Origin: a virus
Lineage: Duplodnaviria; Heunggongvirae; Uroviricota; Caudoviricetes
Reading direction: 5' to 3' (one strand)
DNA length: 64,000 nucleotides
IMG/VR virus record: IMGVR_UViG_2718218131_000002
Shown: positions 1 to 64,000 of the stretch, in pieces
How positions within the stretch are numbered: position 1 is the stretch's first letter
How the letters are laid out: the number at the start of each line of letters is the position of its first letter
Made by a program: the position numbers and the translations under genes
The notes under the pieces: generated by a model
The model's database searches: none
What the model was told of the DNA's origin: nothing
What the model saw: only the letters and a program-made list of their open reading frames with translations

Positions 1-139
1 TCGCTTTATAGCTGGAAAGGGGATTTAGTTCCCGAAGGTCGCGCGATGCGTCTACAGGAGGCATCTGGCGGGGAGCTTCAGTATGATCCCAAAGTTTATG
101 ATGAATATCGTAAGACGAAGCGGGCGGGGCGGTTGAACA

Positions 140-661
140 ATGAAAATCACTCCTGAACAGGCTCGTGAGGCTCTGGATGCCTGGATATGTCGACCAGGAA
201 TGACACAGGAGCAGGCGACGATATTAATCACTGAAGCATTCTGGGCTTTGAAAGAGCGCCCGAACATCGATGTTCAGCGTGTCACAGATGAAGGTGGCGC
301 GGTTGATCAGCGAGCGCTTGGCGTTAATCGAGTGAAGATATTCGAACGCTGGAAGGCTATCGACACCAGGGATAAGCGTGAAAAGTTCACGGCGCTAGTG
401 CCTGCGATTATGGAGGCTATCCGGATTAGTGATTTCAGGTTGTATCGTGAGATCAGTGATGGAAAAAGTATTACGTACATGATCGCCGGGTTAAATAAAG
501 AATATGGCGATGTGGTGGAATCCGGACTGCTTTTTGCAGATCCTGCCGTTGTAGATCGTGAAACTGACGAACTTATAGAAAAAGCAATTGCTTTCAAGCT
601 TGCGTATCGACAGCAATACCAACAAAAAGCTGGATGGAATTATGAGTCTTCTTTTTGCTGA
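140..661 (+). CDS. hypothetical phage early-region protein
   Basis: 173-aa ORF directly upstream of and overlapping the O-like gene; no motif recognised. Confidence 0.35.
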   Translation: MKITPEQAREALDAWICRPGMTQEQATILITEAFWALKERPNIDVQRVTDEGGAVDQRALGVNRVKIFERWKAIDTRDKREKFTALVPAIMEAIRISDFRLYREISDGKSITYMIAGLNKEYGDVVESGLLFADPAVVDRETDELIEKAIAFKLAYRQQYQQKAGWNYESSFC

Positions 662-1556
662 ACGCCCACTGGTTATAAACACGCAGCTGGCAATGAAAAT
701 TGGCTTAAACGAAGCCATTGTTTTGCAACAACTGCACTACTGGTTGAGAGATACCAACTCCGGCATGGAATGTGATGGTGTTCGCTGGATTTATAACACA
801 ACGGAACAATGGCTGGAACAGTTCCCATTCTGGTCAGAGTCAACGTTAAAGCGCGCGTTTGCAAGTCTGAAAACGCTGGGGCTTTTGCGTTGTGAAAAGC
901 TCAATAAATCAAAGCGCGATATGACCAATTTCTACACGATCAACTACGGGAGCGAGCTTTTAGATGGTGGCAAATTGAGCGAATCCATCGGTTTAAAATG
1001 CGCCGCTCCATCAGGTCAAAATGACACGATGGAAGAGGTCAAAATGAAACGCTCCATTGGTTCAAAACGACTCAATGTCATCGGGTCAAAATGGCCTGAT
1101 GATCTTACAGAGAATACAACAGAGATTACTACAGAGAATAAAAAGACTTCTCGTCCGGAAGCTTCGCAACCGGACCCGCAGACGGTTGAACAGGATTTTT
1201 TAACCCGACACCCTGACGCGGTTGTGTTCAGTGCGAAAAAACGCCAGTGGGGCAGCCAGGAAGATTTGGCGTGTGCGCAGTGGATCTGGGGGCGAATCGT
1301 GAGTCTTTACGAGCAGGCCGCCAGCGATGATGGCGAGATTTCGCGACCGAAAGAACCCAACTGGACCGCATGGGCCAACGACGTGCGCACAATGCGGATG
1401 CTGGATGGCAGAACTCACAGACAAATTTGTGAAATGTTTGGTCGGGTGCAGCGGGATCCATTCTGGGTAAAAAATATCATGAGTCCGTCAAAGCTTCGCG
1501 AAAAATGGGATGAACTGGTTATCCGCCTGGGCGTTCGTCTGTACAGCGTTGTGTGA
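588..1556 (+). CDS. replication initiation protein, lambda O-like C-terminal domain
   Basis: C-terminal ~90 aa align with lambda gpO C-terminus (W..WANDVR.MR..DGR.HR..C..F, SP.KLR.KW); contains internal iterons; true start may be the Met at 642. Confidence 0.6.
   Translation: MLSSLRIDSNTNKKLDGIMSLLFAERPLVINTQLAMKIGLNEAIVLQQLHYWLRDTNSGMECDGVRWIYNTTEQWLEQFPFWSESTLKRAFASLKTLGLLRCEKLNKSKRDMTNFYTINYGSELLDGGKLSESIGLKCAAPSGQNDTMEEVKMKRSIGSKRLNVIGSKWPDDLTENTTEITTENKKTSRPEASQPDPQTVEQDFLTRHPDAVVFSAKKRQWGSQEDLACAQWIWGRIVSLYEQAASDDGEISRPKEPNWTAWANDVRTMRMLDGRTHRQICEMFGRVQRDPFWVKNIMSPSKLREKWDELVIRLGVRLYSVV
1035..1150. repeat. putative prophage replication origin: three GGT(C/T)AAAA(T/C) iterons plus A-rich tract inside the O-like gene
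   Basis: Iteron-like direct repeats at ~1037, 1059 and 1083 followed by an A-rich stretch, as in ori-lambda. Confidence 0.35.
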
Positions 1557-1646
1557 ATCATATTTCTGAGCCGGATACCGAAATTCCGCCGGGCTTCAGG
1601 GGGTAAGTGTTAATTTCTGGTCATGAGGTAATTTTCAGGAGGGCTT

Positions 1647-2069
1647 GTGGCAAAAGTTTTTACACAAGAAGAGCGGGAAAAAATTAAAGGGCAGGTTGTT
1701 GAACTCGTACGCCGGAGTGGGCGTGAGACGTTACGGCAACTGGAAGTCAAGACAGGTGCGACAAGATATCTGATGAGCGTTCTCGCAAGAGAGCTGGTTG
1801 CCAGCGGCGATGTATACAACTCTGGTTACGGGTTATTCCCGTCTGAACAGGCGCGTAAGGACTGGCAAAATGCCCGTAAAAAGCTCTCAAGGGCAAAGCT
1901 GAAGGAACCATCTGCGGTTGATCCGGACCTTATCTGGTCATTACCTGACGGAGAAATACGTCGCTACGACAGGCGTCAGAACATAATCTGTCGCGAGTGC
2001 CGGAAGAGTGAAGTTATGCAGCGCATACTAGCATTCTATCAGGGAAATGCTCGATATTTATTGAAGTGA
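1647..2069 (+). CDS. hypothetical phage protein (in the position of lambda P, not P-like)
   Basis: 140-aa ORF after the O-like gene; no P/DnaC-like motif seen. Confidence 0.35.
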   Translation: MAKVFTQEEREKIKGQVVELVRRSGRETLRQLEVKTGATRYLMSVLARELVASGDVYNSGYGLFPSEQARKDWQNARKKLSRAKLKEPSAVDPDLIWSLPDGEIRRYDRRQNIICRECRKSEVMQRILAFYQGNARYLLK

Positions 2070-2321
2070 TGAGATTAAAGTTTATTAGTTCAGATATTGA
2101 TTGGCTCTTTTGTGGAGTAGGGTAGAGTTAGTGTGTTTGTCTGCTTGGTGCCAGCAGCGGATATGTTTAACAACAGAAAGCATTCAGCATGGTTAGTGGA
2201 TTTGCAAAGTGGATTAGGATTTGAGAAACTTTGATGAAGTTGTAAAGCTTGTTTCTATAAAAATAGAAATTTAACTAATAGTTAAACACACCTCCAGCTT
2301 CATTGAAAAGGATTATTAGCT

Positions 2322-2609
2322 ATGATTGATCCACTTATTAGAAACTTACAGAGTGATATTGCACTACTCCAGCTTTATATCGCGCAACGCAAACAGGCAG
2401 GCTTTCATGACATGGAAAGAATAATTGAGTCATTGACCATCTTTATGTTTCGCGCGCTGAAAATGGGTGAACTGGTAAACATGAATCAGATTAAAGTTAA
2501 TTTTCCCGCCATTGATTTAGCTGATAATAAAAACATGATAGCAGTTCAAGTTACTACGAATGCAAGTCCAGCAAAAATTAAAAAACTATCGAATCTTTTG
2601 AGAAAATAA
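2322..2609 (+). CDS. SMEK-like N-terminal domain ORF, probable 5' part of a frameshifted gene
   Basis: AT-rich; motif NFPAIDLADNKNMIAVQVTTNASPAKIKK resembles SMEK-type N-terminal domains; the downstream ORF frame is open back into this one. Confidence 0.35.
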   Translation: MIDPLIRNLQSDIALLQLYIAQRKQAGFHDMERIIESLTIFMFRALKMGELVNMNQIKVNFPAIDLADNKNMIAVQVTTNASPAKIKKLSNLLRK

Positions 2610-2725
2610 ATGAAATAGGAGAGAGTCTGAAAGATAAATACTCTACTTTATATATTTTTGGTTTTTGTAAAGCCTCAAGATACCTAACTCCAAGTTATTG
2701 TAAAATAATCGACCCCAGCTATTTC

Positions 2726-3220
2726 GTGAATGAACTTTGCGATAAAGCAGATGAAGATATGGTCCAGGATATGATTGACGCCATTCGACGCCATCATGAT
2801 TATACATCATTACATCCATGGAGTGATAAAGATTCACTCGAAATTATACTCAATATTATTAATCGCAATGCAATAAAACATCGGATGAGTTGCGAAGGCA
2901 GTCTGTCTGATATGCTCACTGGTTTAAAAGAAATTAATGAAGTAATTACAAAAGGAACAATTCAACGTAAGCAACGTTCAAAATCGATATCTGACTTCAA
3001 AGATCAAAGCATGGTGAAATTTATGAGAGGTGTAATGGATGATTTGTCTGTTATTCAAGCCATAGTGAACAAATCTAAAGTTAACCAAGGTGATATGGTT
3101 TATATAAGCCATGAAGATATGATTAATATTGATAAATTAAAAGCTAAAATAGCAAGTGATTCATCAGAGATTGCAAGGCTAAATAATATTGATATAACAC
3201 TAAATGTTGTTGATTTATAA
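2726..3220 (+). CDS. hypothetical protein, probable 3' part of the same SMEK-like gene
   Basis: Frame has no stop back to at least 2582, overlapping the end of the previous ORF; listed start is GTG. Confidence 0.35.
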   Translation: MNELCDKADEDMVQDMIDAIRRHHDYTSLHPWSDKDSLEIILNIINRNAIKHRMSCEGSLSDMLTGLKEINEVITKGTIQRKQRSKSISDFKDQSMVKFMRGVMDDLSVIQAIVNKSKVNQGDMVYISHEDMINIDKLKAKIASDSSEIARLNNIDITLNVVDL

Positions 3221-3534
3221 TTGTCGATTTAGCAAAACAGAGAATGCTTTGAAAGTTTCACCGAGAAATATTTATTGTGAACCTCCTTATTGTTTATCGA
3301 CTTTTACTCTCCGCTCATTGCAGTACTGTCGGAGAAGGCTACTATGTACAAGAAGCAGCTAACATAAGCGAGCATCACTATTGATATTAGGAAGAGTATA
3401 TAAAAACTTCATGCTGAACCTTACAAAAGTAGGTAAACCGGCAATGGCCTAAGTGGCAGGGTCATGTTGATCCGGCACTGCCGAGCTAATAATTAACAAG
3501 CAAATCACTCTTTCTAATAATTTGTTGAAATAAA

Positions 3535-4194
3535 CTAAATATGTATATGTTTACCAACAACCACATATGAACTACCTGCTTTGCTCCATGATTTTATTAT
3601 TTCTAAATTATTATCTGAGCATATTTTACTTACAGTATCCACATCTAATAAACCATAGTAGAAAGCATTGCGAGAGTTTTGGTATATATACCCATGCAAA
3701 TGTTTAATACCGCTCTCGTACCTCTTGAAATAAGAACTTTTGTATTGATTGACAATCAGTGCTTCACCATCACTCTTTAATAATTCTCTAATCGCACTGA
3801 GGACTTTGTGAATTGTGGATTCACATGGAATTGCGGAAAGCACGTTTGCGCAAAGTATGAAATCATAATGATTTGTTATTTTATCTATATTTTCATAAGA
3901 AACAATATTAGCATTCTTATAGTTATTTATCACGTAATCTGGAATCGTGGTTTGTACACCTCTGATAATTTGCACTCTTTCTAGTTGTCTTCTGGAATCT
4001 AAAAATGTCACAGTTTCAAATTTATTTACTAATTGTTCTGAATATCTAAGTTTTCCACATCCAAAATCAAGGGCATTGCCATTTTTATTAGTGCTTTCAA
4101 TCTGTTTACAGAGATAGTTAGATGGCATAGTGTGCGGTTTCGCTGCATTTTCTGAACGTATGTTTATTCCATTTATTTTGTAATTCAAAATCAA
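3535..4194 (-). CDS. class I SAM-dependent methyltransferase
   Basis: Motif I LDFGCGKLRY and Rossmann-like order; AT-rich codon usage. Confidence 0.6.
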   Translation of the reverse strand: MILNYKINGINIRSENAAKPHTMPSNYLCKQIESTNKNGNALDFGCGKLRYSEQLVNKFETVTFLDSRRQLERVQIIRGVQTTIPDYVINNYKNANIVSYENIDKITNHYDFILCANVLSAIPCESTIHKVLSAIRELLKSDGEALIVNQYKSSYFKRYESGIKHLHGYIYQNSRNAFYYGLLDVDTVSKICSDNNLEIIKSWSKAGSSYVVVGKHIHI

Positions 4195-4200
4195 CCTCGT

Positions 4201-4908
4201 TTAAAAAATATTGTTATTGTTAAAGAATTCTTTTATTTTGCTATCAGGTATTTGTCTTACTTGGCTTTCTGTTCTTGGTTTAACTGATGCTATGAAAATA
4301 AGGAAGTCAAATGCGACAAGAGAAATAATCCACAACCAAAGATTAATTAAAGAGCCAGTAACAGAGAATATATTTGTTAATTTGGCGATACTTATTATTA
4401 AAATAGTAACAAATGCGATTACTGTATGTTCAAAGAAAACCCAAAAGTAATAAACTTTGTTCCAGAAAAGTTCAACGTAATGTTTGTCTTTTAACTCTTT
4501 AACTTCTGGGTAATACAGTTTACTCATTACCTTGTGAGATTCATCAGTAGTTAATTTTCTCGTAACGCCTGCAATTTTTGCTAATGGTTTAATAATTAAA
4601 TGACTATCCCACATCTTCCTTATTCCAATAATTTTTGCTACATTATTATGTAGATCTAAAGCTCCACTAATTACTGACCAAAAAACTGAAGATGCAATTG
4701 GTAATATGCCAAAGGTTAATATCCATTTAATAAATTCCTCGTAGTCTTTAACGGGGGGGATATACTTGGCATTAATGCCAACCAATGGCATGTAGCCATA
4801 AATGACTAATGATAGGTAAAATATAAATGTAGTAATAAAAGTCGCCTTATGGAGCATAGGCAACATTTCATTATAACTCTTTGGTGGTTCTAACATTTTA
4901 CTCTCCAA
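4201..4908 (-). CDS. polytopic membrane protein of unknown function
   Basis: 235 aa with several long hydrophobic segments; 6-nt gap to the methyltransferase downstream on the same strand. Confidence 0.5.
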   Translation of the reverse strand: MESKMLEPPKSYNEMLPMLHKATFITTFIFYLSLVIYGYMPLVGINAKYIPPVKDYEEFIKWILTFGILPIASSVFWSVISGALDLHNNVAKIIGIRKMWDSHLIIKPLAKIAGVTRKLTTDESHKVMSKLYYPEVKELKDKHYVELFWNKVYYFWVFFEHTVIAFVTILIISIAKLTNIFSVTGSLINLWLWIISLVAFDFLIFIASVKPRTESQVRQIPDSKIKEFFNNNNIF

Positions 4909-5638
4909 ACACTCAAAAAAAAGCTAATCTTCTATAATAACGAAATTCAGCTGGCACAATTAAAGATTAATTGCCACCAATTTCTTGATTTTATAATTTT
5001 ATCTAAATGTTTTTGATTAATCTAGTCCTAAAAGAAACCTACTGCATAAATATTTATGCTGATGACCCACTCCCTGTTCGTTAACACATAGCAACGTTAG
5101 TAATGCATCCTAAGTGATCAATATTTTTGCTAGCTTCATCTGCTCGCTCAAAGGGAACTATAATGTTGGCTTGCGTGTGACTTGGCATGTTTAAAGAAGT
5201 GCTGGTGGTGACTGGTTGCTGTTTTCCATTTCCACAGAACAAAATCATAGAAACTATACCCAGTAGTTGTATTGAATCACTGACGAGACAGCCTCATATT
5301 TATCAGGACTGGTGTACGTCCAATACAGGAGGTTGTGGTGCTGGTTCTCAAATGTGCGCTGGCTATTGCTGCTGTAATGGCAATTTATTGTCTTGCTGTT
5401 GTTCTTATGGATCACCTTTCTGATTGATTTCATATTGGCGAGGTAACGGTAGTTAAGTAGAATTGCTGCGGGTGCTTGAGGCTATCTGCCTCGGGCATCA
5501 ACACCAAAGGCAGATAGAGAAAAGCCCCAGTTAACATTACGCGTCCGGCAAGACGCTTAACATTAATCTGAGGCCATATCTATGCTCTACACACGTAGGT
5601 TAGCCTCTTACGTGCCGAAAGGCAAGGAGAAGCAGGCT

Positions 5639-5794
5639 ATGAAGCAGCAAAAGGCGATGTTAATCGCCCTGATCGTCATCTGTTTAACCGTCATAGTGAC
5701 GGCACTGGTAACGAGGAAAGACCTCTGCGAGGTACGAATCCGAACCGGCCAGACGGAGGTCGCTGTCTTCACAGCTTACGAACCTGAGGAGTAA
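5639..5794 (+). CDS. hok: Hok/Gef family type I toxin (HokD/RelF-like)
   Basis: MKQQKAMLIALIVICLTVIVTALVTRKDLCEVRIRTGQTEVAVFTAYEPEE is a near-exact Hok family match from memory; in-frame upstream extension from 5582 looks like a mok-like leader. Confidence 0.85.
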   Translation: MKQQKAMLIALIVICLTVIVTALVTRKDLCEVRIRTGQTEVAVFTAYEPEE

Positions 5795-5863
5795 GAGACC
5801 CGGCGGGGGAGTAATCTCCCGCCACCTCTGATGTGCCAGGCATCCTCAACGCACCCGCACTTA

Positions 5864-5886
5864 ACCCGCTTCGGCGGGTTTTTGCA
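5864..5886 (+). terminator. rho-independent terminator after hok
   Basis: CCCGCTTCGGCGGG hairpin followed by T-run. Confidence 0.55.
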
Positions 5887-5959
5887 TTAGTCTGGTTGAC
5901 AAAAATAGAAAAATGCGAAAATATGTGGTTTACGAATTCTAAAAAAAGCGAAACTTGAA

Positions 5960-6610
5960 ATGAATGAAAATCAGTTAGCTCCTTGTTGGGAATTTCAACC
6001 TTATCTTGCTGAAAACTATGTTCGCCACTTGTTGGCGGAGATCGCTAACGTACTTGAGCAGCTGTACTATCATAAGCACGCATTAGACAGCAACTGGTCT
6101 GAAGGTGTAAGGGCTTATGATTGGGTCAGAAATCATCTTATTCAAAATGAAGATGCAATTCCTGGCCTTGAGATGATTTCCAAGGGGTTGGACTATGTAG
6201 TTGCTTTAAATAAAGTTCCGCTACAATTTACCAAAGATTGCATTAATAACCCCAAAAAGAAACATCGTCTGCGTCGAAATAAAGTAGAGTATGAGCAACT
6301 CTCATTGTTTGGTGATGTTGAGGCTGAGCAAGATATTACATGGCGAGTCATAGCTGAGCCTTTTTTATCCGAAGAGGGCGATGGTGAATTAGAGTCCACA
6401 CTGCCTCGTTGGGAGGTAGCTCTTGTTGGATTTAATACTTATGGTGCTCAGATTAGTATAGTTTCTCATCAATCTACAGCATCGATGCCGCTTATGCCTC
6501 TTGATTATAACACACTCCCTGACGAAGCGGAGATTAATAAGGTGCCTCTTCGTCGGCGTACGAAGGATAAAGATTTGGATGTGAGCAGTGATGGAACATC
6601 AGGTGAATAA
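5960..6610 (+). CDS. hypothetical protein, candidate toxin/effector partner of the downstream XRE-peptidase
   Basis: 216 aa; 3' end overlaps the next gene by 23 nt; no motif recognised. Confidence 0.4.
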   Translation: MNENQLAPCWEFQPYLAENYVRHLLAEIANVLEQLYYHKHALDSNWSEGVRAYDWVRNHLIQNEDAIPGLEMISKGLDYVVALNKVPLQFTKDCINNPKKKHRLRRNKVEYEQLSLFGDVEAEQDITWRVIAEPFLSEEGDGELESTLPRWEVALVGFNTYGAQISIVSHQSTASMPLMPLDYNTLPDEAEINKVPLRRRTKDKDLDVSSDGTSGE

Positions 6611-7694
6611 CTTCACTGAGTATCGGGGTGATAAGCTCAAACTAGCGAGAATGGCTGTTGGGCTTTCTTGTGAAGAGTTAGCCGAAAAAATTGGCAAGAC
6701 AAAGCAATTCGTTAGCAAACTGGAGAAGGGGTGCAGGCCATCGGAGCAATGTCTTGAGTTAATATCTTCAGCGCTTATGATTAAGTCCAGTTTTCTTTTT
6801 ACTGAACGAAAATACGCTCTGGAAAGTGATGTCTGCCATTTTCGGAGTAAGAAGTCCAGGACTCAAACGCTGACTAATAGTGTATTGGCCAGGGCTGAGA
6901 TTCTTAATATTATAATTTCTGCTGTTGAAGGTGAAATCGAATTTCCTGACGTTAACATACCGGAGCACCCAGGGGCTGAATTACTTACTCCGAATGATAT
7001 TGAGCGAGTGGCAGAAGATTGTCGCCGTGCCTGGAATTTAGGTCTTGGCCCTATATCATCAATGGTTAAATTGGCGGAGAGTTTAGGGGTAATCGTTGCG
7101 CATGTTACGGGAGTCGATGATCGTGTTGATGCTTTTACTGTTCACAATAACAGGCCTGTTATCATCAGGAACAATGTTAAAAAAAGCATATGTAGATTTC
7201 GCTCTGATTTAGGTCATGAATTAGGGCATTTAGTAATGCATGAGGGCATAACGACAGGTGATAAACTTACGGAATCACAAGCCGATCACTTTTCGAGCGC
7301 CTTATTAGTTCCCAGGTTATCTTTCATTAAAGAATTTCCACGAATACGAGGTAAGCAATTCGACTGGAATGCTCTGGTTGAATTTAAACTTAGATGGAAA
7401 ATCAGCCTTAAAATGTGTATTTATCGAGCCAGCGCATTAGGCTTATTGACCCAGGAACAGGCAAGAACTGGCTATATGCATCTTAATTCCAGAGGGTATA
7501 CGAGAGTTGAACCTGGTGATGAACTTTTGCGCCCTGAAGAACCCGGTATGCTGGCCGAGGCGATTGAAATGCTGGATGATGCAACCTGGCTAAGAATTCT
7601 TATGAAAACTGGCTTGAGCCAAGATTTAATTCGTGAGTTGTTCTCCATCAACAGACCTATTACAAATCCAAGAAATATTTTCCAGATTGTTTGA
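6588..7694 (+). CDS. XRE-family HTH fused to ImmA/IrrE-type Zn metallopeptidase (COG2856-like)
   Basis: N-terminal HTH (LARMAVGLSCEELAEKIGKTKQFVSKLEKG) and HEXXH motif (HELGHLVMHE). Confidence 0.7.
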   Translation: MMEHQVNNFTEYRGDKLKLARMAVGLSCEELAEKIGKTKQFVSKLEKGCRPSEQCLELISSALMIKSSFLFTERKYALESDVCHFRSKKSRTQTLTNSVLARAEILNIIISAVEGEIEFPDVNIPEHPGAELLTPNDIERVAEDCRRAWNLGLGPISSMVKLAESLGVIVAHVTGVDDRVDAFTVHNNRPVIIRNNVKKSICRFRSDLGHELGHLVMHEGITTGDKLTESQADHFSSALLVPRLSFIKEFPRIRGKQFDWNALVEFKLRWKISLKMCIYRASALGLLTQEQARTGYMHLNSRGYTRVEPGDELLRPEEPGMLAEAIEMLDDATWLRILMKTGLSQDLIRELFSINRPITNPRNIFQIV

Positions 7695-7698
7695 GTAT

Positions 7699-7722
7699 AC
7701 CCGCTTCGGCGGGTTTTTTGTT
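7699..7722 (+). terminator. rho-independent terminator, same hairpin as at 5864
   Basis: CCCGCTTCGGCGGG followed by T-run. Confidence 0.55.
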
Positions 7723-7803
7723 TTTATTTTCAACGTGTTTGAAGTTTTGGACGGTGCCAGAATAGAATCAAAAATACTTAAGTAGCGCGCAGGGAGAAGA
7801 GGG

Positions 7804-8112
7804 ATGGACCCCGAACAGGGGGAGTGCTATTTATCTGGAAGGATTCTGTTGATGAAAATCGAAGAATTACGTGAAATTTTTAGTGAGGATGGCCTCTATA
7901 CTGTGCGCGTTGAGAATGGCGCTATTGTCAGCCACTGCCGTATTAAATGTTTACAGTCTCAACAAAGGAAGAGTGGAGCTGCGTTAATTCATTTGGTGGA
8001 TGGGCTTGTGACGGATGGTTTTATTTTGCGTGCAAATGAATTTGTCACATCGTTGCCGTCTCTGAAAGAAGCTGGGATTAAGGCTGGTTTTTCTGCTTTT
8101 GAAGATGAGTGA
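7804..8112 (+). CDS. hypothetical nin-region protein
   Basis: ORF only; likely start at the internal Met (MKIEELRE). Confidence 0.3.
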   Translation: MDPEQGECYLSGRILLMKIEELREIFSEDGLYTVRVENGAIVSHCRIKCLQSQQRKSGAALIHLVDGLVTDGFILRANEFVTSLPSLKEAGIKAGFSAFEDE

Positions 8113-8178
8113 ATTCATCTACAATTCAGCGCAGGGCTGAACCCCTGTTGAGTAACACTGTGCCACCGGAGAAAGCCG

Positions 8179-8457
8179 ATGGCGCAAAATTCCAGACAAC
8201 ACAATTCTGATAATTCAGCCGTCTTTGCCAGCAGGCACGGGCGGCGTTCTCATGCATTCAAATCTGACTGGTTCCAGCATGATCCATGTACTGAAGAGCA
8301 GGCAGAGTGGCTAATTCAGAACTACCGCAGACGTGGTTACGAGTTTCAGAAAGACCTCAGCTTCGACTTCCGACACTGGATAATCTCAGTCAGACTGCCT
8401 TACTCTGAACGCCCACCGCGTCCGTCCCGCACATTCCAGCAGCGTATCTGGAGGTAA
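8179..8457 (+). CDS. hypothetical nin-region protein
   Basis: 92-aa ORF abutting the DUF968 gene. Confidence 0.3.
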   Translation: MAQNSRQHNSDNSAVFASRHGRRSHAFKSDWFQHDPCTEEQAEWLIQNYRRRGYEFQKDLSFDFRHWIISVRLPYSERPPRPSRTFQQRIWR

Positions 8458-8458
8458 C

Positions 8459-9514
8459 GTGCGGGTATTACTTCGACCTGTTCTGGTACCGGAACTCGGG
8501 CTGGTGGTCCTTAAGCCGGGCCGTGAATCCATGCAGGTATTTCATAATCCCCGGGTGCTGGTGGAGCCGGAACCGAAAAGCATGCGCGGTCTGCCGTCAG
8601 GAACTGTTCCTGCCGTGCGCCAGCCGCTCGCGGAAGATAAATCATTACTGCCATTTTTCAGCGATGAGCGGGTGATTCGTGCTGCTGGCGGCGCTGGCGC
8701 ATTGTCTGACTGGCTGTTACGCCATGTTAAATCCTGCCAGTGGCCTCATGGTGACTACCACCACAGTGAAACCGTCATACATCGTTACGGTACCGGCGCA
8801 ATGGTATTGTGCTGGCACTGTGATAATCAGTTACGCGACCAGACTTCAGAATCACTCGGGCAACTTGCTCAACAAAACCTGACATCCTGGATGATTGACG
8901 TCATCCGCCACGCAATAAACGGTACACAGGAGCGGGAGTTATCGCTGGCTGAATTATCCTGGTGGGCGGTCTGCAATCAGGTAGCGGACGTATTGCCGGA
9001 GGCAGTATTACGTCGTTCTCTGGGATTGCGTGCGGAAAAAATCCGCTCGGTGTACCGCGAAAGCGACATCGTACCGGGAGAGCAGACCGCCACCAGCATA
9101 CTGAAGCAGCGCACAAAAAATCTTGCGCTGCTGCCTCACGCCCACCAGCAAAACCCGCCACAGGAAAAGACGGTGGTCAGCATTGCCGTTGATCCGGAGT
9201 CACCGGCTCAGTATCTCCAGCGCCAGAAACCACAACGGGAAGAGATGCCTGTATACACGCGCTGGGTAAAAACGCAGAAATGCATGACGTGCGGTAATCA
9301 GGCAGATGATCCGCATCACATCATTGGTCATGGACTGGGAGGGATGGGAACAAAGGCTGATGATTTGTTTGTTATTCCGCTGTGCCGTAAATGTCATAAC
9401 GAACTGCACGCCGGGGTAAAAGATTTTGAAGAAAAACACGGCAGCCAGCTGTTGTTGCTGATTCGTTTTTTAATGCACGCGAGAAATTCGGGTGTCCTGA
9501 AGTGGAAAGCATGA
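8459..9514 (+). CDS. DUF968 family phage protein (YdfU-like) with C-terminal HNH-like Cys/His motif
   Basis: Strong resemblance to Qin prophage YdfU (MRVLLRPVLVPELGLVVLKPGRES..., C-terminal CxxC...HH...CxxCH). Confidence 0.7.
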   Translation: MRVLLRPVLVPELGLVVLKPGRESMQVFHNPRVLVEPEPKSMRGLPSGTVPAVRQPLAEDKSLLPFFSDERVIRAAGGAGALSDWLLRHVKSCQWPHGDYHHSETVIHRYGTGAMVLCWHCDNQLRDQTSESLGQLAQQNLTSWMIDVIRHAINGTQERELSLAELSWWAVCNQVADVLPEAVLRRSLGLRAEKIRSVYRESDIVPGEQTATSILKQRTKNLALLPHAHQQNPPQEKTVVSIAVDPESPAQYLQRQKPQREEMPVYTRWVKTQKCMTCGNQADDPHHIIGHGLGGMGTKADDLFVIPLCRKCHNELHAGVKDFEEKHGSQLLLLIRFLMHARNSGVLKWKA

Positions 9515-9880
9515 ATGACTGAACGCATAGAATTTGTTTTGCCTTACCCGCCGACGGTGAACACCTACTGGCGACGTCGTGGCAGCACATATTTTGTGTC
9601 AAAAGCCGGTGAGCGTTATCGCCGGGATGTGGCACTTATTGTTCGCCAGCAGTGGCTGAAATTAAACCTGTCCGGAAGGCTGGCGATAAAGATTATTGCA
9701 GAGCCACCGGATAAGCGCCGCCGCGACCTGGACAATATCCTGAAGGCACCACTGGATGCGCTTACGCATGCCGGACTACTTATAGACGACGAGCAGTTTG
9801 ATGAAATCAATATTGTGCGCGGTCAGCTCGTTTCTGGTGGGCGGCTGGGCGTGAAGATTTACAAAATTGAAAGTGAGTGA
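9515..9880 (+). CDS. rusA: Holliday junction resolvase RusA
   Basis: 121 aa; LPYPPTVNTYW N-terminus and D..DNI acidic motif typical of RusA. Confidence 0.85.
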   Translation: MTERIEFVLPYPPTVNTYWRRRGSTYFVSKAGERYRRDVALIVRQQWLKLNLSGRLAIKIIAEPPDKRRRDLDNILKAPLDALTHAGLLIDDEQFDEINIVRGQLVSGGRLGVKIYKIESE

Positions 9881-10443
9881 GCATAAATATGATATACCCG
9901 GAAATTACAGGCAAAAGCGGTGAGCATTTACGCCTGAAAACGCTGGAAAGTGTCTGGATCCAGGGGAAACTGCGTATGTGGGGGCGTTGGTCGTATATTG
10001 GCGACGGTAAGACGGGAAATATGTTCAACCAATTACTGACCTCTAAAAAGCTGACAAAAACGGCAATTAACGAGGCGCTCCGGAGGATGAAAAAAGCGGG
10101 TCTGGACAAACCTGAACTTGAGGCTTTTTTGCGGGATATGATCAACGGCAATCAAAAAAGCTGGCTGGCACATTGTACCGATTCAGAGGCGTTAATAATC
10201 GACAGGGTTATTGGTGAAGTACTGGCAGGTTATCCCGGGCTGCTCAATGTTCTGAGTCAGCGTTATGTGGGGCGGGGGATGACTAAGCGCAAAATGGCTG
10301 AACTGCTGAATGATGCACATCCGGAATGGAGTTTAAGAACCTGTGAAAGACGCATTGAGCATTGGCTAAAGGTGGCAGAATTTATTTTGTACAAACCAAT
10401 GGTTATGGCTTTTGGTATAGAGAAAAAAGTTATTGCTTTTTGA
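9877..10443 (+). CDS. late-gene antiterminator Q-like protein
   Basis: Position between rusA and tR'/lysis region; size and Cys/His pattern fit the Q family. Confidence 0.6.
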   Translation: MSINMIYPEITGKSGEHLRLKTLESVWIQGKLRMWGRWSYIGDGKTGNMFNQLLTSKKLTKTAINEALRRMKKAGLDKPELEAFLRDMINGNQKSWLAHCTDSEALIIDRVIGEVLAGYPGLLNVLSQRYVGRGMTKRKMAELLNDAHPEWSLRTCERRIEHWLKVAEFILYKPMVMAFGIEKKVIAF

Positions 10444-10519
10444 CGTAAAAACTGCTTCAATTCCGGTAAGCTTCGCAAAGCTGTACCGCGAGGCGAATAG
10501 CAGACATGGACATTTGAAA

Positions 10520-10548
10520 GAGCCCGCTTTTTGCGGGTTTTTTTATGA
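10520..10548 (+). terminator. tR'-like rho-independent terminator downstream of Q
   Basis: AGCCCGC-TTTTT-GCGGG hairpin plus T7 run. Confidence 0.55.
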
Positions 10549-11015
10549 CTGAAAAACGGCACGGGGCGTTAAACGCGCTGGTGGTTGCTAATACCGGTCT
10601 TTCAACTTGCTGGCTTTTTCGACAAGAGTTATTGGTATGTCACGTTAACCGGAAAATGGAAAAAGGCATGCTAAAACAGCAGGATATGACCGAAACCGCC
10701 AGAGTGGTGTTTAATGAATTAAGCGTCACCGAACCGGCGACCGCCGGGGAAATTGCGCAGAACACTTATCTTTCACGCGAACGCTGCCAGTTAATACTGA
10801 CCCAGCTTGTTATGGCGGGTCTGGCAGATTATCAGTTCGGTTGTTACAGACGCCTTCCTCAGTGAAGGCTTTTTTATTTGTGGTAATGGGCGGCTGGTGG
10901 GTGTTAGCGGCACCTGCCAGCCATCTGCTCATGCGTTGGGGTCACAAGCAAACCTCAGGCCCATCTGCTTTGCGCAAAAGCGGTATGAGCCTATCAGAGA
11001 AGTGCTTATTGATCT

Positions 11016-12074
11016 ATGGCTAATACTGTAAAAATATCCAGTTGTGAGTTAATCAACGCTGATTGCCTGGAATTTATCCAGACCTTACCGGAAAACTCTG
11101 TCGATCTGATAGTCACAGACCCGCCATACTTTAAAGTGAAGCCCGAGGGCTGGGATAACCAGTGGAAGGGCGACGATGATTACCTGAAGTGGCTGGACCA
11201 GTGTCTGGCGCAGTTCTGGCGGGTGCTGAAACCTGCCGGAAGTCTTTACCTGTTCTGTGGCCATCGCCTGGCATCTGACATTGAAATCATGATGCGTGAA
11301 CGCTTCAATGTGCTGAACCATATTATCTGGGCGAAGCCGTCCGGACGCTGGAACGGGTGCAACAAGGAAAGCCTGCGGGCGTATTTTCCGGCCACAGAAC
11401 GCATTCTGTTCGCGGAACATTATCAGGGGCCGTATCGTCCGAAAGATGATGGCGATGAGGCGAAGGGCAGGGCACTGAAACAGCATGTGATGGCCCCGCT
11501 GATTTCTTACTTTCGTGATGCGCGTGCTGCTCTTGGGATAACGGCAAAACAGATTGCAGATGCCACAGGAAAGAAAAACATGGTGTCGCACTGGTTCAGT
11601 GCCAGTCAGTGGCAGCTACCGAACGAAAGCGATTATCTGAAATTACAGTCGCTGTTTGCCCGGGTGGCAGAAGAGAAACATCAGCGGGGAGAACTGGAAA
11701 AGTCCCATTACCAACTGGTCAGCACATACAGTGAGCTGAACCGGCAGTATATGGAACTGCTGAGTGAATATAAGCATCTGCGGCGGTATTTTGGCGTGAC
11801 GGTGCAGGTGCCGTATACCGATGTGTGGACGCATAAACCGGTGCAGTTCTATCCCGGGAAACATCCGTGCGAAAAACCGGCAGAAATGCTGCAGCAGATA
11901 ATCAGCGCTAGCAGTCGTCCGGGTGACCTGATTGCAGATTTTTTCATGGGGTCGGGTTCGACAGTGAAAGCGGCACTGGCGCTCGGGCGTCGTGCAATTG
12001 GCGTTGAGCTGGAGACTGAACGTTTTGAGCAGACGGTTCGGGAAGTACAGGATTTAGTCAGCCAGAACGGATGA
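11016..12074 (+). CDS. phage DNA N6-adenine methyltransferase (DPPY motif)
   Basis: TDPPYF catalytic motif and C-terminal SAM-binding FMGSGST; typical between Q and tRNAs in stx-type phages. Confidence 0.8.
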   Translation: MANTVKISSCELINADCLEFIQTLPENSVDLIVTDPPYFKVKPEGWDNQWKGDDDYLKWLDQCLAQFWRVLKPAGSLYLFCGHRLASDIEIMMRERFNVLNHIIWAKPSGRWNGCNKESLRAYFPATERILFAEHYQGPYRPKDDGDEAKGRALKQHVMAPLISYFRDARAALGITAKQIADATGKKNMVSHWFSASQWQLPNESDYLKLQSLFARVAEEKHQRGELEKSHYQLVSTYSELNRQYMELLSEYKHLRRYFGVTVQVPYTDVWTHKPVQFYPGKHPCEKPAEMLQQIISASSRPGDLIADFFMGSGSTVKAALALGRRAIGVELETERFEQTVREVQDLVSQNG

Positions 12075-12114
12075 TATTGCAGAATTAATTACGCACCATT
12101 ATTATTCTGCTCCC

Positions 12115-12190
12115 GGCCCTTTAGCTCAGTGGTGAGAGCGAGCGACTCATAATCGCCAGGTCGCTGGTTCAAATCCAGCAAGGGCCACCA
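12115..12190 (+). tRNA. ileZ: tRNA with anticodon CAT (Ile2/Met type, ileZ-like)
   Basis: 76-nt cloverleaf, acceptor GGCCCTT/AAGGGCC, anticodon loop CTCATAA, 3' CCA. Confidence 0.8.
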
Positions 12191-12197
12191 TCACATA

Positions 12198-12274
12198 CCG
12201 CCATTAGCTCATCAGGAAAGAGCGCCAGCCTTCGAAGCTGGTTGCGCGGAGTTCGGGTCCCCGAAGGCGGTCCA
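12198..12274 (+). tRNA. argN: tRNA-Arg (anticodon TCG), argN-like
   Basis: 77-nt cloverleaf, anticodon stem CCAGC/GCTGG, loop CTTCGAA, 3' CCA; one acceptor and one T-stem mismatch. Confidence 0.65.
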
Positions 12275-12287
12275 TTATCTGTATCCT

Positions 12288-12364
12288 GCGTTGTTAGCTC
12301 AGCCGGACAGAGCAATTGCCTTCTAAGCAATCGGTCACTGGTTCGAATCCAGTACAACGCGCCA
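12288..12364 (+). tRNA. argO: tRNA-Arg (anticodon TCT), argO-like
   Basis: 77-nt cloverleaf, T-loop GGTTCGAATCC, anticodon loop CTTCTAA, 3' CCA. Confidence 0.8.
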
Positions 12365-12852
12365 CACTTATTTTCCCTGGCTCGCTTTTGCGGGCTTTTT
12401 TTTAAATGTCTCACAATTCAGGCGGTTGACTGTTGTCTGGTTTGCGGGGAGTTTGTTAAAAGAAACTGGCATGGTGAATCCCCCTGTGCGGAGGGGCAAT
12501 CAGCGAGTAGGTATATGGGATAATCGCGGATTCAGGTGCTGGTACTGAATTCACCGGGAGGCACCCGGCACCATGCAATGGCACATAGCGCCACTCTCCA
12601 GCCCCTCTCCGGAGGGGCTTTCTTATGGACAAAAAAAGCCCGCGCTGGGAGACGCGGGCGGCAAGGAATAAACAACAAAACGTGAAGTAATATTTCAGCT
12701 GGCGAATAATATCCGACAGTAATCACTCTGCGCAATAGCGCGGCCTTTTTCGTATTGCGGGCCGTTGTCTCTCTTCTGCCATTGTCCTGTAACTTCCGGA
12801 CTTCAGCCCGCTCCTCATTTTACTCACAATATTATCCCGGCCGGGAGGATTC

Positions 12853-14706
12853 ATGGCATTTAAACACTATGATGTTGTCAGGGCGGCGTCGCCGTCAGAT
12901 CTTGCGGAAAAGCTGACACATAAACTGAAAGAGGGCTGGCAGCCGTTTGGTAGTCCGGTGGCCATAACCCCTTATACTCTGATGCAGGCGATTACAGCAG
13001 AAGGTGATGTGGTGGTCAGTGGTGCAACTGAGCCGGATTGGTACTACGTCATCGTACTGGCCGGGCAGTCCAATGCCATGGCTTACGGTGAAGGGCTTCC
13101 GCTGCCGGATTCATACGATGCTCCGGATCCGCGCATTAAACAGCTGGCGCGCCGCAGTACAGTGACGCCGGGTGGGGCTGCCTGCAGATATAACGATATT
13201 ATTCCGGCCGACCACTGCCTGCATGATGTGCAGGATATGAGTACGCTGAATCATCCGAAGGCAGACCTGAGCAAAGGGCAGTACGGCTGTGTCGGCCAGG
13301 GCTTACATATTGCCAAAAAACTGCTTCCGTATATCCCGAATAACGCGGGGATCCTGCTGGTACCATGCTGTCGTGGTGGTTCGGCATTCACCCAGGGCGC
13401 GGAGGGGACATTCAGTGCGGACACGGGGGCCAGCCAGGATTCGGCACGCTGGGGTGTGGGTAAACCGTTATATCAGGACCTGATTGCGCGCACTAAAGCT
13501 GCATTACAGAAGAACCCGAAAAATGTGTTGCTGGCGGTGTGCTGGATGCAGGGAGAGTTTGACATGAGCGCCGCCACCTACGCACAGCAACCTGCGCTGT
13601 TTACAGCCATGCTGAAGCAGTTTCGTGCTGACCTCACTGTGTTTAACGCGCAGTGTCATGGTGGCAGTGCTGCAGATGTGCCGTGGATTTGTGGTGACAC
13701 GACGTATTACTGGAAAAATACATACGCTACCCAGTACGACACCGTGTACGGAGGGTATAAAAACAGGGAGAGTGAGGGCGTTTATTTTGTGCCCTTCATG
13801 ACAGACGGTAACGGCGTCAATACCGCCACTAACGCGCCGGCAGAAGATCCGGATATTCCGGCATCAGGATATTACGGTGCGGCATCGAGAACGAATGGAA
13901 ACCAGGTATCATCAAACCGCCCGACACATTTCAGTTCATGGGCGCGCAGGAGCATTATTCCGGATCGTCTGGCAACCGCTATTCTGAACGCAGCCGGGCG
14001 CACCTCAGCCTTCATCAGTGGTAAGGCACCGGAAATCAAACCCTCGCCCGGCGGCAACACGCCATCGGGTCCGTCTGCAGATACGTCCGTTCGCACAATC
14101 TCCCTGCTGCCGGCAGCCGGAGAGGCTGCTGCGCAGGGCTGGAGCATTAAGGATGGCGGAATTCAGTTGTCAGATGGTGTATTTAAGATCACCAAGCAGA
14201 GCAATAAAACCTGGTCCCTGACGCATCCGGTGGATGACGCAATTACCCTGCTGACACAGGGCGGCAGACTGACCTGTAAGTTCCGCCTGTCAGGCGCACT
14301 GACCAACAATCAGTTCGGGCTGGGGATTTATCTGTATACGGATGCTCCCGTTCCTGATGGTGTGGCGATGACGGGTACCGGTAATCCGTTCCTGATGTCG
14401 TACTTCACTCAGACCACTGACGGCAGAGTGAATCTGATGCATCACAGGAAAGCCGGAAACACGAAGCTGGGGGAGTTCGGCGATTACGGTAACGACTGGC
14501 AGACGCTGGAGCTGGTGTTCACCGCCGGCAGTGCCACGGTTACTCCGAAACTGAATGGAGTGGCTGGCCCGGCATTCCAGGTTATAAAAGACAGTCTGAC
14601 ACTGGGACTGAATGCGCTGACGCTGACGGATGTTACAAAAAATGCAGCGTATGGCGTTGAGATAGAAAGTCTGGTGCTGGAGATAAATGCACCGGCATCA
14701 TCATAA
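12853..14706 (+). CDS. prophage sialate O-acetylesterase (NanS-p-like)
   Basis: 617 aa; conserved N-terminus [21 protein letters not shown] and SGNH-type [11 protein letters not shown] motif; sits where stx-phages carry the gene downstream of stx. Confidence 0.7.
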
Positions 14707-14855
14707 AAAGTGAGCCAGTCAAATGGAAGGTATCGTTAAACTCACCGGTAGTGTCAGTGGGTCGTCTGAGACGCCTGCATGAGTTATCAGAGCCATCAGT
14801 AGTTAACTGGTGGCTTTTTTATTGTTGTCAGCTTCCGGATAACGGGAGACGGGGT

Positions 14856-15071
14856 ATGTACCAGATGGAAAAAATCACAACAGGTGTGTCATACACCACG
14901 TCAGCGGTAGGGACGGGATACTGGTTACTGCAACTGCTGGACAAAGTCTCTCCGTCCCAGTGGGTGGCAATAGGTGTACTGGGGAGTCTGCTGTTTGGCC
15001 TGCTGACGTATCTGACTAACCTGTATTTCAAAATCAGAGAGGACCGTCGTAAGGCGGCACGGGGAGAGTAA
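14856..15071 (+). CDS. S: class II holin (phage 21 S-type pinholin)
   Basis: 71 aa from dual-start MYQMEK; strong similarity to S21 ([36 protein letters not shown]). Confidence 0.8.
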
Positions 15072-15075
15072 TTCA

Positions 15076-15420
15076 ATGACTCAAAACTATGAACTGATTG
15101 TGAAAGGGATCCGCAATTTTGAGAATAAAGTTACGGTAACTTTAGCGTTACGGGACAAAAAACGCTTTGACGGTGAAATTTTTGACCTGGACATCTCGCT
15201 GGACCGTGTTGAAGGTGCCGCGCTGGAGTTTTATGAGGCAGCAGCCAGAAGGAGCATCAGACAGGTCTTCCTGGATGTTGCTGCCGGGTTATGTGAAGGG
15301 GATGAGCAGTCACCGGAAAAGCGCCCCATAATTTTAGAGGCGCAGGGTGTGTGGATAACCTACAAAGGAAAACTGCCGGGAAGAATTACTGGTTCACTGA
15401 AGACTCCGCCGAAATGGTAA
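15076..15420 (+). CDS. hypothetical protein between holin and endolysin
   Basis: 114-aa ORF. Confidence 0.35.
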   Translation: MTQNYELIVKGIRNFENKVTVTLALRDKKRFDGEIFDLDISLDRVEGAALEFYEAAARRSIRQVFLDVAAGLCEGDEQSPEKRPIILEAQGVWITYKGKLPGRITGSLKTPPKW

Positions 15421-15658
15421 TTTCACCAGCATATTTTTCTTCCAGTAATGCCGCCAGCCACTTGAAAGAATTTTGTTGTTCCTGGGACCATTTGGGGTTG
15501 CGTGACTCAAGCAGAAGCGATGCCAGTGTTGGTTGCATTTGTTCTCTGGGAATTGAGAAGGCCAGATATGAAAATGCAACAGTGAGAGCATTTACATCAT
15601 CCCGAAGCCTGGAAATGCAGTCGAGCAACTCCTGTAGAGAAATGGTGTTATTGTCCAT
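15386..15658 (-). CDS. hypothetical protein, opposite strand within the lysis cassette
   Basis: 90-aa ORF; no motif. Confidence 0.3.
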   Translation of the reverse strand: MDNNTISLQELLDCISRLRDDVNALTVAFSYLAFSIPREQMQPTLASLLLESRNPKWSQEQQNSFKWLAALLEEKYAGEITISAESSVNQ

Positions 15659-15763
15659 AAATAATCCTCATGATTGTATTGACCTGTTAGCAGCCTGAGG
15701 CAACAGGCTGGAACTGATAAACATATCCAGGGGTCCGGAACCGATAAATCCTGATAAATATCC

Positions 15764-16297
15764 ATGAACGCAAAAATCAGATACGGCCTGTCGGCTGCCG
15801 TTCTGGCGCTGATTGGTGCAGGGACGTCTGCGCCTGAAATCCTCGACCAGTTTCTTGACGAAAAAGAAGGTAACCACACCACGGCATACCGTGATGGTGC
15901 GGGGATCTGGACCATCTGCCGCGGTGCCACCCGAGTGGATGGTAAGCCTGTCGTCCCGGGTATGAAGTTATCGAAGGAAAAGTGCGACCAGGTTAACGCC
16001 ATTGAACGTGATAAGGCGCTGGAGTGGGTGGAGCGCAATATTAAAGTACCGCTGACCGAACCCCAGAAGGCGGGTATCGCGTCATTTTGTCCTTATAACA
16101 TTGGCCCCGGTAAGTGTTTCCCGTCTACGTTTTACAGACGGATTAATGCAGGTGATCGAAAAGGTGCCTGCGAAGCGATTCGCTGGTGGATTAAGGACGG
16201 TGGCAGAGACTGCCGTATCCGCTCAAATAATTGCTACGGTCAGGTATCCCGGCGAGACCAGGAAAGTGCACTGGCGTGCTGGGGAATTGACAGATAA
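15764..16297 (+). CDS. R: SAR endolysin (T4-lysozyme fold, R21-like)
   Basis: N-terminal signal-anchor-release hydrophobic segment plus E..D..T catalytic triad context (EGNHTTAYRDGAGIWTICRG). Confidence 0.8.
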   Translation: MNAKIRYGLSAAVLALIGAGTSAPEILDQFLDEKEGNHTTAYRDGAGIWTICRGATRVDGKPVVPGMKLSKEKCDQVNAIERDKALEWVERNIKVPLTEPQKAGIASFCPYNIGPGKCFPSTFYRRINAGDRKGACEAIRWWIKDGGRDCRIRSNNCYGQVSRRDQESALACWGIDR

Positions 16298-16786
16298 GCA
16301 GAATATTTTGCTGAAAAATGACGTTGGCCAACGCGGGCGGATAACACGAAATCCTGCGAACTGGCAAAAACTAAGTGAATAAAAGTAAAACCCCGTTTGT
16401 TGGCCGCAAACGGGGTTTTGTGTTTCTGACCTTGAGTAAGGCAAGGGAGAACATGGGAAAGTATAAACGAATTCTGTTGAGATTGACTATGAAAAACGGC
16501 CTTGAACTGAAAGCGCCTGTAACTGATGACGTCAGCAGAGCGCTGGCTTTTGCTATTAAGTGGGTGGCGGTCGGTATTGCTGTGTCTCCGATGCTGTATG
16601 GGCTGGCAAAACTGGTCATTGCGTTGAAATCGTGAAGAGGATTAAGCATGTCAGACAAGCTCATAACGCTGGCGAAGATCCTCTGTGTAATCGTCGGCAT
16701 TTCATTTTCACTAATGCTGGTTGCTATTTGCTTTTCCACTGCCTGGCGCGTCTTAACTTTGTCATGGCTGGTGGGGTGAGGGGGAT

Positions 16787-17254
16787 ATGAACCGTGTTCT
16801 GTGTGTGGTGATTATTGTCCTGCTGGTAGCCTGTGGTGTGCTTAGTCTGGGGCTGAATCATTACCGCGATAACGCCATTACCTACAAAGCGCAACGCGAT
16901 AAAAAAGCCAGTGAGCTGAAGCTGGCGAACGTGACAATTACTGATATGCAGGTACGCCAGCGTGATGTCGCTGCACTTGATGCCAGATACTCGAGGGAAT
17001 TAGCCGATGCGAGAGCTGAAAATGAAACTCTGCGTGCTGATGTTGCCGCTGGTCGTAAGCGCCTGCGCATCAACGCCAACTGTCCAGGCTCCTTGCGTAA
17101 AGCCCCCATCACCTCCGGCGTGGATAATGCAACCGGTCCCCGACTGGCAGAAGCCGCTGAACGGGATTATTTCATCCTCAGAGAACGGCTGATGGCAATG
17201 CAGAAGCAACTGGAAGGAGCACAGGAATATATCCGTACCCAGTGTATACCGTGA
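16787..17254 (+). CDS. Rz: i-spanin Rz
   Basis: N-terminal TM then coiled coil; conserved lambda Rz stretch YKAQRDK...[22 protein letters not shown]. Confidence 0.75.
17007..17192 (+). CDS. Rz1: o-spanin Rz1 lipoprotein, embedded in Rz in the +1 frame
   Basis: Lipobox LVVSAC then Pro-rich sequence. Confidence 0.7.
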
Positions 17255-17719
17255 TGTTTTGTTATGAAGGTGTTACTGGTAACGTTAAGGTAATTTAACA
17301 AAGAGTCAGTTCCGGACTTTATAGTGTGCTCAGTTCATGGACAAAAACGATTTCTGTGATAAATATTTTGAATATTATTTACAGGTAAATGGAGTGGGGC
17401 GCATGGATAGAAATATTACAATAGAGTATGAAGTATATGCCCGTATTGTATGGGCAGAGAAGGCAAAAACACGGTAATTCCGTGTGTTGCCATGATACCT
17501 GATTGGCAGAATAGTTGTTTGGTTTTGAGTATATAGTCAGCGTTTTTTGTTCAGTAATTGCCCCCTCAAAAAATAATAAAATAAGGTGATTATTTTTGTT
17601 TATTATTTAGTTTTTTTTGTGTGTTATTTTATTGTTTTTGCGTGGTTTGTTTTTTATTGTTATTTCATTAAGGGAAGGTAAATTCAGGATGGCAGTCTGT
17701 AGATAATCGGAGGTCACTT

Positions 17720-18034
17720 ATGCTACATGATCACGTGGCAGAATGTCTGGAGAAAAAAGGACTGTACCGGAGAGCAGCTGAACGATGGGCAAAAGTGATG
17801 GTACAGCTAAGTGATGACCAGAAAAGAAAAGTGGCGGCACAGAAACGAGCAGAGTGTTTGCGTAAGGCGCGCCGGACTCCGGTTTCACCGGTGAACCTGA
17901 CCGAAATAAAACAAGCGGTCAACAGACTACATTCTGAGTTGGGAATGGGATTTGAAGAGCGGCGGGTATTCCGACGATATAAAGGGACAGGAGAACAGAA
18001 TACGTCCGGAAACGCGCGGTCAAAAAAATGCTAA
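17720..18034 (+). CDS. PerC-family transcriptional activator-like protein (tentative)
   Basis: N-terminus MLHDHVAECLEKKGLYRRAAERW resembles PerC/Pch proteins; AT-rich upstream. Confidence 0.4.
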   Translation: MLHDHVAECLEKKGLYRRAAERWAKVMVQLSDDQKRKVAAQKRAECLRKARRTPVSPVNLTEIKQAVNRLHSELGMGFEERRVFRRYKGTGEQNTSGNARSKKC

Positions 18035-18115
18035 AAAATATCTGAGAGCGTTATTGCCTGTTACCATAAGAAAAAGCGACTTTAGTGGTCGCTTTTTGTG
18101 TCATATATAAGTCGT

Positions 18116-18340
18116 TTAAGTAAACCTGTCTGAACAGGTGCTCTGGTCGTGTTTGTCTTTGTTGGGTACAAATTGAGCATGTTTTTCATTAATTAATCTT
18201 CTTCTGCAGGCTTCAATAACCCACGCTGAAAAATTACCTGAACCTTTCTGATCAAGAGCGATGTTAATTTGTTCAATCATTTGGTTAGGAAAGCGGATGT
18301 TGCGGGTTGTTTTTCTGCGGGTTCTGTTCTTCGTTGACAT
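18116..18340 (-). CDS. small YnfO/YlcI-like (DUF3950-type) prophage protein
   Basis: MSTKNRTRRKTTRNIRFPNQMIEQINIALDQKGSGNFSAWVIEACRRRL resembles Qin YnfO. Confidence 0.45.
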   Translation of the reverse strand: MSTKNRTRRKTTRNIRFPNQMIEQINIALDQKGSGNFSAWVIEACRRRLINEKHAQFVPNKDKHDQSTCSDRFT

Positions 18341-18510
18341 GAGGTTGCCCCGTATTCAGTGTCGCTGATTTGTATTGTCTGAAGTTGTTTTTACGTTAAG
18401 TTGATGCAGATCAATTAATACGATACCTGCGTCATAATTAATTATTTGACGTGGTTTGAACCGCCCCGGGAATCCTGGAGACTAAACTCCCTGAGAAAGA
18501 GGTAAACAGG

Positions 18511-18837
18511 ATGACTAAAAATACTCGTTTTTCCCCCGAAGTCCGTCAGAGGGCGATTCGTATGGTTCTGGAAAGTCAGGGCGAATATGACTCACAGTGG
18601 GCGGCAATTTGTTCCATTGCCCCAAAGATTGGCTGTACACCGGAGACTCTGCGTGTCTGGGTACGCCAGCATGAGCGGGATACCGGAGGCGGTGATGGCG
18701 GGCTCACCACCGCTGAACGTCAGCGTCTGAAAGAGCTGGAACGTGAAAATCGTGAACTGCGCCGCAGTAACGATATCCTTCGCCAGGCTTCCGCTTATTT
18801 TGCAAAGGCGGAGTTCGACCGCCTCTGGAAAAAGTGA
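18511..18837 (+). CDS. IS629 OrfA (HTH/leucine-zipper part of transposase)
   Basis: [26 protein letters not shown]... is the characteristic IS629 OrfA. Confidence 0.85.
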
Positions 18838-19724
18838 TGCCACTGCTGGATAAGCTGCGTAAGCTGTACGGGGTCGGACCGGTATGCAGTGAACTACATA
18901 TTGCCCCGTCAACGTATTACCACTGTCAGCAACAGCGACATCATCCTGATAAACGCAGTGCCCGTGCGCAGCGCGATGACTGGCTGAAGAAAGAGATACT
19001 GCGCGTATACGATGGGAATCATCAGGTATACGGTGTGCGTAAAGTCTGGCGTCAGTTGTTACGGGAAGGAATCAGGGTAGCCAGATGTACAGTGGCGCGC
19101 CTCATGGCGGTTATGGGACTTGCCGGTGTTCTCCGGGGTAAAAAGGTCCGCACTACCGTCAGCCGGAAAGCCGTTGCCGCAGGCGACCGCGTAAACCGTC
19201 AGTTTGTGGCAGAACGTCCTGACCAGTTGTGGGTGGCTGATTTTACTTACGTCAGCACATGGCAGGGGGGCGTCTATGTGGCGTTCATCATTGATGTGTT
19301 TGCCGGATACATCGTGGGGTGGCGGGTCTCATCGTCTATGGAAACGACATTCGTGCTGGATGCTCTGGAGCAGGCGTTATGGGCCCGTCGACCGTCCGGC
19401 ACAGTCCATCACAGTGATAAAGGTTCTCAGTATGTATCGCTGGCCTACACACAGCGGCTTAAGGAAGCCGGATTACTGGCATCAACAGGAAGTACTGGTG
19501 ACTCGTATGACAACGCGATGGCGGAGAGCATCAATGGCCTTTACAAAGCGGAGGTAATACACCGTAAGAGCTGGAAAAACCGGACAGAAGTGGAGCTGGC
19601 CACACTCACGTGGGTGGACTGGTATAACAATCGACGATTGCTGGAAAGGCTGGGCCATATCCCACCGGCAGAAGCAGAAAAAGCTTATTATGCTTCCATC
19701 GGAAACGATGATCTGGCAGCCTGA
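18834..19724 (+). CDS. IS629 OrfB (DDE catalytic part; made by -1 frameshift from OrfA)
   Basis: Overlaps OrfA in the -1 frame; IS3-family DDE transposase. Confidence 0.85.
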
Positions 19725-19852
19725 GTTCACAGATAAAACACTCTCCAGGAAACCCGGGGCGGTTCAGTTTGATGGCGTAGATGCACGTTGTGACATGTAG
19801 ATGATAATTATTATCATTTTGCGGGTCCTTTCCGGCGATCCGACAGGTTACG

Positions 19853-19864
19853 GGGCGGCGACCT
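19853..19864 (+). other. prophage cosN (GGGCGGCGACCT) within the cos region
   Basis: Matches the lambda cohesive-end sequence and its flanks; ~180 bp upstream of Nu1. Confidence 0.8.
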
Positions 19865-20041
19865 CGCGGGTTTTCGCTATTTATGAAAATTTTCCGGTTT
19901 AAGGCATTTCCGTTCTTCTTCGTCGTAACTTAATGTTTTTATTTAAAATACCCCCTGAAAAGAAAGGAAACGACAGGTGCTGAAAACGAGCTTTTGGGCC
20001 TCTGTCGTTTCCTTTCTCTGTTTTTGGCCGTGGAATGAACA

Positions 20042-20561
20042 ATGGAAGTCAACAAAAAGCAGCTGGCTGACATTTTCGGTGCGAGTATCCGTACCATTCA
20101 GAACTGGCAGGAACAGGGAATGCCCGTTCTGCGAGGCGGTGGCAAGGGTAATGAGGTGCTTTATGACTCTGCCGCCGTTATAAGATGGTATGCCGAAAGG
20201 GATGCTGAAATTGAGAACGAAAAGCTGCGCCGGGAAGTTGAAGAACTGCGGCAGGCCAGCGAGACAGATCTCCAGCCAGGGACTATTGAGTACGAACGCC
20301 ATCGACTTACGCGTGCGCAGGCCGACGCACAGGAGCTGAAAAATGCCAGAGACTCCGCTGAAGTGGTGGAAACCGCATTCTGTACTTTCGTGCTGTCGCG
20401 GATCGCAGGTGAAATTGCCAGTATTCTCGACGGGATCCCCCTGTCGGTGCAGCGGCGTTTTCCGGAACTGGAAAACCGACATGTTGATTTCCTGAAACGG
20501 GATATCATCAAAGCCATGAACAAAGCAGCCGCGCTGGATGAACTGATACCGGGGTTGCTGA

Positions 20562-20587
<26 letters not shown>
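20042..20587 (+). CDS. nu1: terminase small subunit Nu1
   Basis: 181 aa, essentially lambda Nu1 (MEVNKKQLADIFGASIRTIQNWQEQGMP...). Confidence 0.9.
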
Positions 20588-24268
<3,681 letters not shown>

Positions 24269-24288
<20 letters not shown>

Positions 24289-25588
24289 TCTCCCGCATAT
24301 TGCCAGCATGGCCTTTAATGAGCCGCTGATGCTTGAACCCGCCTATGCGCGGGTTTTCTTTTGTGCGCTTGCAGGCCAGCTTGGGATCAGCCGCCTGACG
24401 GATGCAGTATCCGGCGACAGCCTGACTGCCGGAGAGGCACCCGCGGCGCTGGCGTTATCCGGTGATGATGACGGACCACGACAGGCCCGGAGTTATCAGG
24501 TCATGAACGGCATCGCCGTGCTGCCGGTGTCCGGTACGCTGGTCAGCCGGACGCGGGCGCTGCAGCCGTATTCGGGGATGACCGGTTACAACGGCATTAT
24601 CGCCCGTCTGCAACAGGCTGCCAGCGACCCGATGGTGGACGGCATTCTGCTCGATATGGACACACCGGGCGGAATGGTGGCGGGAGCATTTGACTGCGCT
24701 GACATCATCGCCCGTGTGCGTGACATAAAGCCGGTATGGGCGCTGGCCAATGACATGAACTGCAGCGCAGGTCAGCTGCTTGCCAGTGCCGCCACCCGGC
24801 GTCTGGTCACGCAGACCGCCCGGACAGGCTCCATCGGCGTCATGATGGCTCACAGTAATTACGGCGCTGCACTGGAGAAACAGGGCGTGGAAATCACGCT
24901 GATTTACAGCGGCAGCCATAAGGTGGATGGCAACCCCTACAGCCATCTACCGGATGATGTCCGGGAAACACTGCAGTCCCGGATGGATGCAACCCGCCGG
25001 ATGTTTGCACAGAAGGTGTCGGCATATACCGGCCTGTCCGTGCAGGCTGTGCTGGATACCGAGGCTGCAGTGTACAGCGGTCAGGAGGCCATTGATGCCG
25101 GACTGGCTGATGAACTTGTCAACAGCACCGATGCGATCACCGTCATGCGTGATGCACTGGATGCACGTAAATCCCGTCTCTCAGGAGGGCGAATGACCAA
25201 AGAGACTCAATCAACAACTGTTTCAGCCACTGCTTCGCAGGATGACGTTACTGGCGTGGTGCCAGCGATGGAGGGCGAAAACGCCAGCGCGGCGCAGCCG
25301 GACGTGAACGCGCAGATCACCGCTGCGGTTGCGGCAGAAAACAGCCGCATTATGGGGATCCTCAACTGTGAGGAGGCTCACGGACGCGAAGAACAGGCCC
25401 GCGTGCTGGCAGAAACCCCCGGTATGACCGTGGAAACGGCCCGCCGCATTCTGGCCGCAGCACCACAGAGTGCACAGGCGCGCAGTGATACTGCGCTGGA
25501 TCGTCTGATGCAGGGGGCACCGGCACCGCTGGCTGCAGGTAACCCGGCATCTGATGCCGTTAACGATTTGCTGAACACACCAGTGTAA
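24269..25588 (+). CDS. C: head protease/scaffold C (with nested Nu3 frame)
   Basis: 439 aa from GTG; lambda gpC-like (TAELRNLPHIASMAFNEPLMLEP). Confidence 0.85.
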
Positions 25589-25597
25589 GGGATGTTT

Positions 25598-25930
25598 ATG
25601 ACGAGCAAAGAAACCTTTACCCATTACCAGCCGCTGGGCAACAGTGACCCGGCTCATACCGCAACCGCGCCCGGCGGATTGAGTGCGAAAGCGTCTGCAA
25701 TGACCCCGCTGATGCTGGACACCGCCACCCGTAAGCTGGTTGCGTGGGATGGCACCACCGACGGTGCTGCCGTTGGCATTCTTGCGGTTGCTGCTGACCA
25801 GACCAGCACCACGCTGACGTTCTACAAGTCCGGCACGTTCCGTTATGAGGATGTGCTCTGGCCGGAGGCTGCCAGCGACGAGACGAAAAAACGGACCGCG
25901 TTTGCCGGAACGGCAATCAGCATCGTTTAA
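25598..25930 (+). CDS. D: head decoration protein D
   Basis: 110 aa, [12 protein letters not shown]..., lambda gpD-like. Confidence 0.9.
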
Positions 25931-25985
25931 CCTTACCCTTCATCACTAAAGGCCGCCTGTGCGGCTTTTTTTACGGGATTTTTTT

Positions 25986-27011
25986 ATGTCGATGTACACA
26001 ACCGCCCAGCTGCTGGCGGCAAATGAGCAGAAATTTAAGTTTGATCCGCTGTTTCTGCGTCTCTTTTTCCGTGAGAGCTATCCCTTCACCACGGAGAAAG
26101 TCTATCTCTCACAAATTCCGGGACTGGTAAACATGGCGCTGTACGTTTCGCCGATTGTTTCCGGTGAGGTTATCCGTTCCCGTGGCGGCTCCACCTCTGA
26201 ATTTACGCCGGGATATGTCAAGCCGAAGCATGAGGTGAATCCGCAGATGACCCTGCGTCGCCTGCCGGATGAAGATCCGCAGAATCTGGCGGACCCGGCT
26301 TACCGCCGCCGTCGCATCATCATGCAGAACATGCGTGACGAAGAGCTGGCCATTGCCCAGGTCGAAGAGATGCAGGCAGTTTCTGCCGTGCTTAAGGGCA
26401 AATACACCATGACCGGTGAAGCCTTTGATCCGGTTGAGGTGGATATGGGCCGCAGTGCGGCAAACAACATCACACAGTCCGGTGGCACGGAGTGGAGCAA
26501 GCGTGACAAGTCCACGTATGACCCGACCGACGATATCGAAGCCTACGCGCTGAACGCCAGCGGCGTGGTGAATATCATCGTGTTTGATCCGAAAGGATGG
26601 GCGCTGTTCCGTTCCTTCAAAGCCGTCAGGGATAAGCTGGATACCCGTCGCGGCTCTCATTCCGAGCTGGAGACAGCGGTAAAAGACCTGGGCAAAGCGG
26701 TGTCTTATAAGGGAATGTATGGCGATGTGGCCATCGTCGTGTATTCCGGACAGTACGTGGAAAACGGCGTCAAAAAGAACTTCCTGCCGGACAACACGAT
26801 GGTGCTGGGGAACACTCAGGCACGCGGTCTGCGTACCTATGGCTGTATTCAGGATGCGGACGCACAGCGCGAAGGCATTAACGCCTCTGCCCGTTACCCG
26901 AAAAACTGGGTGACTACCGGCGATCCGGCGCGAGAGTTCACCATGATTCAGTCAGCACCGCTGATGCTGCTGGCTGACCCTGATGAGTTCGTGTCCGTAC
27001 AACTGGCGTAA
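25986..27011 (+). CDS. E: major capsid protein E
   Basis: 341 aa, MSMYTTAQLLAANEQKF..., lambda gpE-like. Confidence 0.9.
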   Translation: MSMYTTAQLLAANEQKFKFDPLFLRLFFRESYPFTTEKVYLSQIPGLVNMALYVSPIVSGEVIRSRGGSTSEFTPGYVKPKHEVNPQMTLRRLPDEDPQNLADPAYRRRRIIMQNMRDEELAIAQVEEMQAVSAVLKGKYTMTGEAFDPVEVDMGRSAANNITQSGGTEWSKRDKSTYDPTDDIEAYALNASGVVNIIVFDPKGWALFRSFKAVRDKLDTRRGSHSELETAVKDLGKAVSYKGMYGDVAIVVYSGQYVENGVKKNFLPDNTMVLGNTQARGLRTYGCIQDADAQREGINASARYPKNWVTTGDPAREFTMIQSAPLMLLADPDEFVSVQLA

Positions 27012-27364
27012 TCATGGCCCTTCGGGGCCATTGTTTCTCTGTGGAGGAGTCCATGACGAAAGATGAACTGATTGCCCGTCTCCGCTCGCTGGGTGAACAA
27101 CTGAACCGTGATGTCAGCCTGACGGGGACGAAAGAAGAACTGGCGCTCCGTGTGGCAGAGCTTGCAAAATGGCATCTGAATCGATCGCAGTTTGGCATTC
27201 GAATCGATCATGATTTGGCATCCATCTCCGATCACAGTTTGGCATCACAATCGATCACGATTTGGCATGCTTCCGATCATTGATTGGCATCCTGCCAGTC
27301 ACTCCGGGAATTAACTCTTTTCACCACAGTCTCCATTGCCGTGTTTAAACCAGTGGAGACGTCA

Positions 27365-28930
27365 ATGTCCAGAAAGAGAAAATCCAGGAGCACTATGGAA
27401 ACCTGTTTTAAGATTCTTCAGCTCAAGTTCGACAAGAAGCTGACTAACCGTTGTATCGGACTGACGTTACACATCAGCGCCTCAACCGTTTTTGAGGTTC
27501 TTGCCCGCTTCAAAGCCTCTTCTCTGTCATGGCCATTACCTGCTGATATATCCCATGACACGCTGGAGAAACTCATTTTTCCGCCCAAAGACACCTTTGC
27601 ATCAGAGCTTGTAATGCCTGACATGTTGTACCTCGATACGGAAATGAGAAAACCAGGTGTGACGCGGCAACTGTTGTGGATGGAATACAAGGCACAGGCG
27701 GGTAACAAAGCGATGGGATACTCGCACTTCTGCCGTTGCTACCGGGAGTGGAAAAAAACGCGACGTCTCTCCATGCGCCAGGAGCATCGTGCCGGCGAAA
27801 AGCTTTTTATCGACTTCTGTGGTCCTACGGTTCCTGTTATTAATCCGGACACCGGTGAGATACGCCGCGTGGCAATCTTCGTGGCCGTAATGGGGGCGTC
27901 CAACTATACCTACGTTGAAGCGTGCGAAGGTCAGGACATGATGTCATGGTTAAATGCCCACAGCCGTTGCCTGACCTTCCTGGGCGGCGTACCGAAGCTG
28001 CTCATCCCCGATAACCTCAGAAGCGCAGTGAAAAAGGCCGATCGATATGAGCCTGTCATCAACGACAGTTATCAGGCACTGGCTGAGCACTATGGCACGG
28101 TTATCATCCCGGCCCGACCACGCAAACCTAAAGATAAACCAAAAGCAGAAAACGGCGTCCTCATCGTCGAACGATGGCTTCTTGCCCGCATCCGTAATGA
28201 AACCTTCCACACGCTCAGGGCGCTGAATGCGCGCCTTAGGGAGTTACTGACAGACATGAATAACCGGCCAATGAAGGGGTACGGCAATCAAACCCGTGCA
28301 GAACGCTTCCGCATACTGGATGCGCCAGCACTCTCTCCGCTGCCTCTGGCACCTTATGAATACACGGAATACAAAGCTGTGAAGGTTGGCCCTGACTACC
28401 ACGTTGAATATGCCCGTCACTGGTACTCCGTTCCACACGAACTGGTCGGTCAGCGTCTGTCACTGAAGGCGGGGCAGTCGGTGGTACAGCTCTGGCACAA
28501 GGGGCAGTGTGTGGCGCAACATCCGCGCAGCACACATGAATATAAACACACAACCAATCCGCTTCACATGCCAGAGCGCCACCGGCAGCACGGGACATGG
28601 ACACCGGAACGCCTGATCGAGCAGGGAAAACGTACGGGCCCGTCCACAGGCCGGGTGGTTGAATCCATGCTGAAGGCAAAACCCCATCCGGAACTGGCTT
28701 ATCGTGCAGTTCTGGGGCTGCTGGCACTTCAGAAAAAATACGGCCCGGAACGGCTGGAAAAGGCCTGTTACGTTGCCCTGCACTATAACGCCCCTGACAG
28801 ACGCTTTATCGACAATCTGCTGCGTCACCATCGGGAGAACCTGGAGCTTCCATTATCCCGCCAGGGCGAACAACATCCGGCATATGCTTCAGAGCATGAA
28901 AACCTGCGTGGTCCGGGCTACTACCACTGA
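27365..28930 (+). CDS. istA: IS21-family transposase IstA
   Basis: ~520 aa with N-terminal HTH and DDE core; followed by the ATP-binding helper gene. Confidence 0.75.
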   Translation: MSRKRKSRSTMETCFKILQLKFDKKLTNRCIGLTLHISASTVFEVLARFKASSLSWPLPADISHDTLEKLIFPPKDTFASELVMPDMLYLDTEMRKPGVTRQLLWMEYKAQAGNKAMGYSHFCRCYREWKKTRRLSMRQEHRAGEKLFIDFCGPTVPVINPDTGEIRRVAIFVAVMGASNYTYVEACEGQDMMSWLNAHSRCLTFLGGVPKLLIPDNLRSAVKKADRYEPVINDSYQALAEHYGTVIIPARPRKPKDKPKAENGVLIVERWLLARIRNETFHTLRALNARLRELLTDMNNRPMKGYGNQTRAERFRILDAPALSPLPLAPYEYTEYKAVKVGPDYHVEYARHWYSVPHELVGQRLSLKAGQSVVQLWHKGQCVAQHPRSTHEYKHTTNPLHMPERHRQHGTWTPERLIEQGKRTGPSTGRVVESMLKAKPHPELAYRAVLGLLALQKKYGPERLEKACYVALHYNAPDRRFIDNLLRHHRENLELPLSRQGEQHPAYASEHENLRGPGYYH

Positions 28931-28946
28931 CAGAAGGAACAACAGT

Positions 28947-29702
28947 ATGAGTGATAACCTGTTAAACAAACTGACCCAACTGAAACTCCCGGCGATGGCC
29001 GGGAGCCTGATACGGCAGCGGGAAACGCCTCAGACCTACGACGAACTGTCGTTCGAGGAAAGGCTGACGCTGCTGGTTGATGACGAGCTTCTGAGCAGGG
29101 AAAACAGCCGTGTGGCACGGTTGAGAAAAAATGCCGGCCTGAAATACCAGGCAACACCGGAAGGGCTGCGCTATCCGGCCTCAAGAGGTCTGCGGGCTGA
29201 ACAGATGAGAGAACTGCTGAACGGCCACTACATAACCCACAGGAAAAACCTGCTGATAACCGGTCCGACAGGATGTGGCAAGAGCTGGATAGCCAATGCG
29301 CTGGGCGAACAGGCATGTCGACAGAAACACAGCGTCCGGTACTGTAGAACCGGGCGATTACTGGAACAACTGGCTCAGGGACGTGTTGATGGCAGCTGGC
29401 TGAAATATCTGAAACAGTTGCAAAAAATACAGGTTCTAATCCTGGACGATCTGGGGCTGGAACAGTTAAGTAACGCCCAGTGTAATGACCTTCTGGAGCT
29501 CATAGAGGATCGTTACGGACAAAGCAGCACGATAGTGGTAAGCCAGTTCCCGGTAGATAAATGGCATGGTCTGATGGAGAACCCAACAACAGCAGATGCC
29601 ATCCTGGACAGACTGGTACATAACTCACACCGGGTGGTCCTTCAGGGAGAGTCACTGAGGAAAAATCCCCCGGTAGTGGAAAGCAGCGAAAAAACGCGTT
29701 AA
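28947..29702 (+). CDS. istB: IS21-family helper ATPase IstB
   Basis: Walker A ITGPTGCGKS and Walker B LILDDLG motifs. Confidence 0.8.
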   Translation: MSDNLLNKLTQLKLPAMAGSLIRQRETPQTYDELSFEERLTLLVDDELLSRENSRVARLRKNAGLKYQATPEGLRYPASRGLRAEQMRELLNGHYITHRKNLLITGPTGCGKSWIANALGEQACRQKHSVRYCRTGRLLEQLAQGRVDGSWLKYLKQLQKIQVLILDDLGLEQLSNAQCNDLLELIEDRYGQSSTIVVSQFPVDKWHGLMENPTTADAILDRLVHNSHRVVLQGESLRKNPPVVESSEKTR

Positions 29703-30108
29703 AAAGCGGTAGAAAAAGTTAAGTTCCCGGTTGATCGAATGGATGCGAATCGCTGATCGGACTTCGATGCCAATCCGTGATCGAATAGAGCGGAATACGC
29801 ACAGAGCTGGAAGAGGAGCTTGATGACACGGATGAAACTGCCGGTCAGGACACCCCTCTCAGCCGGGAAAATGTGCTGACCGGACATGAAAATGAGGTGG
29901 GATCAGCGCAGCCGGATACCGTGATTCTGGATACGTCTGAACTGGTCACGGTTGTGGCACTGGTGACGCTGCATACCGATGCACTTCACGCCACGCGGGA
30001 TGAACCTGTGGCATTTGTGCTGCCGGGAACGGCGTTCCGTGTCTCTGCCGGTGTGGCAGCCGAAATGACAGAACGTGGCCTGGCCAGAATGCAATAACGG
30101 GAGGCGCT

Positions 30109-30462
30109 GTGGCTGATTTCGATAACCTGTTCGATGCTGCCATTGCCCGCGCCGATGAAACGATACGCGGGTACATGGGAACGTCAGCCACCATTACATC
30201 CGGTGAGCAGTCAGGTGCGGTGATACGTGGTGTTTTTGATGACCCTGAAAATATCAGCTATGCCGGACAGGGCGTGCGCGTTGAAGGCTCCAGCCCGTCC
30301 CTGTTTGTCCGGACTGATGAGGTGCGGCAGCTGCGGCGCGGCGACACGCTGACCATCGGTGAGGAAAACTTCTGGATAGACCGGATTTCGCCGGATGATG
30401 GCGGAAGTTGTCATCTCTGGCTTGGGCGTGGTGTGCCGCCTGCCGTTAACCGTCGTCGCTGA
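30109..30462 (+). CDS. FII: head-tail connector FII
   Basis: 117 aa, lambda gpFII-like. Confidence 0.85.
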   Translation: MADFDNLFDAAIARADETIRGYMGTSATITSGEQSGAVIRGVFDDPENISYAGQGVRVEGSSPSLFVRTDEVRQLRRGDTLTIGEENFWIDRISPDDGGSCHLWLGRGVPPAVNRRR

Positions 30463-30473
30463 AAGGGGGGTGT

Positions 30474-31049
30474 ATGGCCATAAAAGGTCTTGAGCAGGCC
30501 GTTGAAAACCTCAGCCGTATCAGCAAAACGGCGGTGCCTGGTGCGTCAGCAATGGCCATTAACCGCGTGGCCGCAACGGCGATTAATCAGTCTTCGTCTC
30601 AGGTCGCCCGTGAAACCCGGGTGCCGAGAAAACTGGTTAAAGAGCGATCCAGACTGAAACGAGCTACGGTCAGAAATCCGAATGCAAAAATTATCGTTAA
30701 CCGAGGTGATCTCCCTGCTATTAAGCTGGGGATCAGGATGCTTGGTCATCGCCCGAACAGCATACTCAAAGCCGGTCAGCATCGTTATCAGCGGGCATTC
30801 ATCCAGCGATTAAATAATGGACGCTGGCATGTTATGCAACGTCTGCCAGAAGCACGGTATGCGAAGGGCAATGACGATAAGGGAAGGAAAAAGCGTAATC
30901 GTCTTCCCATTCAGGTGGTGAAAATTCCGATGGCGGTCCCACTGAAACAGGCTTTTGATGAGAACGTTAACCGTATCCGGCGAGAACGTCTGCCAAAAGA
31001 ACTGAGCTATGCGCTGAAACAACAACTGAGGATTGTGATAAAGCGATGA
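30474..31049 (+). CDS. Z: tail completion protein Z
   Basis: Lambda gpZ-like, position. Confidence 0.8.
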   Translation: MAIKGLEQAVENLSRISKTAVPGASAMAINRVAATAINQSSSQVARETRVPRKLVKERSRLKRATVRNPNAKIIVNRGDLPAIKLGIRMLGHRPNSILKAGQHRYQRAFIQRLNNGRWHVMQRLPEARYAKGNDDKGRKKRNRLPIQVVKIPMAVPLKQAFDENVNRIRRERLPKELSYALKQQLRIVIKR

Positions 31050-31441
31050 AACATACTGAACTCCGTGCAGCCGTACTGGATGCACTGGAGAAGCATGACA
31101 CCGGGGCGACGCTTTTTGATGGTCGCCCCGGTGTTTTTGATGAGGCGGATTTTCCGGCAGTTGCCGTTTATCTCACCGGCGCTGAATACACGGGCGAAGA
31201 GCTGGACAGCGATACCTGGCAGGCGGAGCTGCATATCGAAGTTTTCCTGCCTGCTCAGGTGCCGGATTCAGAGCTGGATGCGTGGATGGAGTCCCGGATT
31301 TATCCGGTGATGAGCGATATCCCGGCACTGGCAGGACTGATTACCACGATGGTTACGCAGGGCTATGAGTATCGTCGTGATGACGATATGGCGTTATGGA
31401 GTTCTGCAGATCTGACTTATTCCATTACATACGAGATGTGA
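31046..31441 (+). CDS. U: tail terminator U
   Basis: 131 aa, lambda gpU-like. Confidence 0.85.
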
Positions 31442-31448
31442 GGACGAT

Positions 31449-32201
31449 ATGGCAACACCAAATCCCCTTGAGCCGGTAAAAGGTGCCGGTACCACTCTGT
31501 GGGTTTACAACGGCAAGGGTGATGCTTATGCAAACCCGTTGTCAGACGATGACTGGCAGCGACTGGCTAAGGTGAAGGATCTGACGCCGGGCGAGATGAC
31601 GGCAGAACCCTACGATGATAACTACCTGGATGATGAAGACGCGGACTGGACCGCGACCGGGCAGGGGCAGAAGTCTGCAGGAGATACCAGTTTTACGCTG
31701 GCCTGGAAACCGGGAGAAGAAGGTCAGAAAGGGCTTATAGGCTGGTTTGAAAGCGGGGATGTGCGGGCCTATAAAATCCGTTTCCCAAATGGCACGGTGG
31801 ATGTGTTCCGTGGCTGGGTCAGCAGTATCGGTAAGGCCGTGACGGCGAAAGAAGTGATCACCCGCACGGTGAAAGTGACCAACGTGGGCAAACCTTCTGT
31901 AGCGGAAGAACGCAGCAAAATTACGCCGGTCACTGCGATTAAGGTGACGCCGACATCCGGTACGGTGGCAAAAGGGAAAACAACCACCCTGACGGTTTCT
32001 TTTGAGCCGGAAAGTGCAACCGACAAGACGTTCAGAGCGGTTTCCGCCGATCCGTCGAAAGCCACCATTAGTGTGAAAGATATGACAATTACGGTAAACG
32101 GCGTGGCGACAGGTAAGGTGCAGATCCCTGTGGTGAGCGGAAATGGTCAGTTCGCCGCAGTGGCTGAAGTCACCGTTACTGAAGCGGGCGCTGCAGGGTA
32201 A
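31449..32201 (+). CDS. V: major tail protein V
   Basis: Lambda gpV-like with C-terminal Ig-like domain. Confidence 0.85.
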
Positions 32202-32214
32202 ACGGAGGTAATAC

Positions 32215-32637
32215 ATGTTTCTGAAAACAGAACAATTTGAATATAACGGTGTGTCCGTCACGCTTTCCGAATTGTCTGCGCTGCAGCGGTTTGATTATAT
32301 AAAGTTTGTTTCAGACGCAGAACAACAGGAGACAACGAAGCATGATGTCGTGCACATTAACCAGCGATATCTGGAAACGGCATCCCTGCTTGTGGCGATG
32401 TCGCTATGGCATTCCCATTCCCTCAAAGGCACTCTGGCCTCTCCGGAGACAGAGATGCAGCAGATCCGCCGTGAAGTGATGCTGGGATGGCCTGCTGATG
32501 CACTGAATCAGGCAACGAACCGGGTGCTTTATCTTTCAGGTATGCTGGATAACCGGCACGATGCCGATCCTGAACAAACCGGGAAAGCAGAAGCGACTGA
32601 GCCGGTAACATCAAAAAAGCATTCGAAGGCGAGCTGA
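32215..32637 (+). CDS. G: tail assembly chaperone G
   Basis: 140 aa, lambda gpG-like. Confidence 0.85.
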   Translation: MFLKTEQFEYNGVSVTLSELSALQRFDYIKFVSDAEQQETTKHDVVHINQRYLETASLLVAMSLWHSHSLKGTLASPETEMQQIRREVMLGWPADALNQATNRVLYLSGMLDNRHDADPEQTGKAEATEPVTSKKHSKAS

Positions 32638-33077
32638 ACTTTGTCCTGAAACTGGCGCGAGAGATGGGGAGACCCGACTGGCGCGCCATGCTTGCCGGGA
32701 TGACATCCACCGAATATGCCGACTGGCGACATTTTTACCGCACGCATTATTTTCAGGATACCCAACTGGATATGCATTTTTCCGGGCTGATGTACGCTGT
32801 ACTCAGCCTGTTTTTTTGCGATCCGGATATGCATCCCTCTGATTTCAGTCTGCTTGTCCCCCGGCATGAGGAAGAGCAGGTGGAGAGGCTGGATGAGGAC
32901 AAAATGCTGATGCAGAAAGCGGCAGGACTTGCCGGAGGCGTCCGGTTCGGTGGGGACGGAGGGGGCGATATTTTATCGTCTGCGGATGTGGCGGATGTCA
33001 TGGTGGATGATGCCGCATTAATGATGGCTTCAGCGGGGATTCCAGGAGGTGTGAGATATGTCCCAGCCAGCGGGTGA
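32215..33077 (+). CDS. T: tail assembly protein G-T fusion via programmed -1 frameshift
   Basis: Slippery heptamer A AAA AAG at 32613-32619 near the G 3' end; the -1 frame continues as the gpT-like sequence (ELNFVLKLAREMGRPDWRAMLAG). Confidence 0.65.
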
Positions 33078-35670
33078 TCTGGTTATTGATTTGAGTCTGG
33101 ATGCGGCCCGGTTTGATGAACAGATGGCCCGGGTACGCCGTCATTTTTCCAGTCTGGAGGCGGATGCCAGAAAAACCGCCAGTACTGTTGAACAGGGGCT
33201 GAGCCGACAGGCGCTGGCTGCACAAAAAGCCGGGATATCAGTCGGACAGTATAAGGCTGCCATGCGCACACTGCCCGCACAGTTCACGGATATTGTCACT
33301 CAGCTTGCCGGTGGTCAGAATCCCTTCCTTATCATGCTGCAGCAGGGGGGGCAGATCAGCGATTCATTCGGTGGACCGCTCAGCCTGCTTACCCTGCTGA
33401 AGGAGGAACTTCTCGGGATCAGGGATGCCTCTGAATCATCAGAGGAGTCGCTGTCAGATACGGCAAATGCACTGGCTGAAAATGCCCGGAATGCCGGTGA
33501 GCTGGGACGATTTATGTCGGTGGCCCGTGTGGCGGCAGGTGGCGGGGTTGCCGTACTGGCCGCGCTTGCTGCCGCCGCCTGGCAGGCAGAGCAGGCTGAC
33601 CGGGCCTTATTGCGTTCACTGATCCTGACCGGAGGGGCGGCTGCCACCACAACGGCAGAATTGTGGAAAATGGCCGGGGTGATCAGCGATGAAGCCGGTG
33701 GTGGTATCAGACAGGCGGCAGAAAATCTGGCCCGTCTGGCAGAAAGCGGGAAATATACCGCCGGGCAGCTACGGATCATGGGGGAAACCTCTCAGAGATG
33801 GCTGCAGACGGTGGGGGACGATGCCGGGAAGGTGGAAAAAGCCTTTGAAGGGATTGCAGCAGATCCGGTGAAGGCGCTGGCCTCCCTGAATCAGCAGTAT
33901 AACTTCCTGAGCGTTTCCCAGTTACGCCATATTGATGAGCTTGAGCGCACGAAAGGTAAACAGGCTGCGGTGACGGAGGCGATGTCCCTGTTTGCGGATG
34001 TCATGAATGCACGTCTGGAGCAACTTGATAAAGCGGCCACGCCGGTGGAAAAAATCTGGGACGATGTTAAAACCTGGACTTCTGACGCATGGGCATGGAT
34101 AGGTGATCATACACTGGGGGCACTCAGTCTGATCACTGACGTGGTGGCCGGAACCGTTGAACAGGTGAAGCTGCTGCTTGTGCAGGGGGATCTGGCGCTG
34201 GCTGAATTTATTCAGTCAGCCTGGGAAACGACAAAGAATGTGCCCGGCGTTGGTGCGTTGTTTGGTGAACTGGCAGAAGAGAACCGCGTATTTATTGAGA
34301 AAACAAAACGCGATGAACTGGCGCTGAGAAAATCCATTGCGGAACGGGATGCGCGTATACGCCAGGGGGAAATGGGGTACATCAACCGCTCGCGTGCAAC
34401 AGGCGTCAGCAAAGGTCCTGGGCAGCAGGAAGCCGTCAGCCGTCTGGCTGAAGAGCTGACAGGTAAAAAGCATACATCACCGAAAACGCGCTCTGCCGGG
34501 GAGAGGGAAGAGGAGCAGGCAAGAGAGGCTCTGCTTGCCCTTGAAGCTGAGCTCAGGACGCTGGAAAAACACAGCGGTGCGAATGAGAAAATCAGTCGGC
34601 AGCGCCGTGATTTATGGAAGGCGGAAAGTCAGTATGCGGTCCTGAAAGAGGCTGCCACGAAACGGCAGTTATCCTGGCAGGAAAAATCCCTGCTGGCCCA
34701 TGAGAAAGAGACGCTGGAGTACAAACGCCAGCTGGCTGACCTGGGCGACAAGGTTGAACACCAGAAACGCCTGAATGAGCTGGCACAGCAGGCGGTGCGG
34801 TTTGAAGAGCAGCAGAGCGCGAAGCAGGCCGCCATCAGCGCAAAAGCCCGCGGTCTCACTGACCGTCAGGCGCAGCGGGAGTCTGAAGCGCAGCGTCTTC
34901 GGGACGTGTACGGTGATAATCCGCAGGCGCTGGCGAAGGCCACATCGGCACTGAAGAACACCTGGTCTGCGGAGGAGCAGCTTCGTGGAAGCTGGATGGC
35001 CGGGCTGAAGTCCGGCTGGGGCGAGTGGGCGGAAAGTGCGACGGACAGTTTTTCGCAGGTTAAAAGTGCTGCCACGCAGACCTTTGACGGTATTGCACAG
35101 AATATGGCGGCGATGCTGACCGGCAGTGAGCAGAACTGGCGCAGCTTCACCCGTTCCGTGCTGTCCATGATGACAGAAATTCTGCTTAAGCAGGCAATGG
35201 TGGGGATAGTCGGGAGTATCGGCAGCGCCATTGGCGGGGCTGTTGGTGGCGGCGCATCCGCGTCAGGCGGTACAGCCATTCAGGCTGCGGCGGCGAACTT
35301 CCATTTCGCGACCGGGGGATTTACGGGAACCGGCGGCAAATATGAGCCAGCGGGGATTGTTCACCGTGGTGAATTTGTCTTCACGAAGGAGGCAACCAGC
35401 CGGATTGGTGTCGGCAACCTGTACCGCCTGATGCGGGGCTATGCGGAAGGTGGTTATGTGGGCGGTGCCGGAAGTCCGGCGCAGATGCGGCGGGCTGAAG
35501 GCATTAATTTTAATCAGAACAATCACGTGGTGATTCAGAACGACGGTACGAATGGTCTGCCAGGTCCACAGATGATGAAGGCAGTGTATGACATGGCCCG
35601 CAAGGGTGCCCGTGATGAAATCCAGGCACAGATGCGCGATGGTGGCCTGTTCTCCGGAGGTGGACGATGA
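33058..35670 (+). CDS. H: tail tape-measure protein H
   Basis: 870 aa, lambda gpH-like. Confidence 0.85.
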   Translation: MSQPAGDLVIDLSLDAARFDEQMARVRRHFSSLEADARKTASTVEQGLSRQALAAQKAGISVGQYKAAMRTLPAQFTDIVTQLAGGQNPFLIMLQQGGQISDSFGGPLSLLTLLKEELLGIRDASESSEESLSDTANALAENARNAGELGRFMSVARVAAGGGVAVLAALAAAAWQAEQADRALLRSLILTGGAAATTTAELWKMAGVISDEAGGGIRQAAENLARLAESGKYTAGQLRIMGETSQRWLQTVGDDAGKVEKAFEGIAADPVKALASLNQQYNFLSVSQLRHIDELERTKGKQAAVTEAMSLFADVMNARLEQLDKAATPVEKIWDDVKTWTSDAWAWIGDHTLGALSLITDVVAGTVEQVKLLLVQGDLALAEFIQSAWETTKNVPGVGALFGELAEENRVFIEKTKRDELALRKSIAERDARIRQGEMGYINRSRATGVSKGPGQQEAVSRLAEELTGKKHTSPKTRSAGEREEEQAREALLALEAELRTLEKHSGANEKISRQRRDLWKAESQYAVLKEAATKRQLSWQEKSLLAHEKETLEYKRQLADLGDKVEHQKRLNELAQQAVRFEEQQSAKQAAISAKARGLTDRQAQRESEAQRLRDVYGDNPQALAKATSALKNTWSAEEQLRGSWMAGLKSGWGEWAESATDSFSQVKSAATQTFDGIAQNMAAMLTGSEQNWRSFTRSVLSMMTEILLKQAMVGIVGSIGSAIGGAVGGGASASGGTAIQAAAANFHFATGGFTGTGGKYEPAGIVHRGEFVFTKEATSRIGVGNLYRLMRGYAEGGYVGGAGSPAQMRRAEGINFNQNNHVVIQNDGTNGLPGPQMMKAVYDMARKGARDEIQAQMRDGGLFSGGGR

Positions 35671-47135: not shown

Positions 47136-47975
47136 CTTATTCAGCAGACGAGAAGCGCGCCAGTAAACCAGCAACATCAGGCCCATTACGATAGTCAGCG
47201 TAATGCTGGTGGCTGCACCAAACGGCCAGTCACGAATATTGAGGAACTGTACCTTGATGACGTTACCGATCAGCAGGTTTTTCGCACCGCCCATCAGGTC
47301 GGACACATAGAACAGGCCCATCGCTGGCAGCATCACCAGCAGACATCCGGCAATAATTCCCGGCATCGTCAGTGGAATAATGATACGGATAAAAGTCTGT
47401 AACTTGCTGGCACCGAGATCGCGCGCCGCCTCAAGCAACGGCTTATCCAGTTTTTCGATACTGGAGTACAGCGGCATCACCATAAACGGTAGCAGAATGT
47501 AAACCAGACCGATAATCACCGCACTGGGCGTGAACATGATACGAATTGGTGTGTCGATAACGCCCAGCCAGAGCAAAAACTCGTTGAGATAGCCTTTGGT
47601 GCTGAGGAAAATTTTCAGCCCGTAGATGCGAATCAGTGAGTTGGTCCAGAAGGGAACAATCAGCAGAAACAGCAGCAGCGGACGCACCTTGTGTGGCAGC
47701 TTCGCCAGAAACCAGGCAAACGGGTAGCCCAGCACCAGGCAGGCGAGGGTGGCGATCAGCGCCATATTCAGCGAGTGCAATAGCACTTCAAAATAGAGCG
47801 GATCGAGCAGACGCGTGTAGTTATCCAGCGTAAAGACCATTTTGACGAAACTGGCGTCGTCGCGGGTCAAAAAGCTGGTGCCAATGATCATCAGGTTGGG
47901 CAGAAAGACAAACAACACAAGCCAACCGACAATAGTGACAATCACTACATTCTGGAACTTACTTGTGTTCTTCAT
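47112..47975 (-). CDS. potB: spermidine/putrescine ABC transporter permease PotB (3' end altered)
   Basis: Near-identical to E. coli PotB across the core. Confidence 0.9.
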
Positions 47976-49095
47976 CAGCCAGTACGACCTCCCAGCTTTC
48001 TACCCAATTAATGGCCATTTTTTGGTCGAGAGAGTGGTCAAAGTCAGGGTCGTCTTCATTGAAGAATTCGCTGACCATCACCATCTTGCCATTTTCCAGT
48101 TCAACAACCGACTCCAGCGTCATGCCTTTGTAGTTACGCTCACGAACGTAACCAATCAGCCCTTCAGCGTGGTTGTCGTCGTTAATCTCTTCAACACGTA
48201 AGTCTTCCGGGCGCAGCAGAACATGCAGTTTTTGCCCCGGTTCAACGGCGAAGTTAACGTAGATATTACATTCGCGGCCTTCAACGTTGGCGCGTACGCG
48301 CTGCTCGTCTAGACGTTCGATGACAGTGGCGTTAAACATATTGATTTCGCCAATGAAGCCGGCAACAAACAGGTTTTTCGGCTCTTCGTAAATTTCGCGC
48401 GGTGTACCATCTTGCTCAATACGACCCTCGCGCATCACCACAATCCTGTCTGACATGGTGAGCGCTTCTTCCTGATCGTGAGTGACAAAGACGAAGGTAA
48501 TACCAAGCTTACGCTGTAACGCTTTCAGCTCGTTCTGCATTTGCTTACGCAGTTTGTAATCCAGCGCTGAGAGCGACTCATCCAGCAACAACAGACGAGG
48601 CTTGTTAACCACCGCGCGAGCAATGGCGACGCGTTGCTGTTGACCACCAGAGAGCTGATGCGGTTTACGTTGAGCGAAGGTTTCCAGTTGCACCATCCGC
48701 AGGGCTTCCATCACGCGGGGCGTAATTTCAGCAGCGGGGGTTTTTTGCATGCGCAACCCAAAGGCCACATTTTCGAACACGGTCATGTGGGGGAAAAGTG
48801 CGTAGCTTTGGAAAACAGTGTTCACATAGCGGTTTTCCGCCGGAACGTGGGTGATGTCCTCGTTATCCAGCATGATGCGTCCGGAATCAACAGTTTCCAG
48901 ACCTGCAATCAGGCGAAGAACGGTTGTTTTACCGCAGCCAGAAGGGCCAAGCAGCGTGAGGAACTCGCCATTGTTGATAGTCAGATCCAGCTGGGGAATG
49001 ACCTCTTTACCATCAAAGCATTTGCGAATTCCCGCCAATTGCACCAGCGGTGAAAGCGAACTCGGTTGTTTATTCAATTTTTTACTCTGTCCCAT
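47959..49095 (-). CDS. potA: spermidine/putrescine ABC transporter ATPase PotA
   Basis: 378 aa; Walker A GPSGCGKT and LSGGQQQR signature. Confidence 0.95.
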
Positions 49096-49344
49096 GTAAA
49101 CGCAACGGATGGCTTACCGATGCGGGGTTTGTGGTTAACCACCTTGGTGACTCTTAATGAGGGCGGTAATTCTACGGCAAACCGCTTGAATCGCCAATCT
49201 TTGTTGTGAATTACTGGCTTAGCTTTATATTCATTAAGGTAATGCTGATAAATATTCCCGCTTGCAGGGGTAAAAGTGACCTGACGCAATATTTGTCTTT
49301 TCTTGCTTCTTAATAATGTTGTCACAAAAAGTGAGGGTGACTAC

Positions 49345-50571
49345 ATGGATAAACTACTTGAGCGATTTTTGAACTACGTGTCTCTGGATACCCAATCAAA
49401 AGCAGGGGTGAGACAGGTTCCCAGCACGGAAGGCCAATGGAAGTTATTGCATCTGCTGAAAGAGCAGCTCGAAGAAATGGGGCTTATCAATGTGACCTTA
49501 AGTGAGAAGGGCACTTTGATGGCGACGTTACCGGCTAACGTCCCTGGCGATATCCCGGCGATTGGCTTTATTTCTCATGTGGATACCTCACCGGATTGCA
49601 GCGGCAAAAATGTTAATCCGCAAATTGTTGAAAACTATCGCGGTGGCGATATTGCGCTGGGTATCGGCGATGAAGTTTTATCACCGGTTATGTTCCCGGT
49701 GCTGCATCAGCTACTGGGTCAGACGTTGATTACCACCGATGGTAAAACCTTGTTAGGTGCCGATGACAAAGCCGGTATTGCAGAAATCATGACCGCGCTG
49801 GCGGTATTGCAACAGAAAAACATTCCGCATGGTGATATTCGCGTCGCCTTTACCCCGGATGAAGAAGTGGGCAAAGGGGCGAAACATTTTGATGTTGATG
49901 CCTTCGATGCCCGCTGGGCTTACACTGTTGACGGTGGTGGCGTAGGCGAACTGGAGTTTGAAAACTTCAACGCCGCATCGGTCAATATCAAAATTGTCGG
50001 TAACAATGTTCATCCGGGCACGGCGAAAGGAGTGATGGTAAATGCGCTGTCGCTGGCGGCACGTATTCATGCGGAAGTTCCGGCGGATGAAAGCCCGGAA
50101 ATGACAGAAGGCTATGAAGGTTTCTATCACCTGGCGAGCATGAAAGGCACCGTTGACCGAGCCGATATGCACTACATCATCCGTGATTTCGACCGTAAAC
50201 AGTTTGAAGCGCGTAAACGTAAAATGATGGAGATCGCCAAAAAAGTGGGCAAAGGGTTACATCCTGATTGCTACATTGAACTGGTGATTGAAGACAGTTA
50301 CTACAATATGCGCGAGAAAGTGGTTGAGCATCCGCATATTCTCGATATCGCCCAGCAGGCGATGCGTGACTGCGATATTGAACCGGAACTGAAACCGATC
50401 CGCGGCGGTACCGACGGCGCGCAGTTGTCGTTTATGGGATTACCGTGCCCGAACCTGTTCACTGGCGGTTACAACTATCATGGTAAGCATGAGTTTGTGA
50501 CTCTGGAAGGTATGGAAAAAGCGGTGCAGGTGATCGTCCGTATTGCCGAGTTAACGGCGCAACGGAAGTAA
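49345..50571 (+). CDS. pepT: peptidase T (tripeptide aminopeptidase)
   Basis: [19 protein letters not shown]... matches E. coli PepT. Confidence 0.95.
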
Positions 50572-50619
50572 GCGAAAAGGGATGCGGCATGTGATGCCGC
50601 ATCCGGCTTAAATCCAAAC

Positions 50620-51741
50620 TTACCCTTCGAAGAACCAGTATCCGCTATTGACCAGCGCCGCGAGCATCGCGAGGAATGACGGATCTTCCAGCGCATCGCC
50701 AAAATTCTCCGCGGTCAGCGCAATGTTGCTGGCGAGTGCATCCAGTGCCGGACGGTGCGGGGAATCGATCTTCTCACCATTGGCATACACGTCGTCGCCA
50801 ATGCGCAATACGCGCAGACCACCCAGGCGCACCAGCACATCACCTTGTTTCAGCGCATCGTAGATTTCATCTGGCTGATAAGGCGGTTCCGGCGGCGCGA
50901 TATCCAGTTCATGACGTGACTGGGATATAAACTCGCCAAACCATTGCTTAAAGTGTTCCGGCTGGTTGATCAATTCGAGCATCATCTCACGCAGTTTATC
51001 CATTTCTTGCGGCAGAACGTCCGCAGGATGAGCGCGAGGTGGAACATCCGGATCGCTGTAGTAGTTGCCGCCCAGTTCACGTTGCAGCACATAATCGGCA
51101 AATCCGCTAATTAATTCCCGCGTATTTGGCGCGCGAAAACCCACGGAATAGTTCATCGCATTTTCCAGCGCGTAGCCTTCATGCGGGAATCCTGGCGGAA
51201 TATAAAGAATATCGCCAGGCTCCAGCTCTTCATCGATGATGGCTTCGAACGGATCGACCTGTAACAGATCCGGGTGTGGGCAGTGCTGTTTCATTTGCAG
51301 CTTTTCGCCCACTCGCCAGCGACGACGTCCGGTACCCTGAATGATAAACACGTCGTACTGATCGAGATGCGGGCCGACGCCGCCGCCAGGTACAGAAAAA
51401 GAGATCATCAGATCATCAATACGCCAGTCCGGTAGTTCACGGAACGGTCGCATCAGCGCGGCGGTCGGCTCATGCCAGTGATTTACTGCTTGCACTAACA
51501 ATGACCAGTTAGTTTCACCGAGATGATCGTAGCTTTCGAACGGACCGTGGCTGACCTGCCATTTGCCATCCTGGTGACTGACCAGTCGACTGTCGACTTC
51601 GCTTTCCATCGCCAGACCCGCCAACTCGTCTGGAGAGATCGGGTCAATAAAATTATTAAAGCCGCGTTTTAACACCACCGGGCGTTTCTGCCAGTGACGT
51701 TCAAGAAAATCGGGCCAGTTAAGAGTGAGTTGGTATTCCAT
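50620..51741 (-). CDS. roxA: ribosomal protein uL16 arginine hydroxylase RoxA (YcfD)
   Basis: MEYQLTLNWPDFLERHWQKRP..., cupin/JmjC-like. Confidence 0.9.
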   Translation of the reverse strand: MEYQLTLNWPDFLERHWQKRPVVLKRGFNNFIDPISPDELAGLAMESEVDSRLVSHQDGKWQVSHGPFESYDHLGETNWSLLVQAVNHWHEPTAALMRPFRELPDWRIDDLMISFSVPGGGVGPHLDQYDVFIIQGTGRRRWRVGEKLQMKQHCPHPDLLQVDPFEAIIDEELEPGDILYIPPGFPHEGYALENAMNYSVGFRAPNTRELISGFADYVLQRELGGNYYSDPDVPPRAHPADVLPQEMDKLREMMLELINQPEHFKQWFGEFISQSRHELDIAPPEPPYQPDEIYDALKQGDVLVRLGGLRVLRIGDDVYANGEKIDSPHRPALDALASNIALTAENFGDALEDPSFLAMLAALVNSGYWFFEG

Positions 51742-51968
51742 GTTAAGCATCCACAGGCTGGTATCTGCAACCGATTATAACGGATGCTTAACGTAATGCG
51801 TGAAGTATGGACATACTTTATCAATTAGTGTTTTTTGCCGTTTCATAATGTTTCAGGTTGTGCATTATGTTTTTGATTATAAACAAATTTGTGATTTTTC
51901 TTGTTCCAGCTTGTTTCACGTTGTAGCCCTTTGTGCAACGATCGGTGTAGTTAATGGTGTAGTTAATT

Positions 51969-53219
51969 GTGATGACCGGATTCAAAATTATGAGCAGAGC
52001 ACTTAACAAGCTGAGCGATACACAGCTAAGGAAAATCAACGGCACACCCGCCCAAAAAACAGCCTTTCTTAATGACGGTGGAAACTTGAGCGTCAGGCAT
52101 TCAACCAGCGGCCTTTTAACCTGGTATTTCACTTACAGGGCCGGAACGGGAAGGGGGGCATCACCGGAACGCATTAAGCTGGGAAATTATCCTGATCTGA
52201 GCCTGAAATCAGCCAGGGAAAAAGCCGCCCAGTGTCGCGCATGGCTGGCTGAGGGGAAAAATCCACGTCATGAGATGAATTACACCGTACAGGAAGCGTT
52301 AAAGCCTGTAACGGTTGGCGATGCGCTCACCTACTGGCTTGAGTCGTACGCAAAGGAAAACCGTGTGGATTATGACCCACTGAAAAAGCGGCTAAATAAT
52401 CACGTAATACAGCACATTGGCCCTATGCCGCTGGATAAATGCGAGCTACGGCACTGGCTGGCCTGTTTTGATCGGGTGGCAAAGCAAGCCCCTGTTTCCG
52501 CCGGGTTCCTGCTACAGACATGCAAACAGGCGCTTAAGTTCTGCCGGAAGCGGCGCTATGCAATCAGCAACGTTCTTGATGATATGAGTGTGGCTGACGT
52601 TGGGAAAAAACCGGATATAGGCGAACGTGTCTTAAGCACCAAAGAACTGGGCCAATTATTGCAGGCACTGGACAAAAAAATATTTTCCCCTTACTACGTC
52701 GCACTAATCCGCCTCCTGATTGTTTTCGGATGCCGGACAGTAGAACTGAGGTTATCGGAGATCGGCGAGTGGGATTTTACCGAAATGCTCTGGACCGTTC
52801 CGAAGGAGCACAGCAAAACGAAGGTGGCCATATTCCGGCCCATACCGGAAGCGATACTGCCGTTCATCACGCAGCTGGTGGAGCAGAACAGGCACACGGG
52901 CTTATTGCTGGGGGAAGTGAAACAGGAAACCAGCGTGTCGCAGTACGGCAGATTAGTGCACAGGAGGCTTAAACACCCTCACTGGTCACTGCATGACATC
53001 CGGCGCACCTTTACAACGATGCTGAACGATTTAGGCGTGGATCCTCACGTCGTGGAGCAGCTTACAGGCCACCAGATGCCAGGAATGCAGCGAGTTTATA
53101 ATCATTCCCGTTATCTGGATGCGAAACGCAATGCGCTGGATATGTGGGTGGAGCGGTTGGAGATACTGGCGGGAGCACATGAAAACGTAACCACGCTACC
53201 AGTATCCAGAAGAAAATAA
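51969..53219 (+). CDS. int: tyrosine integrase (P4-like)
   Basis: C-terminal catalytic region with R...HDIRRTF...Y; adjacent to the left repeat; true start may be 51990. Confidence 0.85.
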   Translation: MMTGFKIMSRALNKLSDTQLRKINGTPAQKTAFLNDGGNLSVRHSTSGLLTWYFTYRAGTGRGASPERIKLGNYPDLSLKSAREKAAQCRAWLAEGKNPRHEMNYTVQEALKPVTVGDALTYWLESYAKENRVDYDPLKKRLNNHVIQHIGPMPLDKCELRHWLACFDRVAKQAPVSAGFLLQTCKQALKFCRKRRYAISNVLDDMSVADVGKKPDIGERVLSTKELGQLLQALDKKIFSPYYVALIRLLIVFGCRTVELRLSEIGEWDFTEMLWTVPKEHSKTKVAIFRPIPEAILPFITQLVEQNRHTGLLLGEVKQETSVSQYGRLVHRRLKHPHWSLHDIRRTFTTMLNDLGVDPHVVEQLTGHQMPGMQRVYNHSRYLDAKRNALDMWVERLEILAGAHENVTTLPVSRRK

Positions 53220-53593
53220 TTTTTTTCGTGTTTTTTCAGTATGCGCATACTGGATAAGTGCACAGATACAACGTGAAACAATACGCAACAACGTGAAACA
53301 ACCACGAACAAGAGGCCAAAAAGTATACAGATTTATAAGTTGCTGATTTTTAATGATCAACTGGTTTTTTATACATTAGCGAATAACGCTTTAAATAGTG
53401 AGAAAAAAGGCATAAAACGAGATTTTATGCCTTTGCATAACACTGAATTAAAATATATTTTATTAAAATAACCCCGTTTCTGTAAAATACCCGCCACCAA
53501 CATTTGCCAACTCTGAATCACCCTGACACAATCAGACACATCCCAACGCAATAGAACACGAAATAACTCTTTAAGAAACGAAAGGGGGCAATA

Positions 53594-53782
53594 GTGTTAA
53601 GCACTGATCGGTTTATACGTGAAAAAGAATGCGAAAAGCTAACAGGCCTTAGCCGCTCATGCCGCTACCGCCTGGAAAAGGCCGGACAATTCCCATCACG
53701 GCGTAAGCTGGGCGGTCGTTCCGTTGGCTGGTCTTTATCCGAAGTTCTGGCATGGAAGGACAGCTGCGAGGCAGTTCACTAA
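53594..53782 (+). CDS. alpA: AlpA-family excisionase/transcriptional regulator
   Basis: 62 aa from GTG with good SD; HTH LTGLSRSCRYRLEKAGQFPSRRKLGGRSVGWSLSEV. Confidence 0.7.
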   Translation: MLSTDRFIREKECEKLTGLSRSCRYRLEKAGQFPSRRKLGGRSVGWSLSEVLAWKDSCEAVH

Positions 53783-54109
53783 TCAGGCTGGCGGCACACA
53801 GCCGCCACGCATCCACTAATACAGAGATCTAACCATGAATACTGGATATACGCCCGAACAGGGGCGGGGCTTCGTTCGGCCTGGTGAAACTGAAAAACAA
53901 CAAAATCGCGGTTTTTCAGACATAAAAAAAGCGGCCCCGATAAGGAGCCGCCTTTCTGAACAATTAACCTACTGCGCAAAAAATGAATCTGAGCAGGGGA
54001 ATTATATCAGCCAGGTGACGAAGCGCCACAATTGCCGGATAACGGGCAAAGAAAAGGCCACCTGTCACGGTGGCCAATGTGATCAGTGTGGTGGTTTGCT
54101 GGTGGATTG

Positions 54110-54289
54110 TCAGCCTTTTGGCACAATACCGCGCTGTTGTAATTCTTTACGGATTATTCGCTTTATCCAGGCAGCAAGAGAATCATCGCCGTCCTGTTGT
54201 TGTGCTTTTTCCATCTTTTCCCGTAAGTCAGGATCTAAACGAAACTGGAACGGAGGATTACCACGCCTTTCGTTTTTGTGTGTTGACAC
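54110..54289 (-). CDS. small YlcI/YnfO-like (DUF3950-type) protein, GTG start
   Basis: 59-aa ORF (VSTHKNERRGNPPFQFRLDPDLREKMEKAQQQDGDDSLAAWIKRI) not in the supplied track; paralogous to the 18116-18340 protein. Confidence 0.35.
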   Translation of the reverse strand: MSTHKNERRGNPPFQFRLDPDLREKMEKAQQQDGDDSLAAWIKRIIRKELQQRGIVPKG

Positions 54290-54349
54290 GTTAATTACAC
54301 CTCATGTAATGTATTTATGTGTAGTGACACATTACACACAATCAGCACA

Positions 54350-54480
54350 AAAAGCAAAGCCCCGCAAGTGTCGTTACCACTGGCAGGGCTTATAACCACA
54401 AACCGTTATGAGAGGTAGTTTTATGGCTGTAAGACAGCATACCCCACGCCTAGCGCACACACAAACGGCCTTTGTGTGGC
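54350..54480 (+). repeat. copy 1 of a ~125-bp imperfect direct repeat (hairpin AAGCCC...GGGCTT plus start of an Icd-like ORF)
   Basis: Near-identical to 55088-55225. Confidence 0.6.
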
Positions 54481-54511
54481 GTAATCGATTTCATGATTTC
54501 ACTTTTCACAA

Positions 54512-54739
54512 TCAGCCAGGCGGTCGGTTTTTGCCGGATTTAAGCCGCCGTGGGTATTTATCGACAAAATCTTCAAGGGCAAATTTTTCTGGTGGCACTA
54601 AGCGCGGCGCTGGTGGTGGTATTTTTGTTCTGGTTAGTTCTTCCTCAAGTCTGGCGCAGGCTTCTGACTGCCTTTGCCGGATGATTTCATCATCTTGCGT
54701 TTGCGTGTCTTGTATTGGTGATAGTGTGTTGTTGGTCAT
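54512..54739 (-). CDS. hypothetical protein
   Basis: 75-aa ORF downstream of the RHH gene on the minus strand. Confidence 0.3.
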   Translation of the reverse strand: MTNNTLSPIQDTQTQDDEIIRQRQSEACARLEEELTRTKIPPPAPRLVPPEKFALEDFVDKYPRRLKSGKNRPPG

Positions 54740-54796
54740 GATACTGCCCTGTAAAGCAATGCGCCGTAGTACCTCACACCACGGCGCTAGTGATGG

Positions 54797-54976
54797 TTAC
54801 TCCTGCTCTTTGGCCTTCCTGCGCTGGCGGCGTTTGATCTCGCCTTGCATTGACGCAATGATGAATTGTGATGTGCTTTCGCCTGATTCTTTCACTAATT
54901 CCATGGCGTTTACTATTTCGTGTGGTACACGAGCCTTTAGAGCTTGTGATTTTGCGTTTGTTGTACCCGTTGCCAT
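54797..54976 (-). CDS. ribbon-helix-helix DNA-binding protein (putative island repressor)
   Basis: MATGTTNAKSQALKARVPHEIVNAMELVKESGESTSQFIIASMQGEI fits a strand-helix-helix pattern; divergent from the operator-like repeats. Confidence 0.45.
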   Translation of the reverse strand: MATGTTNAKSQALKARVPHEIVNAMELVKESGESTSQFIIASMQGEIKRRQRRKAKEQE

Positions 54977-55042
54977 TTCTATTCCTCTGTTGGATTGGTG
55001 GGGGACAGTATACACAGAAAAAGCACAAATAAAACCCTTGAC

Positions 55043-55078
55043 GTGGACCACACCTAAAGAATATAGTGGGCCACACCT
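55043..55078. promoter_or_regulatory. two direct operator-like repeats GTGG(A/G)CCACACCT flanking a candidate -10 of the RHH gene promoter
   Basis: Repeats at 55043-55055 and 55066-55078; minus-strand TTGACA...TATATT promoter overlaps. Confidence 0.35.
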
Positions 55079-55087
55079 TAAGGTTGT

Positions 55088-55225
55088 CAAGGTGCATAAA
55101 TGCAAAGCCCCGCAAGTGTCGTTACCACTCGCAGGGCTTATAACCACAAACCGTTAACAGGAGTAACGATTATGGCTGGAACACAGCATACCCCACGCCT
55201 TGCGCACACACAAACCGCCTTTGTG
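55088..55225 (+). repeat. copy 2 of the ~125-bp imperfect direct repeat
   Basis: Same hairpin, SD and first ~20 codons as copy 1. Confidence 0.6.
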
Positions 55226-55369
55226 TGGCGTTTTCTGGCACTGAGTGCCGGAGAATCTCAAATTATCCACGTGACCGCCTGGACGGAACGCGAAGCGCGT
55301 AACCGTTGCCCGTCCGGTTGTGTCGCTGTATTCGCCGCCCGTATTCGTCAGGAGGTGTGCCATGCCTGA
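55172..55369 (+). CDS. small Icd-like protein (P4-type cell-division-inhibitor family, tentative)
   Basis: 65 aa (MAGTQHTPRLAHTQTAFVWRFLALSAGESQIIHVTAWTEREARNRC...); stop overlaps the next gene start. Confidence 0.4.
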   Translation: MAGTQHTPRLAHTQTAFVWRFLALSAGESQIIHVTAWTEREARNRCPSGCVAVFAARIRQEVCHA

Positions 55370-55682
55370 TATGTCAAATTACCAGTACCTGATTAATCCG
55401 CATTTTAACTGTGAGCATGATATTGCTAAAAAGGTTTATTCTGCTGCGGATGAGGCTACTGACAATATATCAATGGCTGTTGCGTCAATTGGTAGCCTGA
55501 TGTGGTATGCGTCAGAAAATGAGGAATATGACGAAAAGGCTATGCGCATTGACATGGGGAATATTGGCTTGTTACTGGCAATGCTTGGGCAGTTTGATAT
55601 TTCGTTACGGTGCACCATTGAAAATGCCACAGATGCATTAAATGCCATAAAGAAAGCGAATACTGATTCAAATCGGGGATAA
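55362..55682 (+). CDS. hypothetical satellite protein
   Basis: 106-aa ORF with strong SD (AGGAGG). Confidence 0.35.
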   Translation: MPDMSNYQYLINPHFNCEHDIAKKVYSAADEATDNISMAVASIGSLMWYASENEEYDEKAMRIDMGNIGLLLAMLGQFDISLRCTIENATDALNAIKKANTDSNRG

Positions 55683-55688
55683 ATAATC

Positions 55689-55988
55689 ATGAGAACATAT
55701 TTATCTGGCTTGACTGCCAGCGGTTATGCACACCCAAAAATTATCCCCGGCGCTATTTATCTGGATAAGAACGGTAACAGAGTAACGGTAAAAGAACTGA
55801 TGTTTGACCGTGTTTATTTTATTCGTGATGGATATTCATTTCTTAGTTCGCTGAACGTGGAGATCTTTATTTGCAGATTCCGGCGGGAAATCCCGACTTC
55901 CAGAAATAACCATGTGTCACGTGTGGATGTGGATAAAAAACTACAGGAACTGAAAAACATGATTGCCGCGTGGAGAGAGCAGAAATGA
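55689..55988 (+). CDS. hypothetical satellite protein
   Basis: 99-aa ORF overlapping the primase start. Confidence 0.35.
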   Translation: MRTYLSGLTASGYAHPKIIPGAIYLDKNGNRVTVKELMFDRVYFIRDGYSFLSSLNVEIFICRFRREIPTSRNNHVSRVDVDKKLQELKNMIAAWREQK

Positions 55989-57802
55989 AAAAAGCGCCAA
56001 ATTTAAAACACCAGCCGCGTGACAAAATGACGGAAGTCATCATTTTTGCGGGTAGTGATGCGTGGGCACATGCGAAGCAGTGGCAGGAACAGGACGGGCG
56101 ACTGGCTGGCGATAACGTGCCACCTGTCTGTCTTGGAGAGCAACAACTTGCCGAACTGGACAACCTGCAAATCGTACCGGACGGACGCTATCGCGTGCGT
56201 CTCTACCAGGCGGGGTTATTGCGTCCGGGGCTTGTTAATACCATCGGGCAGAAACTGGCAGCGGCAGGTGTCAGGGATGCTGATTATTACCCTGAAGGAA
56301 TGCACAGCCAGAAACGGGAGAACTGGCGCGAATATCTGGAACGTGAACGGGCAGAGCAGGCGGAAAAGAAAAAGGTAGTTGAACTGCCTGTAAAGAAAAA
56401 AGAGCGGGTAAAAGACGATAACGCTTCATCACTGGCGCTTAACCAGATGGGAGCAAGTCAACGCGGCGAAGTTCTCCTGGCACATTATGGCGGTGAACTG
56501 GCGATTCATGCTGACTCTGACACTGTTCACCATTACAACGGCGTTGTATGGGAGCCAGTACAGGATAAAGAATTACAGCGAGCTATGGCACAGATTTTCA
56601 TTGATGCGGAGATCAGCTATTCGCAGAACGCCATTAAATCGGCGGTCGATACCATGAAGTTAAGTTTGCCTGTAATGGGGAATACAGCCCGTAACCTGAT
56701 TGGATTCAGTAACGGGGTATTTGATACCAGAACAGGTAATTTTCGGGAGCATAACAAAAACGACTGGTTGTTAATTGCCAGTGAATTACCTTTCAGCCCA
56801 CCAGCAGAGGGGGAAACGCTGGCAACACATGCGCCGAATTTCTGGAAGTGGTTACGCCGTTCGGTGGCTGAGAATGACCGCAAGGCGGATCGCGTACTGG
56901 CTGCATTATTCATGGTGCTGGCGAACCGGTACGACTGGCAGTTATTCATTGAGGTAACAGGTCCAGGGGGAAGTGGTAAAAGCGTGATGGCGGAGATTTG
57001 CACCATGCTGGCGGGTAAGGCTAATACAGTATCAGCGAGCATGAAGGCGCTGGAAGATGCAAGGGAACGCGCGTTAGTGGTTGGCTTTTCGCTGATTATC
57101 ATGCCGGATATGACCCGCTACGCTGGTGATGGGGCGGGAATTAAGGCTATTACAGGCGGTGACAAGGTGGCAATCGACCCAAAACATAAAGCCCCATATT
57201 CAACTCGTATCCCGGCAGTAGTGCTGGCGGTTAACAATAACGCTATGTCATTCAGTGACCGCAGTGGGGGGATCTCACGTCGTCGGGTGATATTCAATTT
57301 TTCGGAAGTTGTACCGGAGAACGAACGTGATCCAATGCTGGCGGAAAAAATAGAAGGTGAGCTGGCGGTAGTGATTCGCCATCTGCTTACACGGTTTGCT
57401 GACCAGGACGAAGCCAGACGCCTGTTATATGAGCAGCAGAAATCTGAAGAAGCACTGGCGATAAAGCGAGAGGGGGATTCGCTGGTGGACTTCTGCGGCT
57501 ATCTCATGGCGTCGGTAATGTGTGATGGCCTGTTAGTGGGTAATGCTGAAATTGTGCCATTCAGCCCACGCAGGTATCTCTATCATGCCTATCTGGCTTA
57601 TATGAGGGCACATGGGTTTGGTAAACCTGTAACACTGACGCGCTTCGGTAAAGATATGCCGGGGGCAATGGCGGAATATGGCAGGGAGTATATGAAACGG
57701 AAAACGAAGCACGGTTTGCGTTCAAACGTGACACTGACGGAGGAATCAGAAGACTGGATGCCATCATGTGTATCGGTCACTAATGACGATAGCAAAAATT
57801 AA
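55970..57802 (+). CDS. P4-alpha/D5-type primase-helicase (replication initiator)
   Basis: Walker A VTGPGGSGKS and P4-type primase C-terminal region; followed by iterons. Confidence 0.8.
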   Translation: MERAEMKKAPNLKHQPRDKMTEVIIFAGSDAWAHAKQWQEQDGRLAGDNVPPVCLGEQQLAELDNLQIVPDGRYRVRLYQAGLLRPGLVNTIGQKLAAAGVRDADYYPEGMHSQKRENWREYLERERAEQAEKKKVVELPVKKKERVKDDNASSLALNQMGASQRGEVLLAHYGGELAIHADSDTVHHYNGVVWEPVQDKELQRAMAQIFIDAEISYSQNAIKSAVDTMKLSLPVMGNTARNLIGFSNGVFDTRTGNFREHNKNDWLLIASELPFSPPAEGETLATHAPNFWKWLRRSVAENDRKADRVLAALFMVLANRYDWQLFIEVTGPGGSGKSVMAEICTMLAGKANTVSASMKALEDARERALVVGFSLIIMPDMTRYAGDGAGIKAITGGDKVAIDPKHKAPYSTRIPAVVLAVNNNAMSFSDRSGGISRRRVIFNFSEVVPENERDPMLAEKIEGELAVVIRHLLTRFADQDEARRLLYEQQKSEEALAIKREGDSLVDFCGYLMASVMCDGLLVGNAEIVPFSPRRYLYHAYLAYMRAHGFGKPVTLTRFGKDMPGAMAEYGREYMKRKTKHGLRSNVTLTEESEDWMPSCVSVTNDDSKN

Positions 57803-57815
57803 ACTTATGGAATAA

Positions 57816-58045
57816 CTGTTCACCACTGTTCACCCTGTCATAAATATCTTTTGTATCAGTATGTTATAGGGTGAACAGTTATTTATGAACTGTTCACCAA
57901 ACTATTCACTGTTCACCTTTTTGATTGTTTATTGAGCTTCAAGGGTGAACAGTGGTGAACAGTTGGTGAATAGTTTTTGTGAAACTGTTCACCCCTTAAC
58001 ATTATGAATTAAAAGATAAAATATCAAAAGGTGAACAGGTGAAGG
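57816..58045. repeat. satellite replication origin: at least 9 copies of GGTGAACAG / CTGTTCACC iterons in both orientations
   Basis: Dense iteron cluster immediately 3' of the primase gene. Confidence 0.7.
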
Positions 58046-58089
58046 GTTAAAACGCAAAAATTTTAATTTACTGCTGTGAGATAAAGCCT

Positions 58090-58335
58090 ATGACAGCGAA
58101 GCACATAAAAAAATCACAATCGCACGCCCTTGATTTGACGGAACACTGGTTAAGGGTGTCGATAAAAATCATCGACCGCAACGCCGGGGAAGGATATGCG
58201 AAAGCACATCCCGAACTGATTAGCGCATTCATGACAACGGCAGCTGCAAACTTTGCCACGCTGACAGAACGGGAGATTGCCGAAGCGGAACAGGTGACAA
58301 CCATCAATGTTAAAACCGGAGAGCAGACAGCATGA
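58090..58335 (+). CDS. hypothetical satellite protein
   Basis: 81-aa ORF. Confidence 0.3.
   Translation: MTAKHIKKSQSHALDLTEHWLRVSIKIIDRNAGEGYAKAHPELISAFMTTAAANFATLTEREIAEAEQVTTINVKTGEQTA

Positions 58336-64000: not shown

Follow-up and report, generated by a model that had tools for sequence, protein, structure and literature searches.

An AT-rich prophage cassette carrying a paralogue of the e14 ymfE–ymfD pair and a frameshifted SMEK gene

Introduction

What do the genes of an AT-rich block in the early region of a lambdoid prophage do, and do they act together? The block lies in a dicA/dicB (Qin-type) prophage of E. coli, within a virus record of 64,000 nucleotides (IMGVR_UViG_2718218131_000002; the whole stretch is referred to as the window). 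It holds a SMEK-like gene on the + strand and, convergent to it, a - strand operon of a polytopic membrane protein followed by a SAM-dependent methyltransferase, an arrangement that an earlier note had read from the sequence and that the ORF map and Pfam bear out (Table 1). On balance, we regard the block as a mobile cassette composed of two independent defence-type modules, a paralogue of the ymfE–ymfD pair of e14 and a broken SMEK gene.

The e14 protein YmfE was named 'Kunado' in a preprint of September 2026 (bioRxiv 10.64898/2026.09.05.749240), and this single report, which is not peer-reviewed, provides the evidence for Kunado. According to the preprint, deletion of ymfE in a delta-hns strain brings back the infectivity of T5-like phages, and ymfE by itself on a pBR322-type plasmid, without ymfD, is tolerated and protective. 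Adsorption is not blocked and phages with different receptors are affected; the authors propose superinfection exclusion, with a block of DNA entry proposed at most and abortive infection a possible alternative. The locus is bound, compacted and silenced by H-NS, and lit and ymfE are the sole hits reported from an e14 Keio screen. YmfE is treated there as a single-gene system, and YmfD is not mentioned (10.64898/2026.09.05.749240).

A mobile AT-rich cassette in a variable prophage slot

The GC content falls from 0.46–0.54 outside to 0.29–0.35 inside positions ~2100–5200, and the block proper (2150–5062) has a GC content of 0.323 (median of the window, 0.505), which makes it the minimum among all 2.9 kb stretches of the 64 kb window; the AT-rich block of ~3 kb described in the earlier note is thus real. 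In alignments to related prophages, homology stops at ~2164 and restarts at ~5128. The block occupies the slot between a DUF977 gene and hokD, which is filled by different genes in other strains, in keeping with the earlier view of accessory genes at a variable site in the early/nin region of the prophage. E. coli A42 has the same cassette in another lambdoid prophage, and an ICE-like island of Klebsiella has it at 83–84% nucleotide identity; its ends are identical (2149/2150 to 5060/5062) in two unrelated contexts, and among 5426 complete E. coli genomes, 153 carry it. The 2.9 kb block is a horizontally mobile cargo cassette, and DUF977–hokD becomes a named variable slot, in very common E. 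coli prophages, where defence and toxin–antitoxin (TA) modules are swapped.

Table 1. Features of the cassette, with positions in the window
Feature	Position	Strand	Basis or remark
AT-rich cargo cassette (SMEK gene and ymfE/ymfD-like operon)	2150..5062	.	GC content, homology breaks, recurrence
SMEK gene, 5' part, N-terminal Mrr-like PD-(D/E)xK nuclease domain	2322..2609	+	95-aa ORF, truncated at codon 89 by frameshift
A6 homopolymer, site of 1-bp deletion	2580..2585	+	A7 in intact alleles
SMEK gene, 3' part, remainder of nuclease domain and conserved C-terminal domain	2587..3220	+	Out of frame with 5' part
Convergent intergenic spacer between SMEK and methyltransferase genes	3221..3534	.	ORF map; GC 0.376
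YmfD-like class I SAM-dependent methyltransferase, 217 aa	3535..4188	-	67.3% identity to e14 YmfD
YmfE-like ('Kunado'-family) inner-membrane protein, 231 aa	4201..4896	-	60.2% identity to K-12 YmfE
AT-rich region upstream of operon	4897..5127	-	GC 0.30; presumed promoter and presumed H-NS target

The region upstream of the operon (4897..5127) would correspond, by analogy, to the stretch between lit and ymfE in e14, which H-NS silences. With a GC content of 0.30–0.33, compared with 0.328 for e14 ymfED, the cassette has a composition permissive for H-NS, and its AT content suggests that H-NS may bind here, so that the cassette, like e14 ymfE, would probably be kept largely silent. A simple scan of the region did not find a strong sigma-70 consensus on the - strand.

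A frameshifted gene for an Mrr-like nuclease

The SMEK signature noticed earlier stands, and the integrity of the gene in the window does not. Even the truncated ORF matches Pfam SMEK_N (PF21941; E=1.1e-18, 67.9 bits, cutoff 27), and a 1-bp deletion in the A run at 2580–2585 (A7 to A6) ends the reading frame at codon 95, compared with 299 aa for the intact allele. This base is the sole difference between positions 2100–5200 of the window and an intact locus (L001); translation of the out-of-frame 3' part gives residues 90–299 of the intact protein WP_000566848.1, and the frameshifted allele is found in ~11 complete genomes from several projects. The SMEK gene of the window is a frameshifted pseudogene. 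A simple scan of the spacer that separates it from the methyltransferase gene did not find a consensus terminator.

The intact allele scores 79.9 bits with PF21941 (cutoff 27) and 105 bits with the NCBIfam SMEK_N model NF033859 (cutoff 30, E=1.3e-30), and it matches the PADLOC model Aga_REase-PNTD (E=1.4e-20), which covers residues 8–146 only, the C-terminal part matching no family. A search of the PDB with the family profile recovers 26bh_D ('Mrr domain of Kordia jejudonensis Mrr-APAZ pAgo') at E=3e-12, and the NFPAIDLAD...QVT(S/T) motifs of the two line up. Residues E36, D65, D68, Q76 and T78 show no or almost no variation. The literature places SMEK among the Mrr-like nucleases that serve short pAgos as effectors. 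The protein shares with the SMEK/Mrr-APAZ effectors of short pAgos (SPARDA-type; the KjAgo partner, PDB 26bh) the N-terminal Mrr-like PD-(D/E)xK domain and the motifs E...NFPAIDxxD...QVT(S/T). It differs from them in having a C-terminal domain of ~160 aa in place of APAZ, in being solitary, and in being frameshifted here; neither an APAZ fusion nor an adjacent MID-PIWI pAgo was found, and no pAgo gene is annotated within the 19 kb neighbourhood. The C-terminal domain is conserved across Proteobacteria, with HP..D, RNA..H, EG, DM and GL.E motifs, and a Pfam search found no family match for it.

In Pseudomonas, Vibrio and Enterobacter, SMEK genes are solitary, with varying neighbours. The intact gene is best described as a candidate single-gene defence, in which a stand-alone Mrr-like nuclease effector would be fused to a C-terminal domain that presumably acts as a sensor. 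The SMEK/Mrr-like nuclease family is widespread in stand-alone form, its effector domain being common to short-Argonaute systems.

A paralogue of the e14 ymfE–ymfD pair

The membrane protein aligns over its full length with K-12 YmfE, which is found by the family profile at E=3.5e-120; scans of Pfam, NCBIfam, PHROG and PADLOC return no family match. The full-length homology between the e14 pair and the cassette pair extends to both proteins (60% for the membrane protein, 67% for the methyltransferase). Common to the two pairs are the gene order, the tight coupling of abutting genes (in the cassette a gap of 12 nt with a GAGG Shine-Dalgarno), a GC content of ~32–33% and the four-TM architecture, and both are prophage cargo beside other defence or TA genes. 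They differ in their slots (DUF977–hokD of the Qin-type prophage for the cassette, the icd-proximal end of e14, beside lit, for ymfE–ymfD), and the cassette pair is joined to the SMEK gene in the 2.9 kb block, whereas the e14 pair is without SMEK. The earlier note could match none of the three genes to a system it could name; the operon is recognizable as a paralogue of e14 ymfE–ymfD, and the SMEK gene by the Mrr-like domain of short-pAgo effectors. Its suspicion of cargo of the defence or superinfection-exclusion type gains support from a membrane protein 60% identical to e14 YmfE, which acts against T5-like phages by experiment, according to the preprint.

Assignment to the YmfE family follows from full-length homology, polytopic architecture and the adjacent YmfD-type methyltransferase; the last is a criterion added in this analysis and absent from the preprint. 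By sequence, the operon is an added member of the just-described defence family, with a conserved enzymatic partner. Being a diverged paralogue of a newly described defence gene, the locus adds a member and not a kind. Protection against T5-like phages without a block of adsorption is known for e14 YmfE only and is most likely, by homology, for the cassette paralogue, with 60% identity being no guarantee of the same phage range, or even of the same activity.

In an AF2 model of the membrane protein (pLDDT 84.6, pTM 0.79), four long hydrophobic helices are seen, and hydropathy, the positive-inside rule and the model together indicate four TM helices with a conserved cytoplasmic helical insert. 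The K/R-rich central insert (85–150) and the C-terminus are predicted to be cytoplasmic. Among 96 distinct family members, H87, R97, D101, Y133, W156 and E160 are kept in at least 94%, and these conserved polar residues map to the cytoplasmic insert or to TM3 where it meets the cytoplasm. A fold search gave generic helical matches only, so the structure backs no mechanism. The family is absent from the 50,697 sequenced phage genomes searched, so that prophages, cryptic prophages and islands are the only places where it is seen.

The methyltransferase and its probable class of substrate

The methyltransferase scores over the gathering thresholds of Pfam Methyltransf_12/23. Motif I (DFGCGKLRY), an acidic residue (D64) and the stretches ENAAKP, NVLSAIPC and VNQ.(R/K)SSYFK are invariant in its family, and with its SAM-binding motifs invariant the enzyme is predicted to be catalytically intact. 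In Foldseek searches with its AF2 model (pLDDT 90.2), the best PDB matches are Trm9, NNMT, DnrK, MfnG, PhzM and NodS, i.e., its neighbours in fold are enzymes that methylate tRNA or small molecules.

Could it modify DNA, as an orphan enzyme, a component of an R-M/BREX-like system, or a source of anti-restriction marks on prophage or host DNA? DNA methyltransferases are frequent in prophage early regions, and PADLOC gives mad2 as a weak match (E=9.7e-5) along the generic SAM-binding core. The earlier note had suggested looking for DNA-methyltransferase motifs, and none was found: in the family alignment C.NVLSAIPC follows beta-4 in place of the (D/N/S)PP(Y/F/W) motif IV, the C5 motif set (PC...ENV) is not found in the 217 aa, and neither is a target-recognition domain, for which a single Rossmann domain of this length leaves no room. 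Neither the 50 listed Foldseek matches nor the PDB profile hits include a DNA methyltransferase, and we know of no additional methylation motif ascribed to e14 in K-12 methylomes. The enzyme has a defence context in common with the methyltransferases of R-M, BREX (PglX) and MADS (mad2); unlike them, it has neither their motifs and target-recognition domain nor their nuclease, ATPase or other partners. A role in DNA modification is extremely improbable, and sequence and model together indicate that the protein is not a DNA methyltransferase.

Near-universal linkage of the pair

With the methyltransferase alone as query, 80 metagenomic loci were retrieved, and a YmfE-family neighbour is present beside the methyltransferase in 73 of the 74 that could be evaluated. 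The membrane gene directly precedes the methyltransferase gene in 45, the two are adjacent in reversed order in 16, and one conserved gene is inserted in 12; the sole fully evaluable locus without the partner resembles an assembly chimera. The linkage held in all nine hand-checked loci (9/9), down to an identity of 22% for the membrane protein and 40% for the methyltransferase. The identities of the two proteins co-vary, with a Spearman coefficient of 0.95 against the window sequences and 0.76 all against all.

Gene-order-permuted and three-gene variants of the pair are found in soil and marine bacteria. In Enterobacter and Providencia, the pair lies directly 3' of ogr in P2-like prophages; elsewhere it is found in a P4-cII/retron-type island, beside lit in e14, and beside hok/sok and Rosmer RmrTA here. 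The methyltransferase is a near-obligate partner of the membrane protein, and a linkage that outlasts both reordering of the two genes and insertion of a third one is a classical signature of functional coupling. In the preprint, ymfE is sufficient and the screen hits are only lit and ymfE. For the one known phenotype the methyltransferase therefore seems not to be needed, which fits uneasily with its strict conservation. This comparative result weighs more than the added member: an enzyme overlooked in the first description of Kunado is linked to it in essentially every lineage examined.

Discussion

In the explanation we favour, the membrane protein most likely, by homology, protects the lysogen after adsorption against incoming phages (T5-like for YmfE), the blocked step probably being genome entry across the inner membrane. 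The methyltransferase, as a translationally coupled partner, would act with it on the cytoplasmic side of the membrane. Its substrate would be a protein, a lipid or a small molecule rather than DNA, the membrane protein itself being one candidate, and the enzyme may adjust exclusion, extend it or make it less toxic. HK97 gp15, P22 SieA, T4 Imm and Rac/lambda SieB are small inner-membrane superinfection-exclusion proteins that act after adsorption, which is the mode proposed for YmfE. Pfam, PHROG and fold searches detected no sequence or fold similarity of the membrane protein to these classical proteins, none of which, to our knowledge, has an obligate enzymatic partner. A tentative extension, possible and well short of probable, is that YmfE/Kunado is one half of an ancient and widespread two-component system with a dedicated methyltransferase acting on a non-DNA target, which may be the membrane protein, a phage ejection or entry protein, a lipid, or a metabolite. 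If this is true, methylation of something other than nucleic acid at the inner membrane would be a previously unrecognised principle in anti-phage immunity. The question of YmfD is now concrete and testable, in that it concerns a defence that may methylate something other than DNA.

Several other explanations have to be weighed. The pair might be an abortive-infection or TA-like module, with a membrane-damaging effector and the methyltransferase as its regulator, antidote or sensor, leading to death or dormancy and not to exclusion. Abortive-infection systems often employ small multi-TM effectors; a fast-evolving membrane protein tightly coupled to a more conserved enzyme recalls effector–regulator pairs; the family-wide conserved glutamate in TM3, near the inner leaflet, would suit a channel or pore; silencing by H-NS, reported in the preprint for e14, suggests a cost of expression; and TA or abortive-infection modules lie nearby (hok/sok and RmrTA here, lit in e14). 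Against these points, plasmid-borne ymfE alone is reported to be tolerated and protective without ymfD, and the preprint authors favour exclusion, which leaves abortive infection rather unlikely. A lysogenic-conversion or metabolic module, for small-molecule or oxyanion methylation and detoxification in the manner of TehA/TehB, or for methylation of envelope lipids, is very unlikely. The operon layout resembles tehAB, the Rossmann-fold SAM core is common to TehB, UbiG, NodS, NNMT and Trm9 with weak family or fold matches (among them PDB hits to UbiG and TehB), the fold neighbours include small-molecule enzymes, and Pfam TehB scores 24.4 bits, marginally over its cutoff of 20.4. However, the NCBIfam TehB equivalogs score 28–29 bits against cutoffs of 218–303, the family has invariant motifs of its own, and the membrane partner matches no family in the four collections scanned, hence no TehA-like transporter or channel family is detected. 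In addition, the homologue YmfE has a phage phenotype, by the preprint, and the pair is found consistently in mobile or defence contexts.

The earlier note described the three genes as one accessory cassette, and a single three-component system, with SMEK as nuclease effector, the membrane protein as sensor or anchor, and the methyltransferase, would make the cassette one functional whole. The trio does move as a block with identical ends in three contexts (the Qin-type prophage, the A42 lambdoid prophage and the Klebsiella ICE-like island), and it is found again in ~30 viral and metagenomic loci whose methyltransferases share 80% identity or more with it here. However, SMEK homologues of at most 77% identity are solitary with varying neighbours, and the pair is found without SMEK in e14, P2-like prophages, a P4-like island, marine gammaproteobacteria and soil metagenomes; SMEK is transcribed convergently to the pair, and it is frameshifted while the pair is intact in the window and ~10 other genomes. 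The e14 ymfE gene is also active without any SMEK gene, according to the preprint. A single system is distinctly unlikely, and the cassette resolves into two separable modules, each present without the other in most lineages.

A second cargo slot lies just downstream of the cassette and holds a neighbouring module, Rosmer RmrT/RmrA. Both members of the pair are found by PADLOC (RmrT at 5960–6610, E=4.6e-25; RmrA at 6588–7694, E=6.2e-105), and the Pfam domains HTH_3 and Peptidase_M78 support an HTH-M78 peptidase of the RmrA type.

A low-GC cassette in a variable prophage slot

The composition profile of the window drops from a GC content of 0.46–0.54 to 0.29–0.35 between ~2100 and ~5200, and the cassette itself, at 0.323, is the minimum of all 2.9 kb stretches in the 64 kb, for which the median is 0.505. 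The ORF map and Pfam bear out the gene content that the earlier note had read from the sequence, namely a plus-strand ORF with a SMEK_N signature and, convergent to it, a minus-strand operon of a membrane protein and a SAM methyltransferase. The window represents a dicA/dicB (Qin-type) lambdoid prophage of E. coli, in which the gene order is dicA, dicC, a YdaT-family gene, a replication-organiser-like gene, DUF977, the cassette, sok/hokD, DUF968, RusA and Q. The cassette is present in 153 of 5426 complete E. coli genomes, always on the chromosome, and 146 of the 153 carry it at 99% identity or higher.

In related prophages, homology to the window ends at ~2164 and restarts at ~5128. The DUF977–hokD interval is filled by two unrelated hypothetical genes in AF26, by small ORFs in EcPF5, and by a truncated methyltransferase gene together with a gene for epoxyqueuosine reductase QueH in E. 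coli B. Another variable slot lies immediately 3' of hokD; in the window it carries RmrT/RmrA, a Rosmer toxin–antitoxin defence pair, and in E. coli C7 (locus L001) it is empty. Because the homology breaks, the cargo differs from strain to strain and a second variable slot follows hokD, the earlier proposal of accessory cargo at a hotspot holds. On its right-hand side the cargo slot is anchored by the hok/sok locus.

Coordinates of features in the window and in the comparison loci (L-numbers)
Feature	Sequence	Position	Strand	Evidence or remark
AT-rich cassette	window	2150-5062		SMEK gene and membrane protein–methyltransferase operon
SMEK gene, 95-aa fragment	window	2322-2609	+	
SMEK gene, out-of-frame rest	window	2587-3220	+	
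1-bp deletion	window	2580-2585		A7 to A6
Class I SAM methyltransferase, 217 aa	window	3535-4188	-	ORF map, Pfam
Membrane protein, 231 aa, hydrophobic	window	4201-4896	-	ORF map
sok RNA (hok/sok locus)	window	5470-5644		Rfam RF01794, 114 bits
hokD	window	5639-5794		part of a complete type I hok/sok toxin-antitoxin locus
Second variable slot	window	5885-7698		
RmrT (Rosmer toxin)	window	5960-6610	+	PADLOC, E=4.6e-25
RmrA (Rosmer)	window	6588-7694	+	PADLOC, E=6.2e-105; HTH_3 + Peptidase_M78
Block copy	L040	5969-8914		E. coli A42, different lambdoid prophage
Block copy	L041	5137-8049		Klebsiella pneumoniae ICE-like island, beside HipA-type, ScoMcrA_N-HNH and TraI_2 genes
DUF977–hokD slot cargo	L039	5007-5959		E. 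coli B
Methyltransferase locus lacking the partner	L045	1-4000		
300-aa ORF	L003	11058-11960	-	Enterobacter asburiae P2-like prophage
Solitary SMEK neighbourhood	L012	6958-9736		Pseudomonas

The 2.9 kb block of SMEK and the membrane protein–methyltransferase pair recurs with the same ends elsewhere in the Enterobacteriaceae, in E. coli A42 and Klebsiella, at 83–84% nucleotide identity, and is also seen in ~30 viral and metagenomic loci. The cassette ends were searched for terminal inverted or direct repeats and for target duplications, without a convincing result; recombination, not transposition, is therefore the probable means by which the cassette is exchanged. Promoter and terminator scans of the cassette were uninformative, with no more matches than expected from shuffled sequence.

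A paralogue of the e14 ymfE–ymfD operon

The membrane gene is separated from the downstream methyltransferase gene by 12 nt that include a GAGG Shine–Dalgarno sequence. The membrane protein has no family in Pfam, NCBIfam, PHROG or PADLOC, and a word-indexed search with it returned only 38 clusters, Enterobacterales throughout. An exhaustive profile search gave a family of 214 representatives at E<=1e-3, mostly of 220–250 aa and matching no Pfam family; a scan of genome contigs, which yielded only five loci, mostly on tiny contaminant-like contigs, was the route to the e14 copy. This E. coli K-12 copy, at 60% identity, is ymfE, and it is followed by ymfD ("class I SAM-dependent methyltransferase"), the two genes lying at the icd end of the cryptic prophage e14, divergent from lit. 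With identities of 60.2% to YmfE and 67.3% to YmfD, the operon is, as judged by sequence comparison, almost certainly a paralogue of ymfE–ymfD and its proteins are identified accordingly. The YmfE/Kunado family is matched in every feature that could be tested, and the locus is a further member of this just-described kind.

According to the available text of a preprint of 11 September 2026 (bioRxiv 10.64898/2026.09.05.749240), e14 in delta-hns K-12 confers resistance to T4-like phages via lit and to T5-like phages via ymfE, these two genes being the only reported hits in an e14 Keio screen. Cloned with its native promoter, ymfE protects alone; it acts on phages of differing receptors and leaves adsorption unblocked, and the authors propose that YmfE, which they named Kunado, excludes superinfecting phages by blocking DNA injection. 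The lit/ymfE locus is described there as compacted and H-NS-bound, and the available text makes no mention of ymfD or of any methyltransferase (bioRxiv 10.64898/2026.09.05.749240). A literature search with the RefSeq protein accessions gave no match.

The YmfE/Kunado family is found in none of 50,697 sequenced phage genomes and is nearly absent from plasmids, and has so far been seen solely as prophage and island cargo. Two E. coli "plasmids" of ~15.2 kb in PLSDB, OR902851.1 and OR902858.1, carry YmfE homologues at 63% and 37% identity; since both records match e14 in size, they may be excised e14-like circles.

The methyltransferase accompanies the membrane protein

The main result beyond the literature is the near-obligate partnership of the methyltransferase with the membrane protein. 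The pair is kept in all hand-checked loci, where the upstream partners all match the YmfE profile (E=1e-15 to 1e-129). These settings include P2-like prophages of Enterobacter and Providencia, with the pair directly 3' of ogr, a P4-cII/retron-type island, and islands of Marinobacter, Microbulbifer and Colwellia, with the pair beside transposases, recombinases and TA genes; two distant metagenomic relatives also keep it, one with a frameshifted methyltransferase. The identities of the two proteins co-vary (Spearman 0.95 against the window and 0.76 all against all), the membrane protein being the faster-evolving, at 22–25% identity where the methyltransferase still has 40–44%.

Eighty metagenomic loci, partly non-independent and including some duplicates, were fetched by the methyltransferase alone (29–100% identity) and then scanned for YmfE-family ORFs. 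The membrane gene directly precedes the methyltransferase gene in 45 of the 80, and the adjacent pair is in swapped order in 16 (L065, L068, L072, L073, L075, L076, L082, L087, L088 and L099-L105), so adjacency is kept independently of order. Twelve further loci (L078-L081, L084-L086, L089, L091, L092, L094 and L098) place one conserved gene between the two, coding for a ~170-aa Cys-rich protein with the motifs VTGF.HLWA.YVRGFN, HCQ..LRG, YICGV, NNLHLPL and RC.NFRF and with no Pfam family. Flanks were too short for evaluation on one or both sides in six loci, and a single fully evaluable locus, L045, lacks the partner. Its homology to the window begins exactly at the methyltransferase start codon, its neighbours are unrelated phosphoesterase and F5/8-type-C genes, and its contig is labelled cov-2.18, all of which makes an assembly chimera the most likely reading. 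Because adjacency survives both the gene-order swap and the inserted third gene, this context evidence argues strongly for functional coupling of the methyltransferase and the membrane protein. What the comparison adds is that the Kunado kind is a two-gene, sometimes three-gene, and broadly distributed one.

The methyltransferase lacks DNA-methyltransferase features

The AF2 model of the methyltransferase has a pLDDT of 90.2. Within the family, the SAM-binding DFGCGKLRY and D64 are invariant, as are the family-specific motifs ENAAKP (near the N-terminus), C.NVLSAIPC and VNQ.(R/K)SSYFK, and for this reason the protein looks like an active enzyme. The earlier note had raised the question of DNA-methyltransferase motifs; none was found, (D/N/S)PP(Y/F), the C5 motif set and a target-recognition domain all being absent. 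Foldseek neighbours among the matches listed are Trm9, NNMT, DnrK, MfnG, PhzM and NodS, at TM ~0.6 and ~15% identity, and profile matches in the PDB are marginal and generic (Rickettsia protein-lysine methyltransferase 2, TehB and UbiG). On motifs and fold neighbours a DNA methyltransferase is therefore rejected, with no feature tested in support; a TehB equivalog is rejected as well, at 28–29 bits against cutoffs of 218–303. The cassette proteins fall into none of the DNA-methyltransferase, TehB and SPARDA families.

Membrane protein architecture and a possible mechanism

The AF2 model of the membrane protein is confident (pLDDT 84.6, pTM 0.79) and shows a helical insert (residues 85–150) in addition to four long hydrophobic helices. 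Lys and Arg residues number 13 in the insert and five in the C-terminal tail, with almost none in the two short loops, and these charges predict that the insert and both termini are cytoplasmic. The conserved polar or aromatic residues, His87, Arg97, Asp101, Tyr133, Trp156 and Glu160 in the numbering of the 235-aa ORF, are shared by 94–100% of 96 distinct family members. All six map to the insert or to the cytoplasmic end of TM3 and are thus potentially accessible to a cytoplasmic enzyme.

Beyond the homologies, linkage and genomic context, which are shown, we infer a model in which the membrane protein would act after adsorption to protect the lysogen, with genome entry across the inner membrane as the most likely step, in line with the proposal for YmfE. 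In this model the methyltransferase would be recruited to the conserved cytoplasmic face of the membrane protein and would methylate a non-DNA substrate, whether a lipid or metabolite, an entry protein of the phage or its own membrane partner, thereby modulating range, activity or cost; the AT-rich cassette would be silenced by H-NS. An anti-phage role for the window's YmfE paralogue is reasonably probable. An entry block in preference to abortive infection is a tentative choice that we hold to be rather doubtful, and confidence in any specific substrate is low. The apparent sufficiency of ymfE, as given in the available preprint text, is real evidence against an essential role of the methyltransferase in the one known phenotype.

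A broken SMEK gene and a separate module

The SMEK_N signature (Pfam PF21941, E=1.1e-18) reported in the earlier note is confirmed, with one correction: the gene is not intact. Over 2100–5200, the sole difference between the window and the intact C7 locus is a 1-bp deletion in an A-run, which breaks up the 299-aa SMEK gene, leaving a 95-aa fragment and, out of frame with it, the rest. The shorter run could be a homopolymer miscall, or it could be a lineage mutation or slippage-prone variation. Most genomes have A7, and since the A6 allele is common to ~11 complete genomes from several projects, the frameshift probably reflects a true mutation and not a sequencing error.

In the literature, SMEK is an Mrr-like nuclease effector domain fused to APAZ in short-pAgo systems. 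The profile of the 300-aa SMEK family matches 26bh_D, the solved "Mrr domain of Kordia jejudonensis Mrr-APAZ pAgo", at E=3e-12, with the NFPAIDLAD...QVT(S/T) motifs aligned; the C-terminal ~160 residues are conserved, yet matched no family. Full-length members form 108 clusters across the Proteobacteria (31–99% identity), and SMEK there is solitary with varying neighbours: Abi_alpha in Vibrio, SLATT_5 in Pseudomonas, and integrases or SymE and TacA/T in Enterobacter. Unlike a SPARDA-type system, SMEK occurs here with neither pAgo nor APAZ, and is therefore not a system of that type; it represents a candidate stand-alone SMEK nuclease family. We read SMEK and the pair as two co-mobilised modules and not as one system, because each usually occurs alone, the two are convergently transcribed, SMEK is broken in the window while the pair is intact, and e14 ymfE works without SMEK.

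Neighbouring genes in Enterobacter and Pseudomonas were considered as relatives of the cassette genes. The 300-aa gene adjoining the pair in Enterobacter is not a SMEK. In the E. asburiae P2-like prophage, a 300-aa ORF located by the CI repressor and integrase remnants has a sole, weak match, which is nucleoside 2-deoxyribosyltransferase-like (E=0.005), and it is maybe another cargo or defence gene. Beside the Pseudomonas SMEK, the 219-aa and SLATT_5 genes are not homologues of YmfD and YmfE. The 219-aa protein, encoded 3' of the solitary SMEK, has a weak HEPN RiboL-PSP match, and together with the SLATT_5 2TM effector and a 309-aa unknown protein it forms an arrangement that resembles a defence island.

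Follow-up and report, generated by a model that had tools for sequence, protein, structure and literature searches.

A predicted small membrane-peptide gene beside a complete hok/mok/sok locus in the nin region of an Escherichia coli lambdoid prophage

Organisation of the locus

The window, meaning the whole stretch of 64,000 nucleotides that was analysed, carries a hok toxin gene and, directly upstream of it on the same strand, a small ORF with a GTG start. Both had been noticed in a preliminary description, which placed an AGGAGG motif near position 5328 and a GTG-initiated frame of 29 codons about 300 bp before hok. These positions were borne out, with AGGAGG at 5327-5332, the GTG at 5338 and 301 bp between this GTG and the hok ATG. 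The locus is part of the nin region of an E. coli lambdoid prophage, and its strand is that of the early rightward operon. The segment 5200-5900 is 100% identical to several E. coli chromosomes, and its hok portion is matched in 4766 of 5426 complete genomes. The gene order in FORC 064 is dicA, dicC, a YdaT-family gene, a replication-like gene, DUF977, a variable cassette and hokD. In addition to three tRNAs and the STnc100 sRNA, the window holds the following genes around the locus:

140-661: YdaT
1647-2069: DUF977
3535-4194, minus strand: methyltransferase
4201-4908: hypothetical protein of 235 aa
8459-9514: DUF968, downstream of hok
9515-9880: RusA, downstream of hok
9877-10443: Q antiterminator, downstream of hok
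11016-12074: DNA methylase

The hok toxin gene and its antisense RNA

The features assigned to the hok part of the locus are as follows:

5435-5463, plus strand: hok promoter, TTGGCG and TAGAAT with a 17-nt spacer (promoter scan; conserved in related loci)
5470-5885, plus strand: predicted full-length hok mRNA, from its 5' end (tac) to the intrinsic terminator (Rfam and fold)
5514-5590, minus strand: predicted Sok antisense RNA of about 77 nt, over the mok start codon and its ribosome-binding site (homology)
5582-5794, plus strand: mok frame, an in-frame 19-codon extension of hok (ORF table; GAGG upstream at 5570-5573)
5599-5625, minus strand: predicted Sok promoter, TTGCCT (5625 to 5620), a 17-nt spacer and TAACCT (5604 to 5599), read from the sequence
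5639-5794, plus strand: hok (hokD-type) toxin gene, ATG 5639 to TAA 5794, 51 aa (Pfam; identity to K-12 HokD)
5844-5856, plus strand: predicted fbi (fold-back inhibition) element, the pairing partner of the 5'-terminal tac at 5470-5481
5863-5885, plus strand: predicted intrinsic terminator ending the hok mRNA (from the terminator scan; 7-bp stem, of which 5 pairs are GC, then a T run)

The preliminary identification of Hok is confirmed by its match to the Pfam family HOK_GEF (PF01848), with E=1.2e-23 and 42 of 42 profile positions covered, and by 100% identity to K-12 HokD over 51 of 51 residues. The name hokD is the RefSeq label on DNA identical to the hok gene of the window. The hok promoter lies directly 5' of position 5470, where a match to the Rfam leader RF01794 begins. 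This match (5470-5644) reaches 114 bits, the gathering score being 59, and spans the full length of the model. RF01794 is named 'sok' but models the hok-sense leader, as its K-12 match is on the mokC/hokC strand, and the annotated K-12 sokC is found inside that match on the opposite strand. The layout of mok and hok agrees with that of the annotated K-12 mokC and hokC; of 98 related loci, 92 have an intact mok extension, the N-terminal codons of which differ among alleles. The 417-nt hok transcript is strongly structured relative to shuffled sequences (z=-7.8), and both its minimum-free-energy and its centroid fold pair the first 11-12 nt of the mRNA with approximately 5844-5856. The fbi segment is also conserved in K-12 hokD.

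A Sok-type antisense RNA had been expected opposite the leader, with the reservation that it could not be positioned from sequence. The expectation holds and the reservation can be lifted: alignment with K-12 sokC, from whose annotation the ends of the RNA were transferred, places a predicted Sok transcript on the minus strand from 5590 to 5514, with a promoter at 5625 to 5599 and a predicted terminator-like hairpin. The RNA would be 77 nt long rather than the 59 nt of sokC, the difference being an 18-nt insertion in the loop of the hairpin. Its predicted fold has an unpaired 5' tail, then a long hairpin, and ends in a U-rich run (z=-3.98). The promoter was assigned by its position relative to the annotated K-12 sokC, and its hexamers and spacing are kept in 98 related loci, a minority having TTGACC or TAATCT. 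The segment just downstream of this promoter, where the 5' tail of Sok and the opening codons of mok are encoded, varies among alleles. On these sequence features, 5470-5885 is a complete hokD-type hok/mok/sok type I toxin-antitoxin locus.

K-12 hokC/mokC/sokC has the same architecture, with an overlapping mok, an antisense Sok over the mok start, 5'-3' fold-back pairing and the RF01794 leader; the Sok hairpin differs by the insertion described above. The hok/sok system of plasmid R1, which we take to share this architecture including the tac-fbi fold-back, is plasmid-borne, whereas the window locus is in a prophage. By analogy with the R1 model, the stable hok mRNA (5470-5885) would be held inert through pairing of its 5' and 3' ends, and synthesis of Hok would require that the overlapping mok frame be translated. 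Sok (about 5590 to 5514, minus strand), a short-lived RNA, would in turn pair over the mok start region.

The closest K-12 counterpart is hokD (relF) of the Qin prophage, which shares near-identical DNA with the window over a stretch that begins at the hok ribosome-binding site and takes in fbi and the terminator. Both genes are in lambdoid prophages, upstream of DUF968, RusA and Q genes. In K-12, however, hokD is truncated where relBE abuts it (relE adjoining), and the promoter, 5' leader, mok start and Sok, all present in the window, are missing. Homology of K-12 hokD to the window begins only at about 5624, and the window copy is therefore the complete form. The hokW-sokW pair of the Sakai prophage Sp5 in E. 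coli O157:H7 is likewise a hok/sok system of a lambdoid prophage, and experiments have shown that it is of type I, with a toxic Hok that Sok neutralises, and that it aids phage release (Takada et al. 2021, PMC8621323). The hok loci of O157:H7 have the hok promoter and leader in common with the window. The one in O157:H7 strain 8368, which may not be hokW, retains only a decayed 3' stub of the small ORF. The hok/sok half of the locus is thus correctly identified and already known, and all that it adds is the complete ancestral form of the truncated K-12 hokD.

Coding evidence for the small ORF

The second part of the locus begins with two features:

5327-5332, plus strand: Shine-Dalgarno sequence AGGAGG, 5 nt before the GTG
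5338-5427, plus strand: small ORF of 29 codons and a stop (GTG start, TGA at 5425-5427), encoding MLVLKCALAIAAVMAIYCLAVVLMDHLSD

The translation can be written as (V/M)LVLKCALAIAAVMAIYCLAVVLMDHLSD. Copies were retrieved from IMG/VR with a degenerate 32-nt pattern drawn from codons 15-25 of the small ORF only, and all 127 matches proved to be the small ORF. About 125 of the 127 are intact, two being frameshifted and one having lost its stop, and this proportion carries a bias against copies broken in codons 15-25, as the pattern lies inside the frame. Further searches were carried out with a 42-aa database version of the peptide, with DNA patterns and with tblastn. The retrieved copies comprise 29 distinct sequences, of which 27 are intact, one (two copies) has a 2-nt deletion and one is the stop-loss form. 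The GTG start is invariant across 28 ORF variants, and the Shine-Dalgarno sequence is retained as GGAG, GGGAGG or GGGGG in all sequence classes.

The pattern of variation is that of a translated frame. Across 28 distinct ORF sequences there are 32 variable sites, a small number because this is a young family of narrow range. Codon position 3 accounts for 19 of them (P=0.002), and for 15 of 26 outside the codons constrained by the pattern (P=0.009). The pN/pS ratio is 0.25-0.31 when pooled and 0.13-0.25 for the most divergent pairs. The replacements are conservative (A/V/T, V/I/L, M/V/I, D/E and H/R). Synonymous changes occur across codons 2-13, which indicates that the N-terminal half is translated too. 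When six diverged copies are aligned, the Shine-Dalgarno sequence, the GTG at 5338 and the whole frame are conserved. The Shine-Dalgarno sequence and GTG also persist where the upstream flank is unrelated (BL21) or where the downstream flank is unrelated and lacks hok (ST70).

An alternative, which we consider quite unlikely, is that the frame is untranslated and that the DNA is conserved as upstream sequence of the hok promoter, as a homology arm for cassette exchange, or through recent ancestry. All copies are at least about 80% identical, the segment adjoins a hypervariable insertion site, and the small ORF is annotated in none of 60 sampled RefSeq records, all of which would suit such a reading. 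The third-position bias and the low pN/pS are, however, specific to the frame that starts at 5338. The other two frames of the same strand contain stops in all or nearly all variants, and in the one opposite-strand frame that is open in 23 of 28 variants, the variable sites fall at codon position 1. The frame is conserved even in copies with no hok promoter downstream, and decayed copies have lost more than the frame: the two frameshifted ones also have a mutated Shine-Dalgarno sequence (AGAAAG) and a mutated -10 hexamer (TGTATT), a joint loss of promoter, Shine-Dalgarno sequence and frame that is expected if these features work together.

A further argument against this alternative comes from Shigella. 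A tblastn search found a full-length copy, 76% identical, on 136 large plasmids of Shigella and enteroinvasive E. coli (EIEC), and this virulence-plasmid copy is intact and lies upstream of icsP. On the S. flexneri plasmid that was examined, an ATG stands exactly at the position of the predicted GTG, so the start in this plasmid lineage has changed from GTG to ATG. The promoter hexamers and AGGAGG are kept there, and the 90 nt of the ORF align without an indel at 80% nucleotide identity. The adjoining hok leader, by contrast, is only 68% identical, has acquired five gaps and then vanishes.

Two overlapping frames were considered and rejected. A Cys-rich frame of 78 aa (5187-5423, plus strand) is interrupted by stops in nearly all variants, and for a 59-aa minus-strand ORF (5254-5433), annotated in phage HannyBb, it is codon position 1 that coincides with the variable sites. 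The small ORF was described at first as a weak call; conservation, pN/pS, third-position bias and the Shigella copy with ATG now make it well supported, on comparative grounds, as a real coding gene. A literature search for Ribo-seq, mass-spectrometry or transcription-start data on the small ORF found none.

Promoter and boundaries of the small gene

Upstream of the Shine-Dalgarno sequence are two hexamers that could form a promoter for the small ORF:

5272-5277, plus strand: putative -35 hexamer, TTGAAT
5295-5300, plus strand: putative -10 hexamer, CATATT, with a predicted start at about 5307

With 8 of 12 positions matching consensus, these hexamers fall below the threshold of the promoter scan and were not called by it. 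Nevertheless, TTGnnn stands exactly 17 nt 5' of CATATT in six diverged classes, and the spacer between them is only 54% identical. CATATT itself is 100% identical in these six classes and in the Shigella plasmid copy, and its TGTATT variant is confined to the two copies with the mutated Shine-Dalgarno sequence and frameshift. Fixed spacing of hexamers around a divergent spacer is the pattern expected of a working sigma-70 promoter, and it is a strong inference from this comparison that TTGAAT-17-CATATT is a sigma-70-type promoter of the small ORF. The predicted leader is then about 30 nt long, with the Shine-Dalgarno sequence exposed.

The conserved unit extends over about 170 nt, from the -35 hexamer to approximately 12 nt beyond the stop codon of the small ORF. 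To its left, sequences diverge completely at breakpoints near 5140 and 5260-5290, and dozens of different flanks are found. To its right, about 115 of 130 copies run into the hok promoter at an identical junction, with 8 nt separating the end of the ORF from the hok -35 hexamer. In the other 15 or so of the 130 copies, unrelated DNA takes the place of hok, and here the breakpoint is inside the hok -35 hexamer. Conversely, in many hok loci, such as those of SCU-104, an O157:H7 strain and AHB10, all that is left of the small ORF is a 3' stub, and the genes inserted at such loci encode QueH, an alpha/beta hydrolase and a SEC-C protein. Since the small ORF occurs without hok and hok without the small ORF, the two are separable modules, and the frequent truncation of the small gene by cassette insertions shows that it is dispensable. 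The terminator scan found no terminator between the small ORF and the hok promoter. A 'terminator' at 5362-5381 was rejected, as it is a weak stem with 3 GC pairs in the coding sequence of the small ORF.

The peptide and its distribution

The single hydrophobic helix read from the peptide in the preliminary description agrees with prediction, with a GRAVY of 1.86 and a best 19-aa Kyte-Doolittle window of 2.70. One transmembrane helix is predicted at residues 6-24, preceded by Lys5 and followed by an acidic tail, DHLSD or DRLSD. From this composition we infer that the peptide inserts in the inner membrane.

Searches of Pfam, NCBIfam and PHROG families returned no match to the peptide. A word-indexed search of 5.8 billion proteins yielded just 24 clusters, every one of them from E. 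coli or E. albertii and at least 77% identical. Similarly, an exhaustive phmmer search of 1.84 billion representatives recovered only the same peptide and one hydrophobic match of low identity, probably due to chance. In GTDB contigs, with one genome per species, the pattern matched E. albertii, E. ruysiae and S. flexneri. It also matched three short contigs in metagenome-assembled genomes labelled as unrelated taxa, likely Escherichia contamination, and the two remaining matches are chance ones, approximately the number expected from the information content of the pattern. The family is therefore found in Escherichia and Shigella only, and all its members are at least 76% identical.

Within E. 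coli, the small-ORF region is present at 80% coverage or more in 1718 of 5426 complete genomes, and K-12 is without it. The exact peptide appears in GenBank as 'membrane protein' or 'hypothetical protein', for example in REL606, BL21(DE3) and SMS-3-5. A full-text literature search for the peptide sequence or its accession numbers found no mention. Two published candidates proved to be distinct: SMP3, from a CFT073 Ribo-seq preprint, is a DUF6404 protein of a different locus, and the Pas sRNAs (bioRxiv 10.64898/2026.05.13.724894) map elsewhere, near esterase and lysis genes.

Resemblance to type I toxins

The likeness to type I toxins drawn in the preliminary description stands as far as size and hydrophobicity are concerned. 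TisB, ZorO, Ibs, ShoB and DinQ, type I toxins of E. coli, are peptides of similar length with a single hydrophobic helix, and a GRAVY of 1.86 is in keeping with such a toxin. Furthermore, the small ORF is in a prophage, adjoins an authentic type I system and, in common with many toxic genes, is lost or truncated in some cases. It could accordingly be proposed that it encodes another type I toxin and that the RNA antitoxin went undetected, being either a weakly promoted cis-antisense RNA or a trans-acting RNA of the prophage.

The likeness does not extend to an antisense promoter or terminator, to RNA structure or to a toxin family, and the small ORF is a module independent of hok. Unlike TisB, ZorO, Ibs, ShoB and DinQ, the small ORF has no detected antisense or divergent sRNA and no long structured 5' UTR, and it has no sequence homology to them. 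Scans of its minus strand found neither promoter nor terminator, with the proviso that weak or non-sigma-70 promoters may escape them, and antisense hexamers picked by eye are not kept in copies without hok. The small-ORF mRNA (5307-5469) folds no better than shuffled sequences (z=-0.46; complement z=-0.09), in contrast to the hok mRNA. The upstream block 5144-5337 is also unstructured, with z-scores of +1.15 and +0.99 for its two strands. Rfam gave no match at the small ORF at E<=1, and NCBIfam, Pfam and PHROG assign it to no toxin family. The short predicted leader with its exposed Shine-Dalgarno sequence also argues against RNA control, as does the minimal module of about 170 nt, which holds only a promoter, a Shine-Dalgarno sequence and the ORF and leaves no room for a second gene. 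In view of these negative results, the interpretation as a type I toxin lacks support, and we regard it as very unlikely; most likely the small gene is not a classical RNA-controlled toxin.

Several candidate elements around the small ORF were tried and discarded. An antisense promoter TTAACT-18-TGAAAT (5456 to 5427) has its -35 in sequence that is replaced where hok is absent. A stretch of 11-nt complementarity between 5286-5296 and the hok 5' end is not conserved in other sequence classes. A long structured 5' UTR starting from a perfect TATAAT at 5159-5164 shows no structure signal, and the block is absent in other classes.

Interpretation

The reading that we favour, with a probability of roughly 0.7, is that the locus consists of two adjacent and separable modules, a complete hok/mok/sok system and an autonomous gene for a small membrane peptide. 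The small gene would be a prophage accessory ('moron') gene with its own promoter, a short unstructured leader and a strong Shine-Dalgarno sequence. Its 29-residue product, mostly one hydrophobic helix with an acidic C-terminal tail, would sit in the inner membrane, and as a best guess it probably binds or perturbs a membrane component in the lysogen. Transcripts of the small gene probably continue into the hok locus because there is no terminator between them.

Read-through of this kind, which might supply or modulate hok mRNA, or a modulation of Hok by the peptide in the membrane, could tie the small gene to hok, and the identical junction directly upstream of hok in about 115 of 130 copies, the missing terminator and two small inner-membrane products (the location of the small-ORF product being deduced) would fit; this is very improbable, however, as the small gene is intact without hok in chromosomal copies and beside a decayed hok on Shigella plasmids, hok loci function without it (K-12 hokC, hokW-sokW of Sp5 (PMC8621323) and the stub-only loci), and the adjacency is explicable by common descent.

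The two-module reading has parallels among known small genes. MgtS, AcrZ and PmrR likewise have fewer than 50 codons, one predicted transmembrane helix, a Shine-Dalgarno sequence and purifying selection, and phage 'moron' genes likewise have their own promoter, here a deduced one, and occupy an accessory slot of a prophage. The small gene differs from all of these in its very narrow distribution (Escherichia/Shigella) and in having no terminator of its own. The peptide represents a family that has no name and a narrow distribution but is familiar in its general kind.

A more far-reaching version, which we consider unlikely, is that the peptide founds a new Escherichia/Shigella-specific family of membrane peptides, borne by prophages and virulence plasmids, that has a real phenotype in the lysogen and is present in roughly one-third of complete E. 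coli genomes yet unannotated in the reference. Phenotypes that could be envisaged under this version are those of a membrane toxin under control other than classical antisense, a factor in phage exclusion, or a modulator acting on Hok or on a host membrane protein.

Significance

The small gene is a concrete and testable addition to the catalogue of E. coli small proteins, and it is carried by REL606 and BL21(DE3), B strains in common laboratory use. If the gene has a phenotype, it would represent a widespread and overlooked prophage accessory function. If there is no phenotype, it would offer a clean case of a young and dispensable micro-gene.

Cassette exchange upstream of the small ORF

The interval between the DUF977 gene and the 29-codon small ORF upstream of hok (window ~2100-5140) is a hotspot for cassette exchange, with breakpoints at ~5140 and ~5260-5290, upstream of the small ORF. 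To the left of ~5140 the DNA is unrelated from locus to locus (73 distinct upstream flanks among the related loci), and the genes inserted there in these loci include those for QueH, a TPR protein, a SEC-C protein, an alpha/beta hydrolase and a DUF1971 protein. The window's own insert, a possible defence or moron island, consists of two genes:

3535-4194, minus strand, methyltransferase
4201-4908, minus strand, 235-aa hypothetical protein with hydrophobic stretches

Between the breakpoints lies a block of ~125 nt (window 5144-5270) whose conservation is limited to the commonest sequence class of small-ORF copies. It carries a perfect TATAAT (5159-5164) paired with a poor -35 hexamer; a conserved ORF is absent from the block, as is any RNA-structure signal on either strand (z ~ +1). 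Directly to its right, at the position of window 5270-5288, a perfect palindrome, TCTCATCAaTGATGAGA, replaces the -35 region in ~11 copies (the related loci L029, L030, L033 and L050, and others). The -35 region replaced by the palindrome in these copies is TTGAATCA(C/A)TGA(C/T)GAGA, and the replacement eliminates the TTG of the small-ORF -35 hexamer. Possible explanations for the palindrome are an operator, a hairpin and a gene-conversion tract.

In BL21 (L004, 1204-1613), the DUF977 gene and the small-ORF region have been fused by a deletion; the DUF977 frame terminates 40 nt into the small ORF, in a different frame. Here the small ORF keeps its Shine-Dalgarno site and an intact frame but has lost its own promoter, and its expression could come only from the upstream operon.

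A relic of the module on invasion plasmids

On the invasion plasmids of Shigella/EIEC, the DNA directly upstream of the virulence gene icsP is a remnant of the prophage small-ORF/hok module. We found neither an annotation nor a paper that mentions it, and a copy of the small ORF is present on 136 plasmids. On the S. flexneri plasmid NZ_CP026794.1 (L140), the positions are:

2430-2700, prophage-module relic
2881-3828, icsP

On this plasmid the small ORF is intact, begins with ATG and retains both its promoter and its Shine-Dalgarno site. After it, the hok promoter and leader are decayed and truncated, stopping ~290 nt short of icsP.

Other features of the window

Further features lie downstream of hok:

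5960-7694, two-protein region directly downstream of hok
12115-12361, three tRNA genes
12440-12630, STnc100 sRNA (138 bits)
12853-14706, 617-aa ORF
18792-18908, ALIL pseudoknot, an IS3-family frameshift element

The first region encodes a 216-aa protein of unassigned function (PHROG 5786, E=8e-85), just downstream of hok, and, overlapping it, one of 368 aa that carries HTH_3 and Peptidase_M78 (ImmA/IrrE-like) domains. Together the two genes resemble a regulatory or defence-like module. The tRNA genes, STnc100 and the 617-aa ORF follow one another in a layout that Stx-like lambdoid phages typically show downstream of Q, and the ALIL pseudoknot marks an insertion sequence.

Sok annotation and mok alleles

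Rfam gives the family RF01794 the name 'sok antitoxin'. Its matches (window 5470-5644) lie on the hok-sense strand and stop at the hok AUG, so what the family models is the leader of the hok mRNA and not Sok. In K-12 (L135) the match covers 502-654, and sokC lies at 553-611 on the opposite strand. If RF01794 hits were labelled as Sok on the strand of the hit, the antitoxin would be placed on the wrong strand.

When 98 related loci are compared, the opening codons of mok (window 5582-5600 and equivalents), complementary to the 5' tail of Sok, form distinct alleles (MLYTRR, MLDTCR, MNGKSR and others), unlike the Sok promoter, the remainder of mok and hok, which are nearly invariant. These mok-start alleles would fit allele-specific recognition between Sok and hok among the several hok copies per genome.

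Follow-up and report, generated by a model that had tools for sequence, protein, structure and literature searches.

A RosmerTA cassette between hok and rem in a Qin/PPompW-like lambdoid prophage and a candidate sliding-clamp motif in its toxin

RosmerTA and comparable systems

RosmerTA, described in 2022, combines a Zn-peptidase antitoxin with a toxin of undefined function. A ΔrmrA mutant was not transformable in the RosmerTA study, possibly from toxicity, and clpP or clpX turns essential in Rosmer-carrying strains; RmrT toxins are diverse and the order of the two genes is variable. In the verified system of E. coli OLC-716 (Millman et al. 2022), the toxin gene comes first and is followed in the same orientation by the gene of a ~370-aa antitoxin carrying an XRE HTH and a Peptidase_M78 domain. 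The two-gene cassette described here, found in a 64,000-nucleotide stretch of tailed-phage DNA (the window), shares this layout and the same HExxH, and the two toxins are alike in length (about 220-240 aa), in having no Pfam domain and in carrying Q-L-x-L-x-L/F in an acidic linker. By contrast, the two toxins are unrelated in sequence and match different PADLOC RmrT models, and the pair described here resides in the nin region of a lambdoid prophage.

Aakre et al. are said to have described SocAB of Caulobacter crescentus in 2013 as a system with a replication-blocking clamp toxin. In this type VI toxin-antitoxin (TA) system the toxin blocks replication from within the hydrophobic cleft of the β-clamp and is restrained by ClpXP (PMC12795458), making it the nearest analogue for the action proposed here for RmrT. 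However, there is no sequence relation, SocA is a small ClpXP adaptor rather than an HTH-Zn-peptidase, and SocAB is not known to occur as a defence moron on phages. The RipAB (Spr1630/Spr1629) system of S. pneumoniae resembles the present pair in the architecture of its antitoxin; RipA interacts with DnaN, suppressors map to the hydrophobic peptide-binding pocket of the clamp, and the RipA antitoxin needs ClpX (PMC12795458). Unlike the cassette, RipAB is chromosomal, competence-linked and without demonstrated phage defence. A COG2856/M78 metallopeptidase together with an XRE HTH is also found in ImmR/ImmA (ICEBs1), IrrE/DdrO and CapH/CapP. In those systems the two domains are separate and govern element genes or a CBASS operon, whereas in RmrA they are fused and serve a dedicated toxin. 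Judging from this analogy, ImmA-type logic, in which signal-dependent proteolysis lifts repression, is likely to be how RmrA could be switched.

We favour, with somewhat better than even confidence, a reading in which the two genes form a RosmerTA (RmrT/RmrA) toxin-antitoxin module directed against phages and carried by a Qin/PPompW-like lambdoid prophage in its nin region, with a toxin that would poison the clamp and an RmrA that would repress its own operon. On sequence evidence it is a catalogued defence system, with the candidate clamp motif of RmrT as the sole new point.

The cassette, its insertion site and its distribution

The two-gene cassette measures ~1.8 kb and lies directly after hok and before rem (Table 1). 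The gene hokD is a neighbour and lies outside the cassette itself; sok was the sole match in an Rfam search, which returned none within the cassette. The sequence-only reading had described a 216-aa ORF followed by an XRE-HTH/peptidase ORF with a 23-nt overlap, and this pair of ORFs was recovered. The two co-oriented genes overlap by 20-23 nt, given that rmrA starts either at ATG 6591 (RefSeq; 367 aa, 20-nt overlap) or at GTG 6588 (368 aa, 23-nt overlap). The GC content of the cassette is ~41%, against 50-55% in its flanks.

Table 1. Coordinates of the cassette, its elements and the adjoining hok/sok genes in the window
Feature	Position	Strand	Basis
sok	5470-5644		Rfam match, 114 bits
mok ORF	5582-5794	+	ORF list
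hokD, type I toxin of hok/sok	5639..5794	+	ORF list; RefSeq annotation of identical DNA in FORC 064
Left hairpin, hok intrinsic terminator (ACCCGCTTCGGCGGGTTTTTG)	5864..5884	+	Terminator-like call; fold -15.1 kcal/mol
Cassette leader	5893..5953	+	Phylogenetic footprinting; two 28-nt direct repeats
rmrT, 216-aa predicted toxin	5960..6610	+	PADLOC PDLC03929; phrog_5786
QLSLF codons, RmrT aa 113-117	6296..6310	+	Matches consensus β-sliding-clamp-binding motif
rmrA, 367-aa antitoxin/regulator	6591..7694	+	Pfam; PADLOC PDLC03943
RmrA XRE HTH	6636-6776	+	Pfam
RmrA Peptidase_M78/ImmA-IrrE domain	7116-7433	+	Pfam
RmrA HELGH zinc motif, intact	7215-7229	+	
Right hairpin, cassette terminator (ACCCGCTTCGGCGGGTTTTTTG)	7699..7719	+	Terminator-like call; fold -10.9 kcal/mol

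The hairpin CCCGCTTCGGCGGG with its T-run is present in two copies, the exact repeat being 20 nt long (ACCCGCTTCGGCGGGTTTTT; 5864-5883 and 7699-7718), and both copies fold as stable stem-loops. The pair is indeed bracketed by identical hairpins as had been noticed earlier. With 2 mismatches allowed, ACCCGCTTCGGCGGGTTTTT had 2 matches in the 64-kb window, while 0 were expected (100 shuffles). In phage PPompW_132418, which represents the empty site, the hairpin is present once; related PPompW phages have hok, a single hairpin and rem with no intervening DNA, and the DNA 3' of the right hairpin matches the empty site exactly. Because these PPompW relatives have the hok-hairpin-rem order without the insert, the 1.8-kb module is regarded as an inserted moron. 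The hairpin would now stand on both sides because the module entered by recombination at the terminator hairpin of hok, and the left and right hairpins can be read as the recombination joints of the insert. Movement of the pair as a unit, which had been proposed from the bracketing hairpins, is thus borne out by the one-hairpin empty site and by the presence of the same module elsewhere in other prophages. A target-site duplication made by a transposase is unlikely because the 20-21-nt repeat is itself the hok terminator; it is also disfavoured by other copies of the cassette, which keep the same terminator stem with varying loops (TACG, TATAT and TGCTA). No transposase or integrase gene was found in or adjoining the cassette, whose flanks are hok and rem.

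The location had been likened to the nin-region slot that holds hokD next to relBE in the K-12 Qin prophage. The nin region is the same, and Qin relBE is likewise a TA in the hokD-rem-ydfU-Q neighbourhood, but the position within it differs: given the Qin gene order relB-relE-hokD-rem-ydfU, relBE, an unrelated mRNA-interferase TA, is upstream of hokD, whereas the cassette is downstream, in the hokD-rem interval.

Upstream of rmrT, the leader contains a -35 box, TTGACA (5896-5901), followed with a spacing of 17 nt by a weak -10-like AAATAT (5919-5924). A consensus σ70 promoter scan made no call at the cassette leader because this -10 fits the consensus at just 3/6 positions. The two direct repeats, 28 nt each (5893-5920 and 5926-5953), have the form GGTT(G/T)AC-N13-GCGAAA. 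Among the copies in E. coli KL53, Enterobacter, Serratia and Xenorhabdus, leader conservation starts sharply at GGTTGAC and reaches the start codon, while the DNA upstream of GGTTGAC is unrelated. The leader is a putative promoter with candidate operator sites for RmrA. The conserved unit spans from the -35 box to a terminator whose stem is common to the copies. Judged by this organisation, the cassette is a self-contained moron consisting of its own putative promoter leader, rmrT, rmrA and a terminator, similar to the promoter-gene(s)-terminator unit of lambdoid morons.

The cassette was found in 237/5426 complete E. coli genomes, and it occupies other sites in a prophage of E. coli KL53 and in lambdoid prophages of Enterobacter, Serratia and Xenorhabdus, the Serratia copy being situated between Q and the holin gene. 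Toxin-antitoxin pairs were found in Photobacterium, Enterobacter, Serratia, Xenorhabdus and a MAG labelled Alphaproteobacteria, and even rmrT homologues at 20-25% identity have an M78 gene overlapping or adjacent downstream. A profile of RmrA identified 77 viral loci, and examination of the 32 most divergent for an upstream ORF revealed a member of the same RmrT family in 31 (E 1e-28 to 1e-62). The pairing of toxin and antitoxin is kept across divergent relatives. One orphan toxin homologue was seen.

These surroundings bear on the possibility that the cassette is chiefly an addiction or stabilisation module that keeps the prophage in place, with anti-phage defence absent or incidental. The cassette adjoins hok/sok, a classic post-segregational killer, the same region holds relBE, ParE/Phd and HicAB in other prophages, and rmrA is essential where Rosmer systems occur. 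However, naive hosts that received the RosmerTA system of Gordonia phage Kita or E. coli OLC-716 were protected from phages, one distant homologue pair belongs to a defence island with a type I R-M system, and an integrated prophage gains little by post-segregational killing in the manner of a plasmid. We regard an addiction role of this kind as improbable.

Identity of RmrA and RmrT

Pfam placed HTH_3 at aa 16-62 and Peptidase_M78 at aa 176-281 of RmrA, and with the HELGH motif intact, the fusion of an XRE HTH to an ImmA-type Zn-peptidase seen in the sequence-only reading was confirmed. The protein matched PADLOC PDLC03943 with an E of 6e-105 and 13 further RmrA models, and it shares 29% identity with the verified OLC-716 RmrA (E 2e-35). 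It also matched the NCBIfam spr1629-family repressor/antitoxin with an E of 1.5e-45 and a score of 156 bits that is below the cut-off of 335. The HExxH and the downstream E..A..F.SA.L.P were invariant in an alignment of eight relatives.

Given that M78 peptidases such as ImmA, IrrE and CapP act by cleaving XRE repressors, and that a weak PADLOC capP match was obtained (E 1.6e-14), RmrA could alternatively be an ImmR/ImmA- or CapH/CapP-like switch of the prophage or a neighbour gene, with the 216-aa protein as a co-transcribed passenger. An ImmR/ImmA-type element switch was rejected as the HTH and peptidase are fused and the gene lies in the nin region, apart from the immunity region. The pair is not the prophage's own repressor/antirepressor switch, a role that had been weighed earlier, because the prophage has a separate dicA/dicC-type immunity region and phages that are otherwise near-identical do not carry the cassette. 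Moreover, the genes that follow the cassette are rem, ydfU, rusA and Q, with a CBASS or other effector operon absent, and the partnership in 31 of the 32 divergent viral loci argues against a passenger role for the 216-aa protein. We consider the switch explanation highly improbable.

Profile searches with the 216-aa protein, which the sequence-only reading had suggested, matched PADLOC PDLC03929 (E 4.6e-25) over aa 7-209 of 216 and phrog_5786 of PHROG (E 8e-85), while Pfam and NCBIfam gave no match. The RmrT family comprises 69 representatives at 50% identity, and 39/39 aligned relatives matched the same PADLOC RmrT model. The earlier proposal of a toxin/antitoxin-type anti-phage pair is therefore supported by the PADLOC assignment of both proteins as RmrT and RmrA. 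By contrast, the suggestion that the 216-aa protein may be a new effector has to be dropped, since the whole protein is covered by PHROG 5786 and by an RmrT model that already belongs to the RosmerTA family, and the pair does not constitute a novel effector class. No transmembrane segment was predicted in RmrT (the maximum Kyte-Doolittle 19-residue window was 0.84), and the protein is predicted to be soluble; a membrane toxin like that of Kita was rejected since RmrT is without a hydrophobic segment. Its AF2 model has a pLDDT of 73.6.

Neither BLASTP nor profile-profile comparison by hhalign detected similarity between this RmrT and the verified RmrT of OLC-716. Missing homology of this sort is compatible with membership, RmrT being a collection of diverse families. 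A literature search returned no experimental study of the RmrT family PDLC03929, and the part of the Millman supplement text that was available contained no match to the strains CB9615, RM12579, NCCP15648, NCTC86 or O55. In E. coli E101, clpP is made essential by a prophage TA whose proteins differ in accession from those of the cassette.

A candidate clamp-binding motif and the proposed mechanism

The consensus clamp-binding motif is a QL[S/D]LF pentapeptide or a QLxLx[LF] hexapeptide, and the affinity of QLSLF for E. coli DnaN is sub-micromolar (PMC12309361). In RmrT, QLSLF sits in a low-confidence linker between an N-terminal α/β domain and a C-terminal β-sheet, with an AF2 block pLDDT of 54-60 at residues 101-120 between well-predicted domains and a short helix drawn at 108-115. 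The candidate clamp-binding peptide of RmrT is KVEYEQLSLFGDVEA. The motif is the best-conserved element of the RmrT family: Q113 is conserved at 97% (A3) and 80% (A2), E110 at 95% and L116 at 82%. A clamp-motif pattern was present in the linker of 38/39 and 44/59 members, at a rate 84-87 times that in the other parts of these proteins. Its variants include the pentapeptides QLSLF, QMTLF and QLELF and the hexapeptides QLALAL, QLSLAF and QLSLPL, and it thus swaps between pentapeptide and hexapeptide forms as known clamp motifs do. The sequence-unrelated RmrT family of the verified OLC-716 system has QLKLDL or NLDLF in a similar position. The pocket to which the RipA suppressors map is where the QLSLF motif would bind.

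Taken together, the conserved consensus motif, the similar motif of OLC-716 and the reported RipA-DnaN interaction make poisoning of the clamp (DnaN) the most likely mechanism of RmrT, in which the protein would bind physically in the clamp hydrophobic cleft. By extension, at least two sequence-unrelated Rosmer toxin families, RmrT here and that of OLC-716, may carry a conserved canonical β-clamp motif, and many RosmerTA systems may be clamp-poison defences; this generalisation is put forward tentatively, as a little short of an even call.

A RosmerTA module would also be compatible with a toxin that kills enzymatically, for example through a metal site like that of a nuclease or phosphatase, built from D43, E110 and E133 with R129, in which case the linker motif would tether RmrT to forks or represent a recognition or cleavage site for RmrA/ClpX. 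However, structural matches were all in the twilight zone, with none at E < 0.1 in Foldseek. RmrT does not show the α-β-β-β-α-β core of PD-(D/E)xK enzymes with its D...(D/E)xK residues, the canonical residues being unconserved on the predicted β2 and β3 strands. Furthermore, the linker motif fits the clamp consensus exactly and varies as clamp motifs do. An enzymatic toxin therefore appears unlikely, although less so than an addiction role.

Under the preferred clamp-poisoning reading, the HTH of RmrA would bind the repeated GGTTGAC-N13-GCGAAA sites and repress the operon, while RmrA with its Zn-peptidase domain, probably aided by ClpX/ClpXP as reported for other Rosmer systems, would hold RmrT inactive. 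Infection would upset this control and free RmrT, which could then place its presumably exposed QLSLF in the hydrophobic cleft of DnaN, the β sliding clamp. Clamp-bound RmrT would compete with polymerases, so that replication of cellular DNA and of phages relying on the host replisome stalls, resulting in growth arrest or abortive infection. In this scheme family membership, mobility, the kept gene pair and conservation of the motif are observations, and we infer the toxicity of RmrT, operator binding by RmrA, the trigger and the DnaN target.

As a genome feature, the cassette is ordinary: a common E. coli prophage carries a catalogued TA/defence moron that PADLOC should label as RosmerTA. It nevertheless offers a clean case, with filled and empty sites both available, of a moron that entered at a terminator hairpin, and it shows TA and defence cargo gathering in a nin-region hotspot, the hok-rem stretch. 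Its most useful aspect is the five-residue, mutable candidate clamp motif, which provides a precise and cheaply testable hypothesis for a family with mostly unexplained toxins. If the hypothesis is true, Rosmer systems would be tied mechanistically to SocB and RipA, and the single RipA-DnaN observation in S. pneumoniae would extend to phage-borne systems of Enterobacterales, with the responsible residues named. The phages that escape would be those bringing their own clamp or replisome. Infection would then be converted into replisome shutdown via a short linear motif, in a toxin restrained by a Zn-peptidase antitoxin and ClpX/ClpXP.

Gene content and leader of the cassette

The layout that the sequence-only reading had described for 5860-7722, namely two overlapping ORFs, the second encoding an HTH and a peptidase, between twin hairpins and next to hok, was found in every part (see the table). 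Pfam assigns RmrA an HTH of the XRE type (HTH_3, aa 16-62) and, at aa 176-281, a Peptidase_M78/ImmA-IrrE domain, and the HTH and the HELGH motif of the peptidase are both intact. The repeat flanking the gene pair has only two matches in the 64-kb window with up to 2 mismatches allowed (zero in 100 shuffles), and both copies are predicted to form a GC-rich stem-loop followed by a T-run.

Features of the cassette and its upstream region (window positions)
Feature	Position	Remarks
AT-rich island	2322-4908	~30-35% GC; upstream of hok, at Qin relBE position
Class I SAM-dependent methyltransferase	3535-4194	strand opposite SMEK-domain gene
235-aa hypothetical protein	4201-4908	no family match; strand opposite SMEK-domain gene
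hok/sok	sok match 5470-5644 (Rfam); mok ORF from 5582; hokD CDS 5639-5794	directly upstream of cassette
20-nt exact repeat ACCCGCTTCGGCGGGTTTTT	5864-5883 and 7699-7718	flanks cassette
Leader	5893-5953	perfect −35 TTGACA; weak −10 AAATAT after 17 nt
rmrT	5960-6610	216-aa ORF
rmrA	start ATG 6591 (RefSeq, identical DNA) or GTG 6588; ends 7694	367/368 aa; overlaps rmrT

Alignment of the DNA 5' of rmrT in 6 copies showed that conservation begins sharply at GGTTGACA (5894) and reaches the start codon, the DNA upstream of GGTTGACA being unrelated among the copies. This conserved leader contains two 28-nt direct repeats, GGTT(G/T)AC-N13-GCGAAA, placed 33 nt (three helical turns) apart, which cover the −35 box and the stretch just 5' of the rmrT start codon and are conserved to Xenorhabdus. 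We interpreted them as candidate RmrA operators. There is no obvious Shine-Dalgarno sequence for rmrT.

The SMEK-domain gene of the AT-rich island is frameshifted in the window within an A-run after about codon 88, and is intact (299 aa) in FORC 064. The island may represent a further module of an accessory or conflict kind.

Mobility of the cassette

PPompW-type phages carry hok (gef), one hairpin and rem with nothing in between, and both window flanks align to such a phage, overlapping exactly on the 21-nt hairpin. Comparing this empty site with the filled site therefore defines the insert as 5885-7698 plus one hairpin copy, and this clear-cut comparison of both states at a terminator hairpin is part of what the analysis adds. 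The GC content of the cassette is ~41%, versus 50-55% in adjacent phage genes. A search of 5426 complete E. coli genomes located the cassette in 237, with 224 of the 238 matching records being at least 99% identical. An 80%-identical cassette resides in another lambdoid nin region, without hok, in E. coli KL53. In Enterobacter and Xenorhabdus prophages, homologous pairs likewise lie in the nin region, and in Serratia prophages they lie between Q and the holin gene. Four cassette copies end in a terminator with the same CCCGC/GCGGG stem and the loops TTCG, TACG, TATAT and TGCTA; because the stem is shared while the loops differ, the cassette carries its own terminator, whose likeness to the hok terminator probably supplied the crossover point. 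These same-stem, different-loop terminators also argue against a target duplication of the transposase type.

The single-hairpin empty site, the copies at other prophage positions and the shared leader start and terminator stem bear out the proposal that the pair moved as a unit and demonstrate modular mobility, the cassette being a mobile moron that entered at the terminator of hok. The suggested placement in the K-12 Qin slot that has hokD next to relBE was slightly off, since the order there is relB-relE-hokD-rem-ydfU-Q, with relBE upstream of hokD, whereas the cassette lies downstream. A role of the gene pair as a prophage regulatory switch is very unlikely because the prophage owns a separate dicA/dicC region and the cassette is missing from phages that are otherwise near-identical.

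In E. coli UTME-9, the hok-rmrTA-rem region is 1.1 kb longer, otherwise identical, and carries an 'integrase core domain' annotation, which suggests an IS element inserted in or next to the cassette. The nin-to-lysis stretch of a Xenorhabdus prophage with rmrTA (locus L014, 8449-10355) also holds ParE/Phd and HicA/HicB modules. Counting also relBE of Qin and hok/sok of the window, the late part of the nin region stands out as a toxin-antitoxin hotspot of lambdoid prophages.

Assignment to RosmerTA and strict pairing

In PADLOC-DB, the 216-aa protein matched the RmrT model PDLC03929 over its full length (E 4.6e-25), and the HTH-peptidase matched the RmrA model PDLC03943 (E 6e-105) and 13 further RmrA models, establishing family membership. 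The HMM searches that the sequence-only reading had proposed for the 216-aa protein thus succeeded with PADLOC and with PHROGs (phrog_5786, annotated as unknown function; RmrA is phrog_2439) and gave nothing in Pfam or NCBIfam. RmrA is related to the pneumococcal spr1629 repressor/antitoxin family of NCBIfam, with a score under the model cut-off. The cassette is very probably a RosmerTA system, so that the functional guess made from sequence was essentially right; the suggested new effector is covered by an existing RmrT model. RosmerTA is already known, and standard defence-annotation tools would label the cassette so.

An exhaustive profile search collected 69 RmrT family representatives at 50% identity, each of ~200-230 aa and none with a Pfam domain, and 39 of 39 aligned relatives match the same PADLOC RmrT model. 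An M78 peptidase gene still partners RmrT homologues at 20-25% toxin identity, and a Photobacterium pair adjoins integrases. Scanning viral contigs with an RmrA profile yielded 77 loci. For the 32 loci that diverge most (RmrA identity 36-74%), an ORF upstream on the same strand fits the toxin-family HMM in 31 cases (E 1e-28 to 1e-62), and the sole exception sits at a contig end. Toxin-antitoxin pairing is strict.

Some single loci deserve mention. A distant pair (L005/L006, 4001-5726; ~25% toxin identity), found in a MAG labelled Alphaproteobacteria and a Dissulfurispiraceae metagenome contig, lies directly 3' of hsdM-DUF1016-hsdS, a type I R-M operon, which is a classic defence-island setting. 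One orphan RmrT homologue (metagenome contigs L008/L009; gene 4001-4663 of L008) has no adjoining peptidase gene, keeps QMALAF and neighbours DUF779 and MFS transporter genes. In the 94%-identical cassette of E. coli CFSAN004176 (L004, 4707-5809), rmrT is intact and rmrA is frameshifted in an A7 run just 5' of HELGH; the frameshift is either a sequencing error in the homopolymer or a sign that a truncated HTH fragment suffices to silence the toxin.

Millman's verified RosmerTA came from E. coli OLC-716, and its RmrA shares 29% identity with that of the window (E 2e-35). Since the OLC-716 RmrT has no similarity to the window RmrT by BLASTP or profile-profile comparison, the latter belongs to a catalogued family apart from the verified one. 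A ΔrmrA mutant was not transformable, toxicity being a possible reason. Ernits et al. described RmrT as assorted toxins partnered with a protease antitoxin in varying gene order, and validated a phage-borne example.

A consensus clamp-binding motif in the RmrT linker

The AlphaFold model of RmrT (39-sequence alignment; moderate confidence, pLDDT 73.6) has an N-terminal part (aa 18-91) of two long helices and a three-stranded sheet, and a C-terminal sheet that is also three-stranded; the basic/acidic linker joining them (~aa 96-125) is poorly predicted. Foldseek returned no match at E < 0.1. Membrane depolarisation as in Kita phage is unlikely, as RmrT contains no hydrophobic segment.

Residues 113-117 in the linker read QLSLF. 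The bacterial β-clamp-binding consensus, which this pentapeptide fits in full, is QL[S/D]LF, broadly QxxLF; QLSLF binds E. coli DnaN, the β sliding clamp, with sub-micromolar affinity, and QLSLPL is a tight-binding hexapeptide variant (PMC12309361). This positionally conserved element is the best-conserved part of the RmrT family alignments (Q113 97% in alignment A3 and 80% in A2; E110 95%; L116 82%). Its variants (QLSLF, QMTLF and QLELF, or QLALAL, QLSLAF, QLSLPL and QLAFEF) match exactly those of known clamp motifs. The pattern falls in the linker in 38/39 and 44/59 members of the two alignments, with a per-residue frequency ~85-fold above the rest of the same proteins. In the sequence-unrelated OLC-716 RmrT family, a Q[LMI]x[LFI]x[LF] element (QLKLDL and variants) occurs in all 15 enterobacterial-type members and NLDLF or NYDMF at the corresponding position in 7 Vibrio, Photobacterium and Shewanella members, both forms within an acidic stretch.

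An independent line of experimental support is RipA (Spr1630), a pneumococcal Rosmer toxin that interacts with DnaN; the hydrophobic peptide-binding pocket of the clamp is where suppressors of RipA toxicity cluster, and its antitoxin RipB requires ClpX (PMC12795458, December 2025). That paper names no motif, and we found no further papers tying Rosmer toxins to the clamp. ClpP or ClpX turns essential in E. coli E101 and Pectobacteriaceae strains with Rosmer-type modules. We regard it as evenly balanced whether RmrT binds the clamp via the linker motif. A rival explanation is that RmrT is enzymatic and the motif merely recruits, or marks an RmrA/ClpX recognition site; a PD-(D/E)xK signature is not conserved in the RmrT family. 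In the mechanism that we consider most likely, RmrA would repress the operon via the leader repeats and neutralise RmrT, probably with ClpX/ClpXP; infection would upset this control, and free RmrT would fill the DnaN cleft, stalling replication and leading to growth arrest or abortive infection. Alternatively, the cassette could be a pure addiction module. The QLSLF motif, the main added value here, makes the toxin mechanism a simple, directly testable hypothesis.

Follow-up and report, generated by a model that had tools for sequence, protein, structure and literature searches.

The region spanning positions 9877 to 15071 of the window, by which we mean the whole 64-kb stretch of viral DNA analysed here, very probably comes from a mosaic lambdoid prophage of the non-Stx kind, a non-converting relative of the Stx phages, of which it represents the late regulatory, lysis-proximal part. 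By sequence comparison, its late-region modules are common to Stx phages and closer still to the non-Stx prophage Sp4 of Escherichia coli O157 Sakai; such a toxin-less late region with Stx-phage-like modules is ordinary and already known. The gene order proposed in the original prediction (Q, tR', methyltransferase, ileZ-argN-argO, nanS-p, pinholin/SAR-endolysin) was borne out by Pfam, PHROG, ARAGORN and Rfam, with a small ORF after tR' and a 488-bp spacer between argO and nanS-p. It agrees with the late-region order of the annotated Stx2 phages L002 and L004 (Q, tR', optionally a methylase, ileZ-argN-argO, stx where present, sRNA, nanS-p, S-R-Rz). The features referred to below are as follows.

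9515-9880, RusA gene
9889-10443, plus strand, Q-like antiterminator gene (DUF1133, distantly Q21-related; Pfam, PHROG, phmmer)
10433-10472, plus strand, putative late promoter pR' (candidate, read from the sequence)
10515-10545, plus strand, tR'-like intrinsic terminator (13-bp stem and U-run)
10668-10865, plus strand, small ORF of 65 aa (PHROG 331, E=5e-37; PGAP CDS in strain EC-107)
10852-10869, plus strand, terminator-like hairpin after the small ORF (terminator scan)
11016-12074, plus strand, DNA methyltransferase gene (Pfam N6_N4_Mtase, 151 bits)
12115-12364, plus strand, tRNA cluster ileZ (CAT, Ile2), argN (TCG), argO (TCT) (ARAGORN, Rfam tRNA, PGAP)
12379-12404, plus strand, intrinsic terminator after argO (terminator scan and fold)
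12440-12630, plus strand, STnc100-family sRNA gene, EcOnc05 homologue (Rfam RF02076)
12631-12903, minus strand, convergent Hfq-binding-type RNA, EcOnc08/EcOnc21 homologue (coordinate mapping, terminator scan)
12853-14706, plus strand, nanS-p-type sialate O-acetylesterase gene, 617 aa (Pfam DUF1737, SASA and DUF6645)
14789-14823, plus strand, terminator-like hairpin and T-run between nanS-p and the holin gene (terminator scan)
14856-15071, plus strand, P21-type class II holin gene (pinholin family), 71 aa (Phage_holin_2_1, PF04971, 112 bits; PGAP CDS)
15076-15420, DUF1327/YdfR ORF between S and R
15764-16297, SAR endolysin gene (lysozyme, PF00959; Pfam)
18511-19724, IS3-family element between the lysis genes and terminase (ALIL pseudoknot at 18792-18908)

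As predicted, stxA and stxB are absent: tblastn with Stx2A and Stx2B against the whole window returned nothing significant (best E 2.4-3.0), and blastn with the stx2 region matched the flanking terminator and sRNA only. Comparison with Stx2 phages locates the site precisely, in that their 1,335-bp stx2AB cassette replaces four nucleotides of the window (12403-12406) between the post-argO terminator and the sRNA module. Window positions 12101-12402 correspond to L004 2363-2665 (93%) and positions 12407-12899 to L004 4001-4503 (86.7%), with the cassette (L004 2666-4000) between the two aligned blocks; the same picture is seen in L002. STnc100 homologues are located just 3' of stx2B (L002 6239-6454, L004 4034-4235) and, in the Stx1 phage L005, just 3' of stx1B (3701-3913), stx1AB in Stx1 phages lying ~80 nt upstream of the sRNA module. 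Since both stx2AB and stx1AB are placed upstream of this same module, we regard the element as the toxin-less form of the site and see no damaged toxin locus. A deletion scar, which the original prediction had proposed to seek at 12365-12852, was not found in the alignment with L002 and L004; the junction is clean.

The toxin-less junction is widespread. Of 5,426 complete E. coli genomes, at least 1,053 have argO, the sRNA module and nanS-p contiguous, as do 102 phage records; vB_EcoP_phi296 and the PPwrbA prophages are examples among phages that have been induced or sequenced. This speaks for a non-converting relative. Region 9877-15071 as a whole is covered to at least 80% in 1,092 of the 5,426 genomes, at a median of 2 and a maximum of 18 places per genome, and is 100% identical in nine complete genomes. 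The closest of these, E. coli O80:H26 EC-107, carries the prophage at serU/mtfA.

While the ~490 bp between argO and nanS-p had been called non-coding, this holds only for protein genes: the 488-bp spacer contains a convergent pair of Hfq-binding-type sRNA genes, and it shows 3 differences from Sakai Sp4 over its 488 positions (99.4% identity). The STnc100-type gene on the plus strand matches RF02076 over model positions 1-206 with 138 bits against a gathering score of 47 (E=2.6e-30), possesses its own terminator at 12600-12619, and is identical over 12501-12609 to the Hfq-CRAC peak EcOnc05 of Sp4. Judging from an ~222-nt Northern band in Sakai, its transcript probably starts near 12406-12415. 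On the minus strand, the convergent RNA has a terminator running from 12659 to 12638; coordinate mapping places the EcOnc08 peak at 12633-12705 (1 mismatch) and the EcOnc21 peak at 12711-12796, and 50/54 positions are identical to the EPEC RIL-seq sRNA candidate E2348C_1409.E2348C_1408.IGR. From an ~271-nt Northern band we infer a 5' end near 12903, so that the RNA would be complementary to the 5' UTR of nanS-p and to its start codon. Expression and Hfq association of both sRNAs are assumed by proxy from near-identical loci in other strains.

We also considered whether the minus-strand RNA might be an anti-sRNA of the AgvB/AsxR class (RF02702, RF02703), as defined by a conserved ~42-nt 3' region, a variable 5' seed, and a location opposite the late genes beside an STnc100-type gene. 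The class gave no Rfam match at E<=1 in 10400-15200, blastn-short found no match to AgvB, AsxR or EcOnc03, and the assignment was rejected in favour of the EcOnc08 type. Between the post-argO terminator and nanS-p lies the known "moron" site that follows pR'. Its description, convergent Hfq-binding sRNAs included, dates from 2014: sequence behind the Q-antiterminated PR' is a place where morons are tolerated and convergent sRNA genes occur, as in Sp5 (stx2; EcOnc27/AsxR) and, with the same organisation, in Sp3, Sp4, Sp9, Sp10, Sp11, Sp15 and Sp17 (Tree et al. 2014, PMC4104026). An STnc100 gene following stx2 has likewise been reported (PMC12370729, PMC12711010).

Besides the missing stxA/stxB between Q/pR' and the lysis genes, it is the type of Q that separates the region from Stx-converting phages. 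PGAP starts the identical EC-107 gene at 9889; an alternative GTG start at 9877 overlaps the RusA stop codon. The protein carries DUF1133 (PF06576, 349.3 bits, cut-off 23.1) and Phage_antitermQ (PF06530, 33.1 bits, cut-off 26), falls into PHROG 753 ("anti-termination protein Q-like"), and matches the Q21 structure 6P18 by phmmer (E=4.8e-4). By tblastn it matched 40 of 50,697 phage records, none of which is a Stx-converting phage by name. On these comparisons we assign the gene to the DUF1133/Q21-related type found in Rac-like phages and not to the Stx-phage type. The expectation that the flanking genes have Stx-phage counterparts was correct for 10533-12402, which is 92.5-93.5% identical at the DNA level over its full length to Stx2a/2d phages, methylase included, and for 12728-15071 (~97% to Stx1a phages), but not for the Q/pR' module (9877-10532), which the best-matching Stx phages leave uncovered.

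Downstream of Q, the candidate pR' comprises a -35 element TTGCTT (10433-10438) and a -10 element TTCAAT (10456-10461), followed by a -10-like TAAGCT (TAnGCT element, 10467-10472) that could be a sigma-dependent pause element. The same sequence is conserved downstream of Q in phage vB_EcoS-683R6, whose Q belongs to this family and whose terminators are different. A consensus promoter scan made no call at the candidate, and no Q-binding element was definable next to it. The leader and tR' fold well (-37.6 kcal/mol for 10444-10550, z = -4.36). We consider it plausible that a Q-dependent late promoter is still present; we propose antitermination by Q, the promoter's location and the pause element from the layout and one conserved alignment.

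Among the genes that follow, the small ORF is matched in Stx2 phages by an equally placed homologue annotated as "hypothetical protein". The methyltransferase is probably of the N6-adenine type, as suggested by its DPPY motif; its best NCBIfam matches are adenine-specific methyltransferases, with scores under their cut-offs. The rare-codon tRNAs for Ile2(CAT), Arg(TCG) and Arg(TCT) have been retained, as originally stated, and are 99.4% identical to ileZ1-argN1-argO1 of Sp4.

The nanS-p product exceeds the Pfam cut-offs for DUF1737, SASA and DUF6645, shows a GQSN motif in translation, and belongs to PHROG 143 (1166 bits); its DNA is ~97% identical to annotated yjhS/nanS-p of Stx1a phages. With an N-terminal DUF1737, a catalytic SASA domain, a C-terminal lectin-like domain and a position between the moron site and the holin gene, it is predicted to be a NanS-p esterase, a protein known also from non-Stx prophages (PMC10462455, PMC8065619). 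The hairpin behind it (fold of 14707-14830, z = -3.15) did not match PasA, AgvB or AsxR. For the holin ORF, the proposed start at 14751 has to be moved to 14856, and its translation reveals a dual-start motif M1...M4 (MYQM). The SAR endolysin begins with a weakly hydrophobic segment of the signal-anchor-release type, YGLSAAVLALIGAGTSA, and carries the E-x8-D-x5-T catalytic motif. Pfam matches and motifs together identify a phage 21-type pinholin/SAR endolysin cassette, although phage 21, unlike the window, has no DUF1327/YdfR ORF between S and R.

Of the named systems, Sakai Sp4 (ileZ1-argN1-argO1 to ECs_1088) is closest at the cargo site, the tRNAs, spacer and nanS-p start being 99.4% identical over a 789-bp alignment; it likewise lacks stx, bears the same convergent sRNA pair and matches the EcOnc05 CRAC peak exactly. 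Upstream, Sp4 has another Q ("antiterminator Q family", 123 aa), a CPBP/CAAX protease gene and an AraC/HTH gene where the window has the DUF1133-type Q and the methyltransferase; downstream, it has IS629 directly after nanS-p and inverted lysis genes. In Stx2a/2d phages (the LC5678xx series and Lys12581Vzw, an Oslovirus), the part from the small ORF to the post-tRNA terminator is 92.5-93.5% identical, and the STnc100-family sRNA, nanS-p and P21-type holin are ordered as in the window. These phages differ in their stx2AB cassette, another Q/pR' module and an sRNA module of only 69-87% identity; some insert iraM between sRNA and nanS-p. The Stx1 phages H-19B and VT1-Sakai (Sp15) are ~97% identical in the nanS-p and holin region, VT1-Sakai being 98% identical from the 3' half of the sRNA onward and H-19B having its STnc100 homologue ~80 nt after stx1B. 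Both differ by the presence of stx1AB and a Q of another type, and in the H-19B record examined the methyltransferase-tRNA block is absent upstream of stx1.

The same late architecture without stx recurs in PPyecE_EH1910, the PPwrbA prophages and vB_EcoP_phi296 (Traversvirus). Phi296, a short-tailed Sepvirinae phage with a different Q, has tRNAs, sRNA region and NanS contiguous at 84.5% identity. PPyecE_EH1910, the best overall phage match (77% coverage, 94.6% identity), lacks the tRNAs, its cargo site holding a toxin-antitoxin-like pair, a TerB-like gene and AgvB. Rac-type phages (Rac, Rac-SA53, SerU-LTIIb, vB_EcoS-683R6) share the Q family at 67-82% amino-acid identity and, as in the window, carry cargo between Q and the holin gene, for example the pertussis-like toxin eplBA in Rac-SA53 or tRNA-Thr/Gly in 683R6; the methyltransferase, ileZ-argN-argO and nanS-p block occurs in none of those compared.

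Could this nonetheless be a former Stx-converting prophage, its stxAB lost by precise deletion between short repeats or by scarless homologous exchange of the toxin-bearing segment with that of a co-resident prophage lacking the toxin? Stx2a/2d phages are the best phage matches for the left block (10533-12402), and the 98% identity to VT1-Sakai from 12547 rightwards, which continues as ~97% to many Stx1a phages from 12728, indicates that some of the region and a toxin phage have a recent common ancestor. Moreover, the stx2 cassettes of L002 and L004 are bordered by an imperfect repeat of a few nucleotides (ATATCTG / AATCTG), and the several similar prophages per genome would make recombinational replacement easy. 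Yet a repeat of 6-7 nt is short enough to arise by chance, a stx remnant was found at no level, and the nearest Stx phages reach about 87% across the sRNA module and 93.5% on the left block. The clean junction, 4 nt against 1,335 bp, is 84-100% identical to the contiguous toxin-less allele of ~1,050 genomes and several phages, which argues for an old, widespread allele over repeated precise deletions, and the Q/pR' module is of a type absent from all Stx-named phage records. We therefore judge toxin loss, for which there is no positive evidence, to be very unlikely.

A different question is whether the prophage still functions. It is possible, if somewhat doubtful, that we are looking at a decaying, non-inducible remnant, whose Q/pR'/tR' circuit is dead and in which selection maintains lysogen-expressed cargo (sRNAs, tRNAs, nanS-p). 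EC-107 shows no differences over window 1-19897, and its prophage carries a frameshifted integrase pseudogene, while the IS3-family element splits the lysis genes from terminase; hence the late operon may no longer drive a productive lytic cycle. Identity to EC-107 ends just past this element, the structural genes deriving from another prophage, and the Sp4 counterpart is also interrupted, by IS629. Against decay, all late-region ORFs from Q through Rz are intact, and both the leader and the terminator after Q fold well. Decay concerns inducibility and is compatible with our main reading of the locus as a non-converting relative.

For the late region of such a relative, we propose that the Q21-related (DUF1133) antiterminator would act on a promoter just downstream of its own gene, so that RNA polymerase would read through tR' and the terminators at 10852, 12379, 12600 and 14789. 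This transcription would cover the small ORF, the methyltransferase, the three rare-codon tRNAs, nanS-p and the S/R/Rz lysis genes, while the cargo site holds only the convergent sRNA pair, STnc100/EcOnc05 type on the plus and EcOnc08/21 type on the minus strand. Expression in a lysogen is likeliest for the sRNAs, and probably also for the tRNAs and nanS-p. For EcOnc05 and EcOnc27, the estimated 5' ends fall where the shared module begins and not at a recognisable promoter, which suggests that the STnc100-type sRNA is processed from a read-through transcript (tRNA or stx mRNA) coming from upstream; if true, processing would tie sRNA output to late or toxin transcription. Because the ~271-nt minus-strand RNA would overlap the nanS-p start codon, it would be a cis-antisense regulator of nanS-p translation. 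That all three hold jointly, namely that the junction is the exact stx2AB entry point, the STnc100-type sRNA is processed from read-through, and the minus-strand RNA regulates nanS-p, seems improbable to us.

Beyond correct annotation, the significance of these observations is small. Annotations should show two sRNA genes in the supposedly non-coding gap between argO and nanS-p, and the absence of stx from the cargo site is a common state and no lesion. Toxin-free lambdoid prophages with a Stx-phage-like late region are abundant in E. coli, and their relevance lies in recombination with Stx phages and in the nanS-p genes, rare-codon tRNAs and regulatory RNAs that they carry.

The late gene order proposed for 9877-15071 is present in full: ORF listing, tRNA scan, RNA-family scan and profile searches all bear it out, and since the layout rests on homology, it lies far beyond chance. 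The features along this stretch are as follows.

Gene order of the late region
9515-9880, RusA
9889(9877)-10443, Q-like gene
10515-10545, strong hairpin with U-run (fold of 10444-10550: -37.6 kcal/mol, z = -4.4)
10668-10865, 65-aa ORF
11016-12074, N6_N4-type DNA methyltransferase with a DPPY motif
12115-12364, tRNA-Ile2(CAT), tRNA-Arg(TCG) and tRNA-Arg(TCT)
12365-12852, spacer, 488 bp
12853-14706, DUF1737-SASA-DUF6645 esterase (nanS-p)
14856-15071, P21-type holin, 71 aa
3′ of the holin gene, a DUF1327/YdfR ORF, then a lysozyme with a signal-anchor-like N terminus, then Rz/Rz1

The top NCBIfam matches of the methyltransferase are adenine-specific enzymes, yet they fall under their cut-offs. The holin starts at 14856, 14751 being the start of the longest ORF. 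In phage 21 and many Stx2 phages S adjoins R, whereas here this adjacency is broken by the DUF1327/YdfR-family ORF (15076-15420), which is overlapped by an opposite-strand ORF in the annotation of E. coli O80:H26 EC-107, the closest complete genome. PasA/PasC-type sRNAs have been reported from the position between nanS-p and the holin gene in other prophages. Published fragments of PasA/PasC and of PasD1 gave no match here. A plus-strand 12-bp hairpin with a T-run (14789-14823) precedes the holin start by 33 nt; it has no match to PasA, AgvB or AsxR and could be one more terminator of the late operon or form the 3′ terminus of an as yet undescribed RNA. Directly after the lysis genes, at 17720-18034, we observed a PerC/Pch-family transcriptional regulator gene, at the place equivalent to that of pchA in Sp4, a prophage of O157 Sakai.

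The predicted lack of stxA and stxB also held. Searching the whole window with Stx2A and Stx2B by tblastn gave a best E of 2.4, the Stx2A query being expected to pick up Stx1A as well. When the entire argO-to-nanS-p interval of an Stx2a phage was compared with the window by blastn, only the post-tRNA terminator and the RNA module matched. Neither search turned up an stx remnant in the 64 kb. Within the literature library searched, no paper on ileZ/argN/argO plus stx came up.

The spacer itself, which the original prediction described as non-coding, instead holds two convergent Hfq-binding sRNA genes, as indicated by an Rfam match, terminators and near-identity to Sp4.

RNA features of the spacer
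12440-12630, plus strand, STnc100-family sRNA (Rfam, 138 bits; gathering score 47)
12600-12619, plus strand, terminator of the STnc100-family sRNA
12659->12638, minus strand, terminator of the opposite-strand RNA, abutting the STnc100-family gene

Only 3 of 488 positions differ from the spacer between argO1 and ECs_1088 in Sp4, whose Hfq-crosslinked RNAs have been mapped (Tree et al. 2014, Table S2; PMC4104026). On Northern blots, EcOnc05 of Sp4 is a plus-strand RNA of ∼222 nt, while EcOnc08 and EcOnc21 represent a single minus-strand species of ∼271 nt (PMC4104026). The EcOnc05 peak sequence is identical to 12501-12609; EcOnc08 maps to 12633-12705 and EcOnc21 to 12711-12796. In addition, the 3′ 52 nt of E2348C_1409.E2348C_1408.IGR, an sRNA candidate from EPEC RIL-seq (Pearl Mizrahi et al. 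2021, Fig. S5; PMC8550237), match 12684->12631 at 50/54 positions by blastn-short. The minus-strand "incomplete hypothetical protein" pseudogene annotated at 12459-12584 by PGAP/RefSeq in EC-107 and O157 genomes lies wholly within the STnc100-type sRNA and is probably spurious. An anti-sRNA of the AgvB/AsxR/EcOnc03 type stands opposite the STnc100 gene in the prophages PPyecE_EH1910 and Sp5, but an Rfam scan of 10400-15200 (E<=1) and blastn-short found none here.

How does this spacer relate to the toxin site of Stx phages? In the Stx2a phage Lys12581Vzw, positions 2363-2665 align with 12101-12402 at 93% identity and positions 4001-4503 with 12407-12899 at 86.7%, and 1,335 bp carrying stx2A and stx2B replace 4 nt of the window. 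A second Stx2 phage (L002) has the same breakpoints. STnc100 homologues lie directly 3′ of stx2B in both (6239-6454 in L002, 4034-4235 in Lys12581Vzw) and after stx1B in H-19B (3701-3913), an arrangement also seen in the literature (PMC12370729, PMC12711010). These homologues and the alignment breakpoints therefore mark the toxin genes as one inserted cargo, flanked by the tRNA terminator on one side and a conserved sRNA module on the other. That the region 3′ of the Q-antiterminated PR′ tolerates morons was made explicit by Tree et al. (PMC4104026), who also described convergent sRNA genes at the moron region of Sp5 as well as of Sp3, 4, 9, 10, 11, 15 and 17. Other cargo at the site includes iraM in some Stx2 phages. 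PPyecE_EH1910, a toxin-less yecE prophage, carries there (4655-6513) a toxin-antitoxin-like pair (plasmid stabilisation/transcriptional regulator), a TerB-like gene and AgvB, the latter convergent to an STnc100 homologue, and illustrates turnover at the toxin site.

Two origins had been offered, a non-converting relative or a derivative that lost its toxin genes; the former is the supported reading, while alignment to Stx phages revealed no deletion scar at the spacer that would speak for the latter. A toxin-bearing segment might still have been swapped out scarlessly by homologous recombination, and the right side would fit this: identity to the Stx1 phage VT1-Sakai is 98% from 12547 rightwards, and to Stx1a phages ∼97% through the holin gene. 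We nevertheless consider such a loss very improbable. The toxin-less junction is contiguous in at least 1,053 of 5,426 complete E. coli genomes and in 102 phage records (84-100% identity), among them induced Sepvirinae such as phi296 and PPwrbA prophages, and identity to Stx phages reaches at most 93.5% for the left block and 86.7% over the whole sRNA module. Given the high right-side identity to Stx1 phages, the region is therefore a mosaic. The late region represents a common state that has been described before.

The Q-like gene is not of the Stx-phage type. Its product is a DUF1133 protein with a second above-threshold profile match to the Q21 family, belongs to a "Q-like" PHROG and shows distant similarity to a Q21 structure (6P18, E = 4.8e-4). 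The segment 9877-10532 is absent from the Stx phages with the best matches, and tblastn of the protein against 50,697 phage records matched 40, none of them named Stx-converting. The closest phages are Rac-type, including Rac-SA53, which at 2501-4723 carries a pertussis-like toxin operon (eplB/eplA) in the cargo position between its DUF1133 Q and holin genes. This Q type fronts toxin cargo too, though not Shiga toxin. Just 3′ of Q, a stretch is kept in phage 683R6, whereas the terminators differ. It holds plausible -35/-10 elements and a -10-like TAnGCT element and, judged by sequence, fits a putative Q-dependent late promoter; a consensus promoter scan made no call for this candidate. IsrK scored weakly at 10470-10543 (E=0.45; 19.8 bits, the gathering score being 50), which was taken as chance.

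Nine complete E. coli genomes, most of them from chicken isolates and one being EC-107, contain the entire 9877-15071 stretch at 100% identity; 1,092/5,426 complete genomes carry 80% or more of it. The EC-107 copy is a lambdoid prophage adjoining tRNA-Ser/mtfA; its early region carries dicA/dicB/dicC, and its integrase is frameshifted. Identity to EC-107 is 99.99% over positions 1-19897 only and ends ∼170 nt beyond an IS3-family element at 18511-19724 (ALIL pseudoknot at 18792-18908). For the structural (head and tail) genes that follow, the match is to another prophage of these chicken strains, and a contiguous 17000-30000 was found in none of the complete E. coli genomes searched. The break reflects either inter-prophage recombination or inversion at the IS, or an assembly join. 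The early region of the prophage also carries, at 5470-5794, hokD and a sok RNA (114 bits in Rfam), a toxin-antitoxin locus of the hok/sok type. Genes past the end of the prophage include a tail fibre gene at 42276-43595, an IS30-like transposase at 43667-44668 and potA/potB-like, pepT-like and roxA-like genes. After these come, at 51969-60013, a second integrase, a capsid-E gene and a primase of the D5 type, a set resembling a P4-like satellite or a small prophage.

Northern sizes from Sp4 would place the 5′ end of the plus-strand spacer RNA near 12406-12415 and that of the minus-strand RNA near 12903, opposite the first 50 nt of nanS-p. If the ∼271-nt size of EcOnc08/21 holds, the minus-strand RNA (12631-12903) would lie antisense to nanS-p, which starts at 12853, over its ribosome-binding site and initial ∼50 nt, making cis-antisense control of the NanS-p esterase possible.

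Follow-up and report, generated by a model that had tools for sequence, protein, structure and literature searches.

The window, by which we mean the whole 64,000-nucleotide stretch of viral DNA, matches E. coli PK8241 at 100% identity; in that genome the island sits between roxA and phoQ. The annotation of PK8241 lists int, alpA, an Icd-like gene, DUF4222, a primase, a capsid protein, a decoration protein and terS for this island, and its AlpA-type HTH protein belongs to PF05930. Gram-negative PICIs are recognized by co-oriented int, alpA and pri/rep genes, a length of ~10-15 kb, packaging-interference or capsid genes and a specific att site, and the island annotated in the identical PK8241 genome fits this type. 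The locus considered here (Table 1) is the regulatory region of this PICI-type satellite, with the order int, alpA, ylcI, icd-like and primase. The control region of the prototype, EcCICFT073, is nearly identical to that of the window and has the same operators and hairpin.

Table 1. Features of the control region. Both window copies were part of the seed of R1, our own covariance model.
Feature	Position	Strand	Evidence and remarks
ylcI-1, putative Arc-like/YlcI-like repressor of module 1	54110..54289	-	ORF; PHROG phrog_228 'Arc-like repressor', E = 4.3e-6
Module 1 control region	54273..54334		Plus-strand promoter-like TTGACA (54283-54288)-18-TAATGT (54307-54312); direct repeats 54273-54293 and 54314-54334
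Predicted antisense RNA 1, ~80 nt	54349..54428	-	AGCCAU..., 5' stem-loop, terminator hairpin, U-tract; R1 76.6 bits (seed member)
Repeat copy 1, 'orphan' cassette	54350..54482		Leader, Shine-Dalgarno, ATG at 54423, 20 Icd-like codons; repeat search and MAFFT
Open frame, 244 codons from orphan ATG	54423..55157	+	Antisense to orf75 and ylcI-2; ends 14 nt before icd ATG
Predicted promoter of antisense RNA 1	54436..54464	-	-10 TATGCT (54436-54441) and -35 TTGTGT (54459-54464), reverse complements; 17-nt spacer
orf75, conserved hypothetical	54512..54739	-	3' of ylcI-2; WP_012601535.1 in several genomes
ylcI-2, putative repressor of module 2	54797..54976	-	YlcI/YnfO family NF041551, 65 bits (cutoff 30)
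Module 2 control region	54997..55082		Operator-like O1 55043-55059 and O2 55066-55082; degenerate third site 54997-55008
Module 2 promoter-like site	55038-55067	+	TTGACG (55038-55043)-18-TATAGT (55062-55067)
Repeat copy 2	55098..55231		Holds the leader and codons 1-20 of the full-length icd-like gene; repeat search and MAFFT
Predicted antisense RNA 2, ~80 nt	55098..55177	-	Complements icd Shine-Dalgarno and start codon; R1 77.2 bits (seed member)
icd-like gene, 65 aa	55172..55369	+	NF033153, 64.9 bits; first gene of icd-orf106-DUF4222-primase operon
Predicted promoter of antisense RNA 2, in icd codons 5-14	55185..55213	-	-10 TATGCT (55185-55190) and -35 TTGTGT (55208-55213), reverse complements
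Terminator-like hairpin then UUUUCU, in icd codons 11-22	55202..55238 (stem 55207-55227)	+	Role uncertain

The most conspicuous feature is a 133-nt unit present in two copies that are 91-94% identical. Repeat search and MAFFT alignment resolve each pair into two blocks, 54350-54417 with 55098-55165 (91% identity) and 54421-54482 with 55170-55231 (94% identity), divided by a Shine-Dalgarno segment that varies and contains a 1-nt indel; the copies are spaced 748/749 bp apart. Chance is excluded as the cause of the duplication. Each copy carries one hairpin, one Shine-Dalgarno site and ~20 Icd-like codons, encoding MAVRQHTPRLAHTQTAFVWR in copy 1 and MAGTQHTPRLAHTQTAFVWR in copy 2. An earlier note, made from the sequence alone, had described just such a pair, and both copies were recovered by the repeat search and the alignment. 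The size and separation that it gave (~125 bp and ~740 bp) were underestimates, and the peptide that it took to be shared, MA.RQ, agrees with the translation of copy 1 but not with that of copy 2.

As the note had stated, copy 2 alone extends into a 65-aa Icd-like protein, which matches the NCBIfam family NF033153 'Icd-like' over residues 17-60, well above the cutoff of 25 bits. The icd-like stop codon overlaps the ATG of the next gene (ATGCCTGA). Copy 1 does run into antisense sequence, with orf75 and ylcI-2 on the opposite strand, yet its frame remains free of stops. This absence of stops was unexpected; on the plus strand it extends over the antisense genes, all the way between alpA and icd. 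In the loci L014 and L024 a leader of the copy 1 type is followed by an intact icd gene. No match to orf75 was found in Pfam, NCBIfam or PHROG profiles, and Pfam also gave none for Icd or YlcI. The plus-strand hairpin within icd was considered as a ctRNA-dependent attenuator and set aside; its role is left uncertain since it is missing in L003-type orphan copies (that is, orphans of the type seen in locus L003) and is not evident in other genera.

The small opposite-strand protein that had been noticed between the copies is YlcI-2, a member of the YlcI/YnfO family. Its fold is probably ribbon-helix-helix; Foldseek against the PDB and phmmer and hmmsearch against PDB sequences gave no match. 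The operator-like repeats O1 (GTGGACCACACCTAAAG) and O2 (GTGGGCCACACCTTAAG) have no further match within the 64 kb when three mismatches are allowed. They had been described as flanking the promoter of the ribbon-helix-helix gene. The repeats themselves are there, but the -10 element that they flank belongs to the plus-strand promoter-like site, which would drive icd and not the repressor gene. For ylcI-2 itself the -10 is likely to be TATACT on the minus strand (the reverse complement of 55007-55012); this box is conserved across genera and fits better than an alternative that we rejected, TTGACA-19-TATATT (55090 to 55060).

A second gene of this kind, ylcI-1, and its own, different operator repeats lie just 5' of copy 1 and had been overlooked. 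YlcI-1 scores 20 bits against NF041551, under the cutoff of 30, and is unannotated in the identical RefSeq genome; the homologous ORF of L003 is annotated YlcI/YnfO. A terminator-like hairpin on the minus strand (54075-54056) follows the gene. The two direct repeats of module 1 are 21 nt long and unlike the module 2 operators in sequence. The control region of CFT073 has the same layout as module 2. In Salmonella, Pectobacterium, Serratia, Gilliamella and Citrobacter the operator sequence changes with the YlcI variant while the positions are kept.

In addition to the start of icd, the 133-nt unit most likely encodes a cis-antisense RNA of ~80 nt that spans the ribosome-binding site of icd. RNAalifold applied to 41 leaders and to 31 leaders returned a 5' helix and a terminator helix, with compensatory double changes in 10/18 pairs in the broader leader set. 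The observed pairing exceeded that of 500/500 shuffles and of all slid controls. On the minus strand the region of RNA 1 folds at -29.6 kcal/mol (z = -3.6) and that of RNA 2 at -38.4 kcal/mol (z = -6.1), compared with -20.5 kcal/mol (z = -1.1) for the plus strand of the latter. The minimum free energy is lower on the minus strand in 31/31 variants, averaging -34.3 kcal/mol there and -24.5 kcal/mol on the plus strand. The hairpin has the properties of an intrinsic terminator of minus-strand transcription, judged by its fold and by a U-rich tail that is present 3' of it on that strand alone. Analysis of RNA structure and covariation, which the earlier note had suggested, found conserved structure on the strand opposite to icd.

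A candidate promoter for this RNA lies within the coding sequence of icd. When the leaders are anchored on CAT, the main sequence types have a TAnnnT box, inside icd codons 5-7, at exactly 7 nt 5' of AGCCAT. The box takes the forms TATGCT, TATGAT, TACTAT, TAGACT and TATTAT, the TATGAT type having AACCAT. In the GCTCAT/TCTCAT type (L091 and copy 2 of L003) TACGAT or TATGAT is separated by just 1 nt from the aligned hexamer and stands nearer to CAT. The distance from TAnnnT to CAT is kept despite a diverged 14-nt spacer, for example in orphan copies. The boxes agree weakly with the consensus, at 7-8/12 positions, a promoter scan of the window made no call at the site, and the -35 is poorly conserved beyond E. 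coli. The boxes overlap the conserved Icd residues His6 and HTQT, so their conservation could partly reflect coding constraint.

On balance, the sequence evidence leads us to favour, as the probable explanation, a two-strand control cassette with a cis-antisense RNA, placed at the head of the early/replication operon and doubled by the stacking of modules. The plus strand of the cassette provides icd with its mRNA leader, its ribosome-binding site and its first ~20 codons; the minus strand would be a complete small gene for the ~80-nt RNA. This gene would have its promoter (TTGTGT-17-TATGCT) within icd codons 5-14, a 5' end, AGCCAU, complementary to the start codon, a 5' stem-loop displaying the anti-Shine-Dalgarno CUCC and, as a Rho-independent terminator, the hairpin that the earlier note had seen. 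In the quiescent island the antisense RNA would pair with leaky icd transcripts and stop initiation at icd, a block that the stop/start overlap would carry to the downstream replication genes. The divergent Arc-like YlcI would repress the icd-directed promoter through its GTGGnCCAC operators.

The unit would then be present twice because two heterologous modules, each comprising ylcI, operators, promoter and leader, were stacked in series, probably via recombination in the conserved leader; the duplication itself would be no device. The upstream copy appears to keep an intact antisense gene, with its terminator 3' of orf75 on the minus strand, and its RNA should pair with the downstream leader too: the predicted energy for RNA 1 with leader 2 is -121.9 kcal/mol, compared with -159.8 kcal/mol for the cognate pair.

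The distribution of the cassette bears on this proposal. It precedes icd in 79/79 IMG/VR loci with a readable leader, always on the antisense strand and at 65-95 bits, although such counts overstate the number of independent events since the compared loci are related and mosaic. It is also found in Salmonella, Pectobacterium, Serratia, Gilliamella and Citrobacter; a profile search of genome contigs with the Icd alignment found two loci, and the other genera were reached through YlcI homologues. The Icd-like genes of another island lineage (P0090, the commonest) are without the cassette, which is therefore unneeded for icd as such. A single copy only is present in 73 of the 79 IMG/VR relatives, and likewise in EcCICFT073. 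The second copy is therefore dispensable.

Copy 1 might accordingly be regarded as a scar, the 5' end of an icd gene truncated when orf75, ylcI-2, a promoter and a leader were introduced into an older island by insertion or recombination, and functionless now whatever the role of copy 2. The exact arrangement of the window occurs in 7/5426 complete E. coli genomes, most related islands being single-copy; the similarity between the copies stops abruptly at 54482 in the MAFFT alignment, and mosaic breakpoints are common, for example in CFT073. Against this, orphan copies score 74-95 bits with the RNA model R1, at least as high as functional copies. In L003-type orphans conservation ends just past the -35, and the -10 and -35 are kept while the spacer between them is identical at only 6/14 positions. 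The tandem layout recurs at nine loci with varied module combinations, and in 9/9 of them a frame of 224-355 codons starts at the orphan ATG; as these loci have a common ancestry, this is no more than suggestive. We consider a functionless scar less likely than stacking with an intact upstream antisense gene.

Sense and antisense pairs always have helices in common. Because of this the plus-strand leader could also function, and the stems might be cis features of the icd mRNA alone, such as a 5' stabilizer, an RNase III site or an operator sequestering the AUG, with the minus-strand signals as by-products and no antisense RNA at all. The plus-strand leader can indeed form the same helices, a pairing of AACCA with AUGGYU would sequester the start codon, and the sense-oriented Rfam model R1162 has its matches in both copies on the plus strand. 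The comparison of strands argues otherwise. Canonical pairs fill 98.8% of the cells when the minus strand is read and 86.7% on the plus strand; in 89 cells a G.U of the minus strand would read A.C on the opposite one, and the converse case was not counted once. The plus-strand folds of the two window copies (z = -1.1 and -1.8) are no better than those of shuffled sequences, and the U-run is on the minus-strand side only. Moreover, the distance from TAnnnT to CAT is fixed even in orphans that no longer encode Icd, and an antisense RNA is encoded by both of the closest known relatives, SymR and the R1162 region. Purely cis-acting stems are in our judgement improbable, and we retain the predicted antisense RNA.

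Such an RNA might, by analogy, serve a different end. P1 Icd inhibits cell division, and the Icd-like gene encodes a small protein whose ribosome-binding site is covered by the predicted cis-antisense RNA, so that the two could form a toxin-antitoxin pair of type I that stabilizes the island instead of regulating the replication operon. SymR/SymE has been classed in this way (PMC1891008). The Icd-like protein of the window is only distantly related to that of P1, however; a tblastn search against 50,697 phage records gave one match, itself satellite-like. The gene also heads a translationally coupled operon ending in primase, which fits operon control. We give the toxin-antitoxin role little credence as the main function of the cassette. 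The two roles are not mutually exclusive.

The interpretation offered in the earlier note, an immunity region of the P4/P1 type in which a processed leader RNA acts via short repeats, through premature termination or a translational block, with the two repeats as target and effector, would account for the repeated unit, for an Icd-like next gene as in P1 immI, for the plus-strand hairpin and U-tract within icd and for the potential of copy 1 RNA to pair with copy 2, but no Rfam C4 or CI match was found at E <= 10 in 54300-55300, and this interpretation is made highly improbable by a structure and U-tail opposite to icd, by copies that are whole direct duplicates including the promoter-like boxes instead of short complementary boxes, and by the single copy of most relatives. 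The intuition that a small RNA is involved survives as the predicted RNA, but on the strand opposite to icd and not of the P4/P1 type.

PICI satellites spread virulence and defence genes among enterobacteria. To our knowledge AlpA, an activator, is the only regulator known for Gram-negative PICIs, and the nature of a global repressor is unclear in the literature. The region described here, which is common to the prototype EcCICFT073, offers two candidate silencers, the antisense RNA and a small repressor acting through its operators. Literature searches on SymR with Icd, on YlcI/YnfO, on Icd-like and P4-like elements and on cf-PICI with AlpA returned no account of the predicted RNA or of YlcI as a PICI regulator.

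A bolder proposal, which we put forward tentatively and regard as rather unlikely to hold in full, is that PICIs of the EcCICFT073 type carry a three-layer switch new to the literature, comprising YlcI with its variant-specific operators, a SymR-like RNA and a stop-free plus-strand frame that crosses the antisense repressor genes, promoters and terminators and would keep AlpA read-through translated. If this were true, translated AlpA-driven read-through transcripts would escape Rho and melt the antisense duplex, the orphan Shine-Dalgarno and ATG would act as a re-initiation relay, and one mobile regulatory cassette would be the common source of symER in E. coli and of the copy-control RNA of IncQ. 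Should the unbroken frame be under selection, it would be an unusual reading frame, kept for being translated and not for its product.

Comparison with known systems places these elements in context. Rfam scans of 50000-64000 and 54300-55300 gave no family above its gathering score, the only matches being weak ones to R1162; weak manA and miRNA/snoRNA matches in the region were judged to be noise. The EHEC sRNA Esr41, considered as a candidate for the predicted RNA, is encoded on SpLE1 and unrelated.

The order of genes in P1 immI is c4-icd-ant, and the C4 RNA of P1 and the CI RNA of P4 are processed from the strand of their targets and act via short complementary boxes. In P1/P7 immI an Icd-type small ORF is translated first, gating the downstream genes, and a small RNA gives immunity. 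The window differs in that the structured RNA is opposite to icd and the repeats are whole direct copies, not seqA/B/C-like boxes. The immI region of P22 combines the ribbon-helix-helix repressors Mnt and Arc with the sar antisense RNA directed against the ribosome-binding site of ant. Its logic is that proposed here, with small ribbon-helix-helix repressors at divergent promoters and a short cis-antisense RNA blocking translation initiation at the first downstream gene; the genes controlled are different. Gram-positive PICIs (SaPIs) have the divergent regulatory pair Stl-Str (PMC6092414). In SaPIs, as in the window, the repressor gene is divergent from the excision/replication operon of the satellite; YlcI is an Arc-like protein of ~60 aa, whereas the SaPI repressor is of the Stl type.

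Two antisense-RNA systems are closer. The Rfam model R1162 (RF00043), which is in the repA-sense orientation, matches the plus strand of the two window copies at 30.5 and 24.5 bits, below its gathering score of 55. The family is defined by its location in the repressor F-repA leader of an IncQ replicon, whereas the window copies lie in a chromosomal satellite island. R1162/RSF1010 and the window share, in the same order, a long hairpin, UAACCAC(C)AAC, a small Shine-Dalgarno hairpin and AUGGCU, and in both a small repressor gene adjoins and a replication helicase/primase operon lies downstream. They differ in that R1162/RSF1010 is a plasmid with a co-directional repressor F and repA as the first gene, and the window an integrated satellite with a divergent repressor and icd.

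SymR (RF01809) and the predicted RNA are both cis-antisense RNAs of ~77-80 nt with a promoter in the first codons of the target, as established for SymR (Kawano et al., 2007, PMC1891008) and predicted for the window. The location of the SymR promoter inside symE and translational repression by SymR have been demonstrated experimentally (PMC1891008). The 5' end, AGUCAU in SymR and AGCCAU in the predicted RNA, consists in both of 3 nt and the start-codon complement, with a TAnnnT -10 located 7 nt upstream; the correspondence is clear in Serratia, with TAGACT-GAGTGTC-AGCCAT, and symR, with TAGAAT-GCGTGTC-AGTCAT. Both continue with a 5' stem-loop containing the anti-Shine-Dalgarno, then UUGUGRUUA and a 3' hairpin, which in the predicted RNA is followed by a U-tract that SymR lacks. 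The sense promoter is controlled by LexA for symE and would be controlled by the YlcI operator set here. The SymR target is SymE, with an AbrB fold; here the RNA would act on an Icd-like gene (NF033153) at the head of a satellite replication operon, which places the RNA outside the SymR family as defined by its target. The Rfam SymR model gave no match in the window at E <= 10; on the predicted RNA strand it scores 33.4 bits in Citrobacter and 31.1 bits in Serratia, below the gathering score of 61. Conversely, model R1 recovers SymR at 22.1 bits (E = 0.0012) and the antisense strand of IncQ at 20.4 bits (E = 0.003), with the correct position and orientation. The predicted RNA may thus be a distant relative of SymR and of the IncQ copy-control RNA, and SymR/symE, IncQ copy control and satellite regulation appear to represent one recurring cassette design, possibly homologous.

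The tandem repeat with its Icd-like start is real: the two copies of the 133-nt unit, each a hairpin, a Shine-Dalgarno sequence and about 20 Icd-like codons, are 91% (54350-54417 against 55098-55165) and 94% (54421-54482 against 55170-55231) identical at a spacing of 748/749 bp. The earlier note was also right that the second copy continues into a 65-aa Icd-like ORF (64.9 bits against the NCBIfam model; cutoff 25), that the first runs into antisense sequence, namely the minus-strand genes orf75 and ylcI-2, and that two GTGG repeats resemble operators, the pair being the only two matches in the 64 kb. It had missed ylcI-1, a second and more divergent YlcI-like gene. The P4-type immunity layout that it proposed is replaced here by a predicted SymR- or ctRNA-like cis-antisense cassette in a putative YlcI repressor module, duplicated by the stacking of modules.

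The repeat pair is placed between alpA and the primase gene of a PICI-type phage-satellite island, as annotated in E. coli PK8241, which is 100% identical to the window region and carries the island between roxA and phoQ. Just left of potAB-pepT-roxA are the type III effector genes espO and espK with a tail-fibre fragment, a stretch that is a separate prophage remnant adjoining the satellite insertion site. Among 50,697 phage genomes the sole detectable relative of this Icd-like protein is in LR881103.1 (vB_KppS-Ant, 16.5 kb, 'induced prophage'), a record whose size points to a capsid-forming satellite that was submitted as a phage.

Features of the repeat region and its surroundings in window coordinates
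Feature	Position	Strand	Remarks
espO, espK, tail-fibre fragment	45052-46749 and upstream	-	
PICI-type island	51969-61796		
AlpA-type regulator	53594-53782		Pfam PF05930
Stop-free interval, alpA to icd	53820-55369	+	almost stop-free
RefSeq 'hypothetical protein'	53835-54395	+	186 aa
Hairpin 3' of alpA	53926-53957		flanked by A-run and T-run
Terminator-like hairpin 3' of ylcI-1	54056-54075	-	
ylcI-1	54110-54289	-	PHROG 'Arc-like repressor', E = 4e-6
Module 1 control region	54273-54334		plus-strand promoter-like TTGACA-18-TAATGT; two 21-nt repeats
Copy 1 (orphan)	54350-54482		
RNA 1, predicted	54349-54428	-	
orf75	54512-54739	-	3' of copy 1
Hairpin between ylcI-2 and orf75	54761-54787	-	G+C-rich; GCGCCGTGGTGTGAGGTACTACGGCGC then AUUGCUUU
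ylcI-2 (YlcI/YnfO family)	54797-54976	-	3' of copy 1; 65 bits
Module 2 promoter-like site	55038-55067	+	TTGACG-18-TATAGT
Module 2 operator-like repeats O1, O2	55043-55059, 55066-55082		17 nt, GTGGnCCACACCTwAAG
Small stem between O2 and A-rich run	55073-55095		CACCUU-N9-AAGGUG
Copy 2	55098-55231		
RNA 2, predicted	55098-55177	-	
icd-like gene	55172-55369	+	65 aa
Weak Rfam manA RNA match	61986-62155	+	21.6 bits, gathering 55.2, E = 0.05; between last island ORF and phoQ, near island right end
Annotated island genes besides the AlpA-type regulator			integrase, Icd-like protein, DUF4222 protein, primase, SSB, major capsid protein, decoration protein, small terminase

As ylcI-1 immediately precedes copy 1, the region comprises two modules in series; in each, a minus-strand ylcI gene is followed by a divergent control region containing direct repeats and by the 133-nt unit. 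Loci with YlcI-2 homologues in Salmonella, Pectobacterium, Serratia, Gilliamella and Citrobacter have an identical order of elements: ylcI, a site beside the conserved CAGTATAC, TTGACN, a site, TATAGT, a site, an A-rich run, the hairpin, UCUAACCA, a small hairpin with the Shine-Dalgarno sequence, and AUGGCU. Across these genera the three site positions are constant and the operator core varies in step with the YlcI variant, being GTGGGCCAC in E. coli, Salmonella and Pectobacterium, GTGGGTAAC in Serratia, GTGGGAGTCAC in Citrobacter and TGTTCGACA in Gilliamella. Such co-variation is the pattern expected of a specific repressor-operator pair, as which YlcI and these sites are predicted. In Serratia the two promoter-flanking sites are mutually inverted (control regions of L086, L087, L089, L090 and L091 compared). 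A ribbon-helix-helix fold is plausible for YlcI-2; a PDB sequence search and Foldseek gave no match, and hhalign aligned the expected strand-helix region with Arc at a probability of only 14%.

Several smaller features accompany the modules. The CACCUU-N9-AAGGUG stem, located where the icd transcript is predicted to start, is retained across genera with variable loops and has the same position in L086, L087, L089, L065 and L071. The hairpin between ylcI-2 and orf75, conserved in L002 and L003 within a longer direct repeat, may attenuate the ylcI-2/orf75 transcript internally, and that 3' of alpA may be a bidirectional terminator. The latter and the hairpin 3' of ylcI-1 are both inside the long plus-strand open frame. 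In RefSeq a 186-aa 'hypothetical protein' is annotated on the plus strand here; it is Cys-rich and spans two terminator-like hairpins, and a family search with it found no match. On the opposite strand ylcI-1 is unannotated in RefSeq, and the homologous ORF in L003 is annotated YlcI/YnfO.

The structure of the unit belongs to the minus strand. C.A mismatches of the plus-strand hairpin are G.U pairs on the minus strand, where the A-run 5' of the hairpin becomes a U-tract 3' of it. RNAalifold gave two helices for 41 distinct leaders, a 5' helix AGCCA/UGGUU, of which the start-codon complement is part, and a terminator helix. Canonical pairs make up 98.8% of minus-strand cells against 86.7% of plus-strand cells, and 89 cells have G.U on the minus strand where the plus strand has A.C. 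Paired fraction and covariation score exceeded those of 500 out of 500 shuffles and of all slid controls, and compensatory double changes were present at 10 of 18 pairs when other genera were added (31 sequences). All 31 variants fold better as the minus strand (means of -34.3 against -24.5 kcal/mol) and share one two-hairpin shape, in which CUCC (anti-Shine-Dalgarno) is in or beside the loop of the first hairpin and the second is followed by a U-tail. For the window the minus-strand RNAs reach -38.4 (z = -6.1) and -29.6 kcal/mol (z = -3.6), the plus strand -20.5 (z = -1.1) and -23.5 (z = -1.8).

A promoter for this RNA can be predicted from the alignment of minus strands on the start-codon complement. 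In the main types a TAnnnT hexamer (TATGCT, TATGAT, TACTAT, TAGACT, TATTAT) is exactly 7 nt upstream of AGCCAU; the TATGAT type has AACCAU instead, and in the GCUCAU/UCUCAU type the hexamer is slightly closer. The putative -35 box in E. coli is TTGTGT, 17 nt upstream of the TAnnnT box and within the invariant CACACACAAAC. Diverged orphan copies of the L003 type keep both boxes intact though just 6 of 14 positions of the 14-nt spacer, and their similarity to icd stops directly after the -35 box. Some -10 positions are on synonymous sites, and the third base of icd codon 6 is always T (CAT, AGT or TCT). This candidate promoter is weak by consensus and was unreported by the promoter scan.

The unit is widespread. 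Of 5426 complete E. coli genomes, 967 contain a match to a 134-nt query, and almost all of these matches fall under a CDS named 'Icd-like' or 'ash family'. Among 80 IMG/VR loci collected via the Icd protein, with the leader ignored in selection, it directly precedes icd in all 79 with a readable leader region, and the operators and hairpin of the window recur in EcCICFT073, the prototype Gram-negative PICI. In another, very common island lineage the Icd-like genes have neither ylcI nor the unit, which makes the unit part of the ylcI module rather than of icd in general. The Icd-like variant of that lineage, P0090 (2433 collection blocks; L096-L099), is the most abundant one and occurs in islands with a DUF927 primase; these four loci have no ylcI, no match to our RNA model and a different hairpin before the Shine-Dalgarno site.

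An upstream second copy is present in the window, L002, L003, L011, L063, L065, L069, L071 and L085. These tandem loci are one kind of stack throughout, with differing combinations of ylcI, operator and hairpin type, and the leader type of window copy 1 is that found before complete icd genes in L014 and L024. In EcCICFT073 (L095 2498-2584 against window 55095-55183) operators and terminator hairpin are almost exactly those of module 2; past the hairpin both the Shine-Dalgarno stem and the icd type are those of L003 copy 2, which places a recombination breakpoint inside the cassette, between hairpin and Shine-Dalgarno stem. The duplication probably arose when heterologous islands recombined within their conserved leader. 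Copy 1 may be functional or a scar. It retains the whole predicted RNA gene, whose predicted terminator is downstream of orf75 on the minus strand; RNA 1 and RNA 2 are identical at 70 of 81 positions, and the predicted pairing energy of RNA 1 with leader 2 is -121.9 kcal/mol, that of the cognate pair -159.8.

An unexpected feature is that the plus strand has hardly any stop codons from shortly after alpA as far as icd, across promoters, operators and terminators, when the recognisable genes of this interval are on the minus strand. A 576-nt stretch (53820-54395) ends in leader 1; the following 762 nt hold the orphan ATG (244 codons) and end 14 nt before the icd ATG. Stretches of 1302-1962 nt occur over CFT073, Salmonella and L002: CFT073 has a single 428-aa ORF continuing in frame into icd (L095 1493-2779), Salmonella 1710 nt over antisense BrnT/BrnA and ylcI, and L002 1962 nt; that of L086 is at 1193-2896 (minus strand). 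In 58 unique but related loci the longest stretch is 240-1596 nt on the plus and 228-678 nt on the minus strand, against a mean of about 270 and a maximum of 717 nt in mononucleotide shuffles, a crude null model. The stretches of the window, CFT073, Salmonella and L002 thus well exceed the shuffled ones and also those of the strand with the recognisable genes. A possible explanation is that transcripts reading through from the AlpA-activated promoter must remain translated, so as to evade Rho and open the antisense duplex; the orphan Shine-Dalgarno sequence and ATG would then be a re-initiation point.

We infer functional roles for the predicted antisense RNA and the putative YlcI repressor. 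YlcI would keep the icd-directed promoter closed, and the antisense RNA would soak up leaky transcripts by covering the icd Shine-Dalgarno site and AUG. Because the icd stop overlaps the next start codon (ATGCCTGA) and later genes overlap too, as far as primase, a block of icd translation should lower replication-gene expression. Such coupling would resemble the icd-ant coupling of P1. A type I toxin-antitoxin-like role for the RNA and icd is possible.

This kind of mechanism is already known. The literature searched gave no description of the cassette in Gram-negative PICIs, for which the founding paper describes the global repressor as unclear. SymR has been characterized experimentally: its promoter is inside symE, and the 77-nt RNA represses SymE translation (PMC1891008). 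The real symR locus reads TAGAAT-GCGTGTC-AGTCAT, the Serratia locus TAGACT-GAGTGTC-AGCCAT. Rfam SymR (RF01809; gathering 61) matches the predicted RNA strand of Citrobacter and Serratia at 33.4 and 31.1 bits, and R1162 (RF00043; gathering 55) matches the plus strand of both window copies at 30.5 and 24.5 bits. No gathering threshold is reached, so that the cassette is not a member of these curated families. On an IncQ plasmid the R1162 model is oriented as the sense strand of the repressor F-repA transcript, and the repA start codon is its end; accordingly the window plus strand is similar to the target leader and the minus strand to the countertranscript. R1, our own model of the predicted RNA, finds exactly two copies in the window, both on the minus strand (77.2 and 76.6 bits; seed members), and EcCICFT073 outside the seed (66.5 bits). 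It also detects E. coli symR on the correct strand and in the correct place (22.1 bits, E = 0.0012) and the IncQ antisense strand at repA (20.4 bits, E = 0.003). The cassette has the design of the SymR and IncQ RNAs and is plausibly their distant relative.
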